From contig CP070705.1 of assembly GCA_020349965.1 (NCBI GenBank), forward strand, positions 545,934 through 609,933: a stretch of 64,000 nucleotides of DNA, in the 5' to 3' direction. The notes beneath the pieces are model-generated. The model was not told where the DNA came from. It saw only the letters and a program-made list of their open reading frames with translations, and did no database searches. Every line of letters begins with the position of its first letter. Positions within the stretch are counted from its first letter, which is position 1. Origin of the DNA: a candidate division WOR-3 bacterium. Its GTDB lineage: Bacteria > Hydrothermota > Tepidihabitantia > SM23-42. This document shows positions 1-64,000 of this stretch, piece by piece. The translations under genes were made by a program, and so were the position numbers.

Positions 1-144
1 AGATCAATACAAAGCATACATGAAAAAAGTTCCGTTCAGGTTCATACCGCGAATCTTCTGACCCCCAGGGCAATGTGGGATTTGCATGGGGCATGGGGCA
101 AAGAGCATGGCGAAGTGCGTTAGGCGTGTTGCGTTTGGCATTTT

Positions 145-807
145 ATGATTCTTCCAAAGGTCGTAATACATAATTCAATGAGCCTCGACGGTTCGCTTAC
201 TGGTTTCGAGGTGAACATGGCATTGCACTACGCGTTGGCCGCAAGATACAAACCGGGTGCACATCTAATCGGTTCCAATACCCTCATGGGAGGTATTGAA
301 TCATCCGGAAAGGAAGTGCCGCCTGAGGAAAAGGATGATTTTTCAAAACCCGAAAAAGATCCATCTCTGCCCTACTGGGTCATACCGGATACAAGCGGAA
401 AGCTCTATGGAATGCTTCATACTTTCAGAAGATTCGATTATTGCAGAGACGTTATCCTGGTTGTGTCTGATAACACGCCAAGGGAATATTTGAGATATCT
501 GGAAGAGAGGTCATATGATTACCATTCGGTCGGCAAAGAACATGCCGATCTTAAAAAATCTCTTGCTCTTCTGGAGGAAAAATACAAAGTGCAAAGTGTA
601 CTGGTTGATGCCGGAAGAATACTCAGTAGTTTGCTTCTGGGACAGGGTCTTGTGGATGAGATTAGTTTGCTCGTACATCCTGTCATTGTAGGAAAGAAGT
701 CCCACAGCATGTTCTCGGATATTGTCGAGAAAATGACTTTGACATTGGATAGGAGTGAAAGATTGGATGAGCACTATACATGGTTGGTGTACAGAATTGA
801 GGAATGA
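145..807 (+). CDS. Dihydrofolate-reductase-like protein (RibD C-terminal domain family)
   Basis: N-terminal 'VIHNSMSLDG' and overall length are typical of the bacterial deaminase-reductase C-terminal (DHFR-like) fold. Family assignment is from motif memory only. Confidence 0.55.
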   Translation: MILPKVVIHNSMSLDGSLTGFEVNMALHYALAARYKPGAHLIGSNTLMGGIESSGKEVPPEEKDDFSKPEKDPSLPYWVIPDTSGKLYGMLHTFRRFDYCRDVILVVSDNTPREYLRYLEERSYDYHSVGKEHADLKKSLALLEEKYKVQSVLVDAGRILSSLLLGQGLVDEISLLVHPVIVGKKSHSMFSDIVEKMTLTLDRSERLDEHYTWLVYRIEE

Positions 808-840
808 TTCTCAGCAAATGTGTCGGGAAAGGAGCATGAG

Positions 841-1908
841 ATGAAGTACCTGAGGTATGTCCTCTTGTTAGTAAGTATAACTGCAATCTATTCAAATGAT
901 GCTGTTGCATGCACAACGTTCTGTTTCATGAATGACGGAGAATGGGTATACGGAAGAAATTATGATTGGAGTACTGAGCATTGTTTGGTCATGGTCAATA
1001 AGCGGGGTGTTGTTAAGAATGCGTTAACCCAAGACAATCCAGCGAGTTGGGTGTCAAAATATGGTAGCATCACATTCAATCAGTACGGCAGGGAATTTCC
1101 GCTCGGAGGTATGAACGAAGCCGGCTTGGTGATCGAAGTAATGTGGCTTGAGCAAACCGAATATCCCCATCCTGATTCACGGAGAGGTTTGTCGGACTTG
1201 CAATGGGTTCAGTACCAGTTGGACAACTGCTCGACAGTCGATGAAGTGGTTGCCAGCGACGGTGATGTGAGAATAACGCCAAGGAACGCAACGCCGTTGC
1301 ATTTTCTCGTATGCGACCGGACCGGCAGAGCGGCAGCGATAGAGTTTCTCGAGGGCAAGATGGTCGCGCATACCGGCAATGAACTTCCGGTTAGCGCACT
1401 CACCAACAGTACCTACGCGCATTCCTTGAGCCTGTATAAGGCATTCGACGGTGATCAGAATAGAGAGGCATTTGCCGCAGCAGACTATTCGCTCAAGCGT
1501 TTTGTGTGGGCTGGGCAAGGTTTGAAAAATTGGAATCCTTTGGCAGGAGATTCGCCGGTTGACTATGCGTTCGGTATTCTGGAAAAGGTTGCGGTCGACT
1601 TTACGCAGTTCAGGATCGTCTACGATACGGGGAATGGCCGGATTTATTACTGCTGTCAGTCGAATGAGGACATTCGCTACGTTGACGTCAATGAGTTTGA
1701 CTATTCATGCAGCAAGCCGGTTAAGGTCTTGGATATTGTGGCAGGCGAGGCAGGTAATGTGACGGGCATTTTCAGTGATTACACGTATGAAGCGAACTAC
1801 GATTTGATCAACAAGGCCTATTCAGGCACCGATTTTCTGAAGGAGGTACCGGCAACAGTACGCGAAAAGGTGGCACGGTATCCAGAAGGTATGACGTGCA
1901 ATCAATGA
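841..1908 (+). CDS. Secreted Ntn-hydrolase of the choloylglycine hydrolase / linear amide C-N hydrolase family
   Basis: A signal peptide is followed by 'AVA|CTTFCF', with Cys as the putative N-terminal nucleophile after cleavage, which is the hallmark of this family. An AAAGGAG RBS sits before the ATG at 841; the track's 820 start is a GTG further upstream. Confidence 0.6.
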   Translation: MKYLRYVLLLVSITAIYSNDAVACTTFCFMNDGEWVYGRNYDWSTEHCLVMVNKRGVVKNALTQDNPASWVSKYGSITFNQYGREFPLGGMNEAGLVIEVMWLEQTEYPHPDSRRGLSDLQWVQYQLDNCSTVDEVVASDGDVRITPRNATPLHFLVCDRTGRAAAIEFLEGKMVAHTGNELPVSALTNSTYAHSLSLYKAFDGDQNREAFAAADYSLKRFVWAGQGLKNWNPLAGDSPVDYAFGILEKVAVDFTQFRIVYDTGNGRIYYCCQSNEDIRYVDVNEFDYSCSKPVKVLDIVAGEAGNVTGIFSDYTYEANYDLINKAYSGTDFLKEVPATVREKVARYPEGMTCNQ

Positions 1909-2075
1909 CGATTACGCGTTGACATTTGGCTTTTCCGAACAACTGTCGATTACGTAGGTATCTGTGATAGTTCATGTGAGCATTTCGTGAAGATTAATGA
2001 TATAATGCTAAAGTAGGGCATGATCAAGGCAGTGCTAATCTATCTGTCATGTGAACTATTTCGGAGGGAGGTAAG

Positions 2076-2645
2076 ATGAACAGAAGATGTCTGCAGTCTA
2101 TGATTATCGGGCTTGCGGTTTTGTCGGTACCGCTGTTATCGGCCGATGAGGTACAAGACACGGTCGTGCAGTGTGAGGAGGTGAAGATGGATGGTCCATT
2201 TACGTTCAATAGCATAAACAATCCCCACGATGAATTGGCAAACATCGAGAAGACTATTAAGGCCAGCATTGAGTGGGCAGTGCACGACAAGGATACTGCC
2301 ATGTCGTACGGGAGTGTTGTGAACAACGACGAACTATTCTTCTTTCAGACCGATTCCAGGAGCACGATTGTCGGTTTTGAAGATTTCCGGAATCTAACAG
2401 AGAAGTTTTTCATGCGCGATGATTTTATGGCAATCCGCGTAGTCATCAAAGATCTTCGTATCCACATGTCGTCGAGCGGGAAGACTGCTTGGTGGGCCTG
2501 TATTCTGGATGATTATAACGAATTTCAAGGCAAGCCAGCAAACTGGGAGAATGTCCGGTGGAGCGGTGTGCTCGAAAAAGTGGAGGATAACTGGAAAATA
2601 TTCCAGATGCACTTCTCTAAAGCAGAGGACTTATTAGAAAAATGA
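2076..2645 (+). CDS. Secreted NTF2-like (SnoaL/DUF4440-like) protein
   Basis: Signal peptide, ~170-aa mature size and a C-terminal W-rich pattern shared with ORF 22001-22471. Weak assignment. Confidence 0.4.
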   Translation: MNRRCLQSMIIGLAVLSVPLLSADEVQDTVVQCEEVKMDGPFTFNSINNPHDELANIEKTIKASIEWAVHDKDTAMSYGSVVNNDELFFFQTDSRSTIVGFEDFRNLTEKFFMRDDFMAIRVVIKDLRIHMSSSGKTAWWACILDDYNEFQGKPANWENVRWSGVLEKVEDNWKIFQMHFSKAEDLLEK

Positions 2646-2807
2646 TACAGGATCCCCGATACAAGATAATTGATTCTTGATTCTCGACACCAGATTGATG
2701 GATTTCGGGGATCGAATTTCGAATCAAGAAATGGGGATTGCAAAAAGGTGAGATTGCTTCGGGGCGATGCCCCTCGCAATGACGGGAAGGTGTAACGCGT
2801 CGGGTTT

Positions 2808-3371
2808 ATGGCGTATCAGGGGGTTTCTGTGACATTCTACCAAAATCCTTTCTTCTGGGCTATGATCGGTATGTTTTCTCTGGTCGGCGGTGGTGTGATA
2901 GTGAGCAGCAGGAAATCCGGTTATTCAGTCCTTTACGGAGCTGTTGTCGTGACCGTGTTCGTGCTTGCAAGGGGTGTGCTCGTGCTGCCGTTCTGCATCC
3001 AACCCCGGTTCGAGGCGAACGGGTGGCATCTGTTTGTGGGGGGTGCGATATTTGTCCTTGGGTTGATCTTCAGTGTACCTGCATTGGCCATCAAACCGCT
3101 TACGGCTCCCAATGAGCAGATGAGATTGGTGGTTACGGGATTCTACGCGCTGGTGAGAAACCCGATATACCTTGGTGAAGTTCTGTGGTTTCTTGGCTGG
3201 TCCATAATGTTCCGTTCAGTGATCGGTTTGGCGATCGCCCCTCTGTGGTGGATGGCATTACTGCTACACACACTCGTCGAGGAAGATGCGCTTGAACGCG
3301 CTCTCGGTGAGAAATATCTGGCATACAAAAGAAAGGTTCGCGGCCGTATTATTCCGGGGCTGCCGATATAA
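2808..3371 (+). CDS. ICMT/PEMT-family membrane methyltransferase
   Basis: Multi-TM protein carrying the 'LVRNPIYLGEVLWFLGW' motif that is characteristic of isoprenylcysteine carboxyl methyltransferase / phospholipid methyltransferase family proteins. Confidence 0.55.
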   Translation: MAYQGVSVTFYQNPFFWAMIGMFSLVGGGVIVSSRKSGYSVLYGAVVVTVFVLARGVLVLPFCIQPRFEANGWHLFVGGAIFVLGLIFSVPALAIKPLTAPNEQMRLVVTGFYALVRNPIYLGEVLWFLGWSIMFRSVIGLAIAPLWWMALLLHTLVEEDALERALGEKYLAYKRKVRGRIIPGLPI

Positions 3372-3546
3372 AGTAGGCGCGAGACACTGGTAAAGACATC
3401 TGACCAAGCCTCGGCGATGTTGTTTGGCAAACGTTCCTTCTCCGGCCTGTACCTTGACACCATAATCTTAGTTGCTATAATCAAGTGATGCACGAGTGAT
3501 ACAAGTCGTACGTATTGAATGATTCTGTAGAAGAAAGGAGATTGGT

Positions 3547-3927
3547 ATGGAAACCGCAAATCTATTCGCTGCGTGGGTCGGTATGCTCGTTGGTGCCGTA
3601 GTCGGCGCCTTCAGCGGGCTATTCTTTCATAGGCAAGAGTGGTTTGGTGGTTACGATTCATGGCAACGACGTATGCTGAGGCTTGGACATATTTCTTTCT
3701 TTGGTATCGCTTTCATAAACTTCGCTTTCGTTTTCACGATAATGTACCTCGGTATCAGTAAGCCTTTGTTTTTACCTTCGCTCTTGCTCATAGTCGGTGC
3801 CATCACCATGCCGCTCATTTGTTTTCTGTCTGCATACAAAATGTTCTTCCGTCATCTGTTTTTTATTCCGGTTGTGAGTATCATAATCGCGATGTTCCTC
3901 TTTCTTGTCGGAGGCGTGTTATCATGA
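3547..3927 (+). CDS. Small polytopic membrane protein, translationally coupled to the downstream radical SAM gene
   Basis: Four predicted TM helices. Its stop overlaps the downstream ATG (ATGA). Confidence 0.4.
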   Translation: METANLFAAWVGMLVGAVVGAFSGLFFHRQEWFGGYDSWQRRMLRLGHISFFGIAFINFAFVFTIMYLGISKPLFLPSLLLIVGAITMPLICFLSAYKMFFRHLFFIPVVSIIIAMFLFLVGGVLS

Positions 3928-5252
3928 AGATAGGATTGATTGCCATGAGCGGTATCCGTTGTTGTGACGATGAATTGTTGGAACTCGGGTTGACTTTGCC
4001 TGGCTTTGTCGAACGCAGTAAGGTGATCGCGGCTCTCCCGAGTCTTGGTCTGTTGACGCTGGCCGGTATGACACCTAAGAATCACACAGTCGAGTATATA
4101 GAAGTGCCTGATATAAAGACACTCGATTCGTTGCCTTTGAATTGGGATCTTGTTGGCATCTCGAGTTATTGCGCGCAAATCGATGAGGCCTATGAGCTCG
4201 CCCGGCAGTACAAAGCAGCCGGTGTTCCGGTCGTGCTTGGCGGTCCTCATGTAAGCCATATGCCTGATGAAGCGGCGAAATATTGTGATTCAGTGGTCAT
4301 TGGTGAGGGTGAAGTCACCTGGCTTGATGTTCTGAACGATTGCGAAAGAGGTAAGCTTAAGAGATACTACGGGTCCGTCAAGAACAGCTTTGACCTTTCA
4401 GATGCGCCACTGCCTGCTTTTGAATTACTCGATATCGGCAAGTACAACCGGCTGACTGTTCAGACAAGCCGGGGCTGTACCCATTTATGTGAATTCTGTG
4501 GTAGTTCACCATTGATCACAAACAAATATCGTCAGAAGCCGATAGAGAAGGTGCTCGCAGAGATAGATAAAATAAAGAGCCTGTGGGAAGGCCGCTTCAT
4601 CGAATTCGTGGATGACAACGCGATCGTTGATAAGAAGTATTGGAAGGAATTACTCGCAAAATTGGAGAAAAGAAGGATAAGGTGGTTTGCGGAAACCGAC
4701 CTATCTGTTAGCGAGGACGATGAACTGTTGAGTCTGATGCGTGAAAGCGGCTGTGCACAGGTCTTGATCGGACTCGAGAGTCCTATCGAGGCAGGTCTGA
4801 ATGGGTTGGAGCTCCGCAGTAATTGGAAATATAAGCAATTGCCGAAATACCGGCAAGCGATCAAGAAGATTCAATCCCACGGAATAAGGGTCACAGGTTG
4901 TTTCATCTTCGGCCTCGATGGGCAGACAGCAGACATATTTGACACTGTGGCCGAATTCGCCAAAGAGACAGAACTTTTCGACGTACAGATGACATTTATG
5001 ACGCCATTTGCAGGAACTCCACTCTACGATCGGTTGACGCGGGAAAAGCGGCTCATTCAGGAGAGGGATTGGAAGAAATGCACTCTGTTCGACGTTATGT
5101 TCAAACCGACGGATATGTCGGTGGAAGAATTGAGAAAAGGATTTCGATCCCTGGGCGTGGCGATCTACGGTGAGGATGCTACAAACCGTAGGCGTGAAAC
5201 ATTCAAGAACTATCTCAGGGACGTCGTAAGAAAAAAAGTTGACAGAGATTAG
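3924..5252 (+). CDS. B12-binding (class B) radical SAM protein
   Basis: N-terminal 'MKIGLI..LPSLGLLTLAG' cobalamin-binding-type domain plus a 'CTHLCEFC' CxxxCxxC radical SAM motif. The start was moved to the ATG at 3924, which overlaps the upstream stop; the track ORF begins at 3819. Confidence 0.75.
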   Translation: MKIGLIAMSGIRCCDDELLELGLTLPGFVERSKVIAALPSLGLLTLAGMTPKNHTVEYIEVPDIKTLDSLPLNWDLVGISSYCAQIDEAYELARQYKAAGVPVVLGGPHVSHMPDEAAKYCDSVVIGEGEVTWLDVLNDCERGKLKRYYGSVKNSFDLSDAPLPAFELLDIGKYNRLTVQTSRGCTHLCEFCGSSPLITNKYRQKPIEKVLAEIDKIKSLWEGRFIEFVDDNAIVDKKYWKELLAKLEKRRIRWFAETDLSVSEDDELLSLMRESGCAQVLIGLESPIEAGLNGLELRSNWKYKQLPKYRQAIKKIQSHGIRVTGCFIFGLDGQTADIFDTVAEFAKETELFDVQMTFMTPFAGTPLYDRLTREKRLIQERDWKKCTLFDVMFKPTDMSVEELRKGFRSLGVAIYGEDATNRRRETFKNYLRDVVRKKVDRD

Positions 5253-5662
5253 GTCTTTTTGGATATTCTGCTCAAGAACAGGCGGCACTCGAGCATCAAC
5301 ACGAAGAATATCAAATCGCATCCGCCAAAGAGGTAGACAAAAATCATGTGTGGCACGTCTTGGACGATCGTATAGTAGACCGCCACAGAACAGTATGCCA
5401 GTTTGTAGAGAGTTCCGATGGTGACTAGGTCGCGATTTCGTTCGAGATTGCCGCGGTACAGCAGGTAATATGCTACTCCGATCACGAATAAAAAAATGCC
5501 GATCAATGACAAGTATGCTCCGTGAGGAGGTAATTTGTGGGCTATCCCTATTATCTCGAATGCCATTCTGTAGAAGAACGTAAAAATGATGCCCAGTGAA
5601 ATGTCATAGATGGCTGCGATTAGAAAGAGTATCTTATAGTACTTCTCTCTTCCTTCACTCAT
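5249..5662 (-). CDS. Hypothetical membrane protein
   Basis: A 137-aa ORF with 3-4 hydrophobic helices and no recognisable motif. Confidence 0.3.
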   Translation of the reverse strand: MSEGREKYYKILFLIAAIYDISLGIIFTFFYRMAFEIIGIAHKLPPHGAYLSLIGIFLFVIGVAYYLLYRGNLERNRDLVTIGTLYKLAYCSVAVYYTIVQDVPHMIFVYLFGGCDLIFFVLMLECRLFLSRISKKT

Positions 5663-5942
5663 ATATCCTCCTTATTACATGACTACGTGCCTGCTTGTTG
5701 TTTCTTATTATAATTGTGTTTCAATTCTTGTCAATGATCTGGAATGATCTTCAGCAAATTGGTGCAATGGCAGTGTGCTTCTTCCATCCTGCACAGCGAA
5801 TAAGGCGTATTGTGCTTGGAATCTTGTAACCGGTGTCGTTGACAAGTCATTATTCAGTGTATACAATTCGTAACGTTATTACGGCAGTTGCTTCAGTTTC
5901 TTTTGCTTGATTTTGTGGAAGCGCAAGAAATAAGGAGGTCCA

Positions 5943-6323
5943 ATGAGACTAATCATTCGCTGGATCATTGTAGCTTTTTCACTCTTCGTGGCAGCCTGGC
6001 TTGTCCCGGGCATCCGTGTGGAAGGTAATGCATGGCTCATATTCACGGTCATGGCGGTCATTCTAGGTCTAGTGAACGCGATAATACGCCCCATTTTGGC
6101 ATTGCTCACATGTTCGCTCATCATCCTCACCTTGGGCTTGTTTGTTTTGGTGATAAACGCGATAACTCTGTGGCTTGCATCGTCAATAGCCGTTAATTGG
6201 TTTCATGTCGGATTCTACGTAGATGGCTTCTGGTCGGCATTCCTGGGTGCACTCATTGTGAGTGTTGTGACCGTGATTCTCTCGACTGTGTTTAAGGAAA
6301 GGGTGAAACTGCGCAACGCGTGA
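5943..6323 (+). CDS. YvlD/DUF360 (phage holin family IV-like) membrane protein
   Basis: 'WLVPGIRVEG...LVNAIIRPILALLT...ILTLGLFVLVINAITLWLAS' closely follows the DUF360/YvlD consensus. An AGGAGG RBS is present. Confidence 0.55.
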   Translation: MRLIIRWIIVAFSLFVAAWLVPGIRVEGNAWLIFTVMAVILGLVNAIIRPILALLTCSLIILTLGLFVLVINAITLWLASSIAVNWFHVGFYVDGFWSAFLGALIVSVVTVILSTVFKERVKLRNA

Positions 6324-6394
6324 ACTGCGTTCAGAATGACGGCGGCGATCAATAAAAAAGGTCACAGCGATGAAAGCACACCGGCCTGTGTTCC

Positions 6395-7012
6395 GTGGCA
6401 TACAGTGTGAGTAGGAGAAAGAAGATCGTAGTATTGGCGCCGATCGCGTTGCTGGCGTCGATGTACATTGTCTACCGGCAATTGGCACATGCTTACGGCA
6501 ATCAATTTGCCTGGTATGCAGGATTCTGGGTGTATTGGTTGGGTTGGGGTGCTGTTTTCTCGTTCGCAGTTGCCGGCAAGGAAGAGATACTCAAGTTGAT
6601 TCGTCCGCGAAAACCCAATCATAAAATCGTGCTGTTCGTGATCTTTCCATTGATAATAACGGTGATATTCAGAGTTGCCACCGGGACACAATACGCTAAG
6701 CCAAGCTTTCTGTGGACGGTTCTTTTGATATCAACCGCGTTTGGTAACGGGTTTTTCGAAGAGATTTTGTGGCGTGGCATATATTATAGTTTCTTTCCGA
6801 AGAGTATTTTCTACGGCATAATATGGCCTGCGTGTTGGTTTGCTCTCTGGCACTATATTCCAGGTTCGCTCTCGCCAAATTCGAATGTCATTGGTTTGGT
6901 GATCGGTTCTGGATTGTTCGGGCTTTACCTGGGTTTCTTGTCAAGGAAGACCGGAACAATCTGGTGGTGCATGGTCTGCCACTCAATTGGCGGTATACTG
7001 ATGGTCATGTGA
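6395..7012 (+). CDS. CPBP-family (CAAX/Abi) intramembrane metalloprotease
   Basis: Carries the 'FFEEILWRG', 'FALWH' and 'MVCHSIGG' motifs (EExxxR, FxxxH and HxxxN/G), which are diagnostic of the CPBP family. Confidence 0.65.
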   Translation: MAYSVSRRKKIVVLAPIALLASMYIVYRQLAHAYGNQFAWYAGFWVYWLGWGAVFSFAVAGKEEILKLIRPRKPNHKIVLFVIFPLIITVIFRVATGTQYAKPSFLWTVLLISTAFGNGFFEEILWRGIYYSFFPKSIFYGIIWPACWFALWHYIPGSLSPNSNVIGLVIGSGLFGLYLGFLSRKTGTIWWCMVCHSIGGILMVM

Positions 7013-7164
7013 TCAATGTTGACAGTTTGCCGGTTTTCATAATAATAGTCATGGCGGAGCAAGTATGGTGGTAAGGTTGACAGCCAATGTCGTCTTGCCT
7101 GTACCCTTGTGCCATTTCACAATGCTCCGACTCTTAAAGGTATGCATGACCCGAGATTGCTAAT

Positions 7165-7533
7165 ATGATTTGCCCAAAGTGTAAGGCGCAATACATCCGC
7201 GGTATATATGTTTGTGCCGATTGTGACGTACCACTGGTAGACCAGCTACCTGACGACGAGCAGCCTGAAAACGCAGAAGACATTGGGTGTCAAGACGCAA
7301 CTTTCCTTGATGTTTATGTTACTGGTAATGCCGGAGAAATTGCTTTGATCAGATCGCTGCTCGACGATGCGGGTATCGATTACCATTTCAGTGGTGAGCG
7401 TTTCTCGATGCTGCATTCAGGTGTATATCCGTCACGTTTGTTCGTGCGTGAAGATCAATGTGAGGAGGCGTTGGAGATCCTCAGGGATCTGAATTTTGGC
7501 GTATTCGGAGAGGTGGATGAGGCAAGTGAGTGA
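7165..7533 (+). CDS. Zinc-ribbon + DUF2007-like small protein
   Basis: N-terminal CPKC...CADC zinc ribbon. The C-terminal 'LIRSLLDDAGIDYHF' segment resembles the DUF2007 putative signalling domain. Confidence 0.35.
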   Translation: MICPKCKAQYIRGIYVCADCDVPLVDQLPDDEQPENAEDIGCQDATFLDVYVTGNAGEIALIRSLLDDAGIDYHFSGERFSMLHSGVYPSRLFVREDQCEEALEILRDLNFGVFGEVDEASE

Positions 7534-8311
7534 TCATGGGTCGGATTTGTGGGCCCGGTTGCTGTCCTGTCGGCAGAAGTATCGTCTTACGTGCCAATTC
7601 AGGATTTTGAAACCGACGTCAAAGACCCTTTTGCTGTCTTTGGTGTATCTCTATGTAGCGTGCACACAGGGGCAGAAAGATGAACAGAAGGCTTGGGTCC
7701 TGGCTACGACGGCCATTCTAACTGAATATAATCACGAACAGCACGACATCCTGGAAGGGGTGGATCGTACTGAAGACAACATCACGAAGCATAAGATGCT
7801 GTTGAACTATTGGTGGGGTATTGACAGCAGGGAAGATCTTTTCTTTCTGTTAGAGTGGCTTGAGCAGATCGGCCACCGTAAGCGGTTCGACGAAATGGGT
7901 CAATACATGAACACGCTTTCAAGAGAGGAGTTTAACCGCATGCTGAGGGGTCTGAACAAGGATGACCGGAGTTCATGGGAGACCGTCATGGAACATTGGT
8001 CTGCACTGGGTCCAAAGAGTCTGGTTGGTTGGGATTACTGCCGATACATACACCTTTGCCGTAGGGGATATCTGCTGGGATACGTTAGCAAGAACGAAGC
8101 GTGGAGTTTGATAATGCCCAAAGCGCGTTTATTGCAGGCAACCTTCGATTCGTGGAAAGACCTTGGTGAGAATTACCTGATTGGTCGAGAGTTTTGGTCT
8201 TTCGAGAGAACCGAAGCGAGCGGAGAATTTTTTCACCAGGCTTATGAGAAGATGATCAATGATCCAGCTAGCCCGTGGAATACCATTCCATGGGGTCTTA
8301 ATTTGGAGTAA
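7517..8311 (+). CDS. DUF1266-like protein
   Basis: The W/Y-rich 'WDYCRYIHLCRRGYLLGYVSKNEAW' region resembles DUF1266. The start is uncertain because it overlaps the upstream gene. Confidence 0.35.
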   Translation: MRQVSDHGSDLWARLLSCRQKYRLTCQFRILKPTSKTLLLSLVYLYVACTQGQKDEQKAWVLATTAILTEYNHEQHDILEGVDRTEDNITKHKMLLNYWWGIDSREDLFFLLEWLEQIGHRKRFDEMGQYMNTLSREEFNRMLRGLNKDDRSSWETVMEHWSALGPKSLVGWDYCRYIHLCRRGYLLGYVSKNEAWSLIMPKARLLQATFDSWKDLGENYLIGREFWSFERTEASGEFFHQAYEKMINDPASPWNTIPWGLNLE

Positions 8312-8506
8312 TGCCCGGTTGACAGGTAGGGGAAAATGTATATGATATGTTACTTTTGACACATAAGTATGCAAGGTTAGCAAGTTTGTGAAATTACCCA
8401 AGCTTCTAGCGGTTCAGAACTAGGTATCAATTAGCGTGAATCGTTAACCCCAAAAATCTACTTTATCTAGTGTCAATTGTTAGTTTTACACTTGAAAGGA
8501 GATATT

Positions 8507-8935
8507 ATGGTTCAGGTAAAAAGTGGTGACAAAGTCAAGATTCACTATACTGGCAAATTGAACGATGAGACAGTCTTCGACTCCTCGATTGACCGTGAAC
8601 CCCTCGAATTCACTGTGGGTGACGGTAAGATAATTCCGGGATTTGAAAAAGCGGTGGTTGGGATGGCCCCCGGAGAATCGAGGACCGTGACGATTTCGCC
8701 CGACATGGCCTATGGCCCGCACCGTGAGGAATTGGTCGTTGACGTTGAGCGCGAGCGCGTACCAGACAAACTGGATCTGAAGGTTGGGGGTTTTGTGCAG
8801 ATACGCCAGCGCGATGGTGGGGTCATTCAGGCAAAAGTGACCGGTATGTCCGAATCTAAGGTCACCCTGGACGCTAACCATCCCCTGGCAGGCAAAGACC
8901 TCACTTTTGATATCAAGCTGGTTGAAATCGTTTGA
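8507..8935 (+). CDS. FKBP-type peptidyl-prolyl cis-trans isomerase (SlyD/FkpB-like)
   Basis: 'GDKVKIHYTGKLNDETVFDSS...LEFTVGDGKIIPGFEKAVVGM' is a canonical FKBP domain, and an IF-chaperone insertion is present. A GGAG RBS precedes the ATG at 8507. Confidence 0.8.
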   Translation: MVQVKSGDKVKIHYTGKLNDETVFDSSIDREPLEFTVGDGKIIPGFEKAVVGMAPGESRTVTISPDMAYGPHREELVVDVERERVPDKLDLKVGGFVQIRQRDGGVIQAKVTGMSESKVTLDANHPLAGKDLTFDIKLVEIV

Positions 8936-8979
8936 GCCTTGGCAGAAGCGGGGTGCAAATTCAGGTGCTTACATATCTC

Positions 8980-9007
8980 TTGACATTGGGCATTTTCTAT
9001 ATATAAT
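8980..9007 (+). promoter_or_regulatory. Consensus sigma70 promoter (TTGACA-N16-TATAAT) for the first cold-shock gene
   Basis: Seen directly in the sequence; it lies ~95 nt upstream of the ATG. Confidence 0.55.
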
Positions 9008-9101
9008 AATACTTAAGCTAAGTCATTTAGTTTGTTGATGGTTAAGTAGAATACTCATATTCTAGATCCCCTCACTTATTAAAGACTTGAAAGGAGAAAA
9101 A
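9008..9101 (+). promoter_or_regulatory. Long conserved csp 5' UTR (candidate cold-responsive RNA thermometer / cold box)
   Basis: About 90% identical to 11320-11411 and partly conserved with 35662-35747. Long structured 5' UTRs are a known feature of cspA-type genes. Confidence 0.45.
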
Positions 9102-9305
9102 ATGACTTACGGAAAAGTCAAATGGTTCGATGGCAGAAAAGGCTATGGTTTCATTGAGAAAGAAGACGGAACCGGTGATGTTTTTGTCCATTATGGCGAC
9201 ATAGCGGGCGGCGGTTATCGTTCACTTAATGAAGGCGATAGAGTTAAGTTTGAGCTTGGCCAGTCTACAAAAGGTCCAAAAGCTACACAAGTCGAACTTG
9301 CATAA
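9102..9305 (+). CDS. csp: Cold-shock protein, CspA family
   Basis: 'MTYGKVKWFDGRKGYGFIEKEDGTGDVFVHYGDI' contains the RNP1 and RNP2 motifs of the cold-shock domain. Confidence 0.9.
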   Translation: MTYGKVKWFDGRKGYGFIEKEDGTGDVFVHYGDIAGGGYRSLNEGDRVKFELGQSTKGPKATQVELA

Positions 9306-9323
9306 TATGCAATAAATGCATAG

Positions 9324-9355
9324 GTGAGGGCCCCCTTTTGGGGGCCCTCACTTTA
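9324..9355 (+). terminator. Rho-independent terminator
   Basis: 12-bp GC-rich stem GTGAGGGCCCCC / GGGGGCCCTCAC with a TTTT loop and a T-rich tail. Confidence 0.7.
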
Positions 9356-9539
9356 CAAAGTGATGTTACGTTAGTATTGACAAAAGCGATATTGTTCTTA
9401 GAATATGTCGTAGGTTACGAGAACTGCTTTTGATTAGTAAAATACGCCGACCGAATTCGATTGGGTATATGGTGAATGTGCATAGTTTTGTATCCGGCAC
9501 CATCACCTTTCGTAGGAAAAGAAGGGAGCTATCAAGATT

Positions 9540-11018
9540 ATGAAAATACTTCTGGTTTATCCGAAAAATCCGGACACATTCTGGTCGTTCAAACATGCGT
9601 TGAGATTCATTTTCAAAAAAGCGACAAATCCGCCGCTTGGATTGCTCACTGCCGCTGCTATGCTGCCGGATGAATGGGAAAAACGACTCATTGATATGAA
9701 TGTAAGCATGTTGAAGGATCGGGATATCGAATGGGCAGATTTTGTCTTTATCAGTGCGGCAACCATTCAGAAAGATTCGGTAAATGAGGTAATTACGCGC
9801 TGTAAGGCAAGAGGTGTAAAGATTGTTGCCGGGGGACCTTTGTTCACAAGTTCTTATGATGAGTATGAGCATGTTGATTATCTCGTGCTCAATGAGGCGG
9901 AAATAACGCTCCCGCAATTTTTGGATGATTTACGTCAAGGAAAACTCAAGCATATTTACACATCCCCCGAGTGGGCAGACCTGAAAAAAACGCCGGTACC
10001 GGATTGGCGCTTGCTCAATATTAGAAAGTATGCGTCCATGAGTATTCAATACTCACGTGGCTGTCCGTTCGATTGCGATTTCTGCGACATCCCCTTGCTC
10101 TACGGGCATAGGCCTCGTATAAAAAACAGGCAACAGATTATCACCGAACTCCAGAATCTTTACGATCGGGGTTGGCGTGGTGTAGTTTTTTTTGTTGACG
10201 ATAATTTTATCGGGAACAAGCGCGGACTGAAGTCAGAAGTTCTGCCTGCCATCGCCGATTGGATGGAGCGTATGAAGTATCCGTTTACGTTTCTCACTCA
10301 AGCGTCGGTTAACCTGGCAGATGATGAAGAATTGATGAACCTGATGGTCAAGGCCAATTTCAATACCGTTTTTGTTGGTATCGAAACGCCGGATGAAGAG
10401 AGTCTTGCTGAATGCGGGAAGCGTCAGAATAAGAATCGCGACCTGGTCGAGTGCGTCAAAAAGATTCAGCGGTTCGGCCTTCAGGTCCAGGGTGGTTTTA
10501 TCGTTGGTTTTGATAGTGATCCGCTGACCATTTTCGAAAGACAAATACGATTCATCCAAAATAGCGGAATTGTTACTGCGATGGTTGGTTTACTCAATGC
10601 CGTGCGCGGTACGAAACTATACCAGCGTCTCAAAGGCGAGAACCGGTTGTTAACGGAAGCCACGGGCGACAATACGGATTGTTCCCTGAATTTCATCCCT
10701 AAGATGCAGTACACGACACTTCTGGAGGGCTACAGGAATATCGTCAGGACGATTTATGCTCCCGATCAATTCTACGCACGGGTGAAGAAATTTCTGGAGA
10801 ATTACAGGCCATTGCATAATAGCCTGGGGCGTCTTAGTATGAGCGAGATCAAGGCGTTCATACTTTCAATATTTGTCCTCGGCATAAAGGAAAAGGAACG
10901 GTTTCATTACTGGCGTCTTTTTCTCTGGAGCGTTTTCAGCCGACCGCGGCTCGCTCCACTTGCCGTGACTTTTGCAATATACGGCTTTCATTTCAGAAAG
11001 GTATTCGAGAAGACCTGA
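9540..11018 (+). CDS. B12-binding radical SAM protein with C-terminal DUF4070
   Basis: 'MKILLVYP..PPLGLLTAAA' B12-binding-like N-terminus, a 'CPFDCDFC' radical SAM motif, and a C-terminal hydrophobic DUF4070-like tail. Confidence 0.75.
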   Translation: MKILLVYPKNPDTFWSFKHALRFIFKKATNPPLGLLTAAAMLPDEWEKRLIDMNVSMLKDRDIEWADFVFISAATIQKDSVNEVITRCKARGVKIVAGGPLFTSSYDEYEHVDYLVLNEAEITLPQFLDDLRQGKLKHIYTSPEWADLKKTPVPDWRLLNIRKYASMSIQYSRGCPFDCDFCDIPLLYGHRPRIKNRQQIITELQNLYDRGWRGVVFFVDDNFIGNKRGLKSEVLPAIADWMERMKYPFTFLTQASVNLADDEELMNLMVKANFNTVFVGIETPDEESLAECGKRQNKNRDLVECVKKIQRFGLQVQGGFIVGFDSDPLTIFERQIRFIQNSGIVTAMVGLLNAVRGTKLYQRLKGENRLLTEATGDNTDCSLNFIPKMQYTTLLEGYRNIVRTIYAPDQFYARVKKFLENYRPLHNSLGRLSMSEIKAFILSIFVLGIKEKERFHYWRLFLWSVFSRPRLAPLAVTFAIYGFHFRKVFEKT

Positions 11019-11292
11019 TATCCGAATATAGACCGTTACCTATACTCGGGATTCGCGCACATTGAAACCAAGCGGCAAATTGCACAGCGGCGAATTAGAC
11101 AATAGTGGGCAGGTTATTCGAGTATCACCATATCAGGATCTGCAGATCGGCTACATGGACCGTGTTATTGGTATTCTGATCTGCTTGTCTGCTCGATACT
11201 GATTTGTTGATCATCTGGAAGCGTTAGTTGTCAAATTCAGCGCGTGCGTCATTGAGCTTGCGGCATGTGTCGGTTCATTAAATCATCGCTAT

Positions 11293-11319
11293 TGACTTTA
11301 GTCGTTATTTATATATAAT
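11293..11319 (+). promoter_or_regulatory. Sigma70-like promoter (TTGACT-N15-TATAAT) for the second cold-shock gene
   Basis: Seen directly in the sequence. Confidence 0.5.
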
Positions 11320-11411
11320 AAACGTTAAGAAAGTCATTTAGTTTGTTGAAGGTACGGTAGAATACTCATATTCTCGATCCCCTCAATAAATAAAGACTTG
11401 AAAGGAGAAAA

Positions 11412-11615
11412 ATGACTTACGGAAAAGTCAAATGGTTCGATAGCAGAAAAGGCTATGGTTTCATCGAAAAAGAAGACGGAACCGGTGACGTTTTTGTCCA
11501 CTATGGTGACATAGCGGGCGATGGTTATCGATCCCTTAATGAAGGCGAAAGAGTTAAGTTTGAAATAACTCAATCCCCCAAAGGGGCGAAAGCTTCGAAT
11601 GTCGAACTTGCATAA
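11412..11615 (+). CDS. csp: Cold-shock protein, CspA family (paralog 2)
   Basis: Differs from copy 1 at only a few residues. Its 5' UTR is conserved with copy 1. Confidence 0.9.
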   Translation: MTYGKVKWFDSRKGYGFIEKEDGTGDVFVHYGDIAGDGYRSLNEGERVKFEITQSPKGAKASNVELA

Positions 11616-11635
11616 CATGTGATAACACACATGCG

Positions 11636-11662
11636 AAAAAGCCCCCTTTTGGGGGCTTTTTC
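11636..11662. terminator. Bidirectional rho-independent terminator between convergent csp and MFS genes
   Basis: AAAAAGCCCCC-TTTT-GGGGGCTTTTT, with A/T tracts on both sides of the hairpin. Confidence 0.7.
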
Positions 11663-11686
11663 ATTATCTGTAAGGTTGACTCTATG

Positions 11687-12964
11687 TCAGCCCTGCAGAT
11701 CGATTAGTTCTTTGTCTCTCAAGAATAGAACGGCGGCGGCGCATGCAACGATTATGCCGCCTATTCTCAAGGCCATTTGCGCGCCGAGATGGTCAGCTAT
11801 GAATCCTGCTTGCAGGCTGCCAAAGGGCATCATTCCAATGAAGAAGAGTACGTAAAGGCTCATGATCCTCCCACGGAGATGGTCGGGAGTGATTGTCTGG
11901 AGCAGGCTGTTTATCGAGGCATTCTGCATCACCATGCCCCAGCCTAAGAAAAGGAGGAGAATCAGAGAAACGTAGTATGTATTCGAAAGTGAGAACAATA
12001 TCGTGGCGATGACGAAAGACGTTGTGCCTGCGATGACGAATCTACCCTTCTTTCGGTAATCGCTGAGGAAGGCAAGACTCAGCGCACCGATCAAGGCGCC
12101 GACGCCAGCCGAAGCAAGTAGCATGCCCAATCCTTTCGCTCCGACCTTCAGTATGTCTCGGGCAAAAACAGGCATAAGCATTGCAAATGGCATTATGAAG
12201 ATGCTCGAAAGGGCCACGAGCAGAATCAGGGACATTATGTTCTTATCGCGCCGAGCATGGCCGAACCCCTCCCTGATATCTCTCAATACGTGCGTTCTCT
12301 TCCTATTTGTGGGGTTGAAGTTGCCTTTCATCATGAAGAGACCGATGATCACTGCCAGGTAACTTATCCCGTTGAGATAGAAGCATAGTACGATACCTAT
12401 TGCACTGATGATCAGGCCGGCCATGGCCGGACCGACGATCCGGGCGAGATTGAAAATGGACGAATTGAGGGCAATAGCGTTGAGCAGGTCCTTCTTGCCG
12501 ACAATTTCGACGATGAACGACTGACGGGTTGGCGAGTCGATTGCCATAGTCACACCCAATATCGAGGCGAGTACGAGTATGTGCCAATATTGAATCTGTT
12601 TTGTAAGAACGAGTGTTGCCAGTGCAAAGGCAAGTACCATGGCGGTGATCTGGGTGGTGATAACGACCGTTCTCTTATTGAGATTGTCTGCCAGGGCGCC
12701 GCCAAAGGGTGCAACAAACAAGACCGGTAATGTCCCGAGCATCGATACAAGACCGAGCAGAAAAGGTGAGTTCGTCATCTGCAACACCAACCAGCCCCGC
12801 GCAACGTTCTGCATCCAGGTGCCGACTAGCGAAACCATCTGGCCAAACCAGAACAAGCGGAAGTTACGGTGATGCAGCGCGGCAATCATCCGGGGAAGTC
12901 TGCCCGTCGGCTCGGGCAACGTATCGACGCTGGTGAAAATTACTTTGGATTCATTGGAGGACAC
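11687..12964 (-). CDS. MFS transporter
   Basis: 12-TM architecture with an N-terminal 'GQMVSLVGTWMQNVA...LGGALADNLNKR' region typical of the major facilitator superfamily. Confidence 0.75.
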   Translation of the reverse strand: MSSNESKVIFTSVDTLPEPTGRLPRMIAALHHRNFRLFWFGQMVSLVGTWMQNVARGWLVLQMTNSPFLLGLVSMLGTLPVLFVAPFGGALADNLNKRTVVITTQITAMVLAFALATLVLTKQIQYWHILVLASILGVTMAIDSPTRQSFIVEIVGKKDLLNAIALNSSIFNLARIVGPAMAGLIISAIGIVLCFYLNGISYLAVIIGLFMMKGNFNPTNRKRTHVLRDIREGFGHARRDKNIMSLILLVALSSIFIMPFAMLMPVFARDILKVGAKGLGMLLASAGVGALIGALSLAFLSDYRKKGRFVIAGTTSFVIATILFSLSNTYYVSLILLLFLGWGMVMQNASINSLLQTITPDHLRGRIMSLYVLFFIGMMPFGSLQAGFIADHLGAQMALRIGGIIVACAAAVLFLRDKELIDLQG

Positions 12965-13203
12965 ATTCGATTATAAGCATCCGTGCGCAACAGTCAATGT
13001 GGTATGAATCCTCCTCGACTTTATTATCTGATGGGATCAGTGGAATAACCGGAAGTTGTAGATTTTCGTTGCATGGCAGTATTGACATGAACGGTTATGC
13101 AGCTACAATGCATGTTGTTTTCCTCCCGCTGGTGTCGTGAATGACTGGTCTCAGTCTGTGATTTTATTGACGGGCCGAAGGTTGCGTATAAACCTATATT
13201 GAG

Positions 13204-13905
13204 ATGACAAAGGAGGTGGGTATGTGCGCGATGCCGCGATCGAAGTTAATCAGACAGGTATTGTTCCGATTCGGACTGGGCGCCATTGTGATGGGTTTGT
13301 TATTCTTCGTGTCGGCCGGCACACTCCGGTTCTGGCACGCTTGGGTCTTCATTGCGATTCTATTCATCCCGATGTTCTTTGTTGTTTTGTATCTGATCAG
13401 AAATGACCCTGCTTTAATTGAACGCCGTATGAGAACCAGAGAGAGGGAACCGTTTCAAAAGAAATCTCAGATAATCTCGACCTTTCTTTATTTGCTTGCA
13501 TTCCTGATACCGGGGCTCGATCATCGTTTTGGGTGGTCATCGGTGCCGGTCGTGTTCGTCGTGATCGCCGACGTGATAGTCTTTCTGGGATATATGCTAT
13601 TCTTTCTTGTATTGCGAGAGAATTCTTATGCTTCGAGGGTCGTTGAGGTTGAGAAAGAACAGAAAGTCATCTCGACCGGGCCATATGCCGTAGTCCGCCA
13701 TCCCATGTACGTTGCTGCTTTGATGATCTTCCTATTCAGTCCCGCGGCACTTGGTTCATTATGGGCATTGTCTGCGATGATACCTTCAATGTTGTTTATA
13801 ATCCCCCGGATCAAAGATGAAGAGCGCTTGCTAACCGCTAATCTCACAGGATATGAGGAGTACACGCGAAGGGTGAAGTATCGACTGTTGCCCCTGTTGT
13901 GGTGA
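13204..13905 (+). CDS. ICMT-family membrane methyltransferase
   Basis: 'EEKVISTGPYAVVRHPMYVAALMIF' C-terminal motif of isoprenylcysteine carboxyl methyltransferase family proteins. Confidence 0.55.
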   Translation: MTKEVGMCAMPRSKLIRQVLFRFGLGAIVMGLLFFVSAGTLRFWHAWVFIAILFIPMFFVVLYLIRNDPALIERRMRTREREPFQKKSQIISTFLYLLAFLIPGLDHRFGWSSVPVVFVVIADVIVFLGYMLFFLVLRENSYASRVVEVEKEQKVISTGPYAVVRHPMYVAALMIFLFSPAALGSLWALSAMIPSMLFIIPRIKDEERLLTANLTGYEEYTRRVKYRLLPLLW

Positions 13906-14139
13906 AGGTTTACGGGGCTGGCGCGTGAGCATTGATCATTTCTTGCGATAGGAGCCGCGTAGTACGTATTGACATAATTCTTGCATAGTATAGAATTACT
14001 GCAGACGAATTCTTGGTAGTATGTAGGATCTGGAGGCGTGCATGATAGGGATATCGTGTAGTCATGGTTCATTCATTTGCCGGGCATGTCGAATTATTAC
14101 ACAAGATCCTAGGAGTGAAGCACAAAAATAGCGAAGATC

Positions 14140-17100
14140 ATGTATTATCTATTATTATGTTTGTGTTGTTTGATGTACCCTGCTGATATCGGCGCAGATA
14201 CCATCATAGTTATTCAGACATTGGATAGTCTGCTTGAACAGAGTGCGACGCATGCCGAAAGCTTCGAATTTGAGGAGGCAATATCTGTGTGCCGGGCTTC
14301 ACTTGCGATTGAATCCTTATTACAGGAGTACGGTATGGTCGCTCAAACATTTTATCGCATTGGTGAAGCATTTTACGAGTTGTCTGAATATGACAGTTCG
14401 CTGTATTACCTCGACTCGGCCCTGGTGCTTGCACGTGTGCTTAAGAGCGAGGATCTTGAATGCCACATTCTAAACAAAGTTGGTGAAAACAACGAGCGGT
14501 TGAGCGAGTTTGAAAAGGCGCTCGCGTTCTATGACTCGGCGCTTGCAGTGGCAATTGCCACGAAGGATAAGCGTATTGAAGGTCTCATCTTATGCAATAT
14601 CGGATGGACCCTCGATGCCTTGAGCAAATATGAAGAGGCTTTTGTGTATCATGATTCAGCCCATGCTATAGCACATGCAGTTGGAGACAAACGCTTAGAA
14701 GGTCGGATCCTGCGGCGGCTTGGGACTGCTTGCAGCGTGCTTGGCCAATTCGATCGCGCCCTTGCGTGCTACGATTCGGCGCTCGTGATCGCGCATCAGA
14801 CCAACGACAGGCGACTTGAAGGCCGCACGCTTATGGGCATAGGCCGCGTAAAGTTTGCGCTCGACGACTATGATGAAACACTGGCGATCAACCGACTTGC
14901 GCTTGATGTGATGCGCGCTACCAGAGATAGGGTATCAGAAGGATATGTGCTCGATTGTAGTGGCATGGCTTATCGTATGCTCTGCGAATATGATAGCGCG
15001 TTTGCATGTCACCGGGCTGCATTGACTATCAGGAGGAAGGTAAAAGACCGTATGGGTGAGGGGAACGCACTGGTGAATTTGGGGCTGACGTACATCGACG
15101 AGTACAAGTATGAAGAAGCGCTTGCATACCTGGATTCCGGATTGGCTATCGCGAAGGCAATTAAAAACCACACGGGGAAAGAGATCATCTATATCTCGGT
15201 TGGTTCAATATTCGACGATTTAGCACATTATGAAAACGCTTTGGCGTATTATGACTCGGCGCTTGTGATATCACGGGAGACAGGTGAGAAAATGAGAGAG
15301 GGCTCACTGCTTATGTATATCGGAGGAATTTACCACGACCTGAAGCAGTATGAGCGGGCACTTCTGTATTACGATTCTGCTTGGGTGTGTCTAAGAGAGC
15401 TGAGGATAGAATATACTGATGCGCTGATCCTCGTGTACGCCGGTGCTGCCTACTGTGCACTAAAGCAATACAGAAGAGCTTTGAGTGTTTATGATTCGGC
15501 ACTGGTGACAATTCGGACAATAGATGAGCAGAGATTGGAAGGTGTGATATTGCATAACATGAGCAACGTGTATTTTGACCTTGGACAATATGATACGGCT
15601 TCCGCTTATCTTGATTCAGCGTTTGTGCTAGTCGACAAGGTTCATAATATGTTTCGCAAGGCTTCTATCCTATGCCGGAGGGGTACAATTCTTCGTATGC
15701 AAGAGAAGTATGATCGTGCTCTTTCGTACTATGATTCGGCGCTCGTGGTGGCAAGAGAGATAAGGGACCAAAGCACAGAAGGCACAACACTTCACGAGAT
15801 CGGTTATTTGCATGAGCAGGTCTCGGATATAGAAAATGCTGTTGCATTTTACAAACAGTCTATTGATGTAAAAGAATCCATCAGGGAAGCATTGCAGCAC
15901 GAAGAGCTGAAATCCTATTACATTGAAGCGGAGAGGGACATCTACGAACGATTAATCAACTTGCTCATCATATTACAACGCTACAAAGAAGCATTTGATT
16001 ATATGGAGCGGAGTCGTTCGCAGAAGATACGGCGAAAACTCGAGAGGCAGGATATCGTGGCCTTTGACCCTTCGCTTAGAAGGATACAGCAGCGCATTAA
16101 TTTCGCTGAGGCAGAGATGCACGGGTTGAATTTGAGATTGCGAGAAAGAAGATTGCCGCACGATGAGTATGTTCAGAAAATGACCGAGCTTGAAGGCAGG
16201 CGCAATCAGCTTATGTTTGATTTGAAAACCTATCACCCCGAGTACTATAATTTCATGGTACCCCACATCATATCACTGGAAACCGTTCAGGGCTGGATTC
16301 CAGAAAACACAGTGTTTGTGGAATACGTACTAACTGGTGAGCACTACACTGTGTTTCTCGTTGCGGACAAATTATTTTTGCTGAAGAAACTAACATATCC
16401 CCGGTCTCTTATCGACAGTGTGGTACGTGACGCACTAAGCGATCTTAGATGGTTGCGCGATAAGACGGTGATCGATGCCCACCTCCAAGATCTGTACTTG
16501 TTACTAATGGAACCATTAGAAGCGACGTTGAATGATTTTAGCGATGTTGTCATCATTCCTTGGGGATTACTTCATTATGTGCCGTTTCATGCTTTGAGGA
16601 AGAACAGGGCGCAAGGCGGCGGGTACGAATACATGATGGAATGGAAGAGGGTCAATTACCTGCCATCGGCTCAATTTTTGCAGGACTTGTCGCCCATCGA
16701 ACGCAAGCAAGAAGAAAAGTTATTGGCATTCGCGAATTGCGACGGCACGTTACCCTGCGCAGAAATCGAGGTCGACTCAATCTGCGAGATATACCCCGAT
16801 GCGTGTATCTGCAAGAAAGACAGCGCGACAAAGGAACAGTTCATCACGATGTGTGGCGAATACGAGCTACTCCATCTGGCCACACACGGGATCCTTGATC
16901 CTGATCCGCGTTTTTCCCATATTGTCTTTGCGCCGACAGGTTCGGGCAATCTCACGGTCAGAGAAATACTTGGTCTGTCCGGACGTTTTGATCACACTTC
17001 TCTTGTCACGCTCTCGTCGTGTGAAACGGCCATCGAAGAGGATCCCGAGAAGGCAGGTACGGAATTGACAACACTCGCCGTGGGATTCAAGATGGCGGGT

Positions 17101-17301
17101 GTCCCCAGTATCGTAGCAACGCTCTGGGAGATAGCAGACCGCTCGACCGCGGTTTTCATGAAGCACTTCTATGCGAACGTAAAAGTCGGAAAGAGCCGAA
17201 GCGAGTGCCTAAGGGAGGCGCAGATAGCTGTGAAGGAGCATTCCGATTACGCGCACCCTTATTATTGGGCGCCTTTTATCTTGATTGGCAGCTGGCAGTA
17301 A
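14140..17301 (+). CDS. TPR-repeat protein with C-terminal CHAT (caspase-like) protease domain
   Basis: About 12 TPR-like repeats with a recurring 'A..YYDSAL' motif span residues 30-560. The C-terminus carries 'LLHLATHG' (His) and 'LVTLSSCETA' (Cys), the catalytic-dyad context of CHAT domains. Confidence 0.75.
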   Translation: MYYLLLCLCCLMYPADIGADTIIVIQTLDSLLEQSATHAESFEFEEAISVCRASLAIESLLQEYGMVAQTFYRIGEAFYELSEYDSSLYYLDSALVLARVLKSEDLECHILNKVGENNERLSEFEKALAFYDSALAVAIATKDKRIEGLILCNIGWTLDALSKYEEAFVYHDSAHAIAHAVGDKRLEGRILRRLGTACSVLGQFDRALACYDSALVIAHQTNDRRLEGRTLMGIGRVKFALDDYDETLAINRLALDVMRATRDRVSEGYVLDCSGMAYRMLCEYDSAFACHRAALTIRRKVKDRMGEGNALVNLGLTYIDEYKYEEALAYLDSGLAIAKAIKNHTGKEIIYISVGSIFDDLAHYENALAYYDSALVISRETGEKMREGSLLMYIGGIYHDLKQYERALLYYDSAWVCLRELRIEYTDALILVYAGAAYCALKQYRRALSVYDSALVTIRTIDEQRLEGVILHNMSNVYFDLGQYDTASAYLDSAFVLVDKVHNMFRKASILCRRGTILRMQEKYDRALSYYDSALVVAREIRDQSTEGTTLHEIGYLHEQVSDIENAVAFYKQSIDVKESIREALQHEELKSYYIEAERDIYERLINLLIILQRYKEAFDYMERSRSQKIRRKLERQDIVAFDPSLRRIQQRINFAEAEMHGLNLRLRERRLPHDEYVQKMTELEGRRNQLMFDLKTYHPEYYNFMVPHIISLETVQGWIPENTVFVEYVLTGEHYTVFLVADKLFLLKKLTYPRSLIDSVVRDALSDLRWLRDKTVIDAHLQDLYLLLMEPLEATLNDFSDVVIIPWGLLHYVPFHALRKNRAQGGGYEYMMEWKRVNYLPSAQFLQDLSPIERKQEEKLLAFANCDGTLPCAEIEVDSICEIYPDACICKKDSATKEQFITMCGEYELLHLATHGILDPDPRFSHIVFAPTGSGNLTVREILGLSGRFDHTSLVTLSSCETAIEEDPEKAGTELTTLAVGFKMAGVPSIVATLWEIADRSTAVFMKHFYANVKVGKSRSECLREAQIAVKEHSDYAHPYYWAPFILIGSWQ

Positions 17302-17329
17302 AGCGGCAAGTCAGTTCTTGTTTCCTGCT

Positions 17330-17635
17330 CTATGGTCGTGTTTCGATACTTCCGCCTGGAGGACCGGGTGGTCTAGGTTCTGGTTGCGTGTCGGCTTCTA
17401 TACCCTTGAGAATAACAGCCCGCGCCTCTGGTGGGATTTTCAATTGGAGTTTAATGAGGTTGTCTTGAATCGTTACCGTTCTATCATAATGAGCCGATAA
17501 CTCGACGAGGTAATCCTGGATTTCCTTTATCTCGCTCTTTACCTCGTTCAGCTCTTCCCTGCTTACGCCAGTACCCTGGCATCCGACCATCATCACGCAG
17601 ACGATGGCGCTTGCTATGGTTAAGATTTTAACCAT
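17330..17635 (-). CDS. Small lipoprotein with a Pro-rich C-terminus
   Basis: Signal peptide plus a 'MVGC' lipobox, a coiled-coil-like middle and a 'PEPRPPGPPGG' tail. It converges on the CHAT gene. Confidence 0.4.
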   Translation of the reverse strand: MVKILTIASAIVCVMMVGCQGTGVSREELNEVKSEIKEIQDYLVELSAHYDRTVTIQDNLIKLQLKIPPEARAVILKGIEADTQPEPRPPGPPGGSIETRP

Positions 17636-18104
17636 GTCTCCTCCTTGTTTCGAATCCTGTTAATGGCTTCGATGTCGGACTGGAGTCCGTGCAGATAAGG
17701 ACTTATAGAATGGAGTTGTATAAGGCGCATCGCGTGGCGTTGTTCTGGGAGAATGTCTAGAAAATACGGGGTGCATTGTATGATCCTTACTATCATCTGT
17801 TGCCCCAATCCTATCTACTTCGACAATCAATGTTATTTTATACGTGAAGGACTGTAAGTCAACAGAGAAGAGGATCTAATGTTGACCACACGTAAGAAGA
17901 TGGTCTGTATAGCACTGACTGACGCTGTTGATGAATCTAATCAGCCCGTAGTATGAATATAGACCCCAGTTCCGCCACTGCGGCGATTCGGCAACATGAT
18001 CTGCGTGTGAGCGGCTCTGCGATCGATATTTTCAAAGAGGAATAAGGTAGGCACCACCTTCGTTCGTAGCTTGGTCATGTCCATCATTTCTGATGTTCCG
18101 CCGG

Positions 18105-18133
18105 TTGACAGCCGTTTGTCATTCATGTATTAT
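18105..18133 (+). promoter_or_regulatory. Sigma70 promoter (TTGACA-N17-TATTAT)
   Basis: Seen directly in the sequence. Confidence 0.45.
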
Positions 18134-18171
18134 GGTTGGTGACATTATACAGCATTATTTTGGTCAGAACG

Positions 18172-18199
18172 TTGACCGATGTTTCACGAATAGTATAAT
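18172..18199 (+). promoter_or_regulatory. Sigma70 promoter (TTGACC-N16-TATAAT) immediately upstream of the C25-like peptidase gene
   Basis: Seen directly in the sequence, with an AAGGAGG RBS at 18204-18210. Confidence 0.5.
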
Positions 18200-18210
18200 G
18201 TATAAGGAGG

Positions 18211-20358
18211 ATGAAATTGAAGCTATTGATGACCTTTATGATTTGCACGATAGGTTGGGCAAATGTGCTGAGAGTGAACGTGGCAGCACCAGCCTACACC
18301 TTTGAAGAAGATCGATTGGTCGTATGTGGCGCTGCGTACCGTAATCCGATCGGCGCGCCTGCACTTCCGTGTAGAGTGGTTACAATAGCCTTGCCGCCGG
18401 GCGCAATAGTAGAGGCGGCTGATTTCCACGGCGTATGGCGTGAAGTGGGTGAAGTGTTCGTGCCACCGTCTGAACCTTCCCTTCCTCTATCATACGGTAC
18501 TGCTGTGGAAGAACTGCTCGAGCAGTTCAGATGGGCAAACGAGCTGTATTACCATTCTAGTCAAATATATCCGGCTTCCTATGGTAGTATCATCTCGACC
18601 GGTGGATTACGCAAGTATACGTTGGTTACGGTGGCGTGTAATCATTTTGCATATAATACGATTGCCGGAATGTTGTATTGTTCAGAAAACATAACAGTTG
18701 ATATTTATTATACATTGCCGCCTCCGTCAAGTAATCGAACAATCTATTGGAACGGTTTGAACGATGATGTCACATTCGACGCGATCGCGAAAGATCTAAT
18801 CTATAATTGGAATGACGCGCAAGTCTGGTATCACACTGATGAACCTAATCGTGCGAACGGTTATTACATCATAGTACCAACGGCACTTCAAGGTGCGGTT
18901 GATGCACTCGTGCAACACCGACAGAACCAGGGATATGATGTTGAAATAGTGACGAAGGAATATATAGATGCTAATGTCTCTGGCATTGATATCCAGGCAC
19001 GATTGAGGAACTTTCTGAGGGCGAACGTGGCGGACATAGAATATGTGCTGCTCGTTGGTTTCTCGACCGATATGCCGTGGAGGAACTTGGTGCCTTTCAA
19101 TAACGACCCGAATAGCCCCTATAATCATCCTGATTACTCACCGATACCGAGCGATCTCTATTATGCCGAATTGACTGACCCGGACAGCGTGTCATGGAAC
19201 AGTGACGGTGATTCATATTACGGAGAAGTATATACAGAGAATTTTCAGCCGATGGGTGAGGATGATCCAGATTACCATGCGGATGTGCACCTTGGGCGCA
19301 TTCCGTTTAGTGACCAGAACACGATCGAAGACATTTGCGCAAAGACGATTGCTTTTGATACGGACAACGATGTCGGGTACAAAACGGCTTCTCTATTGAC
19401 CGGGGCCATTTACTATTACGCAAACGAAAACAGTACTGGCAATGCCCGCAGGGATGGCGCGGAATATTGCGAGCAATTGCTTATTGATTCGGTCCTTCCT
19501 CGTGCGAGCGCAGTGACTCTCTATGAAAAGGGAGGGCTTGATCCGTGCACGCTCTCCTGTACGGACTCGCTCACGAGGAGCAATCATGTAGTGTACTGGC
19601 AGAATAAGGGGATCATGTATGAAGCCCATCACGGCAATGTGCCGCTGTATGCGCGCAAATTGTGGGCATGGGATGACGGCGATCTTATTCCCGAAGACCC
19701 TGAGATCACCTGGCCGACATCATTCTATATCACGGATGTGTACCTCTTGGATAATGATCACCCTTCAACATGCTTTCTCCGTTCATGCCTTTGCGGAAAA
19801 CCCGAGGAGACTAGTCTGGGTGCTATGCTCTTGTATCGCGGCGGCTCCAGTGTAATCAGCAGTTCACGTATCTCATGGGGGAGCCTGGCCGACCCTGGCG
19901 GCATTCCGTACCACTTCTATAACAGGTTAATTCAGGATACAGTTGCGAGCGGTGGTATTATCGGGATTGCCTATGACGTTGCCCGAAATGATTTCATGGG
20001 CAATACCGGCTTTTGGCTGCCGGCTTACCATTACAATCTTTTCGGTGATCCAGCGCTGAGACAATTCGGGCAATTTGTCGGGATAGCGGAGAATGAAATC
20101 GAAGCCCCGCGTTTTGTTCTGAGTGTTTTCCCGAACCCATCGCGCGGTAAGATTAGGTGCAGCCTTCACTCAGACCAGGAACGGTCAATTGATTTCGACG
20201 TCTATGATGTATCAGGGCGTTTGGTAAGAAGTATTCGGTCTGACGCATCATATGGGCATAGTGTTTATGTGGACATAAGCCTTCCTTCCGGTGTATACTT
20301 TCTAATATGTAACAATGGCGCGAATGATTTTCAAGAGAAGATTGTTATTACGGAATAG
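18211..20358 (+). CDS. Secreted gingipain-like (peptidase C25 family) protein with T9SS C-terminal sorting domain
   Basis: Signal peptide, then 'YYIIVPTALQGAVDALVQHRQNQGYDVEIVTKEYI...YVLLVG' and 'YEAHHGN', which resemble the C25 catalytic-domain signatures. The C-terminal 'VYDVSGRLVRSI...GVYFLICNNG...EKIVITE' is a Por/T9SS CTD-like beta-sandwich. Confidence 0.5.
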   Translation: MKLKLLMTFMICTIGWANVLRVNVAAPAYTFEEDRLVVCGAAYRNPIGAPALPCRVVTIALPPGAIVEAADFHGVWREVGEVFVPPSEPSLPLSYGTAVEELLEQFRWANELYYHSSQIYPASYGSIISTGGLRKYTLVTVACNHFAYNTIAGMLYCSENITVDIYYTLPPPSSNRTIYWNGLNDDVTFDAIAKDLIYNWNDAQVWYHTDEPNRANGYYIIVPTALQGAVDALVQHRQNQGYDVEIVTKEYIDANVSGIDIQARLRNFLRANVADIEYVLLVGFSTDMPWRNLVPFNNDPNSPYNHPDYSPIPSDLYYAELTDPDSVSWNSDGDSYYGEVYTENFQPMGEDDPDYHADVHLGRIPFSDQNTIEDICAKTIAFDTDNDVGYKTASLLTGAIYYYANENSTGNARRDGAEYCEQLLIDSVLPRASAVTLYEKGGLDPCTLSCTDSLTRSNHVVYWQNKGIMYEAHHGNVPLYARKLWAWDDGDLIPEDPEITWPTSFYITDVYLLDNDHPSTCFLRSCLCGKPEETSLGAMLLYRGGSSVISSSRISWGSLADPGGIPYHFYNRLIQDTVASGGIIGIAYDVARNDFMGNTGFWLPAYHYNLFGDPALRQFGQFVGIAENEIEAPRFVLSVFPNPSRGKIRCSLHSDQERSIDFDVYDVSGRLVRSIRSDASYGHSVYVDISLPSGVYFLICNNGANDFQEKIVITE

Positions 20359-20393
20359 CGATGTGGAAGGCATAATCCGGAAGGTAATACAGA

Positions 20394-21002
20394 ATGGATG
20401 ATATCATCTGGGCCACGCCGCTTTACGAATTTCTATGGCAGTGTAATGCAGCTCCGTTAGACCGAAATGTTTTGGATTGCGGAGCCGGTTCGTCTGCAAA
20501 CCGCCCTCCCCCGCTTCTTCTTTTCTTCCAGCAGGGATATGTAACGTACGGTATCGAGATTACCGAGGAGGGGCTGGCGAATGCGCACCAATTCTGCATT
20601 GAGAATGATAAACCTTTGAATATCTTGCGAGGTGATATGAGGCGGATTCCGTTCGCGGCAGGAACCTTCAGTTTTGTATACTCTTACAATGCAATATTCT
20701 TCATGACCAAAGCGGACATTGCACGCGCCATGCTCGAGATAGAAAGGGTCCTAAAACGCAACGGTATATGCTTTGTGAATTTTCTGTCGGTGGATGATCC
20801 GGATAGAAGGCCATTCTGCGAAAGTTCCTTTGCACGGCGAATGCTCGGCAGCAAACAGTTCTCCCGTTTTCGTGACAATGAGGCAGACGTATATTTCGGC
20901 CATTTCGAAATTCTGCGCAAGGAGAAGCGACTTGTCGAAAAATTGTTCGATGGCAAGAGGATTAAGCAAGCGTATATAGATTATATTGCAAGGAAATGTT
21001 GA
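20394..21002 (+). CDS. Class I SAM-dependent methyltransferase
   Basis: 'VLDCGAGSS' glycine-rich motif I and a ~200-aa Rossmann-like size. Confidence 0.6.
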   Translation: MDDIIWATPLYEFLWQCNAAPLDRNVLDCGAGSSANRPPPLLLFFQQGYVTYGIEITEEGLANAHQFCIENDKPLNILRGDMRRIPFAAGTFSFVYSYNAIFFMTKADIARAMLEIERVLKRNGICFVNFLSVDDPDRRPFCESSFARRMLGSKQFSRFRDNEADVYFGHFEILRKEKRLVEKLFDGKRIKQAYIDYIARKC

Positions 21003-21059
21003 TTGCTTGTCCGCTTGGGTCGCCGATGCAAGCGATACGCTCATCACAAGGAGTAGGTT

Positions 21060-21881
21060 ATGTCAGGCAAAAGAAAATGGATTCTCTGGATCGGTGTGGC
21101 TATGGCGCTGAACGCACTTGACAGCCAAACACTGTCTGAAGGTGGACCGGCCGAGAATTCAATAACGGTCATATACAATAATGTACCAGGTGATATATCG
21201 AGTGGCCTTCAAGTCGGAGGTGGATTTAGTGCGTTCATCGTATTTGAACAGCACAATATACTTTTTGATACTGGTGGCGACACCACAATCCTATTAGGAA
21301 ACGTTAAATCATTGGGTCTCGACTCGAGAAATCTGGATGCCGTGGTGATTTCGCATAATCATTGGGATCACGTTTATGGTCTGCCAGGCGTCTATTGTAT
21401 TGGCGAGATAGTTCCGAAAGTCTATGTGCCTTGTTCTTCTAAGGACTCGGTGCTGCAGCAGAATCCGAGTTTGGATATTGTACCGGTCGATGAGCCGGCG
21501 GAGATACTGCCGCGAGTATGGCTGACCGGCGAAATGGAGACAACATATAGGGATATTACATTGTATGAGCAGGCGATGATTTTGGACGACGATGACGGTT
21601 TGTATGTTATTACCGGATGTGCTCATCCCGGGATAGTAGAAATAATTGAAAGAGTAAGAACGATTCTCCATGGAAGGCCGATCACCTTGGTCGCCGGTGG
21701 CTTTCACCTGATCAATGCTAGTGAAAAATATGTGAGAGACATATCGACGCGGCTAAAGGAATTGGGGGTCATGGCCATCGCACCTTCGCACTGTACGGGC
21801 AATCTGGCGATGGACATTTTTAGAGAGGAGTTGGGTGAGCGATGCCTTTCTCTTTACCTCGGGAACGTCCACAAATTCTGA
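21060..21881 (+). CDS. Secreted MBL-fold metallo-hydrolase
   Basis: Signal peptide plus the 'VISHNHWDHVYG' HxHxDH motif. Confidence 0.65.
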   Translation: MSGKRKWILWIGVAMALNALDSQTLSEGGPAENSITVIYNNVPGDISSGLQVGGGFSAFIVFEQHNILFDTGGDTTILLGNVKSLGLDSRNLDAVVISHNHWDHVYGLPGVYCIGEIVPKVYVPCSSKDSVLQQNPSLDIVPVDEPAEILPRVWLTGEMETTYRDITLYEQAMILDDDDGLYVITGCAHPGIVEIIERVRTILHGRPITLVAGGFHLINASEKYVRDISTRLKELGVMAIAPSHCTGNLAMDIFREELGERCLSLYLGNVHKF

Positions 21882-22000
21882 GTGCCGCATATAGTTGACA
21901 TCAAGACTTCTGCTATTATACTATAATCCGGATTAGTCAGCACAGTTTCTATTAGGAGCCATCTGTAGTTAACGTGCAGTAGCAAAAACAGGAGGTTTAT

Positions 22001-22471
22001 ATGAGGTACATTACGCTGATGTCGGTCATTATGTTGATTGGGATCATTGGGTGTACGTCTCAGCCGGCCGTTGACGTGGATGCTGAGATTACGGCGATCA
22101 ATGCACTGCTTGATGAATATGTGAAGAGCGTCGAAACCGAGGATATGGAACTCTATGCCAAACTTGTAAAACACGACACGACGATGATGAATTTCGGTGG
22201 GTTTGGCAAACCGATAATAGGATGGGATGGTTTGGTGAAGGTTATGGAAGGTCAGAACGAGTTACTTTCGGATACGAAAATAACGATGAGTGACCTGAAA
22301 ATATTCGTTTCCGGCGACGGCAAGATGGCCTGGGCCAGATGTCTGTGGATATTGACGGCGAACATGGCGGATAACCCCGTCGAATTGCCGATCCGGTGCA
22401 CATGGGCTTTTCAGAAAAATGATACAGGGTGGATGATCGTGCATTTTCACAAATCCTTACCGGCCGGTTAG
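22001..22471 (+). CDS. NTF2-like (DUF4440/SnoaL-like) lipoprotein
   Basis: 'IIGC' lipobox, a ~130-aa NTF2-like domain and a terminal 'GWMIVHFHKS'. Confidence 0.45.
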   Translation: MRYITLMSVIMLIGIIGCTSQPAVDVDAEITAINALLDEYVKSVETEDMELYAKLVKHDTTMMNFGGFGKPIIGWDGLVKVMEGQNELLSDTKITMSDLKIFVSGDGKMAWARCLWILTANMADNPVELPIRCTWAFQKNDTGWMIVHFHKSLPAG

Positions 22472-22544
22472 AAGGTAAGATCTGCATTGATCGGTAGTGG
22501 AGACTTCTACGGTTTTATTAACGAAGCAAGGTTAAAGGAGCCCA

Positions 22545-23246
22545 GTGGTTAAGGCAGTTGCAATCAATGGGAGCCCCAGGGCAGAAAAAGGCAATACTGC
22601 AATGATCATGATTCCGTTCATAGCGGGGATGAAAGATGCAGGAGCCGAGGTTGAAGCGTTCTATGCGAAACTCATTAAGATCAAACCGTGTACTGGAGAG
22701 ATGCACTGCTGGTACGAGAAACCCGGCGTATGCTACATTCAAGATGGTATGCAAAAGGTTTATCCCTCACTGAGGCGCGCTGAAATCCTCATCCTCGCAA
22801 CACCTGTTTATATCCCGCTGCCGGGCGAGATGCAAAACATCATGAACCGCCTCTGCCCTCTGGTAATTCCAAAACTCCAGACGCGGGAGGGGCGAACGAG
22901 GGCAAGATTCCGCGATGGCGTCAAAATTCGCAAGGTCGTGCTCGTTGCCACCGGTGCCTGGTATGAGAAAGAGAACTTCGATACTGTTGTCCGAATTGCC
23001 CGCGAGTTCGCTGAGGATGCAAGTATTGAATTTGCTGGTGCTGTACTCCGACCGCATGCCTTTCTGATGAAACAACAGGGAGAATTGACAAAAGATGGTG
23101 CCAGGATCCTGGAAATAGTAAGGCAGGCCGGTCGAGAACTGGTAAAGAACGGCAGGATCGCAAAGGAGACTCTGGATCTTATTGCGGGTCCTTTGGTTGA
23201 CCGAGAAGAATTGCTGCAGAGATACAACAGGGCAGTGAAGTCCTAG
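22545..23246 (+). CDS. Flavodoxin-like-fold NAD(P)H-dependent FMN reductase (iron-sulfur flavoprotein-like)
   Basis: 'MVKAVAINGSPR' N-terminus and a partial Isf-type Cys motif 'CTGEMHCW'. Confidence 0.55.
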   Translation: MVKAVAINGSPRAEKGNTAMIMIPFIAGMKDAGAEVEAFYAKLIKIKPCTGEMHCWYEKPGVCYIQDGMQKVYPSLRRAEILILATPVYIPLPGEMQNIMNRLCPLVIPKLQTREGRTRARFRDGVKIRKVVLVATGAWYEKENFDTVVRIAREFAEDASIEFAGAVLRPHAFLMKQQGELTKDGARILEIVRQAGRELVKNGRIAKETLDLIAGPLVDREELLQRYNRAVKS

Positions 23247-23334
23247 GGTGTAGAGGAGGATAGACATCCGGCGCGACAAATACAGGATCTTTTCGGAAGG
23301 CAAGATCGCCGGCCTCAGTCCAAAGAACCGGGTT

Positions 23335-24453
23335 GTGCGGTCGGCAACATGGGATGTCCCGGTCACGGTCACAAAGGAAGTGACCGATGATGTGGTCGAT
23401 TACTACCGTAAAATTACGTTGGGTGGTGCAGGGATGATCATAACCGGGGATTTTCCGGTAACGCCGGATGGTGGGCTCGGGACCGACACTTCCTTTGGTG
23501 ATGTTGCGGTCAGTGGTCTGGAAAGAATCGCCGAGGTCGTGCACAGGACCGATGACCGGTGCATGGTAATTGCCCAACTGAACACCGGATACGTTGGCAA
23601 GGCTCCATCACAGAGGCAATCGCCCTTTAGCAAGAAGCCTACTCCGGCTCTTTCTGACAAAGAAATAAAAGTCATTATTGAGTGCTTTGCGCAAGGAGTC
23701 ATCAAGGCGAAATCCCTTGGCTATGACGGTGTACAATTCCATGCTGCACACGGGACCTTGCTTTGTGACTTTCTGTCACCATATGCGAACAAGCGGGAAG
23801 ATGATTACGGGGGAACCGTTAGAAAGAGAGTGAACATAATCAGGGAGATAGTGGATCTGGCGCGGCAGGACGCTGGAGATTTTCCGATTTTCATCAAGGC
23901 AAATTGCACAGACTACATTAAAGGTGGAATCGACGCCGACTCCTTTCCCGGATTGGCATCCGAGATAGAAAATGCGGGTATTGATGCTATTGAAGTAAGT
24001 GGAGGCCGTTATGACTGTCTGGTCAGGACTGAGGAGGAATTAGGGTTCAGACCCGTGCCTGGAGCTGAATCTCATACACGAATAAACTCGGCAGACAAAC
24101 AATCGTACTTCTATCCATATACGGAGAACTTGCACCTATCCATACCGGTCATTCTTGTCGGGGGTAATAAGGATGTGGAACATCTCGAAAAATTATTCAA
24201 GAACGGCAGGGTGGATTTCATGGCAATGTGCAGACCATTGATCTGTGAACCGGACTTGCCCAATCGATGGCTTTCAGGAAAGGGAAAGAGTGTCGCGCAA
24301 TGCATATCGTGTAATTCCTGTATCTACGATATGATTATGAATTTCATCAACAAACATGCCAAGATAACAAGGTGTCTATACAAGGAAGACAAGGGAGAGT
24401 ACAAGAAAGCTCAGAAATGGCTTTCGTCCTGGGTCGCAGATCACAAAGTCTGA
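23335..24453 (+). CDS. Old Yellow Enzyme family NADH:flavin oxidoreductase; the true N-terminus probably lies upstream of the track start
   Basis: 'VQFHAAHGTLLCDFLSPYANKREDDYGG' is the OYE active-site signature, and there is a Cys-rich C-terminus. The conserved N-terminal 'IFSEGKIAGLSPKNRVV' lies in-frame upstream of the GTG at 23335, with no ATG/GTG/TTG before it. Confidence 0.7.
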   Translation: MRSATWDVPVTVTKEVTDDVVDYYRKITLGGAGMIITGDFPVTPDGGLGTDTSFGDVAVSGLERIAEVVHRTDDRCMVIAQLNTGYVGKAPSQRQSPFSKKPTPALSDKEIKVIIECFAQGVIKAKSLGYDGVQFHAAHGTLLCDFLSPYANKREDDYGGTVRKRVNIIREIVDLARQDAGDFPIFIKANCTDYIKGGIDADSFPGLASEIENAGIDAIEVSGGRYDCLVRTEEELGFRPVPGAESHTRINSADKQSYFYPYTENLHLSIPVILVGGNKDVEHLEKLFKNGRVDFMAMCRPLICEPDLPNRWLSGKGKSVAQCISCNSCIYDMIMNFINKHAKITRCLYKEDKGEYKKAQKWLSSWVADHKV

Positions 24454-24539
24454 GTGTGGCGGGGATGTCATTGCCATCATTACATATCGTCATCGCACTG
24501 ACCAGGATGAGAATTTACCGGGCTCTACTCCTTGAATAG

Positions 24540-24995
24540 ATGAAGTCAATCATCACAATGCGTTTGAGAACCGCAGGATTGATCTATATCGCATGTGATC
24601 TAATGTTTGTCATATTGGGAATGGGCGTGCCTATTCTGTGCATCATCCTGGGTTTTATCGTCGGCTGGTTTGTTGTCATCAGGTTATGGGAAGAGCACGG
24701 GCATGCTGATCTGCAAGGATTGATGCGCAGGACATTAAAGTACAGTATTCTGAGTGTGCTGGTGACCTTTGCGGTTATGCTGGTCATCTGGGGTCGTATG
24801 TTCGTATTGCTCTTTCATACCAGTACAGATTATGCGAATCTGGGTATTCCATTGATCCTGTACGATCCCAAATTGAGTTTTGTTGGTTGGCTGATTTTGA
24901 TGATTTTCATTTCACCCGGCCTTCAATTGTTGACGACGATCTTTGCCGCGTGTGTCACGATCCAGAGGAAGTTAAAATGCCGGGGCGTAAATTAG
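24540..24995 (+). CDS. Hypothetical membrane protein
   Basis: Four hydrophobic helices and no recognisable motif. Confidence 0.3.
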   Translation: MKSIITMRLRTAGLIYIACDLMFVILGMGVPILCIILGFIVGWFVVIRLWEEHGHADLQGLMRRTLKYSILSVLVTFAVMLVIWGRMFVLLFHTSTDYANLGIPLILYDPKLSFVGWLILMIFISPGLQLLTTIFAACVTIQRKLKCRGVN

Positions 24996-25164
24996 CATCT
25001 ATGGTTTGGTTTCACCCTAATTCGTAACGCTTGACTTTCTGACAAGGTTCGGAATAATAATCACCGGTGGTCGTATGCGTTCTGTGTGATCATAAAGGTA
25101 CGGAGTATTGAGATATCTTGTTCAATCATGAGATTGTGGGAACGATGATCTATAGGGGGAGCAT

Positions 25165-26778
25165 ATGAGAGTGAGTGTGATGGTTCTTAGCTTGCTGCTT
25201 CTGATCTCTGGTTACGTTCATGCCACACAATATCTTATCAGGATCGATGCCCGGGCAGGGCAGGATTTGCAGATCGTTGAGTTGATCGATGGATATGCAC
25301 TGCTCGTTGCAAATGACGAAATGTTGCAGGAATTCGGTGAAAAGAAAACTGATTACGTCATTCTTGACGAAAATCCCTCCGATAAGTTTTATCTCTTTGT
25401 TTTTCCTCTCGCTGAAGATGTAGAGAGTATTGCGCGGTTCGGTATGATCATTGATAACTATGAAGAGTGTGTTCTGATAGCGACGACACCGGATAACATA
25501 CGGCTATTGAATCGTTTACAGGTAGAGCTAGAGCAGCTGACACTCAAACCGATCGTGCGGCGGGATCTTGGGGATCTTGACTATTACGACTTCGATGATT
25601 TTCCAGTCACGAGAGATACTCTTATTGAGCAGATGCTTAATGAGGTCGATCCGGAGAATATTACGAACATAGTGTGGACCCTGCAGAATATGTACACGCG
25701 ATTCTCGATGAGCGACTCAAACAGGATAACCGCTGTGAACTATATCGACAGCATGCTCATTGCATACGGGTGCGATAGTGTTTACCGGCATAGTTTTTCA
25801 AGTTTGTACGGCGATAATGTCGTAGGTATTAGAATGGGGGAGTATTATCCGACGACACAATGCTACGTTTTGATCGGCGGGCACCTCGATGACGTCCCGG
25901 ATTACGGGTATGCACCTGGTGCCGATGATAATGCCTCGGGAGTGGCTGCAATGCTCGAGGCAGCCCGCGTAGTGAGTGACTATGATTTCGAGCGCACGAT
26001 AAGGTTTGCCGCCTTCAATGCTGAAGAACAAGGCCTGATAGGAAGCGACTACCTGGCTGCTGAGGCGAGCAGCGAGGGTGATACCATCATCGCTGCTCTT
26101 TGTTACGACATGATCGGGTATGTTACTGCTCCGCTGCTTGATACGATGCGGCTGAGGTACACGACTGCCGTACCCGGCTGTAGTCTGTTTACGTGCGATT
26201 TTTATCAGACGGTTGCAGATACTTACACTCAACTGAAAATACGTCCGGTACGCTACACGGGGACAAGCGGTTCCTCTGACCACGCGAGTTTCTGGCAGCA
26301 TGGTTATATATCAACCGGGGGCATCGAGCGCGTTCTGTGTCCAGGTTACCACACGGTCGGCGATTCCATCGGCCCGACCGGGTTCAACAATATTGAATTC
26401 GCAACTGAGGTCATTAGGACGGCAATAGCTGTGCTTGCTACAATTGCCGTTCCGATCGATTCAGGTACTGCCGTAAGTGAATTGTCGACATTTGAGAGTT
26501 CTCCCCTTTTTATTGTCAGGCCAAACCCCGGGGAAAGTTTCGATATTAGTTTTGCGATCGATAATGAATTTGAAAATGTCGATCTAGTAGTGTACGATTG
26601 CATGGGGCGTTTCGTTCAAAGGCTTGTGTCAGGGCGCTATTACCGGGGTGTTTACTCGTGCCGCTGGGATGGGAACACTACAGATGGCTCTGAAGTAACA
26701 CCCGGGGTCTATTTCTTGGCGCTAAGGTCTGAGGGCAGAACTGAAAGACGTAAGATCATATTACTCGATTGGCCATAG
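25165..26778 (+). CDS. Secreted M28-family peptidase with T9SS C-terminal sorting domain
   Basis: 'GGHLDDV...GADDNASGVAAMLEAAR' and 'FAAFNAEEQGLIGS' are the metal-binding signatures of M28. The C-terminal 'VYDCMGRFVQRLV...GVYFLALRS' is a T9SS CTD. Confidence 0.75.
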   Translation: MRVSVMVLSLLLLISGYVHATQYLIRIDARAGQDLQIVELIDGYALLVANDEMLQEFGEKKTDYVILDENPSDKFYLFVFPLAEDVESIARFGMIIDNYEECVLIATTPDNIRLLNRLQVELEQLTLKPIVRRDLGDLDYYDFDDFPVTRDTLIEQMLNEVDPENITNIVWTLQNMYTRFSMSDSNRITAVNYIDSMLIAYGCDSVYRHSFSSLYGDNVVGIRMGEYYPTTQCYVLIGGHLDDVPDYGYAPGADDNASGVAAMLEAARVVSDYDFERTIRFAAFNAEEQGLIGSDYLAAEASSEGDTIIAALCYDMIGYVTAPLLDTMRLRYTTAVPGCSLFTCDFYQTVADTYTQLKIRPVRYTGTSGSSDHASFWQHGYISTGGIERVLCPGYHTVGDSIGPTGFNNIEFATEVIRTAIAVLATIAVPIDSGTAVSELSTFESSPLFIVRPNPGESFDISFAIDNEFENVDLVVYDCMGRFVQRLVSGRYYRGVYSCRWDGNTTDGSEVTPGVYFLALRSEGRTERRKIILLDWP

Positions 26779-26794
26779 TTGAGCAATTCATTTC

Positions 26795-27568
26795 TTGATT
26801 GCCCCTCGAGGGCTTCAGGCGATGTGGGACAGCATAATAGACTGCGGGAGTAGATTACGATCCATCATTGTTTCAACAGTCGCAATGTATGCAGTCACCC
26901 ATCTGATGATTTTTGCGCTGATGCCCATTAGATTCATGGTATTCATTTTCGCTGCCGAAAATACAATTAAGAAGTTCAAAAGATTCTTTGCTGAAGTAGT
27001 CTTCGGTGTTATCGGTAAGAAGATTAGAGTTATTGGTATTGAGAAGATCAGAAATGACAGGAAATATCTTGTAATATGCAATTATCCAAGTGGCTATGTT
27101 ACGTTCGCGTTGATGAAATACTTCCCATCGATAACGTTCGTTGCCGACGATTTTCTCACTAAGTTACCGTTCATTGCTTTCTTCTTGAAGCATATTGGTG
27201 CAATATTCATAGACCAGAAAAATGCGTGGAAATCAAAGGCTGCTATTGACGAGCGGTTGAAGAATCAAGGCAGAGAGATTCAATATTTGCTGATATATCC
27301 CGAAGGAAAGCGTACTGTCAATGGTCACATAGGCAGATTCAAATATGGTTTCATATATATTCTGCGGCATAGCAACTTTGATCTGTTACCAGTGACAGCA
27401 AACGGGTTTTATCAGCTGAAACCTGTCAAGCGCCTGTATTTGGATCCTGGTGCTGAACTGGAGATGATAATCAATAGTCCCATTAAACATACCGAAATTG
27501 AAAGGATGAGCAAGATGAGAATTGCGGCAAGATCGGAGGAGTTGATAAAGAGAGCGTACAGACCGTAG
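26795..27568 (+). CDS. PlsC-family-like acyltransferase with a divergent HX4D motif
   Basis: 'IYPEGKRT' matches motif III (FPEGTR). The expected NHxSxxD motif reads 'CNYPSGY', with no His. Confidence 0.4.
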   Translation: MIAPRGLQAMWDSIIDCGSRLRSIIVSTVAMYAVTHLMIFALMPIRFMVFIFAAENTIKKFKRFFAEVVFGVIGKKIRVIGIEKIRNDRKYLVICNYPSGYVTFALMKYFPSITFVADDFLTKLPFIAFFLKHIGAIFIDQKNAWKSKAAIDERLKNQGREIQYLLIYPEGKRTVNGHIGRFKYGFIYILRHSNFDLLPVTANGFYQLKPVKRLYLDPGAELEMIINSPIKHTEIERMSKMRIAARSEELIKRAYRP

Positions 27569-27855
27569 TGGCACGGTTTGGGTTTGAGCAGGAGCTCCCG
27601 ATATAGTCTAATCCAGATTGCGTAACTGAATCCTTAATTGATTGCTGGCAAAGAGATAATATACGAAATCATAGTACGTGGCAGAGCGACCCGGTCGTTA
27701 TAATGCGGGATCAAGAATGCACCTTTTAAAGACGACGCCTGATTCTCTTGCGCAGCAAATTGTGCGGCATCATGTGAAAAAAGTGAATTATCGCAATATT
27801 CCAACTGACGATGCTCGGGGAACCGCTGCGATAATCAATAGGTTTGTGGTCTGAA

Positions 27856-28002
27856 TTACTTTTCTGTCCTTCTCCGATCCTCTCCCGACCTTCGGTCTTT
27901 GCCGCTTCTACGTTCCGGTCCTTTGTAGTTAGGATCCTGAGACTTCCTGCGTTCTTTCCCGGACCTACGTTCTTCCCCAGACCTGCGGTTCTTCTTTTCC
28001 AT
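27856..28002 (-). CDS. 48-aa arginine-rich repeat microprotein (MEKKNRRSGEERRSGKERRKSQDPNYKGPERRSGKDRRSGEDRRRTEK)
   Basis: Not in the ORF track because it is under 60 aa. It has a textbook AAAGGAGGG RBS 8 nt before the ATG and a perfect TTGACA-N18-TATAAT promoter upstream. The product contains 4 imperfect ERRSG(K/E) repeats. Confidence 0.45.
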   Translation of the reverse strand: MEKKNRRSGEERRSGKERRKSQDPNYKGPERRSGKDRRSGEDRRRTEK

Positions 28003-28069
28003 AGATTACACCCTCCTTTCAATCAACAGATGTGGCATAGATCTGCTACATTGCTTCCGTTGCCGGGCC

Positions 28070-28099
28070 ATTATACAATAGAAATCAAAGGTCTGTCAA
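28070..28099 (-). promoter_or_regulatory. Consensus sigma70 promoter driving the microprotein ORF
   Basis: On the minus strand the sequence reads cTTGACAgacctttgatttctattgTATAATgg. Confidence 0.55.
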
Positions 28100-28116
28100 G
28101 TGATGCAATTGATTAT

Positions 28117-29466
28117 TTATTTCGTCCTTTTAGAAGCATCTCTTCTTCCATTATCATAAATGCCAACTAACTCTTTCACTGTGCCCTTCTTATCCACGAG
28201 CATTTCTATTCTGAAGTAATCCAGTCCTTCCAATGTAAACAGATTATCCTTAAGCGGAATCAGTCTGTATTTCGGCCCAGTGCGCTGATAATAGAGTTCA
28301 CCGTTTTCATAAGTTATCTTTCGTTCGCCGTACTCCCCGGCGTATTGTCTTAATAACGCATCGTCAATGGTTATCGGTTCGATTCTTGCTCTTACGCCAT
28401 CTATTGCCCATACTATATGGAATTTTTTACTTTCGTTTTGAATATTCTTCATAATTTTCTCTAATGCCATCAGATACGCTTTGTCGAGAGCTTGCTTGCC
28501 CGGAACTGAAATGTGCGGTTCAATACCTGTGCCCTCCCAGCCTGTTCCAGTGATTGGATTGACCGGTCTGCGTACGGGTAGATGCATTACAAAACTCTCC
28601 TGTATGACCTCGATGTCGACATTGTGCCCTGAGCCAACTGTTGTTTCGCCGATTATGACGGCACGATCGAGTGCTTTCATGTTATGTGTGAATTCCTCGG
28701 CGCCTGAGCCTGTGTATCCATCCGTCAAGATATACAGGTCCGTGTCGTACATCCGCTTGCCCGGAACGTATGGCATGGTCCAGTATTGTTCAATTTTACC
28801 GTCGTACACCTGTTCGAGAGTATTCAGGTGTGTTCTACCCTGGCCAGTACCTCTAACAAAGTAACTGCTCAGCATTTGCACCATCGTTGGTTCGCCGCCC
28901 GGTGTATCTCTGAGATCAATTATGACGGCGTCTGAATTGGCGAGAAAATTCATGGCGGCAACTGCTGTTTCTCCAGCATAGTCTGGATTTGAGAAGAAAT
29001 CGAGATCCAGATATCCTACATTGCCTTTCAAGATCTCAACTTTCTTGAATCCGAAATTAGTCAGCCGTTCTTTCTCAGCCATTGCTTTGCTTGCGTTTTC
29101 GATTTCCTCGGGGGATTGACTCTTTTCAGCCGTGACCAACTTAGCCCGCTCTGGATTGTATTCAATGTAGAAGTGGTTGTCGCTACTGCTCTCGCGGAGA
29201 TCTACCGCTAGTGCACGGGCAAACTCCGCCGAACTGAGTAGTTTATCATAAGAGCCGTTCTTGAATCTTTTGCTCAGGTGCTCTGCAATTTGTTGCGCAA
29301 TGTCTCGTATCACGTATCTTTCGATGATCAAGCGATTAACGCTTCCGATAACAGCCTTTTTTGTTTTGGAATCCATCGTTATTTCTTCAGCCTCCCCCGC
29401 TGCGATTTGTGTTAAGAGGAAAAACACGGTGACCAATATGTATGTTTTTTTTATGTTGTTGTACAT
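28117..29466 (-). CDS. Secreted S41-family (C-terminal processing / tricorn-core-like) serine peptidase
   Basis: Signal peptide, then 'AVIIDLRDTPGG', 'GYTGSGAEEF' (Ser nucleophile context) and 'HNMKALDRAVIIGETTVG' (Lys), matching the Ctp S41 motifs. Confidence 0.7.
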   Translation of the reverse strand: MYNNIKKTYILVTVFFLLTQIAAGEAEEITMDSKTKKAVIGSVNRLIIERYVIRDIAQQIAEHLSKRFKNGSYDKLLSSAEFARALAVDLRESSSDNHFYIEYNPERAKLVTAEKSQSPEEIENASKAMAEKERLTNFGFKKVEILKGNVGYLDLDFFSNPDYAGETAVAAMNFLANSDAVIIDLRDTPGGEPTMVQMLSSYFVRGTGQGRTHLNTLEQVYDGKIEQYWTMPYVPGKRMYDTDLYILTDGYTGSGAEEFTHNMKALDRAVIIGETTVGSGHNVDIEVIQESFVMHLPVRRPVNPITGTGWEGTGIEPHISVPGKQALDKAYLMALEKIMKNIQNESKKFHIVWAIDGVRARIEPITIDDALLRQYAGEYGERKITYENGELYYQRTGPKYRLIPLKDNLFTLEGLDYFRIEMLVDKKGTVKELVGIYDNGRRDASKRTK

Positions 29467-29499
29467 CGTTTTGGCTCCTCTTCGACATTTATGTTCTTT

Positions 29500-29907
29500 C
29501 TACTTGATTGTTTTTTCTACGATTCCGAGGATTCTGAGCACGATGAGCACCGAGACGCAGGCGATAATCGCGAGCAGATAATAGCCTGCGCCGATCGCCA
29601 GTCCGAGTCCGCTCGCGAGCCAGATCGTTGCCGCCGTGGTCAGCCCATAAACCTCGCCACGGGCACGGATGATCGCACCTGCACCCAGGAATCCAATTCC
29701 TGTTACGGCGCCAGCAACGATCCTGCCGAGTTCGGAACTGGCTAGGCCCAGTTCGAGGCCGATGAGCATGAAAATGCTTGAACCCAGGCATACAAGGATT
29801 ATCGTGCGCAGACCTGCGGGTTTGTGTTCGAGCTCACGTTCGAGGCCGACCAGGCCTCCTATCACTATGGACGTAGCAAGCCGTATGACAATTGTTGTCC
29901 ACTCCAC
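29500..29907 (-). CDS. mgtC: MgtC/SapB-family membrane protein
   Basis: 'IVIGGLVGLERELEHKPAGLRT' signature. GTG start. Confidence 0.8.
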   Translation of the reverse strand: MEWTTIVIRLATSIVIGGLVGLERELEHKPAGLRTIILVCLGSSIFMLIGLELGLASSELGRIVAGAVTGIGFLGAGAIIRARGEVYGLTTAATIWLASGLGLAIGAGYYLLAIIACVSVLIVLRILGIVEKTIK

Positions 29908-30258
29908 GGGAGTATGATAACTACCGAGAGGGCGATGTCAATAACGAGACAAGACTCCAGTAGCTAAGTGCTATGTTCGCTATTATCGTTACTTCCGCTG
30001 ATCTCGCTGAGAATTCGATAATTAATTCTTACTGACTCCGCGCAGTGATAGACTGTATTCCGCTCAAAGCGTTGGGCGTATAGCGTGTTGCGTAGAGCAT
30101 ATGTAGTTGCTTGCAATAATGATATATGTGGATAATATAATGTATTACAATGAGTTCGAGACCGAGGAGAGTTTGGACCACTTTAGATGATGGATAACGT
30201 GAAATCGGCGGGCGATCGGTGCGCTGTATTTTTCTCGAGTGAATCTTAAGGGGGTCTA

Positions 30259-31092
30259 ATGTTTGAATTACCCGAATACGTTACTCTAGCAAAACAAATG
30301 AACAAAATCCTACAGGGCAGGAAGATAAAGAAGGGCACGTTGGGGAATTCACCTCACAAATTTGTGTGGTACAACCGGAAGCATGCTGAGTTTGAGAAGT
30401 TGACCAGAGGCAAGACTGTCGGCGAGTCAAGATCAAAAGGAAGGTGGCTGTTCATCGACCTGAAGCCCGGATACGAACTGTTGTTCGGTGAATGCGGAGG
30501 TAAGATGTTGTATCATCCTGCCGGAACCAGTCTCCCAAAGAAATATCATTTGTGGCTCGCTTTCGAGGATGGTTCGTCCTTCACTGCGGTGACTCAGATG
30601 TGGGGAGCTTATGAATTATATGAAAAGGGTAGGGCGTGCAACCGCAAGTATGTCAAGGATATGAGAACGACACCGATAGATGAAGAATTCACGTTCAAAT
30701 ATTTTTGCGGGCTTATTGATACTCTTCTCGAAAGGAAGAGTGTGAAGGGGCTTCTGACTCAAGATCAGTTGATACCCGGTTTGGGGAACGCGATCGCGCA
30801 GGATATAATGTTTGGGGCGGGTCTGCACCCAAAACATATGGTCGACGCATTGACCAGGGACGAGAGGCGGAAATTGTACCGGGCGGTTACAGCTACGGTA
30901 CGCAAGGTGATCAGCAAGGGCGGGCGTTATGATGAATACGATCTTCACGGCGTTCCCGGAAAGTATGTTCGATTGATGGACAAAAACACGGTAGGGCGCC
31001 CCTGCCCTGAGTGCGGCACCAAGATACAGAAAATTCAGTACCTTGGTGGGGCATGTTATTTCTGCCCCGAGTGTCAGAATGGAAGAACTTGA
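30259..31092 (+). CDS. Fpg/Nei-family DNA glycosylase/AP lyase with atypical N-terminus (MFELPE)
   Basis: 'GLGNAIAQDIMFGAGLHPKH' H2TH motif and a C-terminal 'CPECG...CYFCPECQ' zinc finger. The N-terminus reads 'MFELPEY' rather than the canonical 'MPELPEV'. An AAGGGGG RBS is present. Confidence 0.75.
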   Translation: MFELPEYVTLAKQMNKILQGRKIKKGTLGNSPHKFVWYNRKHAEFEKLTRGKTVGESRSKGRWLFIDLKPGYELLFGECGGKMLYHPAGTSLPKKYHLWLAFEDGSSFTAVTQMWGAYELYEKGRACNRKYVKDMRTTPIDEEFTFKYFCGLIDTLLERKSVKGLLTQDQLIPGLGNAIAQDIMFGAGLHPKHMVDALTRDERRKLYRAVTATVRKVISKGGRYDEYDLHGVPGKYVRLMDKNTVGRPCPECGTKIQKIQYLGGACYFCPECQNGRT

Positions 31093-31146
31093 ACAGTTTT
31101 CAGATATGAGTGATCCCATCGTGGCGGAGGGGTCGAAGGAGGTCAT

Positions 31147-31746
31147 ATGGCCAAGACAAAGAACCTGAAGGAGATCCTGATTTTACTTCGTAAATACAGT
31201 CAGTTGATAGTTGACCTCGGTTATGCAGCAGTGCTGGAGGACAATCTTGAACTGGCGCAGGAGGCGTTCAGGATCAAGTCCGAGATCAAAGAACTAGATT
31301 ATCAGCTGAGAAAAGAAGCCTTGATGGTTGCGCGTCTTTCCAGGTCTGCCAAAGAAGGCATACCGCAAATCGCCAACATACTACAGATTGGTGTGGCGAT
31401 CAAGGAAATATCTGACGGTATCGATGACTTGATCGAAATAGCGCTCAGAAACGTCGGCGTCCATCCGATAATCAAGATAGCCTACTCGCGCAAGGATATT
31501 AGGATCACGAGACATGAAATCGGAGAAGGGTCGAAACTCGATGGCAAGAGAGTAGATGAAATAAAAATGGACCCGGAATCCATTTTCAGGATAATTGCAA
31601 TGAGGCGGGAAGACGAGTGGACACTCGACCCGCCAGGAGGCAAGAAATTACAGGGCGGTGATATCATAATCACCGAAGGAAGGGACGCGGCAGTACGAAA
31701 GATGCAGGAATATGCCAAAGGCAAGAAAGAAGAGACGGGTAAATAG
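31147..31746 (+). CDS. PhoU-like / TrkA-C (RCK_C) domain regulatory protein
   Basis: The C-terminal 'GKRVDEIKMDPESIFRIIAMRREDEWTLDPPGGKKLQGGDIIITEG' matches TrkA-C. The N-terminal half is helical and PhoU-like. Confidence 0.55.
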   Translation: MAKTKNLKEILILLRKYSQLIVDLGYAAVLEDNLELAQEAFRIKSEIKELDYQLRKEALMVARLSRSAKEGIPQIANILQIGVAIKEISDGIDDLIEIALRNVGVHPIIKIAYSRKDIRITRHEIGEGSKLDGKRVDEIKMDPESIFRIIAMRREDEWTLDPPGGKKLQGGDIIITEGRDAAVRKMQEYAKGKKEETGK

Positions 31747-32917
31747 AAGAATAGTTGCCGATATTCTCCTTCAGGCGACTCCCGTAGTCATTTTGACTTC
31801 AATCGGCGAGCTCTTTGCCGGGTCGATACTCGGTAAGATGCATGAACGGCTCGATCTGATCCCCGGTCTCATTATCCTGGTTCCAGCCGTCATGGGGCTG
31901 AGGGGGAACATCGGTACGGCGCTTGGCTCGAGGATGTCTGCATCACTACATCTTGGCCTTGTCAGTAGTAGATTCACGTTTAATAGATTCAACCTTGGTA
32001 ATATCGAGGCAGGTTTACTCTTATCTTTGATGGTTTCCGTGATCATAGGAATGTTCGCACGGCTGGCGTGTCAGATTTTTGGTCTTCCGAGTATACCGTT
32101 GGTCAACATGGTTCTGATCGCGATCATGGCATCGGCAATGGCGTCGCTGTTGCTCGTACCCTTTACCGTGACCCTAACCTTCTTTGCTTTTAATAAACGC
32201 CTGGACCCGGACAATATCGTAGCGCCGGTCATCGGGATGGTTGGTGATGTAATAACCGTTGCCGTTGTGTTCATTGCTGCCGACGTTGTGTCGCGATTGG
32301 AGATCGGCAATGCGTGGATCCTGTTATTGCTGCCGGTCATTGCTATGGCAGCCAGGCGTGTCCCTGTCCGGTACCGACTGCTGAGCATACTGAAGCAGAG
32401 CATTCCAATATTGATTATATGTACAATGCTCGGGGTTCTCGCCGGGATTTACCTGCACTGGCAATATGAGAAATTCTATCTTATTCCCGGGCTGCTCATT
32501 CTCGTGCCGCAGATCATAGCCAAGGCCGGAAGTATTGGTGGGATTTTCGGCGCGCGCTTTTCATCGGCACTCCACCTTGGGTATCTGAAGCCTTACCGTG
32601 TGAATGACTACGTCGTCAAGAATTTTCTAGGCGGAATTGCTTTGGCAATGGTGATAGCGCCGATCGTTGCGATGATCACAAAGTTCGGCGCAGATCTATT
32701 CGGGATCCCAATCGTTCCGTTTGTACCGCTTCTCTTGATGAATATTTTCGCCATTGTGGCAATAACGTTCATCATTTTCATTCTAGATTTCCTGACTGCA
32801 TCATTGTCATACAAGGTGCGAATCGACCCATCGAACGCGGTCATACCTCTCGTTACCAGTTTAGGCGACATCGTAGGAACTGTAATCCTTGTGCTGGCAA
32901 TTGGTATATTTTTGTAG
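31712..32917 (+). CDS. MgtE-like (SLC41-type) divalent-cation transporter with two tandem MgtE transmembrane domains
   Basis: The 'LIPGLIILVPAVMGLRGNIGTALGSRMSASLHLG' signature is repeated as 'LIPGLLILVPQIIAKAGSIGGIFGARFSSALHLG'. The gene lacks the cytosolic MgtE N- and CBS domains, and a PhoU/TrkA-C gene lies directly upstream. Confidence 0.65.
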   Translation: MPKARKKRRVNRRIVADILLQATPVVILTSIGELFAGSILGKMHERLDLIPGLIILVPAVMGLRGNIGTALGSRMSASLHLGLVSSRFTFNRFNLGNIEAGLLLSLMVSVIIGMFARLACQIFGLPSIPLVNMVLIAIMASAMASLLLVPFTVTLTFFAFNKRLDPDNIVAPVIGMVGDVITVAVVFIAADVVSRLEIGNAWILLLLPVIAMAARRVPVRYRLLSILKQSIPILIICTMLGVLAGIYLHWQYEKFYLIPGLLILVPQIIAKAGSIGGIFGARFSSALHLGYLKPYRVNDYVVKNFLGGIALAMVIAPIVAMITKFGADLFGIPIVPFVPLLLMNIFAIVAITFIIFILDFLTASLSYKVRIDPSNAVIPLVTSLGDIVGTVILVLAIGIFL

Positions 32918-33092
32918 CTGACGTTACATCTTGCCTATTAATCAAATTCTGCAGTAGCAACCTTTCATCCAATCGACATATCGATATATGTACATATGCG
33001 CAATTGCGCATTTGTCGATAGTGGTGATTATCATTTCGGGACTGCAGATGTGAGGGCAGTGCGTATTAAGGTCGGGAAATAGAGGCGAGTGG

Positions 33093-33434
33093 TTATGATT
33101 TTATCATGACGAGAAGCATCTTAAATTTGCTCGTCGCCAGGAGTGCATGCGGTTCATGCGCCGGCATAATGATCAAATCGCCTGCGCTCAGCGTGTGTTT
33201 CGTGCCCGATATCGTGATCTCGCCTTCGCCTTCTATATTATAGACGAGCGCGTCAAAAGGCGCTGTGTGTTCACTCAATCCTTGTCCCTGGTCAAAGGCG
33301 AAAACGGTCACGCTGCCGCCCTGGCTTTTTACGATCTCACGACTGACGATAGAATTAGCTGCATACTCGACAAGATCCTTGAGCGCGGAAGTTTGTGCGC
33401 GCAGTTCGTCCAGCTTTCTAGGTTCGCTTTTCAT
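33093..33434 (-). CDS. Cupin-domain protein
   Basis: 'SEHTAPFDALVYNIEGEGEITISGTKHTLSAGDLIIMPAHEPHAL' cupin-2 motifs. The start was trimmed to the Met that does not overlap the upstream gene. Confidence 0.6.
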   Translation of the reverse strand: MKSEPRKLDELRAQTSALKDLVEYAANSIVSREIVKSQGGSVTVFAFDQGQGLSEHTAPFDALVYNIEGEGEITISGTKHTLSAGDLIIMPAHEPHALLATSKFKMLLVMIKS

Positions 33435-33465
33435 GGTGTGTATTATAGTGATGGAACCGGGTGTG

Positions 33466-34212
33466 TCAATCCGCCTTGACTTGTCCGGTCCGGAGCCAAA
33501 ACGCCCAATCAGCGCGTCCGTTCTTACCGGCCAGAGAAGATGCTGCTTCCCAATCATATACGACCTCTTGATGTTCCGCATGCCACGTTCCATTGCCTTC
33601 GGTCAGAATGGTGTAACGCGCGTGAGGTGAATGGTTCTGCATTGCGTGACGGTGCGGTGTTTCATCCTGGAAAGCCTGCAGTCCCACGCTGCCGGGGTCG
33701 ACGACCAGTGTTCCGTTGTTCAGGAAGAGCGACCGTGGAACGTGGTCGTGTCCGCACAGCACGACACGACAAGAGATTTTCTTGACCATCTTCTCCATCT
33801 CGCATCCGTTACGCAGGACTTTCCCATCAGGGTTAATGTGCCAGAAAAAGTATTCGGTGTCTGAACGCGGTGATCCGTGGCAGGCGAACAATACATTGTC
33901 GATGGTCGCAGTACAGGGCAGGCATGAAAGCCATTCTACCTGTTCACGTTTGAGCCTGCTGCGTACATATTGCAGGGTGGGTGACAGTTCATTTTCCCGA
34001 GCCGAACATATCATACGGTCCTCATTGCCCCGCACCGATCTAATGTTCAGGTCCACGATCAGTTCGGCAGTGCCTGAAGGATCAAGAGGCCCGTATAATG
34101 CATCACCCAGGTTGATGATATCGCGGACGGCACGGGTCCGGATATCGGCGAGGACGGCCTCCAGTGCGCCGCAGTTTCCGTGGATGTCAGAAATTATTGC
34201 ATACTTCTTCAT
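33466..34212 (-). CDS. Metallophosphoesterase (calcineurin-like)
   Basis: 'ISDIHGN', 'GDALYGP', 'GNED' and 'GHDH' motifs. Confidence 0.75.
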   Translation of the reverse strand: MKKYAIISDIHGNCGALEAVLADIRTRAVRDIINLGDALYGPLDPSGTAELIVDLNIRSVRGNEDRMICSARENELSPTLQYVRSRLKREQVEWLSCLPCTATIDNVLFACHGSPRSDTEYFFWHINPDGKVLRNGCEMEKMVKKISCRVVLCGHDHVPRSLFLNNGTLVVDPGSVGLQAFQDETPHRHAMQNHSPHARYTILTEGNGTWHAEHQEVVYDWEAASSLAGKNGRADWAFWLRTGQVKAD

Positions 34213-34300
34213 GAGGTTACCTGCTCGCTCGGTTCGTTAGAATTCAACGAGAAAAGGCTCGACGATTCCGCATTGTGACTGCCGGGAAATCCGGTGAAGG

Positions 34301-35311
34301 TTATTCTATTCTTTCGATGAGCCAATGTTTGAGCCGATCTCCGAACGGAATTTTCTGTCTCCAGTCTTCCTCCAAATAGAAATTCTCATGGCGTATTGTG
34401 ATCAGATCATCTATTGCTTGAGGGCGGAATTCGGTCGTATCCTCGGCATAAAGATGGATGGGGTAATTATAGGTTGGTGGCAGTTCGTATATCTCGTTTT
34501 TGGAGAATGAAGACAGGATGATGCCGGATAATAATGCCTGGTGTATGAAGATATGGTAACGATTATCCTTTTTGTAGAGTTCCAAGAACTGGGGTTCGCG
34601 GTAGAGGCCTAAGAACGTATCTTTCCATCGCCTTAATAAAGCCTGTTCCGGACGGGTTACAAGTATCCCGGCGTTGAAATATGGCCTGATGATGTTGTCA
34701 TCGACGTGTGTCCTCATCGGGAAGACGTAATCTTCGCGCACTCCGCAGCTTTGGTAAACGAGTGCCCAAAATTCATCGAGCGGGTTGTCATAGAGCGACC
34801 CGACATTCGTATGGTGTACGGGTCGATACCCCAGATTTCTATCCTGTGGCAGGATGAACTCAGACGGTTCATGCAGGATCAAGGTGTTTGAGCTCAGCCA
34901 GATTAATGTTTTTGCCTTGCCGATGGCAAGTGATTCAGCCAGTGCCGCCGCCTCGATGTCGGCGGCGAAGAAGAAACGGACGATCTCGGGTTTGGCTTCG
35001 AACGGTATCACGTCGATGTTCAGTGCCGAGGCTCTCTCTCTGAACGATTCTGATAACGCCTTGCCATATTCGGGCACCATGCACCAAATGGGAGCATTGG
35101 CCATGCTGCCTCCGAAGGCGCGAATGCTTTCGCCGAGAAGAATCGTGTTAATTTCAGAATGTGGCGCGGGATAGGTGACGGTGACGAAAATCGGCGTATT
35201 TTCAGGCACCATGTTCACATCCACATCTGCAGAAGAGTGGCGGGTATTGAGGAGAGCGAAGAAGAGAAGAACGATATTGAAAGATGTTCTGCAAAGACGA
35301 TTCCATTTCAT
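34301..35311 (-). CDS. Secreted hypothetical protein
   Basis: Signal peptide only; no motif I recognise. Confidence 0.3.
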   Translation of the reverse strand: MKWNRLCRTSFNIVLLFFALLNTRHSSADVDVNMVPENTPIFVTVTYPAPHSEINTILLGESIRAFGGSMANAPIWCMVPEYGKALSESFRERASALNIDVIPFEAKPEIVRFFFAADIEAAALAESLAIGKAKTLIWLSSNTLILHEPSEFILPQDRNLGYRPVHHTNVGSLYDNPLDEFWALVYQSCGVREDYVFPMRTHVDDNIIRPYFNAGILVTRPEQALLRRWKDTFLGLYREPQFLELYKKDNRYHIFIHQALLSGIILSSFSKNEIYELPPTYNYPIHLYAEDTTEFRPQAIDDLITIRHENFYLEEDWRQKIPFGDRLKHWLIERIE

Positions 35312-35633
35312 ATCAGTCCATCGTACAAACGGGAAACAGAGTCATGCTGTCGAATGCGTTGAGACTTGCACCCTGCTGATTGAGGACGACGGCAGTCGTG
35401 CCGAGGCCGAGCGGGTCCATAGGTGTAAGTTTTGCAGAAGGGCTCTTTTCAATTGTGGTCGATGCAGTGATTGGAATGATCGCCTGCGTTCCTTTCTTAG
35501 ATTCACAATTAACCCGATGATCCTCCGATTCAGTTCCGCGGAAAATGCCCGCTTCTTTTTACACATCCAACCGAGTATATCCGGCGTTCTTCCGATGTCA
35601 ATCTTTGCTGACCATCGAGGGTGCATTTCGCCA

Positions 35634-35661
35634 TTGACAAGTTTGAGATAATTAATATAAT
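35634..35661 (+). promoter_or_regulatory. Consensus sigma70 promoter (TTGACA-N16-TATAAT) for the third cold-shock gene
   Basis: Seen directly in the sequence. A 5' UTR partly homologous to the other two csp leaders follows. Confidence 0.5.
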
Positions 35662-35747
35662 TAGCTTAAGTCACATGGTTTGTTGGCGGAGTTCAGAATA
35701 TCAAAATTCTCACCCCCTCAATAAATATGGACTTGAAAGGAGCAAAT

Positions 35748-35951
35748 ATGGTGTATGGAAAGGTGAAATGGTTCGATAGTAGGAAAGGGTATGGTTTCAT
35801 AGAGAAAGAAGACGGAACCGGTGATGTTTTTGTTCACTACGCGGATATCGCAGGTGAAGGATATCGGTCCCTTAGAGAAGGCGAGAGAGTTAAGTTTGAG
35901 ATTACCCAATCCCCCAAAGGGGATAAAGCTACAAAGGTCGAACTTGCATAA
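35748..35951 (+). CDS. csp: Cold-shock protein, CspA family (paralog 3)
   Basis: 'MVYGKVKWFDSRKGYGFIEKEDGTGDVFVHYADI'. An AAAGGAG RBS is present. Confidence 0.9.
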   Translation: MVYGKVKWFDSRKGYGFIEKEDGTGDVFVHYADIAGEGYRSLREGERVKFEITQSPKGDKATKVELA

Positions 35952-35968
35952 CACTCAACGAATGTAAG

Positions 35969-35996
35969 AAAACGCCCCCGGTAGGGGGCTTTTTCT
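35969..35996. terminator. Bidirectional rho-independent terminator (csp3 / kinase gene convergent pair)
   Basis: AAAACGCCCCC-GGTA-GGGGGCTTTTT. Confidence 0.7.
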
Positions 35997-36007
35997 TTTG
36001 CTGTGAC

Positions 36008-36748
36008 TCAATTCTTCTGCCACGACATGTTTTCAAGATACTGACGCAGATGTCCCGCCGTGCGAAACTTGCGTACGATCAGGGAACGTTTAAGTCCGCA
36101 GCAGATTTCCTTAACTTCGGTTGGTAATTTCTTGTATTGTTGGGCGCCGCCCAACACATCGTAGAAGATGCGGATGAGATCGCATACGTCATCCTTGATG
36201 TTGTCGGCGCCGGGTGCGCCCCAATTATACATGTCGACAAGTTTGACGACGAATGATAACCCCTGTCGCTTTATTATGATATTTTCATCGTGAAGATCAC
36301 CGTGATATTCGCGTGCCCGGTGTATTTGCTCAACTCCTGCGGCGAGAGAGTGGAGAAGGTGCAGGCCTTCGAATGGTGTGAGCCGTTTTCCGAGTTGGCG
36401 TCTGACAAAGTCAATTAGCAATTCGCCTTCTACATATTCCGATATCAAGACCGTTACTGGTTCCCTGTGAAAGACGATGCGCTCCTGTGTATGGTATTGT
36501 ATGAGAATGGAACAGTGTCTTAATCTGTGAAGTTTCCTTGCATAGAACTTCGTTGCACGGTCATACCGATTCCGCTGCGGAAAGAACACCTTTGCAGCCC
36601 TTTCCACTCCGGTATTTCTTTCCTTCACGCGGTAGACTTCGCCTTCCCATCCACTGCCCAGCAACGACAAAACCTCGTATTTACTTGCTAGAATCCGTCC
36701 GGGAAGGAGGTTGAAACTTATGACACGTTCGATCTTCTTACGTGACAT
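36008..36748 (-). CDS. Atypical small protein kinase (RIO/Bud32/Kdo-kinase-like)
   Basis: 'LLGSGWEGEVY' Gly-loop, an 'AAKVF' Lys, 'YHGDLHDENIII' catalytic loop and 'LVDMYNWG' in place of DFG. There is no APE motif, and the protein is ~246 aa. Confidence 0.55.
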   Translation of the reverse strand: MSRKKIERVISFNLLPGRILASKYEVLSLLGSGWEGEVYRVKERNTGVERAAKVFFPQRNRYDRATKFYARKLHRLRHCSILIQYHTQERIVFHREPVTVLISEYVEGELLIDFVRRQLGKRLTPFEGLHLLHSLAAGVEQIHRAREYHGDLHDENIIIKRQGLSFVVKLVDMYNWGAPGADNIKDDVCDLIRIFYDVLGGAQQYKKLPTEVKEICCGLKRSLIVRKFRTAGHLRQYLENMSWQKN

Positions 36749-36868
36749 CTCGTGATTCCTCTGATAGAATAGTATGCATAATGAAAAGTGAAGTCAATAC
36801 ACTGTAATCGAGTGCGTTCGGCGTGAGTGGGTGATTGACACAGGTATCATGCTGCCTACACTTGTCTC

Positions 36869-37219
36869 ATGAAAGTAATACATATGAATGAGGCCGAAAG
36901 ATACGAACCGGAGAACGGCTGGATGCGCGCCAGCACGTGCAGTGAGAAAAATATCTCCGTAGAATATTTCATTAAACCGCCGCGCCACGTCTCTCCATTG
37001 CATCAACATCCCCAAGAGCAGGTTTGTGTTGTATTCAAGGGGAAGATGCGGATCAATGGTGCTGGTGGTGAGGAGTCGCTGCTCGAACCAGGAGATGCAG
37101 CATACTTTGGAGCCGGAGAACCTCATTCAATCGAAAATATACTGGATAGAGAATCCATCGGCATCGATATATTCGTTCCCGGGAGGTCTTTCGATTTCTG
37201 GCTGAAGCGAAAGACCTGA
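36869..37219 (+). CDS. Cupin-domain protein
   Basis: Small beta-barrel carrying 'PLHQHPQEQVCVVFKG...GDAAYFGAGEPHS'. Confidence 0.55.
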   Translation: MKVIHMNEAERYEPENGWMRASTCSEKNISVEYFIKPPRHVSPLHQHPQEQVCVVFKGKMRINGAGGEESLLEPGDAAYFGAGEPHSIENILDRESIGIDIFVPGRSFDFWLKRKT

Positions 37220-37274
37220 GCTTTCCGCTGGCGCTGAGTCGTGACCGGTTAGCGGCTTGTGTTTCGATACATCC

Positions 37275-37685
37275 TCAAGAGGATATATTGGTGTAAGACC
37301 AATGAGTGTGGATGATCTTCCACTTACCGTCGATCCTACAGTATACTTCAGTGGCGTTCCATCGTTCATCCGTTTGTTCTATCGCAGTACGAATGTGGTC
37401 GATGAGGTTAAATGTGAGAACAGCAGTATCGCCGTGAACCTGCACTTTGGGGTTGAGCATATCATACCGTTCGATTTTGATCTTGCCCTCTCTGGGGGTG
37501 TAGAGTCTTCTTAGCTCTTGTATCCCGTCCACACGGTGTTCAGTGCCGGTGTCAAAATATGTTACCTCATCCGCGCTTAACTCGGTAAATCCCCAGGGGT
37601 CGCCTTTGCCCCATCGGTCGAGCGCAGCGCGTTCAAGCGCGATGATCGCTGCTTCTATTTCTGCATCGTTGGTGCTGTTACTCAT
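37275..37685 (-). CDS. NTF2-like (DUF4440/SnoaL-like) protein
   Basis: 'IEAAIIALERAALDRWGKGDPWGF...' is typical of DUF4440. Confidence 0.5.
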   Translation of the reverse strand: MSNSTNDAEIEAAIIALERAALDRWGKGDPWGFTELSADEVTYFDTGTEHRVDGIQELRRLYTPREGKIKIERYDMLNPKVQVHGDTAVLTFNLIDHIRTAIEQTDERWNATEVYCRIDGKWKIIHTHWSYTNISS

Positions 37686-38165
37686 TCATTTTACTCCTTC
37701 TTTGCGAGACATATCCATTTGACCTTTACCTTTCTCATGTTGCGCGAGATTGTCAAATATCTTTCTTAGTTGTGCTTCGAATTGATCGATCTCCTTTCTT
37801 TTGAACCCTTGGTAAGAAATGCGGATCATTCTATGCGATACTTCGGTGTAGAGTTTTTCAAATGCACGGTCCTTTTCGGTACGCTTTATCAGTGTAGCGC
37901 GGCGATCGTCGACACTCTGGGTACGTTTTATGTAGCCCGAGGTTTCGAGTCGGTCGAGCATGCTGGTGAGAGTAGACTTGCCAAGAGCCGTCTTCTTTGC
38001 CAATTCATTGATCGGAATGCCGTCTTTCTGCCAAAGTACGAACATGATGCGGCCTTGTGCTGGATTGATCTCGATGCCGTTTTCCCTTAACATGCGGCTG
38101 AAAATCCGGCCGGCGAGCTGATGTATTTTCGCGATGAGAAAACCGCCTTCGCGTTGTATCTTCAT
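37686..38165 (-). CDS. MarR-family transcriptional regulator
   Basis: The winged-helix 'INPAQGRIMFVLWQKDGIPINELAKKTALGKSTLTSMLDRLETSGYIKR...DDRR' matches the MarR consensus. Confidence 0.8.
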   Translation of the reverse strand: MKIQREGGFLIAKIHQLAGRIFSRMLRENGIEINPAQGRIMFVLWQKDGIPINELAKKTALGKSTLTSMLDRLETSGYIKRTQSVDDRRATLIKRTEKDRAFEKLYTEVSHRMIRISYQGFKRKEIDQFEAQLRKIFDNLAQHEKGKGQMDMSRKEGVK

Positions 38166-38635
38166 TTCTTATCCGGGAATTCGAATGAAAACGGTTCCGT
38201 CTTCATCCAGCCTTTTGCCTTTGTCGGACAAAGCCTCAATACGGTGTGGTCAGGGTCGTGCGGACCTTGCGGATAGTATTGCTCCCACCCGGGATGCCAG
38301 ATCTCCTCGCGTATCTTTGGGTCATCAACGATTTCGAGGTCACCTGAAAGCATAAGACCCTCGAAGCCGTCGGGTATGCAGTAATATATACATGCCGCTG
38401 GATTCTGTCTTATGTGTGTAATCTTGGCCGAAGAGGTGTTGGTCGTGAAAAGGACCATGAAATCGTCATTATGACTTCGAAAGATATCGACAAGTCTCGG
38501 GAATCGTTTCTTGCTGCGCAGATTGAACATGCAGCGTGTTTGGGGATAGCCGTGTTCGTCGACCGTTGTGACATATGCTTCGTCTACCGACGCTATTAGG
38601 TCGAGACATGCCCTCTTCAATTCACTGCCCTTCAT
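38162..38635 (-). CDS. Pyridoxamine 5'-phosphate oxidase-like FMN-binding protein
   Basis: Split-barrel-sized ORF with 'AYVTTVDEHGYPQTRCM' similar to the PNPOx / general stress protein 26 family. It overlaps the marR stop and is co-transcribed with it. Confidence 0.55.
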   Translation of the reverse strand: MKGSELKRACLDLIASVDEAYVTTVDEHGYPQTRCMFNLRSKKRFPRLVDIFRSHNDDFMVLFTTNTSSAKITHIRQNPAACIYYCIPDGFEGLMLSGDLEIVDDPKIREEIWHPGWEQYYPQGPHDPDHTVLRLCPTKAKGWMKTEPFSFEFPDKK

Positions 38636-38778
38636 GCTGCCTCCTTATTTTTATTCTATATAGTATAATCCTATATAGAACTATGTCAAGTACTTTGTTT
38701 GTGCCGGGTCGGAGGCTTTTCACTATTTGACAAAAGGCAATAGTGTGGTTATTATATACATAAGCGTAAGGTGATTCG

Positions 38779-39366
38779 ATGAATATGGATGATAAATTGG
38801 TTAGATTGAGTAAATTCCTCTGTCTTGTACTGAGACACAAGCCCGAAACGATCGGCCTGGCACTGGATGAAGAGGGATGGGCCAACATCGAAGAATTAAT
38901 AAGGAAATCACTCGATGCTGGAGTATTCGTGGATCAGCCAACGCTCCGCCAGATCGTGGAAAACAGTGAGAAGAAACGTTTTTCATTCAGCCCCAACGGC
39001 GAGAGTATAAAGGCCGATTACGGACATTCTATTCCGATCTCTCTCGGCCGTGAGACCTCAGAACCTCCAGAGTATCTTTACCACGGTACGGCACGTGCGT
39101 CTCTTTCCTCTATCGCTAAAAAAGGTCTCGGTCCGGGCGCGAGACAGTATGTGCATCTGGTCGAGGATAAAGAGACTGCCTTTCAGGTGGGTGGGCGGCA
39201 TGGTGAGCCGGTCGTTCTCATAGTCAAGGCGCAAGCAATGAATGAGAATGGGTTCAAATTCCACAGGACCGAGAGCGGTATCTGGCTGACGAAAGAAGTT
39301 CCGGCGGAATATATAGAAGCACAGGGCAATTTCCCCGCATCTTCTGGCGAAAATGCGGGATGCTGA
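38779..39366 (+). CDS. kptA: RNA 2'-phosphotransferase (KptA/Tpt1)
   Basis: The 'LSKFLCLVLRHKPETIGLALDEEGWANIEELI' and 'YLYHGTA...GL...RQYVHL' Tpt1 motifs are present. Confidence 0.8.
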   Translation: MNMDDKLVRLSKFLCLVLRHKPETIGLALDEEGWANIEELIRKSLDAGVFVDQPTLRQIVENSEKKRFSFSPNGESIKADYGHSIPISLGRETSEPPEYLYHGTARASLSSIAKKGLGPGARQYVHLVEDKETAFQVGGRHGEPVVLIVKAQAMNENGFKFHRTESGIWLTKEVPAEYIEAQGNFPASSGENAGC

Positions 39367-39474
39367 ATCTTGGACAAAATCAAAGATTTTGATAAGATTC
39401 GTAAGGGCAGTACAGGTTAACCTCGCTGCTTCTTCCTTCATTGACAAGTATCCGGTTGCATCTACAATAGACGA

Positions 39475-40629
39475 GTGATCTACCGCAGTTTTGGCACTAC
39501 GAACATTAAGCTGTCGCAAATCGGTTTTGGTGCGATGAGATTCCCGCTTACAGAAGAGTATGATCCGACGAAAATTGACGAGGTCAAGGCGACGGAGATG
39601 TTACACTATGCGATCGATAATGGCGTCAACTACATTGACAATGCATACCCTTATCACCGCCAAACGAGTGAAATCTTCCTTGGCAAAGCACTGAGGGATG
39701 GGTATCGCGAGAGAGTCTATTTGGCAACGAAGATGCCGGTGTGGTTGGTAAAATCTAAGGATGATTCTATCAAGTACTTTGAAGAACAGCTGCTTCGTCT
39801 TCAGACCGATGTGATCGACATGTACCTGTTGCATTCCTTGAGTAAGAACGCATGGAAGACTGTCCAGGAATGCAATGTCCTGGGATGTCTCGATGAGATG
39901 CTCAATGCTGGAAAGATCCGCTATGCAGGTTTTTCATTCCACGATGAACTGCCGCTCTTCAAGGAGATCGTGGATGCGTATCCGTGGACTTTCTGCCTTA
40001 TACAACTCAATTATGTTGATATTGATTACCAGGCCGGTCTCGAAGGCCTTGAATACGCGCACAAGAAGGGTCTTGCCGTTATGGTCATGGAGCCACTGCG
40101 GGGCGGTAAGCTCGCCAACAACGTACCGAAGAGGGTACTGGAGATAATAGGAGGATCACGGTGGAAACAGACGCCCGCGCAGTTCGCGCTCAGGTGGGTC
40201 TTGAACCGCCCTGAAATTACGTGTGTGCTGAGCGGTATGAGTACTCTGGCCCAAGTAAAAGAAAATATCGCGTTTGCCTCTGGTGAACATATCGATACCC
40301 TGACCGCTGATGAACTTCAATTGTATGCGCAGGCAAGGGAGTTCTACAGGTCACGAACCAAGGTCAACTGCACGCAGTGCGGATACTGCATGCCCTGCCC
40401 TCAGAAGATACCGATTCCCTTCATTCTGGAAATCTACAATGATGCCCGTATGTATGGAGCGATTGATGATTCACGTTGGATGTACAAGGTTTTCGTGAAG
40501 CCGGAGCACCGCGCAGACCGATGTACTGCGTGCGGAGAATGTGAGGAGAAGTGTCCGCAGAAGATACCGGTCGCGAAATTCATGGCAGAGGCAGATTCCT
40601 TGTTACGGCAGAGCGGAGATGACGCGTGA
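39475..40629 (+). CDS. Aldo/keto reductase with C-terminal 4Fe-4S ferredoxin-type cysteine clusters
   Basis: 'IDNAYPYHRQTSEIFLGKAL' AKR motif plus C-terminal 'CTQCGYCMPCPQ' and 'CTACGECEEKCPQ'. Confidence 0.75.
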   Translation: MIYRSFGTTNIKLSQIGFGAMRFPLTEEYDPTKIDEVKATEMLHYAIDNGVNYIDNAYPYHRQTSEIFLGKALRDGYRERVYLATKMPVWLVKSKDDSIKYFEEQLLRLQTDVIDMYLLHSLSKNAWKTVQECNVLGCLDEMLNAGKIRYAGFSFHDELPLFKEIVDAYPWTFCLIQLNYVDIDYQAGLEGLEYAHKKGLAVMVMEPLRGGKLANNVPKRVLEIIGGSRWKQTPAQFALRWVLNRPEITCVLSGMSTLAQVKENIAFASGEHIDTLTADELQLYAQAREFYRSRTKVNCTQCGYCMPCPQKIPIPFILEIYNDARMYGAIDDSRWMYKVFVKPEHRADRCTACGECEEKCPQKIPVAKFMAEADSLLRQSGDDA

Positions 40630-41153
40630 ACGAGCAGTGGGGCCACCAGAACCGTGATGATCTGGCGGGCGAGCACCGCTTCGGTGACGCCGGCCAGTTG
40701 GTTTTACTGGTCGCGTTCGTTTTCACATGGATACTTGATTCATTCGTGATACACTATTCGACATTCGCCGTGCGGTATGTTTCACCGTTCATAAGAGTAC
40801 CGCTGGGCTTGGTGATCTTAGGGTTGTCGATATTCCTGGTGACAGAGGGTATGCGTATTGTCTTCGGCGAAAAGAGAGAGATACCGGCGGTGATCACAAA
40901 GGGCGTGTTTGGACGTATGCGTCATCCATTGTACCTGGGATCAATTCTGCTCTACGTCGGCTTGTGGTCATTCACGCTGTCGCTGTTTTCGGCTTTGCTC
41001 ATTGTAGTCATCATCGCCTTCTATCATTTTATTGCAGGGCACGAAGAAAAACTGTTGGTTGCTAAATTCGGCGAAGAATACAAACAATACATGCGCACTG
41101 TGCCGATGTGGATTCCCCGTCTCAGTCTCATCGTGCGTGATAAAGAACGATGA
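40626..41153 (+). CDS. ICMT-family membrane methyltransferase
   Basis: 'GVFGRMRHPLYLGSILLYVGLW'. ATGA-type overlap with the AKR stop. Confidence 0.55.
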   Translation: MNEQWGHQNRDDLAGEHRFGDAGQLVLLVAFVFTWILDSFVIHYSTFAVRYVSPFIRVPLGLVILGLSIFLVTEGMRIVFGEKREIPAVITKGVFGRMRHPLYLGSILLYVGLWSFTLSLFSALLIVVIIAFYHFIAGHEEKLLVAKFGEEYKQYMRTVPMWIPRLSLIVRDKER

Positions 41154-41196
41154 AGTGACAAAGCATGATGCTGTATCTTGAAATGCTTCCATAGAT

Positions 41197-42042
41197 ATGA
41201 TCGCACTAGGATTCTTGCTTGTGGTCATGTCTGCTATATTGCATGGCGTTTGGAATTTCTTGACGAAGACGGTATCGGGAAATTTGAGTGTTCTGTACAT
41301 CGGTATTTCCGGCATGTGTTTTGTATTGTTTCCTTTTGTGCTAATAATGAGAGGTTCGAATATTCTGTCCACGGCTGCGTGTCCTTTCATCATTGCAACG
41401 GGTGTTATTCATGCGATCTATTTCTTTTCGTTATCGCAGGCATACAGATATGGCAGCATTTCAGTCGTGTACCCCGTAGCCCGCGGCTTCGGCGTGATTG
41501 GCACGGCGCTTGTTGCAGTCGCTGTTCTGGGTGAAAAGGTTTCTCTGGTAGGACTTTGCGGAATCGTCAGCAGCGGGTTGGGGATATTCGTCATTGGAGC
41601 GAGTATTGGACAAAGCCTCGAGAGCAGGAAAGGTCTGTGGTTTGCCTTGCTGGTCGGAGCTACGATGATCGGATACTCGATTGTCGACAAAATGGCTATG
41701 GCTTCGATCAATCCGGTGGTGTATATATTCTGGTTATTCCTGCTGAGTATGTTCTTACTGACACCCTACATTTTGATCAAGCGGAGACACGAACTCTCCG
41801 TTGCGTGGAAAGAGCACAAGAAGAGTGGCATTATAATCGGAATGGGCGCCACTGCAGGTTATTTGCTCATCCTTTTTGTCTTTCGGATGGCTCAGGTCAG
41901 TTATGTGGTTGCGGTTCGAGAATGTTCGGTGGTAATAGGTTCGGTTCTCGGTATTATATACCTGCGTGAATCACTTTCGATGCGGAAAGTGATCGGCATC
42001 GCAATGGTTGTCCTCGGTCTGGTCTTTATCAGACTTGCATGA
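41197..42042 (+). CDS. EamA/DMT-superfamily transporter
   Basis: 10-TM protein with two repeated 5-TM halves; the composition is typical of EamA. Confidence 0.55.
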   Translation: MIALGFLLVVMSAILHGVWNFLTKTVSGNLSVLYIGISGMCFVLFPFVLIMRGSNILSTAACPFIIATGVIHAIYFFSLSQAYRYGSISVVYPVARGFGVIGTALVAVAVLGEKVSLVGLCGIVSSGLGIFVIGASIGQSLESRKGLWFALLVGATMIGYSIVDKMAMASINPVVYIFWLFLLSMFLLTPYILIKRRHELSVAWKEHKKSGIIIGMGATAGYLLILFVFRMAQVSYVVAVRECSVVIGSVLGIIYLRESLSMRKVIGIAMVVLGLVFIRLA

Positions 42043-42128
42043 ATGTTGTTGTTTGATTCGGCCGTTTTTCCTCGCGGCAAATGATAACAGGCAGAGCGGT
42101 AAGTTGCGGTAATGAAGGGAGATTAATC

Positions 42129-42734
42129 ATGAGAGACCGTATGTTTTTCTTTCTTGTCTTGATTGCATGTTTGTCGCATGTCAGTTGGAGGTGCCGCGCC
42201 GGTAAAATTCCATATATCCTCGTGGAAACAGATGCCGGGGATATTGTGATCGAGGTCTATGCAAAGAGATCTCCTGTTACGGCGGTTAATTTTCTGCGGT
42301 ACGTAGACGAAGGGCGCTATAAGGAAGCGAAGTTCTACAGGGTCGTCAGGGTAGACAACCAACCTCGCAATGAGATAAAAATAGAGGTCGTCCAGGGCGG
42401 GATCGGCTTCGTGGAGAGTGAATTGAGGCTCCCGCCGATCGTTCATGAGACGACCGAACAGACCGGCATTTTGCACCTCGACGGTGTGGTATCGATGGCC
42501 CGGGCCGAACCCGGAACGGCGAGCTCAGAATTCTTCATTTGCATCAATGATCAGCCGGAGCTGGATTACGGGGGCAGACGTAATCCGGACGGGCAGGGTT
42601 TCGCCGCATTCGGACGCGTGGTGCACGGCATGGACGTTGTCCGTAAGATACAGACAGAGGAGGCAGACGGGCAGATGCTGCGCACACCGGTCAGGATATC
42701 CTCGATAAGAAGGGTTATACGCGCATCGAAGTGA
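42129..42734 (+). CDS. Secreted cyclophilin-type peptidyl-prolyl isomerase
   Basis: 'VIEVYAKRSPVTAVNFLRYV...FYRVV' and 'FFICINDQPELD' cyclophilin signatures. An AAGGGAG RBS precedes the ATG at 42129. Confidence 0.8.
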   Translation: MRDRMFFFLVLIACLSHVSWRCRAGKIPYILVETDAGDIVIEVYAKRSPVTAVNFLRYVDEGRYKEAKFYRVVRVDNQPRNEIKIEVVQGGIGFVESELRLPPIVHETTEQTGILHLDGVVSMARAEPGTASSEFFICINDQPELDYGGRRNPDGQGFAAFGRVVHGMDVVRKIQTEEADGQMLRTPVRISSIRRVIRASK

Positions 42735-42778
42735 TGCGCTCGTCAGAGTATGAAGTCAAGAAATGAGGGGAATATCAC

Positions 42779-43195
42779 ATGAAGAGTCATAGAAGGGAAT
42801 TGTGGTTCAACACACAGCACCGGGTAGATCTGGTGAACATCACGTCGCAGGTCGAAGAAGCCTTACGTGAAAGCGGGATAAGAGAGGGGCTATGCCTCGT
42901 CAATGCGATGCACATTACGGCCAGCGTCTTCATTAATGACGACGAAGAGGGTTTGCACGAAGATTTCTTAAAATGGCTGGAACATAATATCCCCCACGAT
43001 CCCAAGCTGTACAGGCACAATCTGACTGGTGAGATGAATGCGGATGCCCATATTAAAAGGCAATTCATGGGACGTGAGGTTGTCGTCGCCGTAACCCGAG
43101 GCAGGTTGGACTTTGGACCGTGGGAGCAGATCTTCTACGGTGAATTTGATGGCCGGCGTAAGAAGAGGGTTCTGATAAAGATCGTAGGCGAGTAA
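42779..43195 (+). CDS. YjbQ/UPF0047-family protein (secondary thiamine-phosphate synthase-like)
   Basis: '[14 protein letters not shown]...[20 protein letters not shown]...[14 protein letters not shown]' matches the YjbQ consensus. Confidence 0.75.
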
Positions 43196-43290
43196 CATTC
43201 GGTACTTGAGGGATGCGAGTATACCACAGTGAGCCCCAGCGGCCTGAGTCGGCGTACTTGCAATCCGATCGAATTTGAGTAGTATTAACC

Positions 43291-44778
43291 ATGGCAAAAG
43301 ATAATGATTCGACCAACCCCAGACCAGTTGTAAGGTTCCTCACTGACAAGACGATCGAAAAGATTGTCTCTGAGGCTCGCGAAATACTCTGTAGACTCGG
43401 AGTGGAGATAAACAACGATGAGATCCTTTCGATGCTGCATGATCATGGCGCGACCGTGGATAGAAAGAAGAGCCTTGTTCTCTTTAAAGACGGTATCATC
43501 GATCGAGCCTTGAAGACGACGCCTCGTTCGTTTAAGCTATATGACGTCTTAGGCAACCAAACCCACGATTTTTCTGGTTATGGCGTGCATTTCACGCCGG
43601 GCTCGGCAGCGTTGAATATACTGGACGGAGTGACGCAGCAGATCAGGAAGCCTGTGACCGCTGATTATGTCAAATATGCGATGATCGTAAGTCAGCTCAG
43701 AAATATTGCATCGCAGTCGACCGCCTTCATTCCGGCTGACGTCCATGAAAGAATTTCTGACAGTTACCGTCTTTACTTGAGTCTGCTTTATTGCGAGAAA
43801 CCGGTGGTGACCGGTGCATTTACAATCGAGGCGGTCGGGGTGATGAAAGAGTTGCAGCTTGCGGTGCGCGGCAGTGAAGAAAAACTGGCTCAACAACCGC
43901 TCACAGTGTTCTCGTGTTGTCCGACATCGCCGCTTAAGTGGAGCGATGTAACATCACAGAATGTCGTTGACTGCGCCCGCGCATCGATACCAGTAGAATT
44001 CATTTCAATGCCGTTATCCGGTTTTATGGCACCGGTGACGCTTATAGGCACGCTCATACAGCATACAGCTGAGACACTGAGCGGTATAGTGATAAGTCAG
44101 CTTGTGAATCCGGGTGCGCCTATACTCTATGGTGGGTCGCCGGCGATATTCGATATCAGGTATGAGACGACACCGATGGGAGCCATTGGGACGCAGATGA
44201 TAGATTGTGCGTATAACGAAGTCGGCAAGTATCTGGGTATGCCCACGCAGGCATATATATCGCTGAGCGATGCCAAACAACTCGATGCCCAGGCTGGTCT
44301 CGAATCATCGATGGGTGCGACCCTTGCCGCACTGGCCGGGATCAACAACATATCTGGACCTGGAATGCTTGATTTTGAGAGCTGCCAGAGTCTCGAAAAA
44401 CTCGTACTCGACAACGAAATATGCGGAATGGTTTTGCGGTTGGTTGAGGGGATTCAGCCGAAAGAAGATTTTCCGTCGTTGCCGCGGTTTGAGGAATTGC
44501 TTGCTGAAAAGCATCTTCTTATTTCGGAACATACGCAGAAATATCTAAAGGAAGAACTCTGTTTGCCAGGACCGGTCATAGACAGGGCGAACCGGACGAG
44601 GTGGCAGGAAGAGGGTGGATTGACACTTCTTGAGCGAGCCAACCGTGAAATAGACAAATTGATGGGTAGTTACGTTCCCTCGCGGCTTTCCGGAAGCGTG
44701 CAGGCCGATCTAAGAAAGATCATGTTACGGGAAGCACATGCTTGTGGTATGACCAACCTACCGGATATTTCCATATGA
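43291..44778 (+). CDS. MttB-superfamily (trimethylamine-type, non-Pyl) substrate:corrinoid methyltransferase
   Basis: About 495 aa. The N-terminus 'LTDKTIEKIVSEAREILCRLGVEINNDEILSMLHDHGATVD...LKTTPRSFKLYD' matches the conserved MttB-family start. The ORF has no in-frame internal stop, so it is not a pyrrolysine-type gene. Confidence 0.7.
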   Translation: MAKDNDSTNPRPVVRFLTDKTIEKIVSEAREILCRLGVEINNDEILSMLHDHGATVDRKKSLVLFKDGIIDRALKTTPRSFKLYDVLGNQTHDFSGYGVHFTPGSAALNILDGVTQQIRKPVTADYVKYAMIVSQLRNIASQSTAFIPADVHERISDSYRLYLSLLYCEKPVVTGAFTIEAVGVMKELQLAVRGSEEKLAQQPLTVFSCCPTSPLKWSDVTSQNVVDCARASIPVEFISMPLSGFMAPVTLIGTLIQHTAETLSGIVISQLVNPGAPILYGGSPAIFDIRYETTPMGAIGTQMIDCAYNEVGKYLGMPTQAYISLSDAKQLDAQAGLESSMGATLAALAGINNISGPGMLDFESCQSLEKLVLDNEICGMVLRLVEGIQPKEDFPSLPRFEELLAEKHLLISEHTQKYLKEELCLPGPVIDRANRTRWQEEGGLTLLERANREIDKLMGSYVPSRLSGSVQADLRKIMLREAHACGMTNLPDISI

Positions 44779-45518
44779 GGAATGTGCTTAAGATCTCGGT
44801 AAAAGATGTCATTCCCGGGCAGAAGGAATCACTCGCCCTACAGGGAATTTCGTCTTTGAAAGAACCCTCTGATAGAATAGTGAAACTTTATCAAGGGGCC
44901 AGAGAATCATTCGAGGCAGTTTGTCACCCGGTCGGCGTGGTCGCCGATATCACGAAAGAGGATTTTGTACGCGTCTACAGAGGAGACGGGCGCAACGAAG
45001 CATCGACACCGGTTGGGGAGATATTCGAGAAGGCGGATCGCCTTGCTCTTTTCGCTGTGACCGTGGGTCATGATGTGCATGAGAGGATAAATGAACTTTT
45101 CGGGCAGAAGGATTTTGCGCTTGGCAGTATGTTGGATTCCGTTGCTTCTGCCGGAGTCGAAAAGGCGGCCGATGTCGTTGAAGCACGTTTCTCGAGATAT
45201 TCGAGGAAAAGAAGAAGTCGTAGTGAACCTATAGTGACAATGCGGTATAGCCCAGGTTACTGCGGGTGGCACGTAAGTGGACAGAAGAAACTGTTCGAGT
45301 TCCTAAAACCGGGGGATATCGGAATCACGCTGCGCGAGAGTTTTCTCATGGAACCATTGAAATCAGTGTCGGGAGTCTTGATACAAGGGCATGCTGAGAT
45401 ACACAAGGTTGAAGATAAGTATCCATTCTGTATTCAATGTGATACTCATTCGTGTCGGGAAAGGTCGTTGAGATTAGATCGCCATGTGACATCAAGAAGT
45501 GCTAATGAAGGGGAGTGA
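44775..45518 (+). CDS. Standalone MetH activation (AdoMet-binding, Met_synt_B12-like) domain protein
   Basis: 'MRYSPGYCGWHVSGQKKLFEFL...ITLRESFLMEPLKSVSGVLIQ' aligns with E. coli MetH '[22 protein letters not shown]...KLTESFAMWPGASVSGWYF'. ATGA overlap with the mttB-like stop. Confidence 0.65.
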   Translation: MRNVLKISVKDVIPGQKESLALQGISSLKEPSDRIVKLYQGARESFEAVCHPVGVVADITKEDFVRVYRGDGRNEASTPVGEIFEKADRLALFAVTVGHDVHERINELFGQKDFALGSMLDSVASAGVEKAADVVEARFSRYSRKRRSRSEPIVTMRYSPGYCGWHVSGQKKLFEFLKPGDIGITLRESFLMEPLKSVSGVLIQGHAEIHKVEDKYPFCIQCDTHSCRERSLRLDRHVTSRSANEGE

Positions 45519-45519
45519 T

Positions 45520-46158
45520 ATGGGCATTTTAGAGGACATCTCATCAGCGTTACAGCGCGGGAATGGAAAAGACGTAGGCAAACTGGTAGAAGAGGCTTTG
45601 GCAGGCCGCAGAGAACCTAAAGAAATACTCGATAATGGTTTGATCGCGGGTATGAATGTAATCGGGCAAAAATACAAAGATCATGAAATATTTCTACCTG
45701 AAGTGTTGCTTGCGGCCAAAGCGATGTATGCGGGCATGGACATATTGAAGCCGCTATTCCTGAGCGGTAAGATGCCGACTTTGGGGCGTGTAGTTATTGG
45801 TACTGTACAGGGAGATATCCACGATATCGGCAAGAACTTGGTTTGCATAATGCTGCGTGGAGCAGGCTTTGAGGTGATCGATCTGGGTAAGGACGTTGCA
45901 CCGAAGAAGTTCGTTGACACTGCAGTAAATGAAGGTGCGCGTGTCATCGGCATGTCGGCGCTGCTGACGACTACCATGCCGGTTATGAAGAACGTCGTTG
46001 AACTGCTTAAAAAAGATGGGCTTCAGTCGAAGATAAAGACGATCATCGGCGGCGCGCCTGTCTCGGATGAATTCGCCAGGCACATAGGCGCCGATGCGTA
46101 CGGCTACGACAGCATGCAGGCCGTTGAGCGGATAAAGAGATTCTTCTCTGAAGCGTAA
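45520..46158 (+). CDS. Corrinoid (cobalamin-binding) protein
   Basis: B12-binding cap helices followed by the 'GDIHDIGKN' DxHxxG motif, 'MSALLTTT' and 'IIGGA'. A GGGGAG RBS is present. Confidence 0.8.
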   Translation: MGILEDISSALQRGNGKDVGKLVEEALAGRREPKEILDNGLIAGMNVIGQKYKDHEIFLPEVLLAAKAMYAGMDILKPLFLSGKMPTLGRVVIGTVQGDIHDIGKNLVCIMLRGAGFEVIDLGKDVAPKKFVDTAVNEGARVIGMSALLTTTMPVMKNVVELLKKDGLQSKIKTIIGGAPVSDEFARHIGADAYGYDSMQAVERIKRFFSEA

Positions 46159-46159
46159 A

Positions 46160-47047
46160 ATGGAACCATTCTTGAAACGGTTGGCCAACGGTGAAGTACT
46201 CATTGCCGACGGTGCCATCGGCACGATGCTTATGGAGCGCGGTCTCGAACCAGGACGACCGCCTGAGTCATTCAACTTGACGCACCCGGACGTGCTTGAA
46301 GGTGTTGCGCGTGAATACCTGGAATCGGGCGCAGATATTATCCAGACGAATACTTTCGGCGGATCGCGCCTCAAACTCCAAGCGTGCGGGCTCGGGGACA
46401 GGGTCTTGGAGATAAATCGCAACGCAGTTCTTGCTGTGAGAAGGGCAGTTGGTGACTCTGCGTATGTATATGGAAGTTGCGGCCCAACCGGACAATTTCT
46501 CGAACCGTACGGGCAGGTTAGCGTTGATGAGATGTACGCCGTGTTCAAAGAACAGATCAGCGCACTCTTTGGAGCGGGCGTCGACGTTATATGCGTAGAG
46601 ACCATGAGTGATCTGAATGAAGCGACCTGCGCAATAAAGGCGGCAAAGAACTCTGCGCAGGTTCCGGTGATGGCGACGATGACCTTCGACCATACACCTA
46701 AAGGGTTCTATACAATTATGGGGGTGACGATCAAGGAAGCGGTGAAGGGCTTGGAGGAGGCCGGAGCTGATGTTATCGGATCGAATTGTGGGAATGGAAT
46801 TGATAGGATGGTTGCCATCGCGCGTGAATTCAGGCAGTATACAGAACTTCCGGTGGCGATCCAGGCGAATGCAGGTATACCTGAACTGGTCGGTGATCGA
46901 GCCGTCTACCCTGAAACTCCGGATTTCATGGCCGAGCGGGCAGGAGAGCTGCTCTCATTGGGGGTTTCGGTCATTGGGGGCTGCTGCGGGACTACGCCGG
47001 CGCATATTAGAGCGTTGAGGACGGCAGTCGATTCCCTCAGGCGATAG
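46160..47047 (+). CDS. Standalone homocysteine S-methyltransferase (MetH Hcy-binding / BHMT-type, PF02574-like) domain protein
   Basis: 'IADGAIGTMLMERGL...ADIIQTNTFGG', with zinc-ligand Cys at 'GSNCGNG' and 'GGCCGTTPAHI'; the 63-residue spacing matches MetH C247/C310/C311. It starts 1 nt after the corrinoid gene. Confidence 0.75.
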   Translation: MEPFLKRLANGEVLIADGAIGTMLMERGLEPGRPPESFNLTHPDVLEGVAREYLESGADIIQTNTFGGSRLKLQACGLGDRVLEINRNAVLAVRRAVGDSAYVYGSCGPTGQFLEPYGQVSVDEMYAVFKEQISALFGAGVDVICVETMSDLNEATCAIKAAKNSAQVPVMATMTFDHTPKGFYTIMGVTIKEAVKGLEEAGADVIGSNCGNGIDRMVAIAREFRQYTELPVAIQANAGIPELVGDRAVYPETPDFMAERAGELLSLGVSVIGGCCGTTPAHIRALRTAVDSLRR

Positions 47048-47134
47048 GATTCTATGCGAAAGTTTAAAAGTTTATGCCTGTCCCCGGGGTGTAACCATAT
47101 CCGGGTAATCATCGTTTAGTATGTACAAGGAGGC

Positions 47135-47518
47135 ATGATGGATTGGGCTGGAAGTATTGCACTGATCTTTAATTTCTTCGTGGTCGGGGCCATCATCTTC
47201 GGAGTTATCTGGTTCCAATACATGAAGAGGAAGAAGCATTACGACACGCTACTCAAGGCGCTCGAGATGTCAAAGAACCCCGACCAGATCAAAGAATTGT
47301 TCGCAACGCAGAAGGTTCCAAAGCAGAAGAACGGTAAGGGTCTGGTCAAAAGCGGCATCGTGACCATCGGTATCGGCGCGGGTCTGGCATTTATGAGTCC
47401 TTTTCTACCTGCAGAGGCCATGGGAGGGCTGCTTGCATCTGGGGTTCTCATTGCCGTGCTTGGACTCTCGCTCGTGCTTGCCTACGTGTTGACCAGGAAG
47501 AAAGAAAAAGCTGAATAA
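47135..47518 (+). CDS. Hypothetical membrane protein
   Basis: An N-terminal TM helix, a charged linker and two C-terminal TM helices. It sits upstream of the ECF sigma operon. Confidence 0.35.
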   Translation: MMDWAGSIALIFNFFVVGAIIFGVIWFQYMKRKKHYDTLLKALEMSKNPDQIKELFATQKVPKQKNGKGLVKSGIVTIGIGAGLAFMSPFLPAEAMGGLLASGVLIAVLGLSLVLAYVLTRKKEKAE

Positions 47519-47521
47519 TCT

Positions 47522-48085
47522 TTGGAATCGAAGATCAATGAGATTGGGTGTTTGATCAAGAGCGCCCAGGATGGTGATGAGCAGGCGATGACAAAGCTCA
47601 TCACCATTCATAAAGGATTGGTGTTTACGATCGTGCTACGTATGACCAATGATTATGACTTGAGTCAGGATCTCACACAGGATACCTTTATTAAGGTCTT
47701 CATGAACATCAAAAGAGTGAAGAGTGCTGAGCACTTAAGGCCGTGGATTTGCGCTATTGCACGTAACGTCGTGCGCGACCACTTCCGGAAAGCGAAGAGA
47801 ACGCAGGCGATTTCATTTGAGAGCGTCAAGGATTTCCATGTGAAAGGAGAATCGAATATCGATTCCACAAAGCGGCGAATGGTGATCCAGGATGCATTAG
47901 CAAAACTGGCCGAAAGAGACCGCATGATTCTAACACTCACTTACTATGATGGATTGAGTCTTGGTGAGGTGGCGCAGGCATTGAAGATGTCAGAGAATGC
48001 TGTAAAAGTGGGCGTTCATCGGGCCCGCAAGAGACTGAGGAAATACTTGGAAGGGTATGAGCATGAACTCTTGTCCATACGTTGA
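47522..48085 (+). CDS. ECF (sigma-70 family group 4) RNA polymerase sigma factor
   Basis: Region 2 'DLTQDTFIKVFMNI' and region 4 'LTYYDGLSLGEVAQALKMSENAVKVGVHRARKRLR'. Confidence 0.8.
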   Translation: MESKINEIGCLIKSAQDGDEQAMTKLITIHKGLVFTIVLRMTNDYDLSQDLTQDTFIKVFMNIKRVKSAEHLRPWICAIARNVVRDHFRKAKRTQAISFESVKDFHVKGESNIDSTKRRMVIQDALAKLAERDRMILTLTYYDGLSLGEVAQALKMSENAVKVGVHRARKRLRKYLEGYEHELLSIR

Positions 48086-48539
48086 AAAGATAATCGATTA
48101 CAGGCTGCATCGCTTGACCGACGAAGAGAGGAGTTCATTCGAAACACATCTGGATTCCTGTCCATCTTGCCGGCATGAATTGGCAATTGAGATGGCGGTC
48201 GAGGATGAATTGGCAGCTGAATTTCAACCCGGTCTCATCGAGCAAGCAGTGATGAGGCGTCTGGAAATACATAAAGAGGAAGATATGCGGTCGTTCTGGC
48301 TGTACTCCTACCGGATCGCAGTTCTGGGGATAACTGCCGCGATTGCGATCTTTGTTCTGTTGCCCTACCTTTTGAAATTTCCGCGCAGTTATCTCCCGGA
48401 TTTGGGTAAATACGCCATTGTGTTCACGGATTTCTTCGCAGGGTTGGCATCGATCGATCCGATCTTCTTTTTCATGGGATTCGGCTATTTCCTGCTCATC
48501 ACGAGTTCGATATACGCGCTGGTACAGCTGCGGCGTTGA
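48057..48539 (+). CDS. Putative zinc-finger anti-sigma factor (membrane-anchored)
   Basis: Overlaps the sigma-factor stop. 'HLDSCPSCRHELA' is an HxxxCxxC anti-sigma motif, and there are C-terminal TM helices. Confidence 0.55.
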   Translation: MSMNSCPYVEKIIDYRLHRLTDEERSSFETHLDSCPSCRHELAIEMAVEDELAAEFQPGLIEQAVMRRLEIHKEEDMRSFWLYSYRIAVLGITAAIAIFVLLPYLLKFPRSYLPDLGKYAIVFTDFFAGLASIDPIFFFMGFGYFLLITSSIYALVQLRR

Positions 48540-48673
48540 TTCGTGTCCTGACGCGTCCGTACACTCACACTTTCGTTCCCTTTAGTTGACATCAGATGGT
48601 TGTTGTTTATAATACCTTTGCAGAAGTTCCACTCGTTCATGGAATAGTGTCATAGCGGACCGAAGGAGGCAAA

Positions 48674-48889
48674 ATGAAGGTTAAAGGAATAATCATTATC
48701 GTCCTCATCATTCTTGCCGTAATTTTAATCGCCCAGAACACTGAGGTTGTTCCCGTTCAAATCCTCTTCTGGCAGATATTGATGTCGCGAATCGTCCTGA
48801 TCGCCCTCATGCTCGTCTTGGGATTCGGCATAGGATTCATTCTTGCCAAGGTGACCGGGAGGAAACGATCGCCGCCAAAGGAGAATTAG
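48674..48889 (+). CDS. LapA/DUF1049-family small inner-membrane protein
   Basis: Two-TM, 71-aa protein with a 'IIIVLIILAVILIAQN...ILFW' pattern. Confidence 0.45.
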   Translation: MKVKGIIIIVLIILAVILIAQNTEVVPVQILFWQILMSRIVLIALMLVLGFGIGFILAKVTGRKRSPPKEN

Positions 48890-48956
48890 CGAAGAGGATG
48901 AGACTGCACAACGCTTATTCTCCGGTGAGGCACTTGCTGCGCCTTGAAGGAATAGA

Positions 48957-49715
48957 TTGAATATCGATTTAAAAGGCCAAGTCGTTCTTGTTACCGGCGC
49001 GGCCGGCGGTATTGGCGAGGCGATCGTGCGCCAACTGGGCGAGCATGGGGCGACCGTGGCTATTCATTACAACAGTAACAAGGAGCATGCGCAGAAACTC
49101 GCCCGTGAAGTGGGCAATGAATCAAAGATATTCGGTGCCGACTTGTCAGTACCACTTAACGGCGTTGCGCTCGTGCGCGATGTAATCCGTACATGTGGAT
49201 CTTTGGGCACACTCGTGAACAATGCCGGCGTCTATCTATGCTCACCGAATGAGAAGAATATTGGCGAATGGTTGACCGACTGGAACCGGACGATCGCCGT
49301 CAACCTTACGGCAACTGGCGTGCTATGCCGTGAAGCGGTGAACTACTTCAAGAAAGCGGGTGGAGGTAGAATCGTAAATATCGCCTCGAGAGCGGCGTTT
49401 CGAGGTGATTACGAGGACTATTTTGCCTATGCGGCGTCGAAAGGCGGCATGGTCGCGTTGAGCAAGACGATTGCCCGGGCATACGGAAAGCACAACATCA
49501 AATCCTTCGTCGTGGCGCCAGGTTTTGTCAGAACGCCGATAATCGACGAATACATTAAGGAACACGGGGCCGAGAAGATAATGAATGAATTGGCATTGAA
49601 TGAGCTGACAAGGCCAGAAGATATTGCGCCGACCATTGTTTTTCTTGCCAGTGGATTGATGGATCATGCAACGGGTTGCAGTATCGATATAAATGCTGCA
49701 AGTTATGTGAGGTAG
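48957..49715 (+). CDS. SDR-family oxidoreductase
   Basis: 'VVLVTGAAGGIGEAI' and 'NNAG' motifs, plus a 'YAASKGG' catalytic Tyr/Lys. Confidence 0.8.
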   Translation: MNIDLKGQVVLVTGAAGGIGEAIVRQLGEHGATVAIHYNSNKEHAQKLAREVGNESKIFGADLSVPLNGVALVRDVIRTCGSLGTLVNNAGVYLCSPNEKNIGEWLTDWNRTIAVNLTATGVLCREAVNYFKKAGGGRIVNIASRAAFRGDYEDYFAYAASKGGMVALSKTIARAYGKHNIKSFVVAPGFVRTPIIDEYIKEHGAEKIMNELALNELTRPEDIAPTIVFLASGLMDHATGCSIDINAASYVR

Positions 49716-49722
49716 CATCGAC

Positions 49723-50106
49723 ATGAATGAACAAGAAAAAGCAGTCAGGGAATTCTGGCGGATATTTGATGAAGCCCGCTATGACGATGTGAGACCATTG
49801 CTGCATCCTGATTGTCCTGTGTATTGGCCCAACACCCGCGAATTGTTCAGAGGAAGTAAGAAACTGATAGATGTAAACAAGTATTATCCGGGCAGGTGGT
49901 ATATCGAGGTTGTGGACGTGATCTCGAAAGACGACACGGTTGTATCGGTTGTGCGCGTCTATTCCAAAGAAAAGAAGGAAAGTTTCTACGCCACTTCGTT
50001 CTTCAAATTCAAAGACGGGTTGATCGCGGAGATAACCGAGTATTGGGGGGAGATCACCGAACCGCCGGCATGGCGCGTCACTGAGGGGCTATCGGAGCGG
50101 TATTGA
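49723..50106 (+). CDS. SnoaL-like (NTF2 superfamily) protein
   Basis: 'VREFWRIFDEARYDDVRPLLHPDCPVYWPNT...' is the typical SnoaL polyketide-cyclase-like fold signature. Confidence 0.55.
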   Translation: MNEQEKAVREFWRIFDEARYDDVRPLLHPDCPVYWPNTRELFRGSKKLIDVNKYYPGRWYIEVVDVISKDDTVVSVVRVYSKEKKESFYATSFFKFKDGLIAEITEYWGEITEPPAWRVTEGLSERY

Positions 50107-50131
50107 ATTCGACCACGCCTGACGGTGTCAT

Positions 50132-51286
50132 ATGAAAGGGGTGTCCATGTGTGATTTGCGCAGCTGCATTTTGGTCATAGTGCTTGGGATGTTATCGTCC
50201 TCTGGCACGATAAAAGCTGAAGATGATTTGTCTGTACCTCAGTTCTACTCGGCACGGTCGAAATCATCTCGATATCCGGCGACACACAGGGCCACGCCGC
50301 CGCTGCTGGCTGCGTTTGCAGCACCGGATGGAGCAATGCGCGGTCTTGCGTATGACGGTCAATATCTGTGGGCTGCAAACAGTGGTGACGGCAACAGCAT
50401 CGGCGGTTCCAAGATCTACAAGCTCGATCCTGACAGCGGTACGGTCCTCGTTGCGCTCAACGCACCGAGTGATTATGCCTGTGGTCTAACGTGGGATGGT
50501 CAATACCTGTGGTATTCGGCGTATATCACCGGTCTGATCCATCAACTCGACACCTTTGCCATGACTGTACTTAAAACCTTCAACGCGCCGACAACCCATC
50601 CTTTTGACCTGGCATGGGATGGCATGCGTCTCTACGCGGTCAGAGGCAATCAGACTTATATATCGGTAATCGACACCAGTGACGGTGAGGAAGTGGATTC
50701 GATTGAAACCACATATTCATCGCCAAATGTCCGGCCGTTTGGGCTGACGTTCCTACCGAGAAGCGCACCACAGCTACTTACCTCTGATGGCGACTATGGC
50801 TCCAATCTCGTGCATGTGTGGAATTTCTACACAAGCGCGTGGCTGGACCAGTGGGCTTCAGAACCTGCAGTATATCCATCCGGGCTTGCGTACGATTCGG
50901 TGACCGAACGGATGTGGGTATCTTGCTACGAACGGGATTCCATATACGTGTATGACGTCAGCCAGGTGGGCGTGCTCTCGGACGAACTCGTGACCATACC
51001 CGCATCCGGGATTCATGTGCACCCGAATCCGTTCAACCATAAGACTAAAATCGGATACACGATACACGATGCAGGATACCTGCCTGGAGAAACAACGCTG
51101 AATGTATATGATGCTACAGGCAGGTTGGTAAGGTCTTTATATCTTGAATCTAGTATCGTGAATCATGAATCAGCTGTTTGGTGGGACGGTACGGATGATA
51201 ATGGCCATATATTGCCTGGGGGTGTGTATTATGTCGTTGCACCGGTTAAAAGTCTTATAGTAAAATTGGTGAAAACGAGTAAGTGA
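50132..51286 (+). CDS. Secreted beta-propeller-repeat protein with T9SS C-terminal sorting domain
   Basis: Signal peptide and a recurring 'WDGQYLW/WDGMRLY' blade motif. The C-terminal 'VYDATGRLVRSLYLE...GVYYVVAP' is a T9SS CTD. Confidence 0.45.
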   Translation: MKGVSMCDLRSCILVIVLGMLSSSGTIKAEDDLSVPQFYSARSKSSRYPATHRATPPLLAAFAAPDGAMRGLAYDGQYLWAANSGDGNSIGGSKIYKLDPDSGTVLVALNAPSDYACGLTWDGQYLWYSAYITGLIHQLDTFAMTVLKTFNAPTTHPFDLAWDGMRLYAVRGNQTYISVIDTSDGEEVDSIETTYSSPNVRPFGLTFLPRSAPQLLTSDGDYGSNLVHVWNFYTSAWLDQWASEPAVYPSGLAYDSVTERMWVSCYERDSIYVYDVSQVGVLSDELVTIPASGIHVHPNPFNHKTKIGYTIHDAGYLPGETTLNVYDATGRLVRSLYLESSIVNHESAVWWDGTDDNGHILPGGVYYVVAPVKSLIVKLVKTSK

Positions 51287-51299
51287 CACAGCACGCAAT

Positions 51300-52354
51300 G
51301 GGGTCAGATCTTGACTATTGACAATTTCCTGATGCCCTTCTCGGCTGCTTCGTAAAGCACTGCGATTTTTTGTTTCTTGGCGATTCTACTTTGTAGGCGC
51401 GAGCGTAGTTTGCTCACTGCAGAATAGCTGATGCCTCCCAGCATGTCGCCAATTTGCGACTGCGTCAAATCTGAATACTTGTATAACAAATCTGCAGCTA
51501 TACTCCTCGCTTCGCTGTTGACATAGCAAGCAAGAATCTCTTTCTCTGTGACGCTACAGGCTTTTGCAGTCTGTTCTATAACGCGGTGGGGATTGACGCG
51601 CTGGACCACCAGCTCGCGGTACGAAGGTTGCTCTTGCTTTGATCCCTCCTCAATACACTCTGCCCGGATTTTCTTTACGAAGCTCTCATCGCCAAGAAGC
51701 AGACCGTACTTTACGTCCATGAAAGGATTTTTTACTTCCTTCTTGATGGCGTCGATAACAAATTGCGAATAGGATTTACGACCTCCAGTCATGGATAGTG
51801 TTAGGTCGTAGTATACGAATGCTACTGCATTTTTCGCTCTCATGTATCCAGGGAGACTACTCCACCGGTATGATGAAAGATGTCGCAATCGACGCTCATA
51901 TCCTGAGGCTGAAAACTGCGGGGTGCGTAATGCATTCAAATGAATATACCTGGAGACCTCTAGTAGGTAATTATCGGCATCTATTACTATTGCCTTATAC
52001 CGACCTTGGAATAGATGACCATACCTGTCATGACGATGATTGAACCATCCCACATACGTAACATTGAGTGTGCGTACAAACTCGGCGCAGTTCGGTTTGA
52101 GTGTTTGGATGAGAAGGTGGTAATGATTGTCCATTAGAATATATGCATGAATCCTAACAGAATATGTTTTGGCCGAATCGGCGAGCAGAGAGACAAATCT
52201 ACTTCGATCATCGTCGGCATAGAAAATTCTCTGTCTGCTATTGCCCCGACACATCAAATGGTAGTGCGCACCGGGAAATTGGATACGCAGTGGGCGTGCC
52301 ATGAAATCAGTCTAGTTGCAGTGCAAGAATTGTCAATGGTCAAGATCTGACCCC
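51300..52354. mobile_element. IS-like element: Y1 (IS200/RAYT-like) transposase gene bounded by 27-bp imperfect terminal inverted repeats
   Basis: Left end GGGGTCAGATCTTGACTATTGACAATT (51300-51326). The reverse complement of the right end (52328-52354) is GGGGTCAGATCTTGACCATTGACAATT, a 26/27 match. No target-site duplication detected. Confidence 0.55.
51304..52302 (-). CDS. IS200-like / REP-associated Y1 tyrosine transposase with C-terminal DnaA-C-like HTH domain
   Basis: 'AHYHLMCRG...IHAYILMDNHYHLLIQT' HuH motif and a '...SRYIHLNALR' catalytic Tyr context. The C-terminal 'LTQSQIGDMLGGISYSAVSKLRSRL' is a DnaA domain IV-like HTH. Confidence 0.6.
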   Translation of the reverse strand: MARPLRIQFPGAHYHLMCRGNSRQRIFYADDDRSRFVSLLADSAKTYSVRIHAYILMDNHYHLLIQTLKPNCAEFVRTLNVTYVGWFNHRHDRYGHLFQGRYKAIVIDADNYLLEVSRYIHLNALRTPQFSASGYERRLRHLSSYRWSSLPGYMRAKNAVAFVYYDLTLSMTGGRKSYSQFVIDAIKKEVKNPFMDVKYGLLLGDESFVKKIRAECIEEGSKQEQPSYRELVVQRVNPHRVIEQTAKACSVTEKEILACYVNSEARSIAADLLYKYSDLTQSQIGDMLGGISYSAVSKLRSRLQSRIAKKQKIAVLYEAAEKGIRKLSIVKI

Positions 52355-52433
52355 GAGGAGTTTGTCCCGCTGCCGCATCACTGAACCACAGACATCTGGA
52401 CAGTGTCTAAATTAGAGATAGGAGGATCGTAAT

Positions 52434-53525
52434 ATGAAGTGGTTTTCATTGGCCACCATTCTCGCGGTCTTCACCATTAGCATGTGCAAGAGCGAGGGTG
52501 CGGCTGAAGATAAGGGGATGGGTATGACGAAAAACAGCGGCAGTTATGAGAAGGCAACATTCGCAGGCGGGTGTTTCTGGTGTATGGAACCACCCTTTGA
52601 GAATTTGGATGGTGTGATAGAGGTAGTTCCGGGATATACCGGCGGTCAGACAGTAGATCCTACCTACGGGCAGGTCTCAAGTGGCACGACCGGTCATCTT
52701 GAGGCGGTTCAGGTAACCTATGACCCTTCTAAGATTGACTATACCGGAATGCTAGAGGTGTTTTGGATGCAGATAGATCCAACGGACGGCAGTGGCCAGT
52801 TCGTCGATCGTGGTTCTCAGTACAGCACGGCAATATTCTATCATAGCGAGGAACAGAAGAGGATCGCAGAAGAGTCAAAGTTGCGGCTCCAGAAGTCAGG
52901 GAGGTTCAGCAAGCCGATCGTTACTCAGATAAGGCCGTTCACCGAATTTTACGAAGCAGAGGATTATCACAAGGATTTCTACAAGAAGAGCCCTGTTCGA
53001 TACAAGACATATAAACTCTTCTCGGGGCGGGAAGCGTTTCAGAAGAAGAACTGGAGTGATGCGGCAGGGGAAGAAACTGAAAGTCGGTATAAGAAGCCTT
53101 CGGAGAAGGAGATTCGCGCGAAATTGACGCCAGAACAATACAGTGTTACACAGCAGTGCGGAACTGAACCTCCTTTTCAGAATGAATACTGGAATAACAA
53201 GAGAGAAGGTATCTACGTCGACGTAGTCTCTGGCGAGCCGCTCTTCAGTTCGAAAGACAAGTTCGATTCAGGCAGTGGCTGGCCGAGTTTCTTCCGTCCG
53301 ATAGATGAGATGAACATCGTTGAAAACGTGGATTCCAGTCACGGAATGGTGCGAACCGAGGTCCGCAGCGGAATCGGTGATTCCCATCTCGGGCATGTGT
53401 TCAATGATGGCCCTGAACCAACCGGCCTGCGGTATTGCATTAACTCTGCCTCTTTACGCTTCATACCAAAAGAGGATCTTGATAAGGAAGGGTATGGAGC
53501 ATACAAGATTCTCTTTGAGGAATAA
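52434..53525 (+). CDS. msrAB: Bifunctional peptide methionine sulfoxide reductase MsrA-MsrB (lipoprotein)
   Basis: MsrA '[11 protein letters not shown]', an MsrB zinc site, and '[11 protein letters not shown]' catalytic Cys. Signal peptide with Cys. Confidence 0.85.
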
Positions 53526-53732
53526 TTCGTATCCTGGAAGACGCAAGAGGGGGCGGTTTCGCCGTCCCCTCTAACTACATGCGGACGATTTTACTTAGAT
53601 AGTACGCAATCAATGCCGTTGACATAGAACATTCCATAGGTTATACTACCGTCAAAAATTCCATAATCAGGCAGCACGATGCTATTCGAGATTCTTGCAT
53701 CAGTGCTATGCTTCTATCAAAGGATGTGACTT

Positions 53733-54533
53733 ATGGCCGAAAAAAGCGTTAGTCGGGAGAATATTATTACGGCAGTGATTACAGCTCTCAGGCCGTTGGA
53801 ATATATTCATACGGTATGGGAAGGCGGTGCGGCAAGCTGGGGTAGGGTCGATGATTGGTCAGATATCGATCTCTATGTGGTATGTAGTGACGACTGCGTT
53901 GAGGATACTTTTGCTGTTCTGGAAAGGACAATAAGCGAGATAGACGAGATCGACCTGAGGTTTCGGGTGCCGGAACCGGCGTGGCATGGACATTCTCAAG
54001 TATTCTGGCGCCTGAAGACGGCAAGTCCGTTTCTGTTTCTGGATATCGCGGTAATGAAAAAGTCAAGTAAGGATAAATTTCTGCAGTACCGTATACACGG
54101 CAAACCCTTCATCCATTTTGACAAAATCGGCATTGTGGAGGATGACCCGGTCGATCCGAGTAGCTATGCCGATCAGCTTGCGAAACGTTTGGAGGTTTTG
54201 AAGACACAATTTGCCATGTTCCAGGTTTTGGTGCTAAAAGAGCTCAATCGCGGCAATAGCATGGAAGCTTTGAGTTATTACCTCAGCTACATTCTGCGAC
54301 CGCTGATCGAAGTGCTGCGGATCAAATATAGTCCGTGGCATTACCGGTTCTTCACGACTTACATATATTATGAAATGCCTAAGGAGATAACGGATCGGCT
54401 CCAACGGTTGTATTTCGTTCATGATGTAGATGCATTGAAAAAGTGCCGTGAGGAAGCAGAGGTTTGGTTCTGGGATGTGGCGGCAAGTATCGATCTGGAC
54501 GCGGTAAGAAGGAAACTCGATCTGGCGGATTGA
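53733..54533 (+). CDS. Nucleotidyltransferase-fold protein (possibly ANT(6)/AadK-like)
   Basis: 'GGAASWGRVDDWSDIDLYVV' is the G[SG]...D.D pattern of the minimal nucleotidyltransferase fold. The size of ~266 aa fits the aminoglycoside 6-adenylyltransferase family; the assignment is tentative. Confidence 0.4.
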   Translation: MAEKSVSRENIITAVITALRPLEYIHTVWEGGAASWGRVDDWSDIDLYVVCSDDCVEDTFAVLERTISEIDEIDLRFRVPEPAWHGHSQVFWRLKTASPFLFLDIAVMKKSSKDKFLQYRIHGKPFIHFDKIGIVEDDPVDPSSYADQLAKRLEVLKTQFAMFQVLVLKELNRGNSMEALSYYLSYILRPLIEVLRIKYSPWHYRFFTTYIYYEMPKEITDRLQRLYFVHDVDALKKCREEAEVWFWDVAASIDLDAVRRKLDLAD

Positions 54534-54647
54534 TGCCGAAGTAATCCAATGTAATGATAGATCCTTGACAACCTTGGGCAGACGGTTAGTATATTCAGTA
54601 TATTCTGATATTTTTGATAATTATGCTCAACCTGGTGGAGGTGAATA

Positions 54648-54920
54648 ATGGCAAGACAATGTGATAAGGGGAAGGCTGGAGCAAGCGAAGCAGGATCACG
54701 ATGTTGTGAAATAACGGCGGTTGTTACGGTTGATGAGCGTGGTCAAATGGTGCTTCCAAAAGAAATGCGTGAGGCGGCGGCGATCAATGCAGGCGACAAG
54801 TTGGCTGTGATTGCCATGTTCAAGGATGACAATGTTTGCTGCCTCTCCCTTATGAAGGTAGAAGAACTCTCCGATGCGGTAAAGGCGAAGCTCGGCCCAG
54901 TTATAAAGGGTATGACGTAG
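54648..54920 (+). CDS. AbrB/MazE/SpoVT-type DNA-binding domain protein with Cys pairs
   Basis: 'ITAVVTVDERGQMVLPKEMREAAAINAGDKLAV' swapped-hairpin motif, with CC pairs on either side. Confidence 0.45.
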   Translation: MARQCDKGKAGASEAGSRCCEITAVVTVDERGQMVLPKEMREAAAINAGDKLAVIAMFKDDNVCCLSLMKVEELSDAVKAKLGPVIKGMT

Positions 54921-54987
54921 ACGTTGCCGTTCCCGCCCCCAAGGAGAGTCTTCGGGAAGTGCTGCGAAGATTTCATCGTAACGAGAG

Positions 54988-55281
54988 GTGGATGCTGTGT
55001 TCAAGAATATAAAAGTAACCGTGGTGAAAGCTGAAGGTCCATGTAGCCGGATGAAAGAGGGTATGGAGTTCCGTATCAGAAACGCAAGGCTAGAAATACC
55101 TGAAGGTCAGAGTGTCTGCATTTTCGCGCTCGGAAGCTTATTGCCCGTGATCTCCGGTGCCATCATAAAGAACGTTGAGGGTCAAGGTGTATTGAACATA
55201 CTCCAGGAATGGCAGTGTCCTGATCCGCTGTCCGAGGTAATATTCAGAATCGAGGAAGAGAAATCTACAGCAACGAGCTAG
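54988..55281 (+). CDS. Small Cys-containing protein of unknown function, paired with the AbrB-like gene
   Basis: 97 aa; contains 'KVTVVKAEGPCSRMKEG' and 'WQCPDP'. I cannot assign a family with confidence. Confidence 0.3.
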   Translation: MDAVFKNIKVTVVKAEGPCSRMKEGMEFRIRNARLEIPEGQSVCIFALGSLLPVISGAIIKNVEGQGVLNILQEWQCPDPLSEVIFRIEEEKSTATS

Positions 55282-55317
55282 GCCGCATCCAGAAAATCGA
55301 CTTTCTTGTAGCCGGTG

Positions 55318-55716
55318 CTACTTGTCCCTGCATTCATCACTGTGTGAGCATGGTCTTCCCGGTTCATCGAATAGTCTGCCTTTCACATACAGGTCTATTG
55401 CATTTTCGATCTGGGTTTCGCTAGTTACATAAACATTTATGCCCGCTTTCTTCAGATCGGCATAGATCCTTCTTCCCATTCCTTGTGATATTACAGCTTT
55501 GCAATCCCTGAGTGCTTCAAGAATCGAATGGTGGTGACCGGATCCATGTCCGGTACCGTTCATTCCTCTGACGTGGCCGGTAAAAGTGTTGGGCAGATAG
55601 GCCATTCTTATTGGCTTTTTATCTTCGATATCGAATACTACAAAACCACGCGTTCTGCCAAAATGAGGTGCGATTGTCACCTCATCATCTGATGCAACTG
55701 CAACTTTTTCAATCAT
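55318..55716 (-). CDS. NifB/NifX-family (dinitrogenase FeMo-cofactor-binding-like) protein with His-rich loop
   Basis: 'MIEKVAVASDDEVTIAPHFGRTRGFVVFDI' and 'AVISQGMGRRIYADLKKAGINVY' match PF02579. It carries a 'GTGHGSGHHHS' insertion. Confidence 0.65.
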   Translation of the reverse strand: MIEKVAVASDDEVTIAPHFGRTRGFVVFDIEDKKPIRMAYLPNTFTGHVRGMNGTGHGSGHHHSILEALRDCKAVISQGMGRRIYADLKKAGINVYVTSETQIENAIDLYVKGRLFDEPGRPCSHSDECRDK

Positions 55717-55717
55717 A

Positions 55718-55984
55718 TTAATCGGCCCCCATTTCGTTTTGGAGTTCCAGAATTCGACGTTCAAGGTTCTTCTTTTCTTCACGTAATGCGTCCAGTTCTG
55801 CTTTGCTATCGCCCTTTAATCCAAAGTCTCGTGTCCACCGAAGTATGTGGCGGCCGTGGACAAAATGACCAAACCGATCCTGATAATATGCATTTGGCCC
55901 GCGTCCGCAATGACATGGTCCAACATAAACATACCCGTGAGGAATCACAGGTTGGGCGTGCTCTTTCCACCAACGTCGGTGCAT
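55718..55984 (-). CDS. DUF5320-family protein
   Basis: 'GPCHCGRGPNAYY...ELDALREEKKNLERRILELQ' is the typical DUF5320 pattern. Confidence 0.5.
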   Translation of the reverse strand: MHRRWWKEHAQPVIPHGYVYVGPCHCGRGPNAYYQDRFGHFVHGRHILRWTRDFGLKGDSKAELDALREEKKNLERRILELQNEMGAD

Positions 55985-56144
55985 TCTTACTCACCTCCTT
56001 TCACTCTCATCCATGATTCTTCAGCGGTGCGCAGAGGCTATCGTGAAGAGGCTCCTTGTGTATCCGGTACATGTTCATCGGCAGTTTCGGCACTGTGGCG
56101 TGACGATACGGAATATCGCCCGATGTTCATCTTCCTGCTGCTGA

Positions 56145-56516
56145 TCATCGGCGAAATCCACGGTAGCGTTTTCTGCCTCGTCGCTCGCTGCGCCCCATGG
56201 TATCTCTCGGTCGGCGGCAGGCTCCGATCATCTTGATGTTACCTCCTTCAATCTTGATGGCGCTTCCCGTAATCAGGGCATGAGCGATTTTGTTGTGCGC
56301 AGAATCGATTATGCGGCCGAATGTTTGACGGGATACGTTCATGATCTGTGCTGCCTCTTCTTGGTATCGGTCTTCATGGTCGGCCAATCTCACTGCTTCG
56401 AGTTCGTCCATTGTCAATGTGACTTCATCAAGTTGTGATAACGGTATTCCACGTGGCTTGAAGTAATATACCGAAGGTACAAATCTGACACTGCGGCAAC
56501 ATTGTGGGCGCGCCAT
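56145..56516 (-). CDS. DUF134 (UPF0251) predicted DNA-binding protein
   Basis: 'MARPQCCRSVRFVP...YFKPRG...MDELEAVRLADHEDRYQEEAAQIMNVSRQTFGRII' follows the DUF134 consensus. Confidence 0.6.
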   Translation of the reverse strand: MARPQCCRSVRFVPSVYYFKPRGIPLSQLDEVTLTMDELEAVRLADHEDRYQEEAAQIMNVSRQTFGRIIDSAHNKIAHALITGSAIKIEGGNIKMIGACRRPRDTMGRSERRGRKRYRGFRR

Positions 56517-56682
56517 ATAGTTGTCTCCTTAGGTTATCTATACTATTATAAGCATATGCCCATAATTGTCAAGGGCTGAAAATCCATGTTGTTTGAAGGA
56601 CACATATTGACAGCGGTTTATTATTGCCTAAAGTATGTAAAATGAGAGCGATTTCAGAACCTATAAATGGCGGAGGTCAACG

Positions 56683-57726
56683 ATGAAGACGGTCGATTTA
56701 CGGAGTGATACTGTGACATTGCCGACAGAAGAAATGCTCGAGGCAATGTCTGGTGCGCCGCTGGGCGATGATGTCTTTGGAGAAGATCCAACGATCAATG
56801 AGTTGCAACACATCGCCGCCAAATTAACCGGAAAAGATGCGGCGCTGCTCGTGAGCAGCGGAACGATGGGTAATCTGGTGTGCGTATTGACTCATTGCCG
56901 CCGGGGTGAGGAAGTTGTACTTGGCGACAAATCGCACATGTTCCTCAACGAATGCGGGAGTATGTCGAGTGTTGGCGGTGTGCATCCGCACACGGTCTTC
57001 AACCAGCCAGACGGCACCATATCGCTTGGAGATATTGAAGGCGCGATTCGAGGTGTTAACGATCACTGGCCGCGCACGCGGCTGGTCTGCCTCGAGAACA
57101 CGCACAACCGCTGTTATGGTGCTCCTCTGACTCCTGAATACATGGCATCTGTCAAGGATCTCGCAGGGCAGCGCAGTCTCAAGGTCCACCTCGACGGTGC
57201 GCGTATATTCAATGCCGTCGTTGCGTTGGATGTCGATATGAAGGACTTAACAAAGCATGTTGATTCACTATCATTCTGTCTATCAAAGGGCCTGTCGGCT
57301 CCTGTCGGATCAGTCGTTTGCGGTTCACATGAGTTCATTGCGGAAGCCCGGCGAAACCGCAAATTACTGGGCGGCGGCATGCGCCAGGCCGGTATAATCG
57401 CGGCACCTGGTATTGTGGCCCTCGGACGGATGGTCGACCGCATTGCCGATGACCACAAGAATGCCCGGCGCCTGGCCAAAGGCATTGCGCAGATTCCTGG
57501 GTTGTCGATAGATCTAAGTACTGTGTACACGAACATAGTGTATTTCGATGTCGACATTAAAAGGATCACGACCGACGCATTGAAGGCAATGCTCGACAGA
57601 AAAGGGATCAGGGCTTTGCCGACCGGTCCGACCCGTTTCCGAATGGTTACCCACTACGGAATTACCGAGGAGGATATTGACCTCACCATATCAGTGCTCA
57701 ACGATGTTATGAAAGGAGTAGGATGA
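56683..57726 (+). CDS. ltaE: Low-specificity L-threonine aldolase
   Basis: 'DLRSDTVTLPTEEMLEAM...GDDVFGEDPTINELQ' N-terminus and a PLP-fold size of 347 aa. Confidence 0.8.
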   Translation: MKTVDLRSDTVTLPTEEMLEAMSGAPLGDDVFGEDPTINELQHIAAKLTGKDAALLVSSGTMGNLVCVLTHCRRGEEVVLGDKSHMFLNECGSMSSVGGVHPHTVFNQPDGTISLGDIEGAIRGVNDHWPRTRLVCLENTHNRCYGAPLTPEYMASVKDLAGQRSLKVHLDGARIFNAVVALDVDMKDLTKHVDSLSFCLSKGLSAPVGSVVCGSHEFIAEARRNRKLLGGGMRQAGIIAAPGIVALGRMVDRIADDHKNARRLAKGIAQIPGLSIDLSTVYTNIVYFDVDIKRITTDALKAMLDRKGIRALPTGPTRFRMVTHYGITEEDIDLTISVLNDVMKGVG

Positions 57727-57727
57727 A

Positions 57728-58102
57728 ATGGCTGGCACACTTTTCTTATACCTTGGTTCTGGTTTGATAATAATCTGGGGCATTGCCCATTTAATGCCAA
57801 CAAGGTCTATCGTGAAGGGCTTTGGCGTTATTTCCAAAGAAAATACTTTGATCATAACGATGGACTGGATCGCCGAAGGAATGACCATGATCTTCATAGG
57901 TTTACTGATTTTATGCGTAACCTTGATATCGGGATCCGCGAATATCGGGTCCGTGGTCGTTTACAGACTTTGCTTCGGGATGTTGGTTTTACTTGCGATT
58001 TTGTCGTTCTTCACGGGTGCGAGAACTTCGATTTTGCCGATGAAGATCTGTCCGTTCGTAAAATTACTTGTCGCGGCATCTCTTATCCCGAACATGGTGT
58101 GA
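57728..58102 (+). CDS. Hypothetical membrane protein
   Basis: 4-TM small protein; its start overlaps the ltaE stop. Confidence 0.3.
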   Translation: MAGTLFLYLGSGLIIIWGIAHLMPTRSIVKGFGVISKENTLIITMDWIAEGMTMIFIGLLILCVTLISGSANIGSVVVYRLCFGMLVLLAILSFFTGARTSILPMKICPFVKLLVAASLIPNMV

Positions 58103-58134
58103 TTTGAGTTGAACGAAATACGAACGAATATAAC

Positions 58135-58752
58135 GTGAATAGTTTGATTCTAAGCCTGATGATTTCTTTCACTGTAGATGTTGGGTCAAGCAACGGGCTC
58201 TATCGCGCGGCTGTTCAGTATGGTGGTGGGTCGGAACTGATCACCAGCTCTCTTACACTATATGATGCTTACGACAATGTTGTTTATGTGAAGAACAATA
58301 TTATCATGAACACGTTCTACGTCTGCGATAACGGCAACGTCTTTGCTTTGAATGAGCATCGCCTTTGTTTTTATCGCATGGACGGCAGCGAGATGCTTTT
58401 GCAGGAGCTTTCATATCCCAATGGATTCGGTTTCTCACCGGACAATGCTGTCTTCTTCGCATCGGACAAAGAAGGGTTGTTTGCCTACTCAGACGAGGGT
58501 AGTTTGACGGGCAAATACCGACCGGGAAGACTGTTCGCGAGCACCAGTGGCGGTGGGGCAGTCGCCATCATCTCGGCCGATACGCTCTTCGTTTACCGGA
58601 GTGGTGGTCTTGTTGATCGGCAATTCCTTTCTTCTCCGTATGTGCACGATGTTTGCTTTTCCGATGATGGAGCGTCTATCGTGATCCGTTTGCCGGGCGA
58701 TATCAGAGCGATATATGATACGCACCGTCGCGAATGGGTGGAGCAGAAATGA
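58135..58752 (+). CDS. Hypothetical protein upstream of and overlapping the M23 peptidase gene
   Basis: ORF only; no motif. Confidence 0.25.
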   Translation: MNSLILSLMISFTVDVGSSNGLYRAAVQYGGGSELITSSLTLYDAYDNVVYVKNNIIMNTFYVCDNGNVFALNEHRLCFYRMDGSEMLLQELSYPNGFGFSPDNAVFFASDKEGLFAYSDEGSLTGKYRPGRLFASTSGGGAVAIISADTLFVYRSGGLVDRQFLSSPYVHDVCFSDDGASIVIRLPGDIRAIYDTHRREWVEQK

Positions 58753-59963
58753 TCGTTCTGTTCATTGTGACGACGGGTTGGCCCCTCGCGCCAGTTGACG
58801 TAACCCAGCCTCTCGGCAACAATTGGGGTGAATATCAGAATTATGGAGGCTCTCCTTACCTTCATCCAGGTGTCGATGTTATGGCCGATACCGTACACCG
58901 GCCGGTCTACGCAGTACAATCCGGGGTCGTGAAAGCGTGGCTTACCATTTCCGGAGATTATCACTGGCGTCTGGCAATTGCCGACTATGAGACGAACGAT
59001 TCGGTTGAAGCCTGGCTTTATGCCCACATTGATCCTTATCAGTTTCATAAGAATATTGGCGATACAGTGGCTGAGGGCGAACTCATCGGTTATCTTGTCT
59101 GGTGGCCCGTAGCAGGTTTTGACCATCTACATTTTGCGCGCATCAAGGATGAAGGATCGGTATGGCAATATGGTGATTGGGCATTCATAAAGAACCCGTT
59201 GACAATCATTGCTCCATATGATGACACGACCAAGCCTATTTTTGAGAACAGCTATAACAATGATAAATTTGCTTTTTGCCAGAATAACACAAGCAATTAT
59301 TTGCCGTCTCAAAGCCTTCACGGCAGTGTTGATATCATTGCCAAGATATTTGATGATACAGGGCTGCCTCTATCCAATCCAGTGTGGGAGCGACTCATTC
59401 CATACAAGATAGAATATGAGATACATGGGGCGGAGAACGCGCCCGTCAGTCTGTCTTTCATCTTCCATGGCATTTTAGAGCACACAAACAATGTCGATGT
59501 CATCTACAAGGATGATGGCGTGTGCAATACTGAGGGAGATTACGGCTCCCGCGAATATTATTTCATCGTCACCAATACCGATGGCGATAGCCTTATCGAA
59601 AGCACGGACGCCGCCCATGCTTGGGAAACTGACGACTTCCCTGATGGTGATTACTATGTCATCGTTACGGCTTTTGATGCTGCAGGAAATTCTCAGCGAG
59701 ATAGTATGCTCGTAACGGTGGCGAATGTCGGCGTTCAGGAGCATGAGGCACAGACCGAATCGTATTGGCTGATAGTGTCACCCAATCCCAGCAGCGGATT
59801 GATCGCAATTGAGACGGAAAGAATGGTGAAGATAATAGATGCTAGTGGCAGAGTTGCAGCTTCCGGGTCTGGCGGGTCATATGTACTTGCTCCAGGGGTT
59901 TATTTCGTCGTCCTTGAGGGAGATGATTCATTGATCTCCCGGAAGATTGTTGTCGTGAGGTAA
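58734..59963 (+). CDS. M23-family (LytM/lysostaphin-like) metallopeptidase with T9SS C-terminal sorting domain
   Basis: 'YLHPGVDV' (HxxxD) and 'FDHLHFARI' (HxH) zinc motifs. C-terminal 'IIDASGRVAASG...GVYFVVLEGDD...RKIVVVR' CTD. Confidence 0.65.
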   Translation: MGGAEMIVLFIVTTGWPLAPVDVTQPLGNNWGEYQNYGGSPYLHPGVDVMADTVHRPVYAVQSGVVKAWLTISGDYHWRLAIADYETNDSVEAWLYAHIDPYQFHKNIGDTVAEGELIGYLVWWPVAGFDHLHFARIKDEGSVWQYGDWAFIKNPLTIIAPYDDTTKPIFENSYNNDKFAFCQNNTSNYLPSQSLHGSVDIIAKIFDDTGLPLSNPVWERLIPYKIEYEIHGAENAPVSLSFIFHGILEHTNNVDVIYKDDGVCNTEGDYGSREYYFIVTNTDGDSLIESTDAAHAWETDDFPDGDYYVIVTAFDAAGNSQRDSMLVTVANVGVQEHEAQTESYWLIVSPNPSSGLIAIETERMVKIIDASGRVAASGSGGSYVLAPGVYFVVLEGDDSLISRKIVVVR

Positions 59964-60017
59964 ACGTGTGTCTGATTGACACTAGGGTGCAACTCACCGA
60001 AGATTGAGAGGATCGGT

Positions 60018-60719
60018 ATGTGTGGAAGATTCGTCAGGAAGAGCACGATAACCATCATCGAAGACGAGTTCGATATCTATGAAGTCCAATGGGCGTTTGA
60101 GCCCAGTTACAATATTGCGCCCAGTCAGGATGTTGCCTGCGTGATAGGGAACGGCGGAAACCGGTTGGTTAAGTTCCGCTGGGGATTAGTGCCCTTTTGG
60201 GCGGATGACCCGTCGATAGGGTACAAGATGATCAATGCGCGATCTGAGACGCTCGCCCAGAAAAGAAGCTTTGCGCGGGCTTTCAGAACGCAGCGTTGCC
60301 TGGTCGTCGCCGATGGTTTCTACGAGTGGCGTAGACTCGCAGACGGCAAAAGAAAGATGCCGATGTATATCCACTTGCGTGAAGACCGTCCGTTCGGTTT
60401 TGCCGGCCTCTATGAAAACTGGAAAGGAAAGGATGGAACAATCCTGCAGACCTGTACGATCATAACTACCCCTCCCAATGAACTGATGGCATCGATTCAC
60501 AACCGTATGCCGGCAATCATTACCTTGGAACAGCGCAATATATGGCTGAATAGGGAGATCGATGACCCCGAATTACTCATGCCCCTGCTCGCCCCATACC
60601 CGGCAAAAGGAATGGAGGCCTACGAAGTATCAAAGAAGATCAATTCACCGTCGTATAATGAACCTGATTGTATAAACCCGGCGAGTGAAGAAGATGGGCA
60701 ACAGTTGGGCTTTCTGTAA
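60018..60719 (+). CDS. SOS-response-associated peptidase (SRAP/YedK, abasic-site processing protein)
   Basis: 'MCGRF' with Cys2 as nucleophile, and 'SYNIAPSQ...RWGLVPFWA' SRAP motifs. Confidence 0.8.
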   Translation: MCGRFVRKSTITIIEDEFDIYEVQWAFEPSYNIAPSQDVACVIGNGGNRLVKFRWGLVPFWADDPSIGYKMINARSETLAQKRSFARAFRTQRCLVVADGFYEWRRLADGKRKMPMYIHLREDRPFGFAGLYENWKGKDGTILQTCTIITTPPNELMASIHNRMPAIITLEQRNIWLNREIDDPELLMPLLAPYPAKGMEAYEVSKKINSPSYNEPDCINPASEEDGQQLGFL

Positions 60720-60901
60720 GCAGGATATCCCGAATGCAAATAAAGAATCATAACGGCTATGACTCATTAGGAGGCATGAGCAATCTGATTGGTGAAACTT
60801 TTCTTCGATCATTTGCGTAATATTCATGAGGGATGAATGATTTCTGAGGACTCTCATATGATATTGTCTAACGATATCTCATTTTGTGATAAAAATGGAG
60901 G

Positions 60902-62773
60902 ATGACAATGAAGAAATCTAGCTTGACGGCAGTATTATGCGTGATGGCGATTTTACAGGTGTTCTCTCGAGCCCAGGATGAGCCTAAGAAGAGGATTGAG
61001 GGTGTCGATGATCTGCCGCGTCATACCTACAAGGTTGAGGGAACCGTGACCGAACTCTACAACGACCAGGATGCGTTCCGCTCGTTTAGGAAGCTTGTAC
61101 GCGCAGATATTGAAAACGACCTGGCCGTATACGAGATCGAGGATAGGACTACGCTGCGTGGCTATTACAATGTGCTCCTTTTGCTTGATGTGATGGATGC
61201 TGATTACGAAAATGCGTTGGAGAAGATCCATAGGATACGAGAGCTGCATGACAAACAGGCACGCCGGCTCACAAGCGGGATAGTTACGGAAAGCGTGCTC
61301 AGGACGTATATCGAAGCCGGTCCTGACAGGATGTTCGACAAAGAACTCTTTGTTCGCATTCTTTCAAAGGCGGTCGACACCTTGCCTTGGGATATCGTTC
61401 AGGAGAGCATTGAACAATTGAAGGGCAGGATGGATTTGCTAAGCGAGAATTTCATACTCAGCATAATTCAGGGGCAGTTCGATCCGGTTGTTGAAAGAGC
61501 CGGGCATATCAGTAATGACATTGCCGAGCGTTTGATCTCGCTACGTTTCATTCGTGATTTTCAACTACCTTTGAAGGAAGAGATCATTTTGGTATTCGAG
61601 GAATACATTGCAGCGAATCAATATGAGAAGGAAGACATATGGCAGGAACGTAATGTCATACTGTCTGAAAAGGATGATCTTCGTCCGGTCATAATTGCCA
61701 TATGGGATACAGGCATTGATACGGCAGTTTTCCCGGATCGGCTCTATGTCAATCCAGGTGAGGAGGTCAATGGCATAGATGATGATCTGAATGGATTCAT
61801 AGATGATGTGAATGGTATTGCATACGATGTGCAAGAGGAAAAGACAACTGAAATACTGTATCCGCTCGGTGATGCCGAGGAACGTTTGCCTGAATTGAAG
61901 AAATCTATCAAGGGATTCATGGATATCCAGACTGCAATCGAGAGCCCTGAGGCAGCTGCCCTCAAGAGCAGGTTGGCGGAAATGCAACCGGAAGAATTGA
62001 AGCTGATGCTTGAGGATATGACGCGTATGGCTTTGTATGCACACGGCACGCACGTCGCCGGTATCGCAGTGGAAGGCAATCCATTGGCACTCATAATGGT
62101 TGTCCGCTTCACCATTGATTATCACACGATCCCCATGGCGCCAACAATCGAACTTTCAACGAAGATGGCTCGGGTATACAGAGAGACAATTGAATACATG
62201 AAGACACATGGGGTCCGTGTGGTAAATATGAGTTGGGGTGGTGCCGTGCGAGATACGGAGCGAGACCTGGAGGCAAATGGCATTGGTGAAACAGCAGAAG
62301 AACGAGCACGCATGGCCCGGGAAATGTTCGATATAGAGAAGCGTGCCCTCTATGAAGCGATGAAGAACGCACCGGAGATACTATTTGTCAATGCAGCGGG
62401 GAATGATAACGACGATGTCGCCTTTGAGGATCATTATCCGGCGGCATTTGATCTACCCAATTTGCTGGTGGTGGGCGCTGTCGATAAGGCAGGTGACGTG
62501 ACTTCCTTCACAAGTTTCGGTAAGACGGTGGACGTTTATGCAAACGGCTACGAAGTCGAAAGCTACCTGCCTGGCGGAGACAGGCTTGCTGCGTCCGGAA
62601 CATCTGCCTCGTCGCCGATGGCAGTCAATCTGGCGGCAAAATTGCTCGCCCTCGATCCTTCTTTAGAACCGTCAGAGGTGATCGAACTAATACATACCGG
62701 AGCCGATCCCAATAGTGAAGGATTACTGCTTATCAACCCGAAACGTTCGGTGCAACTGCTCGGTTCGCGCTAG
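60902..62773 (+). CDS. Secreted S8-family (subtilisin-like) serine peptidase with long N-terminal domain
   Basis: Signal peptide, then 'IAIWDTGID' (Asp), 'HGTHVAGIA' (His) and 'GTSASSPMAV' (Ser). Confidence 0.75.
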   Translation: MTMKKSSLTAVLCVMAILQVFSRAQDEPKKRIEGVDDLPRHTYKVEGTVTELYNDQDAFRSFRKLVRADIENDLAVYEIEDRTTLRGYYNVLLLLDVMDADYENALEKIHRIRELHDKQARRLTSGIVTESVLRTYIEAGPDRMFDKELFVRILSKAVDTLPWDIVQESIEQLKGRMDLLSENFILSIIQGQFDPVVERAGHISNDIAERLISLRFIRDFQLPLKEEIILVFEEYIAANQYEKEDIWQERNVILSEKDDLRPVIIAIWDTGIDTAVFPDRLYVNPGEEVNGIDDDLNGFIDDVNGIAYDVQEEKTTEILYPLGDAEERLPELKKSIKGFMDIQTAIESPEAAALKSRLAEMQPEELKLMLEDMTRMALYAHGTHVAGIAVEGNPLALIMVVRFTIDYHTIPMAPTIELSTKMARVYRETIEYMKTHGVRVVNMSWGGAVRDTERDLEANGIGETAEERARMAREMFDIEKRALYEAMKNAPEILFVNAAGNDNDDVAFEDHYPAAFDLPNLLVVGAVDKAGDVTSFTSFGKTVDVYANGYEVESYLPGGDRLAASGTSASSPMAVNLAAKLLALDPSLEPSEVIELIHTGADPNSEGLLLINPKRSVQLLGSR

Positions 62774-62841
62774 AAGGGTGAAATTCGTGTTCGCTTGGAC
62801 GAAGTGCCAGGGATCCGGTTCGGTGCTTTGAGAAGCGATTC

Positions 62842-63633
62842 CTATAGCAAATTTTCGATTATTCCGATTATCCTATCGGAGAGTTTAGGTTCGTAACCGA
62901 TCAATACGCTGCGTACCAACCCATTCTTATCGATGATGATGAAGGTCGGATAACTTGTGATGTCGAATTTTTTAATGAGATTACGCCCCCTGATGTTGAC
63001 ATAAGGAGGATTGGTTCTTTCGATCACGAATAACGCATCGGCCTGTTCCCGATCGGTATTGACTCCGAGGACCGACACCGGTTTGTCCTTGAAATATCGG
63101 GCTACTTCTTCGATCATCGGCATTGACCTTATGCACCAGGGGCATGCACGGTACCAGAAGTCGAGCAACACTATCCTGCCCTTCTTATCTTCAGACGAAT
63201 GTTGTTGCCCTGAGAAATCCTCAGCACGCCACTTTGGCGCCGGTTTGTTAACTATCTTTGCTCTATTGGTTATCTGCTCGGTCAAGTCTTCAAAATCATC
63301 GGGCAATGAAACGATGCGTTCATTGAGCTGGTTTCTGATGTCAGCCGTCGTGATCTGCGTCCTTAGCCGGTCGTATAGTTTCCCGGCCTCCTGACGCAGC
63401 GGAATCAGCTGTGCAGGGTTGGTTTCTATCTCATAGATTATTTCACTGTATTGCGAGTCGGCCGTCAGTAAAGCCGCCAGGTCGCGTGCGAATCGCGAAG
63501 CCTGTAGTGTGTCAAGGTCGACTATTGAATCCAGAATAGCTGTTGTCGTTCCTTTGCCTGCATAGTAGCCGTAACCGCGCGTGCTTGTTCGTTTCATATA
63601 TACAGGAATAGCCTTCAATAGATCAATATACAC
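62842..63633 (-). CDS. TlpA/ResA-like thiol-disulfide oxidoreductase (thioredoxin fold) with N-terminal extension
   Basis: 'VLLDFWYRACPWCIRSMP' WCxxC redoxin motif. The N-terminal ~130 aa are unassigned, and the true start may lie upstream. Confidence 0.6.
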   Translation of the reverse strand: MYIDLLKAIPVYMKRTSTRGYGYYAGKGTTTAILDSIVDLDTLQASRFARDLAALLTADSQYSEIIYEIETNPAQLIPLRQEAGKLYDRLRTQITTADIRNQLNERIVSLPDDFEDLTEQITNRAKIVNKPAPKWRAEDFSGQQHSSEDKKGRIVLLDFWYRACPWCIRSMPMIEEVARYFKDKPVSVLGVNTDREQADALFVIERTNPPYVNIRGRNLIKKFDITSYPTFIIIDKNGLVRSVLIGYEPKLSDRIIGIIENLL

Positions 63634-64000
63634 CTCGGCTTCTTCACCAAGAAGAAGGATCGCGTCTAACGGTGTTTGGTGGTCGACCCGTACGATCCAT
63701 GATCGTTCTTCAGTGGCCGGTTTGCTTGCTGTGTAGCGATCCTTCTCACCGAATACATGATCAGCATACTCCCAAGCAAGGGAGGTTTGCGAAAAGTCAT
63801 TCGGGAGCGGGATGAAGATATTCGGTAGGTAGAGATCGAAACGGGAAAGGTTATCGACTGACCGATTGCGTTCAAATCTTCCGGTTGGAAGAAAATCACA
63901 GAATCCCCAAGATGACTTGGCCGGTAGTTCTTCCTTTGTGCCTTTGCTATCGACATTGACCGAACTCTCGCTATTGTGTAGCAGTATCTGCCAACTGCGA

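What the first reader, a model, noticed from the sequence alone, without database searches (positions are those of the whole stretch)
14140..17635. Large TPR–CHAT (caspase-like) protein with a convergent small lipoprotein
The 1053-aa protein has ~12 N-terminal TPR repeats with a recurring A..YYDSAL motif. A helical linker follows, then a C-terminal CHAT domain with an intact His ('HLATHG') and Cys ('SSCETA') dyad. TPR–CHAT architectures occur in several signalling and defence contexts, and their triggers and targets are essentially unknown. The gene has its own upstream promoter-like element and is directly followed by a convergent lipoprotein gene with a Pro-rich tail that could be a partner or substrate.
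Basis: partly seen in the sequence, partly recalled or inferred. Interest (0 to 1): 0.5.

Follow-up and report, generated by a model that had tools for sequence, protein, structure and literature searches.

The report
Exported TPR-CHAT protease with partner lipoprotein
A large caspase-like (CHAT) protease with a long TPR repeat arm, probably exported to the periplasm of an uncultured WOR-3 bacterium, always sits tail-to-tail with a tiny, otherwise unknown lipoprotein that ends in a proline-rich tail, which gives a concrete candidate partner or substrate for a poorly understood class of proteases.

Summary

Three points are new.
1. The orthologues have Sec-type signal peptides. NCBI's start at 14173 cuts off this hydrophobic N-terminus. 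The protease is therefore probably periplasmic, not cytoplasmic like Csx29 or separase.
2. The convergent 101-aa gene (17330-17635, -) encodes a lipoprotein with a heptad-patterned helix and an invariant DTxPxP(R/K)PPxPP tail. Its family is tiny: 5 clusters among 1.84 billion representatives. In all 18 contigs examined it lies 17-76 bp from the stop of a TPR-CHAT orthologue, although the flanking genes differ.
3. Orthologues that lack it carry an ABM-like (lipo)protein instead, and they differ from the window protein mainly in TPR units 5-13.

Best reading: an exported caspase-like protease that uses its TPR arm to engage a dedicated lipoprotein as anchor, regulator or substrate. There is no defence-system context. 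Interest is moderate.

The parts
13969..13996 (+). Sigma-70-like promoter match (TTGACA, 16 nt, TAGAAT) about 145 nt upstream of the CHAT gene start
   Evidence: It matches 11 of 12 positions, but the number of such sites in the region equals the shuffle expectation, so it is only a candidate. The whole 5' intergenic region is 86% identical in the 90%-orthologue locus L002.
14128..14184 (+). Signal-peptide-like N-terminus, (MAKI)MYYLLLCLCCLMYPA|DIG. The ATA at 14128-14130 is ATG in close relative P0141. The ORF as listed starts at ATG 14140, and NCBI starts it at 14173.
   Evidence: Orthologues P0002-P0007 have a canonical n-region, h-region and A-x-A-like cleavage site. pLDDT is 53-57 for residues 1-20.
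14140..17301 (+). TPR-CHAT gene, 1053 aa (NCBI UCF71195.1, 'CHAT domain-containing protein')
14296..15855 (+). TPR array: 13 units of exactly 40 aa (aa 53-572), LGN/Pins-like peptide-binding superhelix
   Evidence: Units 5-10 (aa 213-452, nt 14776-15495) are conserved at 60-67% in lipoprotein-bearing orthologues but only 38-39% in orthologues without it.
15856..16299 (+). All-helical linker (aa 573-720)
   Evidence: AF2 secondary structure. Conserved at 51-55% across all orthologues.
16300..17298 (+). CHAT caspase-like domain (aa 721-1053): N-terminal half aa 721-860 and catalytic half aa 861-1053
16885..16887 (+). Catalytic His916 codon (CAC) in HLATHG
   Evidence: Aligns with H585 of Sb TPR-CHAT and H862 of DdvA. 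Nearly invariant in 78 homologues.
17020..17022 (+). Catalytic Cys961 codon (TGT) in SSCETA
   Evidence: Aligns with C627 of Sb TPR-CHAT and C907 of DdvA. Nearly invariant in 78 homologues.
17302..17329 (.). 28-bp gap between the two convergent stop codons
   Evidence: Gaps in other loci are 17-76 bp.
17330..17635 (-). Gene for the 101-aa lipoprotein (NCBI UCF71196.1, hypothetical protein JSW49_02655)
17579..17635 (-). Lipoprotein signal peptide and lipobox (aa 1-19; Cys19 at 17579-17581, followed by invariant QG)
17438..17560 (-). Long amphipathic helix aa 26-66 with a heptad (3.5-residue) hydrophobic pattern, coiled-coil-like
   Evidence: AF2 model. Periodicity analysis of alignment A5.
17333..17392 (-). 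Pro-rich C-terminal tail (aa 82-101) with the family-invariant motif D-T-x-P-x-P-(R/K)-P-P-x-P-P; predicted disordered
17636..17650 (-). Ribosome-binding site of the lipoprotein gene (AAGGAGGAGAC immediately before the ATG)

Best explanation
This is a two-gene envelope module of a candidate-division WOR-3 bacterium.

Gene 1 encodes a Sec-exported, soluble periplasmic TPR-CHAT protein. It is a clan-CD, caspase/separase-like cysteine protease with catalytic His916 and Cys961, preceded by a 13-unit, 40-residue-period TPR superhelix and a helical linker.

Gene 2 lies convergent, 28 bp away. It encodes a small membrane-anchored lipoprotein built from a lipid-modified Cys19, a roughly 40-residue heptad-patterned helix (probably a coiled-coil stalk) and a disordered polyproline tail with an invariant DTxPxP(R/K)PPxPP motif.

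The most likely mechanism is that the concave groove of the TPR superhelix, with units 5-10 as the candidate surface, binds the extended Pro-rich tail and/or the helix of the lipoprotein. This would tether the protease to the membrane and control its activity, much as securin, Cas7-11 or an adaptor lipoprotein controls related or analogous proteases. Alternatively, the TPR arm presents the lipoprotein as the dedicated substrate. The downstream role would be regulated proteolysis in the cell envelope, not antiviral abortive infection.

Shown here: the domain architecture, the dyad placement, the fold, signal-peptide-like N-termini across orthologues, the lipoprotein features, strict two-way gene linkage in changing contexts, and TPR divergence that coincides with a change of partner.

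Inferred: export, catalytic activity, the physical interaction, which partner acts on which, and the biological role.

My estimates: active-type CHAT fold 0.95; exported 0.7; functional coupling with the lipoprotein 0.6; TPR-tail binding as the contact 0.35.
For: Fold and active site:
- Pfam CHAT E=1e-54 over the full profile.
- H916/C961 align with the experimentally defined dyads of Sb TPR-CHAT (H585/C627) and DdvA (H862/C907).
- AF2 mean pLDDT 91.6, pTM 0.84.
- His916 follows strand 910-914 and Cys961 follows strand 955-958, as in caspase-type folds.

Export:
- Orthologues P0002-P0007 begin with a positively charged n-region, a hydrophobic core and IYA|D, ALA|G, VFA|E or ASA|E sites.
- Close relatives start MAKIMYYLILCLCCLMYPA (P0141) or GTG-KYKKTKIMYYLLSCLCSLMYP (L002).
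- 70 of 120 wider TPR-CHAT homologues pass a crude signal-peptide test.
- DdvA gives a published precedent for a periplasmic TPR-CHAT.

Linkage:
- Starting from CHAT orthologues of 53-90% identity, a homologous convergent lipoprotein gene is always present.
- Starting from lipoprotein homologues, including the most divergent one, a convergent CHAT orthologue is always present.
- On the lipoprotein's other side the neighbour differs between loci: a C25 peptidase (window, L021), Lactamase_B (L002), a 50-aa ORF plus S41 peptidase (L003 type) or a Y1 transposase (L006, L016).
- The lipoprotein family is found nowhere else: 14 clusters in 5.8 billion sequences, 5 representative clusters at E<=1e-10 in 1.84 billion, and 1 of 185,579 species genomes.

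Partner-specific TPR:
- Against orthologues that have the lipoprotein, TPR units 5-10 are 60-67% identical, as conserved as the catalytic core (65-69%).
- Against orthologues that lack it, TPR units 5-10 fall to 38-39%, while the core (66-68%) and the linker (51-53%) are unchanged.
- Those orthologues instead carry a co-directional ABM-like protein. Two of the three copies have a lipobox and Pro-rich 'TEEPxxP' ends.

The TPR part resembles peptide-binding TPRs: LGN/Pins at 20-26% identity, APPBP2 bound to an RxxGP degron, and Rap/NprR.

Lipoprotein model: helix 26-66, helix 69-83 and a disordered tail, with a strong 3.5-residue hydrophobic periodicity.
Against: - No direct evidence of an interaction.
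- The two genes are convergent, so they are not co-transcribed. All loci come from one narrow lineage (WOR-3 relatives), so inherited synteny cannot be fully excluded.
- The window copy lacks a positively charged n-region if translation starts at ATG 14140. The codon that is ATG in P0141 is ATA here.
- No dedicated signal-peptide predictor was available.
- The window protein has 22 Cys, and only C905 and C961 are invariant. That is unusual for proteins of an oxidising periplasm, though less of a concern in an anaerobe.
- Orthologues at 43-47% identity lack this lipoprotein, and one of their ABM-like neighbours (L008) has no signal peptide.
- Dyad geometry could not be measured because model coordinates are not exposed.
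- Protease specificity is unknown.
Confidence: 0.5

Rival explanations
1. The TPR-CHAT protein is an exported or membrane-proximal protease that acts on other envelope proteins. The small lipoprotein is merely a syntenic neighbour with an unrelated function, for example an Lpp-like structural stalk.
For: The genes are convergent and have separate promoters. All loci belong to a narrow group of WOR-3-like genomes. Orthologues at 43-47% identity do without this lipoprotein.
Against: The pair stays together while both flanks are rearranged, with four different neighbours on the lipoprotein side. It even persists next to a transposase and across an indel that removes the C25 + methyltransferase block. 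No lipoprotein homologue was found anywhere without the CHAT gene. Loss of the lipoprotein coincides with divergence confined to the TPR arm.
Confidence: 0.27
2. It is a cytoplasmic defence or conflict-system protease of the Csx29 / CBASS-CHAT / gasdermin-activating kind, switched on by an infection signal to cleave a toxic effector.
For: TPR-CHAT proteins are best known from type III-E CRISPR (Craspase) and other conflict systems. The closest structural matches are Csx29. There is a weak NCBIfam Csx29 hit on the CHAT domain.
Against: The NCBIfam Csx29 score is 51.8 bits against a cut-off of 300. PADLOC returns only generic TPR models and nothing for the neighbours. No cas7-11, Csx30/31, CD-NTase, SAVED, gasdermin, NTPase or ECF sigma gene lies within about 15 kb or in any orthologue locus; the neighbours are metabolic or envelope genes. 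The signal peptide argues against a cytoplasmic location. Only one weak hit in 50,697 phage records.
Confidence: 0.08
3. The lipoprotein is specifically the substrate. The TPR arm docks the Pro-rich tail, and the CHAT domain clips the lipoprotein off its lipid anchor or removes its tail, releasing a periplasmic signal peptide. This differs from the anchor/regulator version only in who acts on whom.
For: Known CHAT proteases have single dedicated substrates encoded nearby: Csx29 with Csx30 and HetF with PatU3. DdvA is proposed to self-cleave a linker next to its membrane anchor. The lipoprotein has flexible segments on both sides of its helices.
Against: No recognisable cleavage motif, because CHAT specificity is unknown here. 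The invariant residues of the lipoprotein cluster in the Pro tail and the lipobox, not at an obvious scissile site.
Confidence: 0.2
4. The CHAT domain is a catalytically dead scaffold, and the protein works only as a TPR adaptor.
For: DdvA's CHAT site is described as incomplete. Activity cannot be shown in silico.
Against: His916 and Cys961 are invariant in the 8 orthologues and nearly invariant in 78 homologues. The catalytic half is the most conserved region of the protein.
Confidence: 0.05

Closest known systems
[quoted passage not shown]
   Different: DdvA is itself membrane-anchored, with an N-terminal zinc-binding anti-sigma domain and a TM helix. It pairs with an ECF sigma factor and controls a CBASS/CRISPR island. 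The window protein has only a signal peptide, no anti-sigma domain and no sigma gene nearby, and its membrane link, if any, would be supplied in trans by a separate lipoprotein.
Csx29 / TPR-CHAT of type III-E CRISPR (Craspase)
   Different: Csx29 is cytoplasmic, about 700 aa with fewer TPRs, and bound to Cas7-11-crRNA. The NCBIfam Csx29 model scores only 51.8 of the 300 bits required. No CRISPR genes are present here.
Separase (peptidase family C50) with securin
   Different: Separase is eukaryotic, works in the nucleus/cytoplasm and is much larger. There is no sequence relationship between securin and the lipoprotein.
HetF of Anabaena (CHAT protease that degrades PatU3)
   Same: A bacterial CHAT protease with a specific, genetically linked substrate and a membrane association.
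   Different: The topology is reversed: in HetF the CHAT domain is cytoplasmic, followed by a TM segment and periplasmic TPRs.
NlpI-Prc and BepA (E. coli periplasmic protease systems that use TPR modules); a functional analogy only
   Same: A periplasmic protease whose substrate choice or membrane localisation depends on a TPR module and an outer-membrane lipoprotein (papers listed; the mechanism is from my own knowledge of these systems).
   Different: The protease classes are unrelated (S41 and M48). In NlpI-Prc the TPRs are on the lipoprotein, whereas here they are on the protease.
Braun's lipoprotein Lpp and proline-rich membrane anchors such as PRiMA; analogies for the small protein
   Same: A small lipid-anchored protein dominated by one heptad-patterned helix. 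A Pro-rich segment that could serve as an attachment peg; four family members give a weak PRIMA1 Pfam hit (E=0.09, below cut-off).
   Different: No significant Pfam or PDB match. No C-terminal Lys for peptidoglycan attachment. The family is restricted to TPR-CHAT loci.

Membership tests
CHAT domain family (Pfam PF12770; clan CD caspase-like peptidases) | Match to the family HMM above the curated cut-off, over the whole domain | tested here: met
   186.4 bits against a cut-off of 24, E=1e-54, profile positions 3-289 of 289, aa 781-1051.
CHAT domain family (Pfam PF12770; clan CD caspase-like peptidases) | Catalytic His (followed by Gly) and Cys at the positions of characterised members | tested here: met
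   H916-G917 and C961 align with H585/C627 of Sb TPR-CHAT and H862/C907 of DdvA (the dyads are documented). Invariant in 8 orthologues and at least 90% conserved in 78 homologues.
CHAT domain family (Pfam PF12770; clan CD caspase-like peptidases) | Caspase/separase-type alpha/beta fold | tested here: met
CHAT domain family (Pfam PF12770; clan CD caspase-like peptidases) | Cys-dependent endopeptidase activity; His-Cys distance compatible with catalysis | not testable with these tools
   Needs biochemistry. Model coordinates are not exposed, so the distance could not be measured.
TPR-CHAT architecture (TPR_12-type repeats N-terminal to CHAT) | Multiple TPR units followed by CHAT in one polypeptide | tested here: met
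   TPR_12 E=1e-52. 13 units of 40 aa. 26 paired helices in the model.
Type III-E CRISPR Csx29 (Craspase protease) | NCBIfam NF041237 at or above the cut-off | tested here: not met
   51.8 bits against a cut-off of 300, and only the CHAT half matches.
Type III-E CRISPR Csx29 (Craspase protease) | Encoded next to cas7-11/gRAMP, csx30, csx31 and a CRISPR array | tested here: not met
   None within about 15 kb in the window or in the orthologue loci.
DdvA-like TPR-CHAT anti-sigma factors | N-terminal zinc-binding anti-sigma domain plus a TM helix before the TPR-CHAT; adjacent ECF sigma gene | tested here: not met
   The protein starts with a short signal peptide and goes straight into the TPRs. 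No sigma gene among the neighbours.
Bacterial gasdermin / CBASS protease-effector systems | Adjacent gasdermin, CD-NTase or SAVED partner; PADLOC system model | tested here: not met
   PADLOC gives only generic TPR hits. The neighbours carry no such domains.
Sec-exported (periplasmic) protein | N-terminal signal peptide with n-, h- and c-regions | tested here: inconclusive
   Clear in orthologues P0002-P0007 and P0141. The window copy keeps the h-region and c-region but lacks a charged n-region unless the ATA at 14128 initiates. No SignalP-type predictor and no experiment.
Bacterial lipoprotein (small ORF) | Signal peptide ending in a lipobox with an invariant Cys | tested here: met
   M-V-G-C19. 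Position -1 is G, A, S or Y and Cys is invariant in 14 family members, followed by an invariant QG.
Braun lipoprotein Lpp family (small ORF) | Pfam LPP match; C-terminal Lys for peptidoglycan linkage | tested here: not met
   No Pfam family reaches its cut-off, even when listing hits up to E=10. The C-terminus is ...SIETRP.

The most novel reading that the evidence does not exclude
Signal-peptide-bearing TPR-CHAT proteins may form a widespread but unstudied class of periplasmic caspase-like proteases. In this WOR-3 lineage the dedicated Pro-tailed coiled-coil lipoprotein would act as a securin-like membrane anchor and pseudo-substrate that threads its polyproline tail through the TPR superhelix and keeps the protease latent. 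Envelope damage or a surface signal would then release or cleave the lipoprotein and unleash proteolysis in the periplasm, giving a separase/securin-type switch operating outside the cytoplasm.
Probability: 0.15. Interest if true: 0.65.

Novelty: new variant of a known kind. Interest (0 to 1): 0.42.

Why it matters
CHAT proteases are abundant in bacteria, but substrates and triggers are known for only a handful: Csx29-Csx30, HetF-PatU3, separase-cohesin, and a proposal for DdvA. All the well-understood ones act in the cytoplasm.

This locus gives a clean and minimal test case for the other kind. It is a probably periplasmic TPR-CHAT with an intact active site and a single, strictly co-inherited 82-residue mature lipoprotein as candidate anchor, regulator or substrate. 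There is also a natural comparison set: sister orthologues that swapped the partner and changed only their TPR arm.

By a crude test, more than half of the retrieved TPR-CHAT homologues look exported, so whatever is learnt here may apply to a large unannotated group.

It also corrects the public annotation, whose start codon removes the signal peptide.

Tried and rejected
- Complex prediction: I built fused CHAT-linker-lipoprotein sequences with paired orthologue rows (A4).
- The afdb50 fold library was unavailable.
- Defence-system reading: PADLOC gave only generic TPR hits, the Csx29 model is far below its cut-off, no defence genes lie in the flanks, and there is one weak phage hit. Rejected.
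- C25 gingipain-like peptidase (18211-20358) as a third component: it is adjacent in the window and in L021 and lies nearby in L006, but it is absent from L002 and from the L003-type loci. Not part of the core module.
- 50-aa Arg-rich ORF upstream of the lipoprotein gene in L003-type loci as a third component: its window homologue lies 10 kb away next to the S41 peptidase (27859-28002), so it travels with S41 and not with the pair. Rejected.
- Recent repeat expansion of the TPR array: no DNA tandem repeats.
- Regulatory RNA in the intergenic regions: no Rfam match at E<=1 and no notable inverted repeats.
- Promoter and terminator scans are not above the shuffle expectation.
- Known-family assignment for the lipoprotein: Pfam, NCBIfam, PADLOC and PDB sequence searches return nothing significant, only designed coiled coils.
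- Lipoprotein homologues elsewhere in the orthologue loci that lack it: none found by HMM search of six-frame ORFs.


Full report
**1. What is there**

The window holds an ORF at 14140..17301 (+), 1053 aa. A convergent ORF lies at 17330..17635 (-), 101 aa, 28 bp beyond its stop.

The small protein is 100% identical to NCBI UCF71196.1 (hypothetical protein JSW49_02655, candidate division WOR-3 bacterium, contig of 2.30 Mb). NCBI lists the large protein as UCF71195.1, 'CHAT domain-containing protein', but starts it at the second Met (14173, 1042 aa). So the domain family is already annotated.

**2. The large protein**

- Pfam: CHAT PF12770 at E=1e-54 across the full profile (aa 781-1051), and TPR_12 at E=1e-52.
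- The TPR region is 13 units with a strict 40-residue period (aa 53-572). The A..Y(Y)DSAL motif recurs at 40-residue spacing. There is no DNA-level tandem repeat.
- The AlphaFold2 model, built on a 78-sequence alignment, has mean pLDDT 91.6 and pTM 0.84. It shows 26 paired TPR helices, an all-helical linker (aa ~573-720) and an alpha/beta domain (aa 721-1053).
- HLATHG is at aa 912-917 and SSCETA at aa 959-964. In the phmmer alignments H916-G917 and C961 pair with H585/C627 of the Scalindua TPR-CHAT (7x8a_D) and with H862/C907 of DdvA (8rot_B). Those are the dyads identified by mutagenesis or structure in PMC9729208 and PMC11506125. Desulfonema Csx29 uses H615/C658.
- The dyad is invariant in the eight orthologues and at least 90% conserved in 78 homologues.
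This is a CHAT domain with catalytic residues in place.

**3. It is probably exported**

Orthologues P0002-P0007 begin with textbook Sec signal peptides, for example MKIKHAVAIQYLSMNFVILLLCSFTFALA|GDQ and MISRVSTIYFVVLFLCSNIYA|DTE.

The window copy starts MYYLLLCLCCLMYPA|DIG, so it has the h-region and c-region but no charged n-region. A relative in the same 90% cluster starts MAKIMYYLILCLCCLMYPA (P0141). The window has ATA where that relative has ATG (14128-14130). The 90% orthologue in L002 has an in-frame GTG giving (M)KYKKTKIMYYLL....

Residues 1-20 have low confidence in the model and are not part of the fold.

In a crude hydrophobicity test, 70 of the 120 best homologues have signal-peptide-like N-termini.

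The only characterised extracytoplasmic TPR-CHAT I could find is the periplasmic domain of the anti-sigma factor DdvA. HetF has the opposite topology.

Two caveats apply. No dedicated predictor was available. The window protein also has 22 Cys, of which only C905 and C961 are invariant.

**4. The small protein**

- It has a signal peptide, a lipobox (MVGC19), an invariant QG after the Cys and a strong RBS.
- AF2 predicts a long helix (aa 26-66), a short helix (aa 69-83) and a disordered tail.
- Across the family, the hydrophobic positions of the long helix show a sharp 3.5-residue periodicity, which is coiled-coil-like.
- The tail carries the invariant motif D-T-x-P-x-P-(R/K)-P-P-x-P-P.
- Nothing in Pfam, NCBIfam, PADLOC or PDB matches it significantly.
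- The family is tiny. There are 14 clusters in the 5.8-billion-sequence collection. Five representative clusters reach E<=1e-10 among 1.84 billion representatives. Only one of 185,579 species genomes, WOR_3 SM23_42, encodes it.

**5. The two genes form a module**

Starting from CHAT orthologues of 90, 57, 54 and 53% identity, a homologous lipoprotein gene is convergent and immediately downstream every time (L001/2, L003-5, L006, L011).

Starting from lipoprotein homologues, a convergent TPR-CHAT orthologue is present every time (L012-L021). This includes the most divergent member, P0136. Where the contig cuts the neighbour, I verified it by BLAST at 49-68% identity. The gaps between the stop codons are 17-76 bp.

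That makes 18 contigs and about 11 distinct sequence pairs, with no exception.

The surroundings are not constant. On the lipoprotein's far side there are four different neighbours:
- a C25 peptidase (window, L021)
- Lactamase_B (L002)
- a 50-aa ORF followed by an S41 peptidase (L003 type)
- a Y1 transposase (L006, L016)

The upstream side varies as well. In L006 the pair sits downstream of the C25, methyltransferase and Lactamase_B block, whereas in the window it sits upstream of that block.

**6. A natural control**

Orthologues at 43-47% identity (P0005-7) lack the lipoprotein. They have instead a co-directional ABM-like protein. These three proteins are homologous to each other, and two of them have a lipobox and 'KTEEPxxP' Pro-rich linkers and C-termini.

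Region-by-region identity to the window protein:

| Region | Orthologues with the lipoprotein (P0002-4) | Orthologues without it (P0005-7) |
|---|---|---|
| Catalytic core | 65-69% | 66-68% |
| Linker | 53-55% | 51-53% |
| TPR units 5-10 | 60-67% | 38-39% |

So the divergence is concentrated in the TPR arm, and it coincides with the change of neighbour. This is what one would expect if that part of the arm is the partner-binding surface.

The arm resembles peptide-binding TPRs: LGN/Pins at 20-26% identity, APPBP2 with an RxxGP degron, and Rap/NprR.

**7. Context**

Within about 15 kb there are metabolic and envelope genes: ICMT/PEMT, an MFS transporter, B12-radical SAM enzymes, cold-shock proteins, T9SS-tailed C25 and M28 peptidases, an S41 peptidase and flavin reductases. 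There are no CRISPR, CBASS, gasdermin, NTPase or ECF-sigma genes.

PADLOC finds only generic TPR models. Csx29's NCBIfam model scores 51.8 of the 300 bits required. No Rfam family matches in the intergenic regions. The promoter-like site at 13969-13996 is a good match, but the count of such sites is not above chance.

**8. Interpretation**

The best-supported reading is an exported caspase-like protease whose TPR arm engages a dedicated, membrane-anchored, Pro-tailed lipoprotein. The lipoprotein would either act as tether and regulator, in the manner of securin or an adaptor lipoprotein, or be the substrate itself.

Architecture, dyad, fold, linkage and the pattern of TPR divergence are shown. 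Export, activity, the physical contact and the biological role are inferred.

The main rival is that the lipoprotein is just a passenger of local synteny (about 0.27). A cytoplasmic defence role is unlikely (about 0.08), and a catalytically dead scaffold is very unlikely.

**9. Verdict**

The protein is an ordinary, already annotated member of the TPR-CHAT family. The new elements are its likely periplasmic location, a mis-set start codon in the public record, and a strictly conserved two-gene module with a previously undescribed lipoprotein family.

I rate it a new variant of a known kind, with moderate interest (0.42).

Noticed in passing
L007:3584-4147(+), L008:6894-7280(+), L010:4268-5116(+): In TPR-CHAT orthologues of 43-47% identity the Pro-tailed lipoprotein is replaced by a co-directional ABM-like protein (PF03992, weak). 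The L007 and L010 copies have a signal peptide and lipobox (ISSC, ISNC) and repeated 'KTEEPxxP' Pro-rich linkers and C-termini. The L008 copy has no signal peptide. This may be a non-homologous replacement of the partner.
   Followed up: partly
window 14128-14173: NCBI's start for the CHAT gene (14173, 1042 aa) removes the hydrophobic signal-peptide-like N-terminus. The longest ATG ORF starts at 14140. A relative in the same 90% cluster (P0141) starts four codons further upstream at a codon that is ATA in the window.
   Followed up: yes
window 27859-28002(-) and L003:11628-11780(-), L011:3711-3860(-), L012-L015: A conserved 49-50-aa, extremely Arg-rich ORF (MEFKERRSGKERRSGKDRRKFQDPNYKGPERR...) always lies next to an S41 peptidase gene (window 28117-29466). 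In L003-type loci this places it right beside the lipoprotein gene. Function unknown.
   Followed up: partly
window 18211-20358(+): A C25 (gingipain-family, also clan CD) peptidase with a T9SS C-terminal sorting domain lies divergent from the lipoprotein gene, here and in L021. A second T9SS-tailed peptidase (M28, 25165-26778) lies nearby. The organism therefore has type IX secretion cargo and an outer membrane.
   Followed up: partly
window ~17953-21050 versus L002:5194-5520: Relative to the 90%-identical locus L002, the window carries an extra block (C25 peptidase plus a class I methyltransferase) between the lipoprotein gene and the Lactamase_B gene. The first ~317 bp upstream of the lipoprotein gene are 79.5% identical between the two loci.
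   Followed up: partly
window 2808-3371, 6395-7012, 13204-13905: Two ICMT/PEMT-type membrane methyltransferases and an Rce1-like CAAX-type endopeptidase lie in the same 14 kb. This enzyme set recalls eukaryotic CAAX processing. It was not investigated.
   Followed up: no
window 3819-5252, 9540-11018; 9087-9305, 11412-11615: Two paralogous B12-binding radical SAM/DUF4070 genes, and two nearly identical cold-shock (CSD) genes that flank the second one.
   Followed up: no
L006:11979-12791, L016:639-1427: A Y1 (IS200/IS605-type) transposase sits divergent from the lipoprotein gene in two loci, which suggests the pair lies at a rearrangement-prone spot.
   Followed up: no

Follow-up and report, generated by a model that had tools for sequence, protein, structure and literature searches.

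A widespread family of small arginine-rich proteins whose core is related by sequence to the c-di-GMP-binding motif of CleD

Introduction

Receptors for c-di-GMP are well known for their diversity and are difficult to predict. The N-terminal RxxxR switch loop of PilZ domains is an arginine-rich, flexible segment that wraps around c-di-GMP. The RxxD I-site of GGDEF domains and the RxD-x8-RxxD element of BldD use pairs of Arg and Asp residues to bind intercalated c-di-GMP oligomers, and both elements are discontinuous and lie within folded domains. To our knowledge, the arginine-rich peptide of CleD is the only linear, self-contained c-di-GMP binder.

The CleD motif is known from two studies, published in 2017 and 2020, as the tail of alphaproteobacterial CheY-like proteins. 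In the first of these, the natural consensus of the arginine-rich motif (ARR) was given as the unit [Y/F]xGP[D/E][R/K]R, present in tandem (Nesper 2017, PMC5677366). The ARR was found in 302 proteins, of which 294 were alphaproteobacterial and 91% had the CheY-ARR architecture, and the ARR of CleD still bound c-di-GMP when it was grafted onto CheY or SUMO (Nesper 2017, PMC5677366).

The second study defined the motif as DRR-x11-(R/K)RxxD and solved the structure of the complex (Hee 2020, PMC7382256). The apo peptide is unfolded, and each peptide binds two c-di-GMP molecules. The turn from R169 to D172 of CleD is superimposable on the RxxD site of PleD. A 19-mer, CSP4, binds with a Kd of 177 nM though the first aromatic residue is absent. 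The D172A substitution and the removal of A171-D172 each caused an approximately 10-fold loss of affinity but did not abolish binding, and single-residue changes in the loop also weakened it. When expressed in P. aeruginosa, the peptide sequesters c-di-GMP and inhibits biofilm. According to the authors, there is no other small binder specific for c-di-GMP (Hee 2020, PMC7382256).

Here we describe a 48-codon gene from a candidate division WOR-3 bacterium, located in a window of 64 kb (the whole stretch of DNA that was analyzed), and the protein family to which it belongs. An initial annotation of this DNA could not place the product in a known family. We found that its core matches the c-di-GMP-binding motif of CleD.

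Results

The microprotein gene lies on the minus strand at 27856 to 28002, including the stop codon. The ATG is at 28002 to 28000 and the stop codon ends at 27856, and the product is MEKKNRRSGEERRSGKERRKSQDPNYKGPERRSGKDRRSGEDRRRTEK. The promoter scan identified a -35 hexamer, TTGACA, at 28094 to 28099 and a -10 hexamer, TATAAT, at 28070 to 28075, both on the minus strand and separated by an 18-nt spacer; the promoter score of the gene was 12 out of 12. From the putative transcription start, a 5' leader of about 60 to 68 nt (28003 to 28063, minus strand) runs through the Shine-Dalgarno sequence AAAGGAGGG (28011 to 28019, minus strand) and the 8-nt spacer tgtaatct to the ATG. These elements, all proposed in the initial annotation, can be read directly from the DNA. 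The product had also been called highly basic, and indeed it carries a net charge of +10, with 13 Arg, 7 Lys, 7 Glu, and 3 Asp, so that 30 of the 48 residues are charged.

The window contains eight perfect promoters of the form TTGACA-N16-18-TATAAT versus 0.04 expected. The others precede two CspA-type genes and several small membrane-protein genes. Therefore, the signal is far beyond chance, as had been supposed, yet it is a genome-wide habit and not specific to this gene. We conclude that this is very probably a genuine promoter, one that marks a small gene with good expression. There was no intrinsic terminator 3' of the gene. The leader RNA folded no better than shuffled sequence (z = -0.02). 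Rfam searches, run permissively at the locus and at the gathering threshold on the whole window, found nothing relevant, and there was no c-di-GMP riboswitch in the leader. The initial annotation had seen only low-complexity frames between the genes that flank the microprotein gene. This is correct in part, because what remains of a truncated convergent gene is among the frames between the microprotein and acyltransferase genes.

To collect related loci, we ran a degenerate DNA pattern for YKGPERRSGx[DE]RR on species-representative genomes and obtained 66 loci. The closest six (L005, L008, L011, L018, L033, and L051) are from candidate division WOR-3, and the promoter, leader length, Shine-Dalgarno sequence, and ORF are all kept across them. 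At the -35 element, cTTGACA is kept in L033, L008, L011, L018, and L051; the WOR-3 orthologues also keep TGTATAAT at the -10 element and GAAAGGGAGGAG at the Shine-Dalgarno sequence. Five WOR-3 loci have in common the length of the leader and short stretches within it (tGTAGCA and TGTTGATTGAAAGG). The flanking genes of the window are shared with L033 and L008. The conserved neighbor of the microprotein gene in WOR-3 is MgtC, and an S41 peptidase gene is inserted between the two in the window and in L033.

Pairwise dN/dS against the six WOR-3 orthologues was 0.02 to 0.15, with synonymous sites near saturation (pS of 0.47 to 0.82). The orthologues differ in length by whole codons only, and only at the C terminus. 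The reading frame therefore passed the conservation check that had been suggested for it, and the microprotein gene is a genuine, conserved coding gene.

The family extends far beyond WOR-3. A single-sequence search found 105 relatives. A profile search of a 90%-identity collection found 1053 clusters at an E value of 1e-3 or less, and the best 120 of these 1053 matches were all small proteins. In a 50%-identity collection, the profile found 719 representatives, 72 of them at an E value of 1e-10 or less. Family members are mostly stand-alone proteins of 40 to 80 aa that are annotated as hypothetical or not annotated at all, and the unit is present twice in full in some members of about 80 aa. 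Pfam and NCBIfam searches with the peptide and six relatives gave zero matches (for Pfam, at an E value of 1 or less on the peptide). A literature search with the sequence strings ERRSG and DRRSG returned nothing relevant.

The family spans at least 10 phyla. Nitrospirota are the commonest hosts, and further hosts are WOR-3, Desulfobacterota, Gemmatimonadota, Planctomycetota, Atribacterota, Aminicenantes, Ignavibacteria, Treponema, and Anaerolineae. Cultured hosts include Sphingopyxis and Novilysobacter. A scan of viral contigs found zero copies. The family consensus is ...RSGx[DE]RRK[F][ND]DPNYKGPERRSGx[DE]RRSGxDRRK. In the family alignment, three Arg residues (R13, R19, and R38) never vary, and conservation is at least 90% at R18, Y26, G28, E30, R31, R32, R37, R43, and R44.

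AlphaFold2, run with 56 sequences, gave no secondary structure for the product (pTM of 0.20, mean pLDDT of 67). The 48-residue protein alone is thus predicted to be disordered, which is consistent with folding only upon ligand binding. We also considered two other kinds of small protein. A RiPP precursor was rejected, because a radical SAM gene is adjacent at a single locus (L001) and the product has no Cys and no leader/core organization. A Tat signal was rejected because there is no hydrophobic region.

A search of all PDB sequences with the family profile gave a single significant match, 6sft_A, with an E value of 0.002. This entry is a peptide of 36 residues from the Caulobacter "two-component receiver protein CleD," and the alignment pairs GPDRRRFNSADYKGPRKRK with geDRRkfnDpnYkGpERRs. 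Comparison of the family with the CleD peptide by hhalign gave 92% probability and an E value of 6e-7 over 20 columns, and BLASTP of the window protein against the CleD peptide gave an E value of 4e-4. The matching segment is short, at about 20 columns, and arginine-rich.

The CleD-like core of the window protein comprises codons 17 to 36, E-R-R-K-S-Q-D-P-N-Y-K-G-P-E-R-R-S-G-K-D (27895 to 27954, minus strand), and it aligns with DRR-x11-(R/K)RxxD. D154-R155-R156 of CleD corresponds to E17-R18-R19, and position 17 is Asp in 65 to 85% of the relatives. Y163 corresponds to Y26, G165 (which has a positive phi angle) to G28, P166 to P29, and K/R168-R169 to R31-R32. E30 differs from R167 of CleD but fits the natural ARR consensus, which has [D/E] at this position.

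The spacing is also preserved. The family core is [D/E]RR-x6-YKGPERR, and 118 of 121 close cases have exactly six residues between [DE]RR and the Tyr. Because of this fixed gap to the Tyr, the x11 spacing is the same as in CleD. In the window protein, E17-R18-R19 is followed by 11 residues and then R31-R32, which corresponds to DRR-x11-(R/K)R with E in place of D. We found [DE]RR-x11-[RK]R in 65% of the 256 small members examined. The string YKGPERR, carried by 62% of the small members, fits the consensus unit [Y/F]xGP[D/E][R/K]R exactly. The first tandem unit is R13-S-G15-K-E-R-R, in which the Gly is kept and the aromatic residue and Pro are absent.

Among 165 single-unit members aligned to the family HMM, the positions critical in CleD were highly conserved: R18 in 90%, R19 in 99%, Y26 in 93%, G28 in 91%, R31 in 89%, and R32 in 98%, along with [DE] at position 17. 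E30 was conserved in 93 to 99%, and D36 was conserved as well. The acidic residue after the second Arg pair was three positions on (RRSGxD) in 121 of the 165 members and two positions on, as in the (R/K)RxxD of CleD, in 15. R13, R37, R38, R43, and R44, which lie outside the minimal motif, were as conserved as the core.

We then compared the information content at each position of this alignment with the published Kd values of the CleD alanine scan. Conservation correlated with the loss of affinity upon Ala substitution (Spearman rho of 0.59, P = 0.008), and pairing D172 with D36 of the family raised the correlation to 0.70 (P = 0.0009). The true register was the best of 28 (the next gave 0.44 and the rest 0.2 or less), with a permutation P value of 0.004. 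By sequence, the core of the microprotein is homologous to the CleD motif.

For the genomic neighborhood we used 146 loci: the 66 genome loci and, as a separate and independent collection, 80 metagenome loci. The association described below was seen before the PDB match. No neighbor is conserved across phyla; the neighbors vary by lineage. Of the 86 genes immediately next to the microprotein gene at the genome loci, 7 belong to PilZ, more than to any other family. In six Nitrospirota, the microprotein gene is followed after 46 to 71 nt (with one overlap) by a tandem-PilZ gene in an operon-like arrangement, and the PilZ protein has the canonical RxxxR and DxSxxG motifs. The order in Desulfobacter is PilZ gene, small membrane ORF, microprotein gene.

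Genes of c-di-GMP turnover domains form further arrangements. At L017, a GAF-GGDEF gene, two more genes, an HD-GYP gene, and the microprotein gene follow one another on one strand. A DUF4118-GGDEF gene lies downstream of the microprotein gene at four loci (L034, L106, L128, and L130), and at three (L081, L087, and L132) the order is GGDEF gene, oxidoreductase gene, microprotein gene. The metagenome loci have three GGDEF and three PilZ among 112 adjacent ORFs. As a control, we used 141 genes more than 2.5 kb away at the same loci. None of them was a match by HMM or phmmer, and there was one HD-GYP candidate by regular expression only. With both sets of loci pooled, PilZ, GGDEF, and HD-GYP made up 16 of 198 adjacent genes versus at most 1 of 141 distal genes (Fisher P = 0.001), in cases that are not phylogenetically independent and reduce to about seven types of arrangement. 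The microprotein is genomically associated with c-di-GMP genes.

The 64-kb window and about 59 kb of WOR-3-like loci were searched for GGDEF, EAL, HD-GYP, and PilZ genes, and none was detected; a literature search for c-di-GMP in WOR-3 found nothing. One ORF of the window contains the string HDIGK; we rejected it as an HD-GYP enzyme, because it encodes a B12-binding protein. At five related loci of one clade, the downstream neighbor is rpsA, which encodes ribosomal protein S1.

The module also occurs fused to other domains. It is N-terminal to PilZ in two proteins (P0217 and P0228) and C-terminal to it in one (L121), and the PilZ domain in the fusions keeps its own RRxxxR after the module. It is N-terminal to two CheY-like receiver domains (2x Response_reg) in three proteins (L114, L115, and L117), and here a PilZ gene is located upstream as well. 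Further fusion partners are HisKA (L144), sCache/HAMP with a class III cyclase (L107 and L135), and a ParA/MinD-type ATPase (P0120). The module is also joined to YbjQ, ABM domains, membrane proteins, a zinc-ribbon protein, a coiled-coil-like family of about 385 aa, and an HNH-like family of about 520 aa, and in a Treponema MBL/beta-CASP/RMMBL nuclease it is an internal insertion. Signal-transduction partners predominate, as expected of a portable ligand-sensing module, and this matches the graftability of the CleD ARR.

Discussion

We propose that the microprotein is a free-standing version of the c-di-GMP-binding ARR/CSP peptide of CleD that serves as a buffer or an adaptor, and we regard this as the probable explanation, by a modest measure. 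In this scenario, modeled on the solved complex of the CleD peptide, the disordered peptide would capture a c-di-GMP dimer through E17-R18-R19, Y26, G28, R31-R32, and probably D36, and would fold on binding. The Arg side chains would pair laterally with the guanines' Hoogsteen edges and stack on the bases, while Tyr26 would cap a guanine and Gly28 would form the backbone turn. Given its consensus sigma-70 promoter and strong Shine-Dalgarno sequence, the gene probably yields an abundant peptide. One possible role is high-affinity buffering, in which titration of free c-di-GMP by the peptide would set a signaling threshold; the other is that of a small adaptor that would cooperate with PilZ-type effectors in a c-di-GMP-dependent manner. 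Both the binding and the buffer-or-adaptor role are inferred.

The product could instead be a generic polycationic, disordered binder of RNA, DNA, or the ribosome, with a resemblance to CleD that is coincidental or only ancestral. This seems unlikely to us, although it has several observations on its side. They are the high charge of the product, expression signals of the same class as those of the two CspA genes of the window, the insertion into the Treponema nuclease, the HNH-like, zinc-ribbon, and ParA-type fusions, and the rpsA gene downstream at five loci. The conserved Arg pairs outside the minimal motif agree with it too, and these extra positions, which the c-di-GMP model leaves unexplained, might indicate a polyanion ligand or a protein partner. 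However, a simple polyanion binder would not require invariant acidic residues, a fixed Tyr-x-Gly-Pro turn, or the fixed x6 and x11 spacings, and the conservation of the family tracks the c-di-GMP alanine scan in one register only. Moreover, the enriched neighbors and most of the fusion partners are c-di-GMP and signaling proteins, not RNA proteins. In Pfam and NCBIfam, the product resembles no RNA-binding family. A ribosome-binding peptide, which the initial annotation had entertained, is not supported, because the family profile scored 0.3 bits against a THX sequence, with no detectable similarity, and Pfam and NCBIfam gave no match.

A second alternative is a short linear motif or adaptor that recognizes a conserved protein partner, such as PilZ, and does not itself bind c-di-GMP. 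The operon-like pairing with PilZ genes, the occurrence of the module on many types of domain, and the predicted disorder, which is typical of linear motifs, would all suit this idea. What makes it improbable, more so than the polycation, is that no partner family is kept across phyla and that the conserved residues are the ones that contact the nucleotide in the CleD complex.

Multisite Ser phosphorylation by a nearby Hanks-type kinase had been put forward on the strength of RRxS repeats. We consider it very improbable. There is a Pkinase-domain gene at 36008 to 36745, 8 kb away, and the product has four RRSG sites and one RRKS site. But the repeats are RRSG, and RRxS itself occurs once, as RRKS with Ser21, at a position that is Phe or Tyr in most relatives and usually Phe. 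Ser39 is Ala in L051 and L018, and Ala, Thr, Asn, or Cys takes the place of Ser in relatives. Overall, the Ser residues are about 56 to 65% conserved (Ser33 about 61 to 65%), compared with more than 93% for the flanking Arg residues, and the kinase gene is unlinked in relatives, with no kinase recurring beside the microprotein gene across the 146 loci.

Least credible of all is a noncoding RNA or an arginine-sensing leader peptide, for which a short ORF rich in Arg codons (some of them rare), a long leader, and the Nitrospirota gene 46 to 71 nt downstream might speak, and against which stand the dN/dS and pS values, the whole-codon indels, the conservation across phyla of the non-Arg residues D, P, N, Y, K, G, P, and E, the absence of an Rfam match or a fold signal in the leader, and the convergent downstream gene in WOR-3, which leaves nothing to attenuate.

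Returning to the free-standing c-di-GMP-binding peptide, we can extend the proposal to a widespread natural "c-di-GMP sponge," in which an abundant free-standing microprotein, encoded by many phyla that are mostly uncultured, sequesters dimers and sets, by titration, the threshold of PilZ or other effectors. We offer this extension only tentatively and think it somewhat less probable than its opposite. The additional conserved RRSGxD repeats would then perhaps hold more than one dimer per peptide. If the sponge idea is correct, the CleD-type motif would be an ancient, mobile sensor module and not an alphaproteobacterial CheY specialty, and the "sequestering peptide" approach, engineered in 2020, would already exist in nature. 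Our literature search found no prior description of a natural c-di-GMP sponge or microprotein, or of PilZ together with arginine-rich small proteins.

If the family does bind c-di-GMP, more than 1,000 small receptor or buffer proteins in at least 10 phyla would be added to those known, and buffering by a microprotein would be a new layer of second-messenger control. Binding would also imply new sensor architectures, namely ARR-PilZ, ARR-Rec, ARR-HisKA, ARR-HAMP-cyclase, and ParA-ARR, and would provide natural variants for c-di-GMP biosensors and antibiofilm sequestering peptides. The literature that we searched contains no description of free-standing versions of the motif, of a wide phyletic spread, or of fusions to PilZ, HisKA, cyclase, or ParA.

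Among known systems, bTHX is like the microprotein in being small and very basic and in having GDRR-like strings. However, the conserved acidic residues and the YKGP turn of the family are absent from THX. The GGDEF I-site and BldD share with the family the use of Arg and Asp pairs, but in the family the second RR is followed by xxxD and not by xxD. The switch loop of PilZ is likewise arginine-rich and flexible, and the module occurs immediately N-terminal to PilZ domains as well as beside PilZ genes. In contrast to PilZ, the microprotein has no RxxxR (its Arg spacing is 5 to 7, never 4), no D/NxSxxG, no beta-barrel, and no Pfam match.

The CleD ARR is the system with which the comparison extends furthest, in differences as well as in likenesses. 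In CleD, the ARR is the C-terminal tail of a CheY-like receiver that docks on FliM, whereas the microproteins are free-standing, with 40 to 80 aa and a promoter of their own, and the window protein has 48 aa and no other domain. The family occurs in many phyla, and its fusion partners include PilZ, HisKA, HAMP-cyclase, and ParA/MinD, whereas 294 of the 302 reported ARR proteins are alphaproteobacterial. In the family, R-S-G-x stands in place of the first [Y/F]xGP unit, the last Asp comes one position later (RRxxxD), and additional conserved RRSGxD repeats flank the motif on either side. On the other hand, both are linear, arginine-rich motifs that are disordered alone (by prediction for the microprotein) and are built on a [D/E]RR-x6-Y-x-G-P-[D/E]-[R/K]-R core with x11 between the Arg pairs. 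In both, the Tyr, Gly, and Arg residues relevant for binding are conserved, and both are carried as portable modules on signaling proteins.

Genomic setting of the microprotein gene

The microprotein gene is followed by a second, convergent reading frame, and a single nucleotide lies between the two stop codons. This second frame (window 27675-27854, + strand) matches the last 60 codons of a glycosyltransferase-like gene, with 58% identity and an E value of 2e-16. The full-length counterpart is a convergent gene encoding about 400 aa, and it is intact in two WOR-3 relatives, at the motif-bearing loci L033 (3245-4483) and L008 (281-1471). The window lacks the first ~340 codons of the gene, and an acyltransferase gene occupies their place. 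The segment is a truncated gene remnant.

On the other side of the microprotein, the WOR-3-like loci carry an MgtC-family gene, upstream and in the same orientation (window 29500-29907, - strand). The two genes are direct neighbors in L011, L018, L051, and L070, and an S41 peptidase gene sits between them in the window and in L033. A gene for an MgtE Mg2+ transporter is also near the microprotein (window 31712-32914, + strand). The proximity of MgtC and MgtE may simply reflect a lineage-specific gene order. The initial annotation had suggested that the microprotein might be a phosphorylation substrate and had pointed to an atypical kinase 8 kb away. That kinase is encoded by a short Hanks-type protein kinase domain gene of 245 aa (window 36008-36745, - strand), which has no link to the microprotein.

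Perfect promoters and other features of the window

The perfect promoter of the microprotein has company. The window contains eight perfect TTGACA-N16-18-TATAAT promoters against 0.04 expected, the other seven being at 3454-3481, 5707-5734, 8980-9007, 33442-33469, 35634-35661, 48586-48613, and 56545-56572. These others drive a pair of CspA-type cold-shock genes, which start at 9102 and 35748 and have 86- to 94-nt leaders, small membrane-protein genes (starts 3547, 5662, and 48674), and a gene for a 123-aa protein (start 56516). The promoter at 33442-33469 (- strand) has no SD-bearing ORF within 700 nt downstream. Therefore, its product may be a non-coding RNA.

PYLIS_3, the mttB pyrrolysine insertion sequence, gave the only Rfam match at the gathering threshold across the whole window (44263-44362, + strand; 44.3 bits, cut-off 38). 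The match falls within the gene for an MTTB-family methyltransferase (43291-44775), and a gene for a B12-binding corrinoid protein comes next (45499-46155). The methyltransferase ORF is uninterrupted, and the gene probably encodes an MttB homologue of the non-Pyl kind that has kept its match to PYLIS_3. Two peptidases, of the C25 family (18211-20355, + strand) and the M28 family (25165-26778, + strand), carry the C-terminal sorting domains of type IX secretion, Por_Secre_tail and CHU_C. Such domains indicate that this WOR-3-like organism has a secretion system of the T9SS type.

Unusual copies of the motif and its presence in larger proteins

The microprotein ORF has an in-frame stop (..GKDRR-stop-SIEPNYKGPERRS..) in L128 (9908-10090) and L130 (2650-2832), two contigs from different samples, where it lies upstream of a DUF4118-GGDEF gene. 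The stop may mark a decaying copy or a recoded codon. The motif is also present in two MAGs labeled "archaeon" (L016 and L059). The L016 peptide is almost identical to Desulfobacterota-type members. The label is probably a binning artefact, a genuine archaeal occurrence being the conceivable alternative.

In Treponema spp. (L020, L029, L052, and L064), the module is carried by a ~540-aa MBL/beta-CASP/RMMBL protein of the RNA-metabolising nuclease type. It forms an insertion, DRRKATPEEQAEYKGPERRSGxDRR, at about residues 228 to 250 of the metallo-beta-lactamase domain, and it might place the enzyme under nucleotide control or serve as an RNA-binding loop. A family of ~470 to 540 aa (L013, L074, L075, L105, and the protein-search relative P0152) has a complete module copy at its C-terminal end. 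Its N terminus appeared HNH-like by eye (CxxC...DHxxP...N...CxxC), and Pfam gave no match. A separate coiled-coil-like family of ~385 aa (P0139, P0146, P0170, P0209, and L037) also ends with the module and has no Pfam match.

Codon preference in the core and conservation of flanking arginines

The ERRSG core shows a position-specific codon preference across phyla (codons R31-R32-S33-G34, window 27904-27915; loci L004-L069). CGN codons specify the first Arg in 57 of 65 sequences; for the second Arg, AGR codons are used in 39 of 65, with AGA accounting for 36. Ser is AGY in 51/65, and Gly is GGC in 36/65. The adjacent codons (Y, K, G, P, and E) vary freely, and the pattern is lost in genomes above about 64% GC. 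A constraint at the RNA or translation level is possible, as is shared descent.

Finally, R13, R37, R38, R43, and R44 (window 27871-27966, - strand) fall outside the published minimal c-di-GMP motif, yet they are conserved like the core arginines, each exceeding 4 bits of information content. Possible ligands of these residues are a second c-di-GMP dimer, a polyanion, and a partner protein.

Follow-up and report, generated by a model that had tools for sequence, protein, structure and literature searches.

A gene cluster joining an MttB homolog to homocysteine methyltransferase, corrinoid and activation proteins has been described in diverse bacteria by Williams et al. (2022; PMC9324843), who proposed for it a corrinoid-dependent synthesis of methionine, left the methyl donor unnamed and placed the MttB homolog in a clade apart from MttB and MtgB; the MAGs described there also encode a full-length MetH. 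The treatment there is bioinformatic and takes one paragraph, without pocket-residue, cysteine-motif or quantitative synteny analysis. Genetic work in Ruegeria has shown a corrinoid protein shared by an MttB-family enzyme and a homocysteine module (Mausz et al., 2025; PMC12478193), and a split methionine synthase is represented by TM0268 and TM0269 of T. maritima (Huang et al., 2007, as cited in PMC7857596). Within the MttB superfamily, residues Y97, R312, H348 and F356 of D. hafniense MtgB bind glycine betaine, as established by mutagenesis and a ligand-bound crystal structure, and R312 is conserved in every characterized family member using acidic quaternary amines (PMC13080624).

The locus analyzed here lies in a 64-kb window (the whole stretch of DNA under analysis) of an uncultured candidate division WOR-3 bacterium. 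Its genes, g1 to g4, are exactly the four components of Williams et al. (2022), i.e., a non-pyrrolysine MttB homolog, a homocysteine methyltransferase, a corrinoid protein and an activation protein; those authors reached the same hypothesis independently. No biochemical characterization of the cassette was found in the literature searched. In this sense, the sequence-only reading of this DNA, which took the gene combination to be biochemically uncharacterized, holds within that literature for the biochemistry, but not for the cluster and its hypothesis, published in 2022 (PMC9324843), nor for the related genetics of 2025 (PMC12478193). We consider it probable that g1-g4 form a self-contained four-protein cobalamin-dependent system, producing methionine from homocysteine with a methyl donor other than methyl-tetrahydrofolate.

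Layout and conservation of the cassette

The cassette occupies positions 43291-47047 of the window as four co-directional, tightly packed genes in the order g1-g2-g3-g4 (Table 1). The g2 start codon (ATG 44775) belongs to an ATGA overlapping the g1 stop; g3 (ATG 45520) and g4 (ATG 46160) each begin after a 1-nt gap behind the preceding stop, and a GGGGAG lies 5 nt upstream of the g3 ATG. The ORFs and the three junctions (ATGA overlap, 1-nt gap, 1-nt gap) agree with the sequence-only reading, as do its four domain assignments, each recovered in a Pfam scan above the curated thresholds. The overlap and the two 1-nt gaps indicate that g1-g4 are translationally coupled.

Table 1. Predicted genes of the cassette, in window coordinates.
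Gene	Position	Strand	Length	Assignment	Pfam
g1	43291..44778	+	495 aa	MttB-superfamily substrate:corrinoid methyltransferase, non-pyrrolysine	PF06253
g2	44775..45518	+	247 aa	Stand-alone MetH-type (TM0269-like) activation / AdoMet-binding protein	PF02965
g3	45520..46158	+	212 aa	Corrinoid (cobalamin-binding) protein, cap + Rossmann domains	PF02607 + PF02310
g4	46160..47047	+	295 aa	Stand-alone zinc-type homocysteine S-methyltransferase domain protein	PF02574

Searching species genomes with g2 yielded at least 566 loci in a dozen or more mostly uncultured phyla, and synteny was compared in the best 80 of them, where gene order is kept. The cassette is present in WOR-3, TA06, Cloacimonadota, Ignavibacteria, Zixibacteria, Planctomycetota, Gemmatimonadota, Acidobacteriota and other lineages. 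Conservation of the four-gene arrangement, which the sequence-only reading had proposed as a check, proved strict: g1 is directly upstream of g2 in 74/74 loci that extend far enough to show it, and downstream follow g3 (73/74 loci) and g4 (60/63 testable loci). In three loci (L032, L048, L058) g4 does not adjoin g3, or both genes are absent. The genes flanking the cassette vary among lineages, and no other conserved neighbor beyond g1-g4 was found in the loci compared. The arrangement is thus far from chance, and the four genes are inherited together as one unit.

The missing pterin/CH3-THF module reported earlier from this sequence is borne out for the window and the ~8 kb flanks of 84 loci. 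The pterin module (PF00809) has no Pfam match in g1-g4, tblastn with residues 354-649 of E. coli MetH returned nothing in the 64-kb window or in 84 related loci (±8 kb), and no pterin domain was found among the Pfam-annotated neighbor genes. Classification of g1-g4 as a canonical MetH (TIGR02082) was rejected for want of this PF00809 pterin/methyl-THF module. MetH, MetE, MTHFR and RamA were not found among the window ORFs scanned. The cassette was likewise rejected as a Ruegeria MtgBCDE-type system, since neither MtgD nor RamA/DUF1638 partners occur in the cassette, the window ORFs scanned or the locus flanks. Furthermore, the locus neighbors of the cassette include no transporter, no donor-producing enzyme and nothing like hgcAB, and the cassette itself encodes no electron donor for reactivation.

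These data bear on a catabolic role, in which g1, g3 and g2 would mainly demethylate a growth substrate. The methyl-corrinoid would then be unloaded for the most part to tetrahydrofolate through an unlinked pterin-binding methyltransferase (MtgA/MtgD-like), with g4 drawing on the same corrinoid to make methionine in a side branch, a scheme put forward for Ruegeria MtgBCDE. Ruegeria and Phaeobacter offer a precedent for a single corrinoid protein serving two routes; besides, g1-g2(-g3) occur without g4 in the three exceptional loci, and MetH can co-occur in cassette-bearing MAGs. Against this role stand the near-constant adjacency of g4, with its translational coupling here, the linkage of pterin methyltransferase, MTHFR or C1-oxidation genes in 0/84 loci, and the reliance of comparable characterized catabolic systems on RamA, not on a SAM-consuming activation domain. 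We hold such a demethylase, with g4 as a side branch, unlikely.

The methyltransferase g1 and its substrate pocket

g1 belongs to the MttB superfamily by its nearly full-length match to PF06253 MTTB (2.7e-72, 243.9 bits against a gathering cutoff of 25, profile positions 25-495/500). Its PDB matches are 7XCL, 9YCE, 2QNE and 4YYC, of which 7XCL (MttB of M. barkeri) shares 28.8% identity with g1 and 9YCE (MtgB of D. hafniense) 27.6%; the stretch best conserved with MttB surrounds the active site. The pyrrolysine position is Leu325, encoded by CUG in an uninterrupted ORF, confirming the earlier statement that g1 is not of the Pyl type. A pyrrolysine-type MttB was rejected on the lack of an in-frame UAG and on the score against the corresponding equivalog TIGR02369 (363.7 bits, under the cutoff of 525). 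As a separate observation, the Rfam mttB PYLIS model matches the g1 coding sequence from the Pyl-equivalent codon onward. The g1 clade is distinct from both MttB and MtgB.

Aligned with MtgB, residues Y97, R312, H348 and F356 become S105, Q320, S355 and E363 in g1, a mapping that rests on alignments at ~28% identity, for which HMMER and MAFFT give the same result and the motifs on either side are retained. The four g1 residues are near-invariant in about 75 orthologs. The donor proposed earlier, a glycine-betaine-like compound, is not supported by this comparison, and an MtgB-type glycine betaine methyltransferase was rejected as an assignment for g1, all four betaine-binding residues being replaced. 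We infer that glycine betaine, like acidic betaines in general, is unlikely to be the donor, because where MtgB has an Arg and a His for the carboxylate and two cation-pi aromatics, g1 has Gln, Ser, Ser and Glu; the donor is probably still positively charged, e.g., a quaternary amine.

The same residues weigh on a B12-dependent betaine-homocysteine methyltransferase, in which an MtgB-like g1 would convert glycine betaine and homocysteine into dimethylglycine and methionine. The similarity of g1 is equal for MtgB (172 bits) and MttB (173 bits), both g1 and MtgB carry Leu at the pyrrolysine position, and MtgBCDE, the closest genetically studied system, uses glycine betaine. The identity to MtgB is nonetheless low, and the substituted residues are those required for MtgB activity, which leaves this reaction very improbable.

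On the other hand, g1 is unusually conserved: identity is 61-80% across phyla and 181/495 positions reach a conservation of at least 95% in orthologs of many phyla, exceeding the conservation of g2-g4. This would suit a housekeeping methionine synthase in which the place of the pterin module is taken by an MttB-like TIM barrel working with a donor ubiquitous inside cells (e.g., a methylated pterin or folate) and not with an environmental methylamine, as would the very wide phyletic spread, the lack of a linked transporter among locus neighbors, and a pocket where Gln and Glu have appeared and the residues of the betaine type are gone. However, all characterized MttB-family enzymes demethylate a methylamine or a quaternary amine, and the same MAGs carry a full-length folate-dependent MetH (Williams et al., PMC9324843); we find such a housekeeping enzyme, with its putative pterin binding by g1, quite improbable.

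Corrinoid, homocysteine and activation proteins

g3 shows the cap and Rossmann domains of corrinoid proteins (PF02607, 4e-22; PF02310, 5e-28), with D99-x-H101-x-x-G104, S146-x-L148 and G177-G178 invariant and aligned with the DxHxxG, SxL and GG motifs of E. coli MetH; the motif is predicted to be of the His-on (base-off) type. Among NCBIfam models it scores highest with MtgC_2 (207 bits), followed by pyl_corrinoid (204) and MtbC (192), and metH reaches 135. Because of the 204-207 bits for the two leading models versus 135 for MetH, g3 is assigned by profile to the methylamine/MtgC type rather than to the MetH type. Thus, of the three MetH modules recognized earlier, the homocysteine and activation modules stand and the corrinoid module does not, and the cassette is a chimera: its front end is of the MttB/MttC type, its homocysteine and activation modules are of the MetH type.

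g4 matches the whole PF02574 profile (5.3e-71, 240 bits, 1-283/283), and its closest models are the YitJ-type bifunctional enzyme, through its Hcy domain (289 bits), and PRK07534 "BHMT"/MtgE-like (240); MetH scores 175. The zinc-type domain called earlier is upheld on alignment by the triad C210, C275 and C276, which corresponds to C247, C310 and C311 of E. coli MetH, is invariant in 63 orthologs and is predicted to bind zinc. Likewise invariant are D17-G18 and E147-T148, motifs that we take to bind the amino-acid part of homocysteine in MetH and BHMT structures. g4 is in this sense a homocysteine S-methyltransferase by profile and predicted zinc-binding cysteines. A different acceptor (another thiol or soft nucleophile, e.g., a small mercaptan, sulfide or metal(loid), in a methyl-disposal or detoxification system) would draw on the generic zinc-thiolate chemistry common to PF02574 proteins and on speculation elsewhere that Zixibacteria methylate mercury in an MttB-linked way (PMC12484752). 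The full-profile match, the retained D-G, E-T and MetH-like cysteine motifs, and the lack of linked hgcAB or similar genes among the locus neighbors make this acceptor extremely improbable.

g2 belongs to the PF02965/TM0269 family by profile score, predicted fold and AdoMet-site motif. It matches PF02965 Met_synt_B12 (7.3e-13, 49 bits, cutoff 25) and, by phmmer against the PDB, 1J6R (TM0269; 1.2e-6), with RYSPGY aligned to RISPGY. For the AF2 model (pLDDT 85.8, pTM 0.84), Foldseek ranks 1J6R first (E 1.3e-12, TMt 0.83), ahead of the reactivation domains of MetH from E. coli, T. thermophilus and human, with probability 1.0 for TM0269 and the MetH domains alike. The invariant R157-Y-S-P-G-Y162 fits the R-x-x-x-G-Y AdoMet-site motif. 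From its sequence and fold, g2 is predicted to methylate cob(II)alamin reductively with AdoMet.

Four g2 cysteines, C163, C219, C222 and C227, are also invariant. Among the best 150 representatives at 50% identity, CxxCxxxxC occurs in 148 and PGYC in 140, the C-terminal CxxCxxxxC being extra relative to E. coli MetH by alignment. g2 belongs to a distinct subfamily marked by these cysteines, which suggest a previously undescribed metal site. Zinc or an Fe-S cluster may be bound there, and in the latter case the cluster could supply the electron for reactivation.

Proposed methyl flow and comparison with known systems

In the preferred reading, g1 would bind a methylated compound and hand a single methyl group over to the corrinoid of g3 in its Co(I) state, and g4, zinc-activated and homocysteine-binding, would pass the methyl of CH3-Co(III)-g3 to homocysteine, yielding methionine and Co(I). 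Upon accidental oxidation of Co(I) to Co(II), g2 would dock on g3 and use S-adenosylmethionine to methylate the cobalt reductively back to CH3-Co(III), in the manner of MetH and of TM0268/TM0269 from T. maritima; the ATP-dependent RamA activase would not be used. The earlier interpretation thus stands as the best reading for donor-to-corrinoid-to-homocysteine transfer and SAM-dependent reactivation, and was given up for the betaine donor, the MetH-type corrinoid and the novelty. Since the MAGs of Williams et al. also encode full-length MetH, the cassette would not be needed there as sole methionine synthase, and its role could be supplementary or catabolic where MetH co-occurs. If the g2 metal centre, possibly Fe-S, does feed the electron for SAM-dependent reactivation, the system would be independent of both RamA and flavodoxin. 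The wider proposal of a widespread folate-independent B12-dependent methionine synthase, with g1 as a third functional clade whose non-acidic donor is new to the superfamily and g2 carrying a four-cysteine metal centre, is tentative and, taken as a whole, rather doubtful.

The cassette resembles Ruegeria pomeroyi MtgBCDE and the split MetH of Phaeobacter inhibens, where MtgB, MtgC and MtgE (formerly "Bhmt") gather around one corrinoid protein and quaternary amine demethylation is coupled to methionine synthesis (PMC12478193). The Ruegeria system has an essential pterin-binding MtgD, scattered genes, RamA + DUF1638 reactivation and glycine betaine as donor (PMC12478193), whereas the cassette is a tight operon without pterin module or betaine-binding residues, and with MetH/TM0269-type activation. 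With E. coli MetH it shares a homocysteine module with a Cys3 zinc site, a DxHxxG cobalamin module and an AdoMet-dependent activation module, the nearest solved structure to g2 being T. maritima TM0269. It differs from MetH in that an MttB-family TIM barrel of no relation occupies the place of the missing methyl-THF module, each module is a protein of its own, and g3 is nearer to methylamine-type corrinoid proteins.

D. hafniense MtgB/MtgC/MtgA (+RamA) and Eubacterium limosum MtpB/MtcB/MtyB/MthB are three-component systems that likewise combine a non-pyrrolysine MttB-superfamily MT1 with a corrinoid protein, plus an MT2; their acceptor is tetrahydrofolate via this pterin-binding MT2, their activase is the ATP-dependent RamA, and they act on acidic quaternary amines, which are bound by the conserved Arg (R312) that g1 lacks. 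Methanosarcina MttB/MttC/MtbA is echoed in the active-site stretch of g1 and the "pyl_corrinoid" type of g3; in contrast to this trimethylamine:CoM system, g1 has no UAG, and a homocysteine methyltransferase serves as acceptor module where Methanosarcina has a CoM methyltransferase of the URO-D type. Finally, BHMT performs an analogous net chemistry (methylated onium + homocysteine -> methionine) and shares the PF02574 family with g4, but it is a single cobalamin-independent protein that itself binds betaine, whereas the cassette would proceed via a corrinoid protein and an MttB-family donor binder.

Architecture and conservation of the cassette

The cassette g1-g2-g3-g4, composed of an MttB-superfamily methyltransferase (g1), a MetH-type activation protein (g2), a corrinoid protein (g3) and a zinc-type homocysteine (Hcy) S-methyltransferase (g4), is real and well defined. 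Its four co-directional ORFs occupy positions 43291-47047 of the window and are tightly coupled: the TGA stop of g1 overlaps the ATG start of g2 (ATGA), a single T separates g2 from the ATG of g3, with GGGGAG 5' of this start, and a single A separates g3 from the ATG of g4. For g2 and g3 a mechanical ORF list offers longer ORFs beginning at TTG or GTG; ATG is preferred in both cases because it agrees with the orthologs and with a ribosome-binding site. The four genes described in the sequence-only reading were thus recovered in ORFs, junctions and Pfam domains, the profiles supporting its MttB and Met_synt_B12 assignments as well as the other two. Nothing relevant was found as a riboswitch or RNA leader 5' of g1, either at Rfam gathering thresholds over the whole window or in a permissive scan of 43000-43400, and promoter or terminator matches within 42700-47600 were no commoner than in shuffled sequence.

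Features of the cassette and of the surrounding window
Feature	Position in window	Strand	Evidence or remarks
g1	43291-44778	+	495 aa; PF06253 MTTB 2.7e-72 (Pfam)
PYLIS_3 match, inside g1	44263-44362	+	44.3 bits; gathering score 38
g2	44775-45518	+	PF02965 Met_synt_B12 7.3e-13, above gathering score (Pfam)
g3	45520-46158	+	PF02607 + PF02310 (Pfam); cap and Rossmann domains
g4	46160-47047	+	PF02574 5.3e-71, whole homocysteine S-methyltransferase profile (Pfam)
B12-binding radical SAM protein	3819-5252	+	PF02310 + PF04055 + DUF4070
B12-binding radical SAM protein	9540-11018	+	PF02310 + PF04055 + DUF4070
IS200/IS605-type Y1 transposase	51304-52302	-	3' of cassette
Fused MsrA-MsrB methionine sulfoxide reductase	52434-53525	+	3' of cassette
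GntG-family PLP-dependent aldolase	56683-57726	+	~10 kb 3' of cassette; 494 bits to GntG model

One genome per species was scanned with an alignment of g2 relatives (A1), and at least 566 stretches were found to encode such a protein. Among the matches listed all are MAGs, belonging to WOR-3, TA06, Cloacimonadota, Ignavibacteria, Stahlbacteria, Zixibacteria, Planctomycetota/Phycisphaerae, Gemmatimonadota, Acidobacteriota/Aminicenantes, Eisenbacteria, Fischerbacteria, Armatimonadota, Bacteroidota and, in one case, Clostridia. When the best 80 of these at least 566 loci were searched with the four window proteins (tblastn), order and strand were kept for g1 in 74/74, for g3 in 73/74 and for g4 in 60/63 of the loci with room, at median identities of 71% (g1), 48% (g2), 63% (g3) and 60% (g4); the arrangement first described in the window alone is kept across phyla. 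Departures from it include a locus in which g1-g2-g3 is followed by a membrane protein with no g4 (L032), one in which g4 is broken into two HSPs (L060) and one with a 1.8-kb insertion separating g2 from g3 (L055). The flanking genes vary from lineage to lineage; clustering of flank ORFs from about 80 loci, inspected for donor-revealing neighbours (transporters, kinases, C1 enzymes), showed that no family was shared by over 8 loci, and those that recur all reflect lineage-specific synteny. The cassette therefore stands by itself, as a unit that is mobile or under strong selection.

Among the other genes of the window, the two encoding B12-binding radical SAM proteins indicate that the organism has other cobalamin-dependent enzymes. 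The transposase and MsrA-MsrB genes are both syntenic in another WOR-3 contig (L001). The GntG-family aldolase also matches low-specificity threonine aldolase, and a 347-aa protein of the same length and Pfam family is encoded two genes 5' of the cassette in a TA06 locus (L002, 5537-6580); its presence near the cassette in both places may be a coincidence.

The g1 pocket and the methyl donor

The two structurally known members of the family are equally far from g1: M. barkeri MttB shares 28.8% identity with it and MtgB, the glycine betaine methyltransferase of D. hafniense, 27.6%, against 30.7% between the two. g1 scores under the cutoff of the Pyl-type MttB equivalog (364 vs 525 bits), and on alignment the position of pyrrolysine (Pyl) is occupied by Leu325 (codon CUG). 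The PYLIS_3 match (“pyrrolysine insertion sequence mttB”), the sole Rfam gathering-level match in the 64-kb window, begins exactly at this codon, but the UAG of the model is aligned to CUG (Leu); coding homology with mttB explains the match better than a functional recoding element would.

In MtgB, mutagenesis and a ligand-bound structure have established that glycine betaine is held by Y97 and F356 through cation-pi contacts and by R312 and H348 at its carboxylate, R312 being kept in all characterised members, whose substrates are all acidic quaternary amines (Picking et al., 2026, PMC13080624; the 9YCE chain numbering differs by 2 from that of the paper). S105, Q320, S355 and E363 of g1 fall at the positions of Y97, R312, H348 and F356, respectively, both by HMMER and in a MAFFT alignment that includes 75 orthologs. 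In the MAFFT alignment these residues are kept in 74/75 (S105), 75/75 (Q320), 70/75 (S355) and 74/75 (E363) orthologs, and 181 of the 495 positions of g1 are at least 95% conserved. By these residue and score comparisons g1 therefore lies within the MttB superfamily but groups neither with MtgB nor with Pyl-type MttB, and its predicted pocket is both different and strongly constrained. All four betaine-binding residues having been replaced, the glycine-betaine-like donor put forward in the sequence-only reading is wrong or at least unsupported. Since the carboxylate-binding Arg and His are lost and Glu363 is gained, we would tentatively favor a donor without a carboxylate. To our knowledge, non-pyrrolysine members of the family act on permanently charged quaternary amines.

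Two exceptional loci touch on this question. In a Fischerbacteria MAG (L058, MFGW01000086.1, 3483-6206), the place of g4 after g1-g2-g3 is taken by the solute-binding protein and ATPase of an ABC transporter; this single case, the only transporter directly attached to the cassette among the loci examined, could hint at the donor. In an Aminicenantes MAG (L048, WVZO01000704.1, 5540-10125), g1-g2 is followed by pylSc (TIGR02367, 346 bits) and pylB (TIGR03910, 474 bits) where the corrinoid and homocysteine genes would stand; its g1 ortholog retains Leu in the place of Pyl and, alone among the orthologs, has Val for Glu363. This arrangement hints at an evolutionary or functional tie between the g1 clade and pyrrolysine systems.

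Proposed corrinoid transfer and reactivation

The corrinoid protein g3 carries the motifs D99-x-H101-x-x-G104, S146-x-L148 and G177-G178, and scores best against the MtgC, pyl-corrinoid and MtbC models (192-207 bits), MetH being lower (135 bits); judged from these profiles, its affinity is with methylamine-type corrinoid proteins. C210, C275 and C276 of g4 are invariant and align with C247, C310 and C311 of MetH, so that the zinc-binding cysteines proposed for this domain are indeed kept. The nearest relatives of g4 are the YitJ-type Hcy domain and PRK07534, a “BHMT” model; the “Bhmt” homologs of S. meliloti and Ruegeria have been reinterpreted as MtgE, a stand-alone Hcy module (Mausz et al., PMC12478193).

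The absence of an adjacent pterin module, noticed at first sight of the sequence, was borne out: residues 354-649 of E. coli MetH, used as a tblastn query, had no match across the window and 84 loci, and no such module appears among the neighbours in precomputed Pfam annotation. Likewise, Pfam analysis of 20 further window ORFs, including all those of at least 400 aa, gave no pterin module, MetH, MetE, MTHFR or RamA near the cassette, and no window ORF of RamA size has a matching domain.

The closest solved relative of g2 is T. maritima TM0269 (1J6R, E 1.2e-6), in which RISPGY aligns to RYSPGY of g2. TM0269 is reportedly a separate protein needed to reactivate the short MetH of T. maritima (Huang et al., 2007, cited in PMC7857596). 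An AF2 model of g2 built from the alignment of its relatives is confident (pLDDT 85.8, pTM 0.84), and Foldseek retrieves 1J6R first (E 1.3e-12, TMt 0.83), the other matches being only MetH reactivation domains (E. coli, T. thermophilus, human) with probability 1.0. The family, named “hypothetical protein” everywhere, comprises 207 clusters at E <= 1e-30 in a library clustered at 50% identity. This PF02965 subfamily is marked by invariant cysteines, C163 (in PGYC) and C219-x2-C222-x4-C227: CxxCxxxxC is present in 148 and PGYC in 140 of the best 150 representatives of that library. In a MAFFT alignment E. coli MetH has nothing that corresponds to the three C-terminal cysteines, and TM0269, compared over residues 98-202 only, has Gly at the C163 position. 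The four-Cys site may be a structural zinc site or an Fe-S cluster relaying the reactivating electron; in the latter case its part would be like that played by the [4Fe-4S] cluster of the corrinoid iron-sulfur protein. The C-terminus of g2 was considered as a B-box zinc finger and rejected, the local similarity to 2YVR being weak and not significant (E 0.94); it is at most a hint that the cysteines could bind zinc.

Read most economically, the cassette would transfer methyl groups through a corrinoid by means of three components, g1 as MT1, g3 as carrier and g4 as MT2, with homocysteine as the putative acceptor, and g2 would serve as a SAM-dependent repair module in the style of MetH/TM0269. 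The identities of the modules, their motifs, the fold of g2, the gene coupling and the joint inheritance are shown by the data; how the methyl group flows, what accepts it and how reactivation proceeds are inferred from them. On balance, we consider it rather likely that the cassette is a methionine synthase. The architecture proposed in the sequence-only reading was, in this sense, largely right, its donor excepted.

Significance and relation to known systems

The interest of the cassette lies in B12 enzymology and in how environmental MAGs are annotated. If the chemistry holds, methionine can be made without methyl-folate, from some methylated compound, by many uncultured bacteria of sediments and wetlands (WOR-3, Zixibacteria, Cloacimonadota, Ignavibacteria, Planctomycetota, Gemmatimonadota and Acidobacteriota among them). 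This would lengthen the short list of methionine synthases by one route, and would add an extra sink for methylated compounds, which are methanogen substrates and TMA precursors, and a further reason for B12 demand in such communities. Genes of the g1 type are now named “trimethylamine methyltransferase” and used to infer TMA use, even mercury methylation: a 2025 paper regards MttB homologs of Zixibacteria and other MAGs as methyltransferases specific for TMA, with HgcA as a possible recipient of the methyl group (PMC12484752). This inference is doubtful because pyrrolysine is missing; non-Pyl homologs like g1 would not be expected to act on TMA, and such annotations may be unsafe. Being small and self-contained, the four-gene cassette makes the hypothesis directly testable.

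Exactly this cluster has been described in Ca. Electryoneota MAGs, which also carry full-length MetH, and in “diverse bacteria”, and a novel corrinoid-dependent methionine synthesis with an unknown donor was proposed for it (Williams et al., 2022, PMC9324843); the first reading therefore came anew upon a hypothesis that was already in print. Full-text searches for a biochemical study of an MttB-homocysteine system gave only this 2022 hypothesis and the 2025 genetics of Ruegeria, where one corrinoid protein, MtgC, is shared by a betaine demethylase of the MttB family and a split methionine synthase (Mausz et al., 2025, PMC12478193). New here are the negative glycine betaine test, the quantitative cross-phylum synteny, the methylamine-type affinity of g3, the structural confirmation of g2 by a predicted model and its conserved cysteine motif. 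The Ruegeria system differs from the cassette in that it cannot do without a pterin module, MtgD, and uses RamA/DUF1638. Although its cluster type is already in the literature, the cassette is a new variant with respect to every experimentally characterised system.
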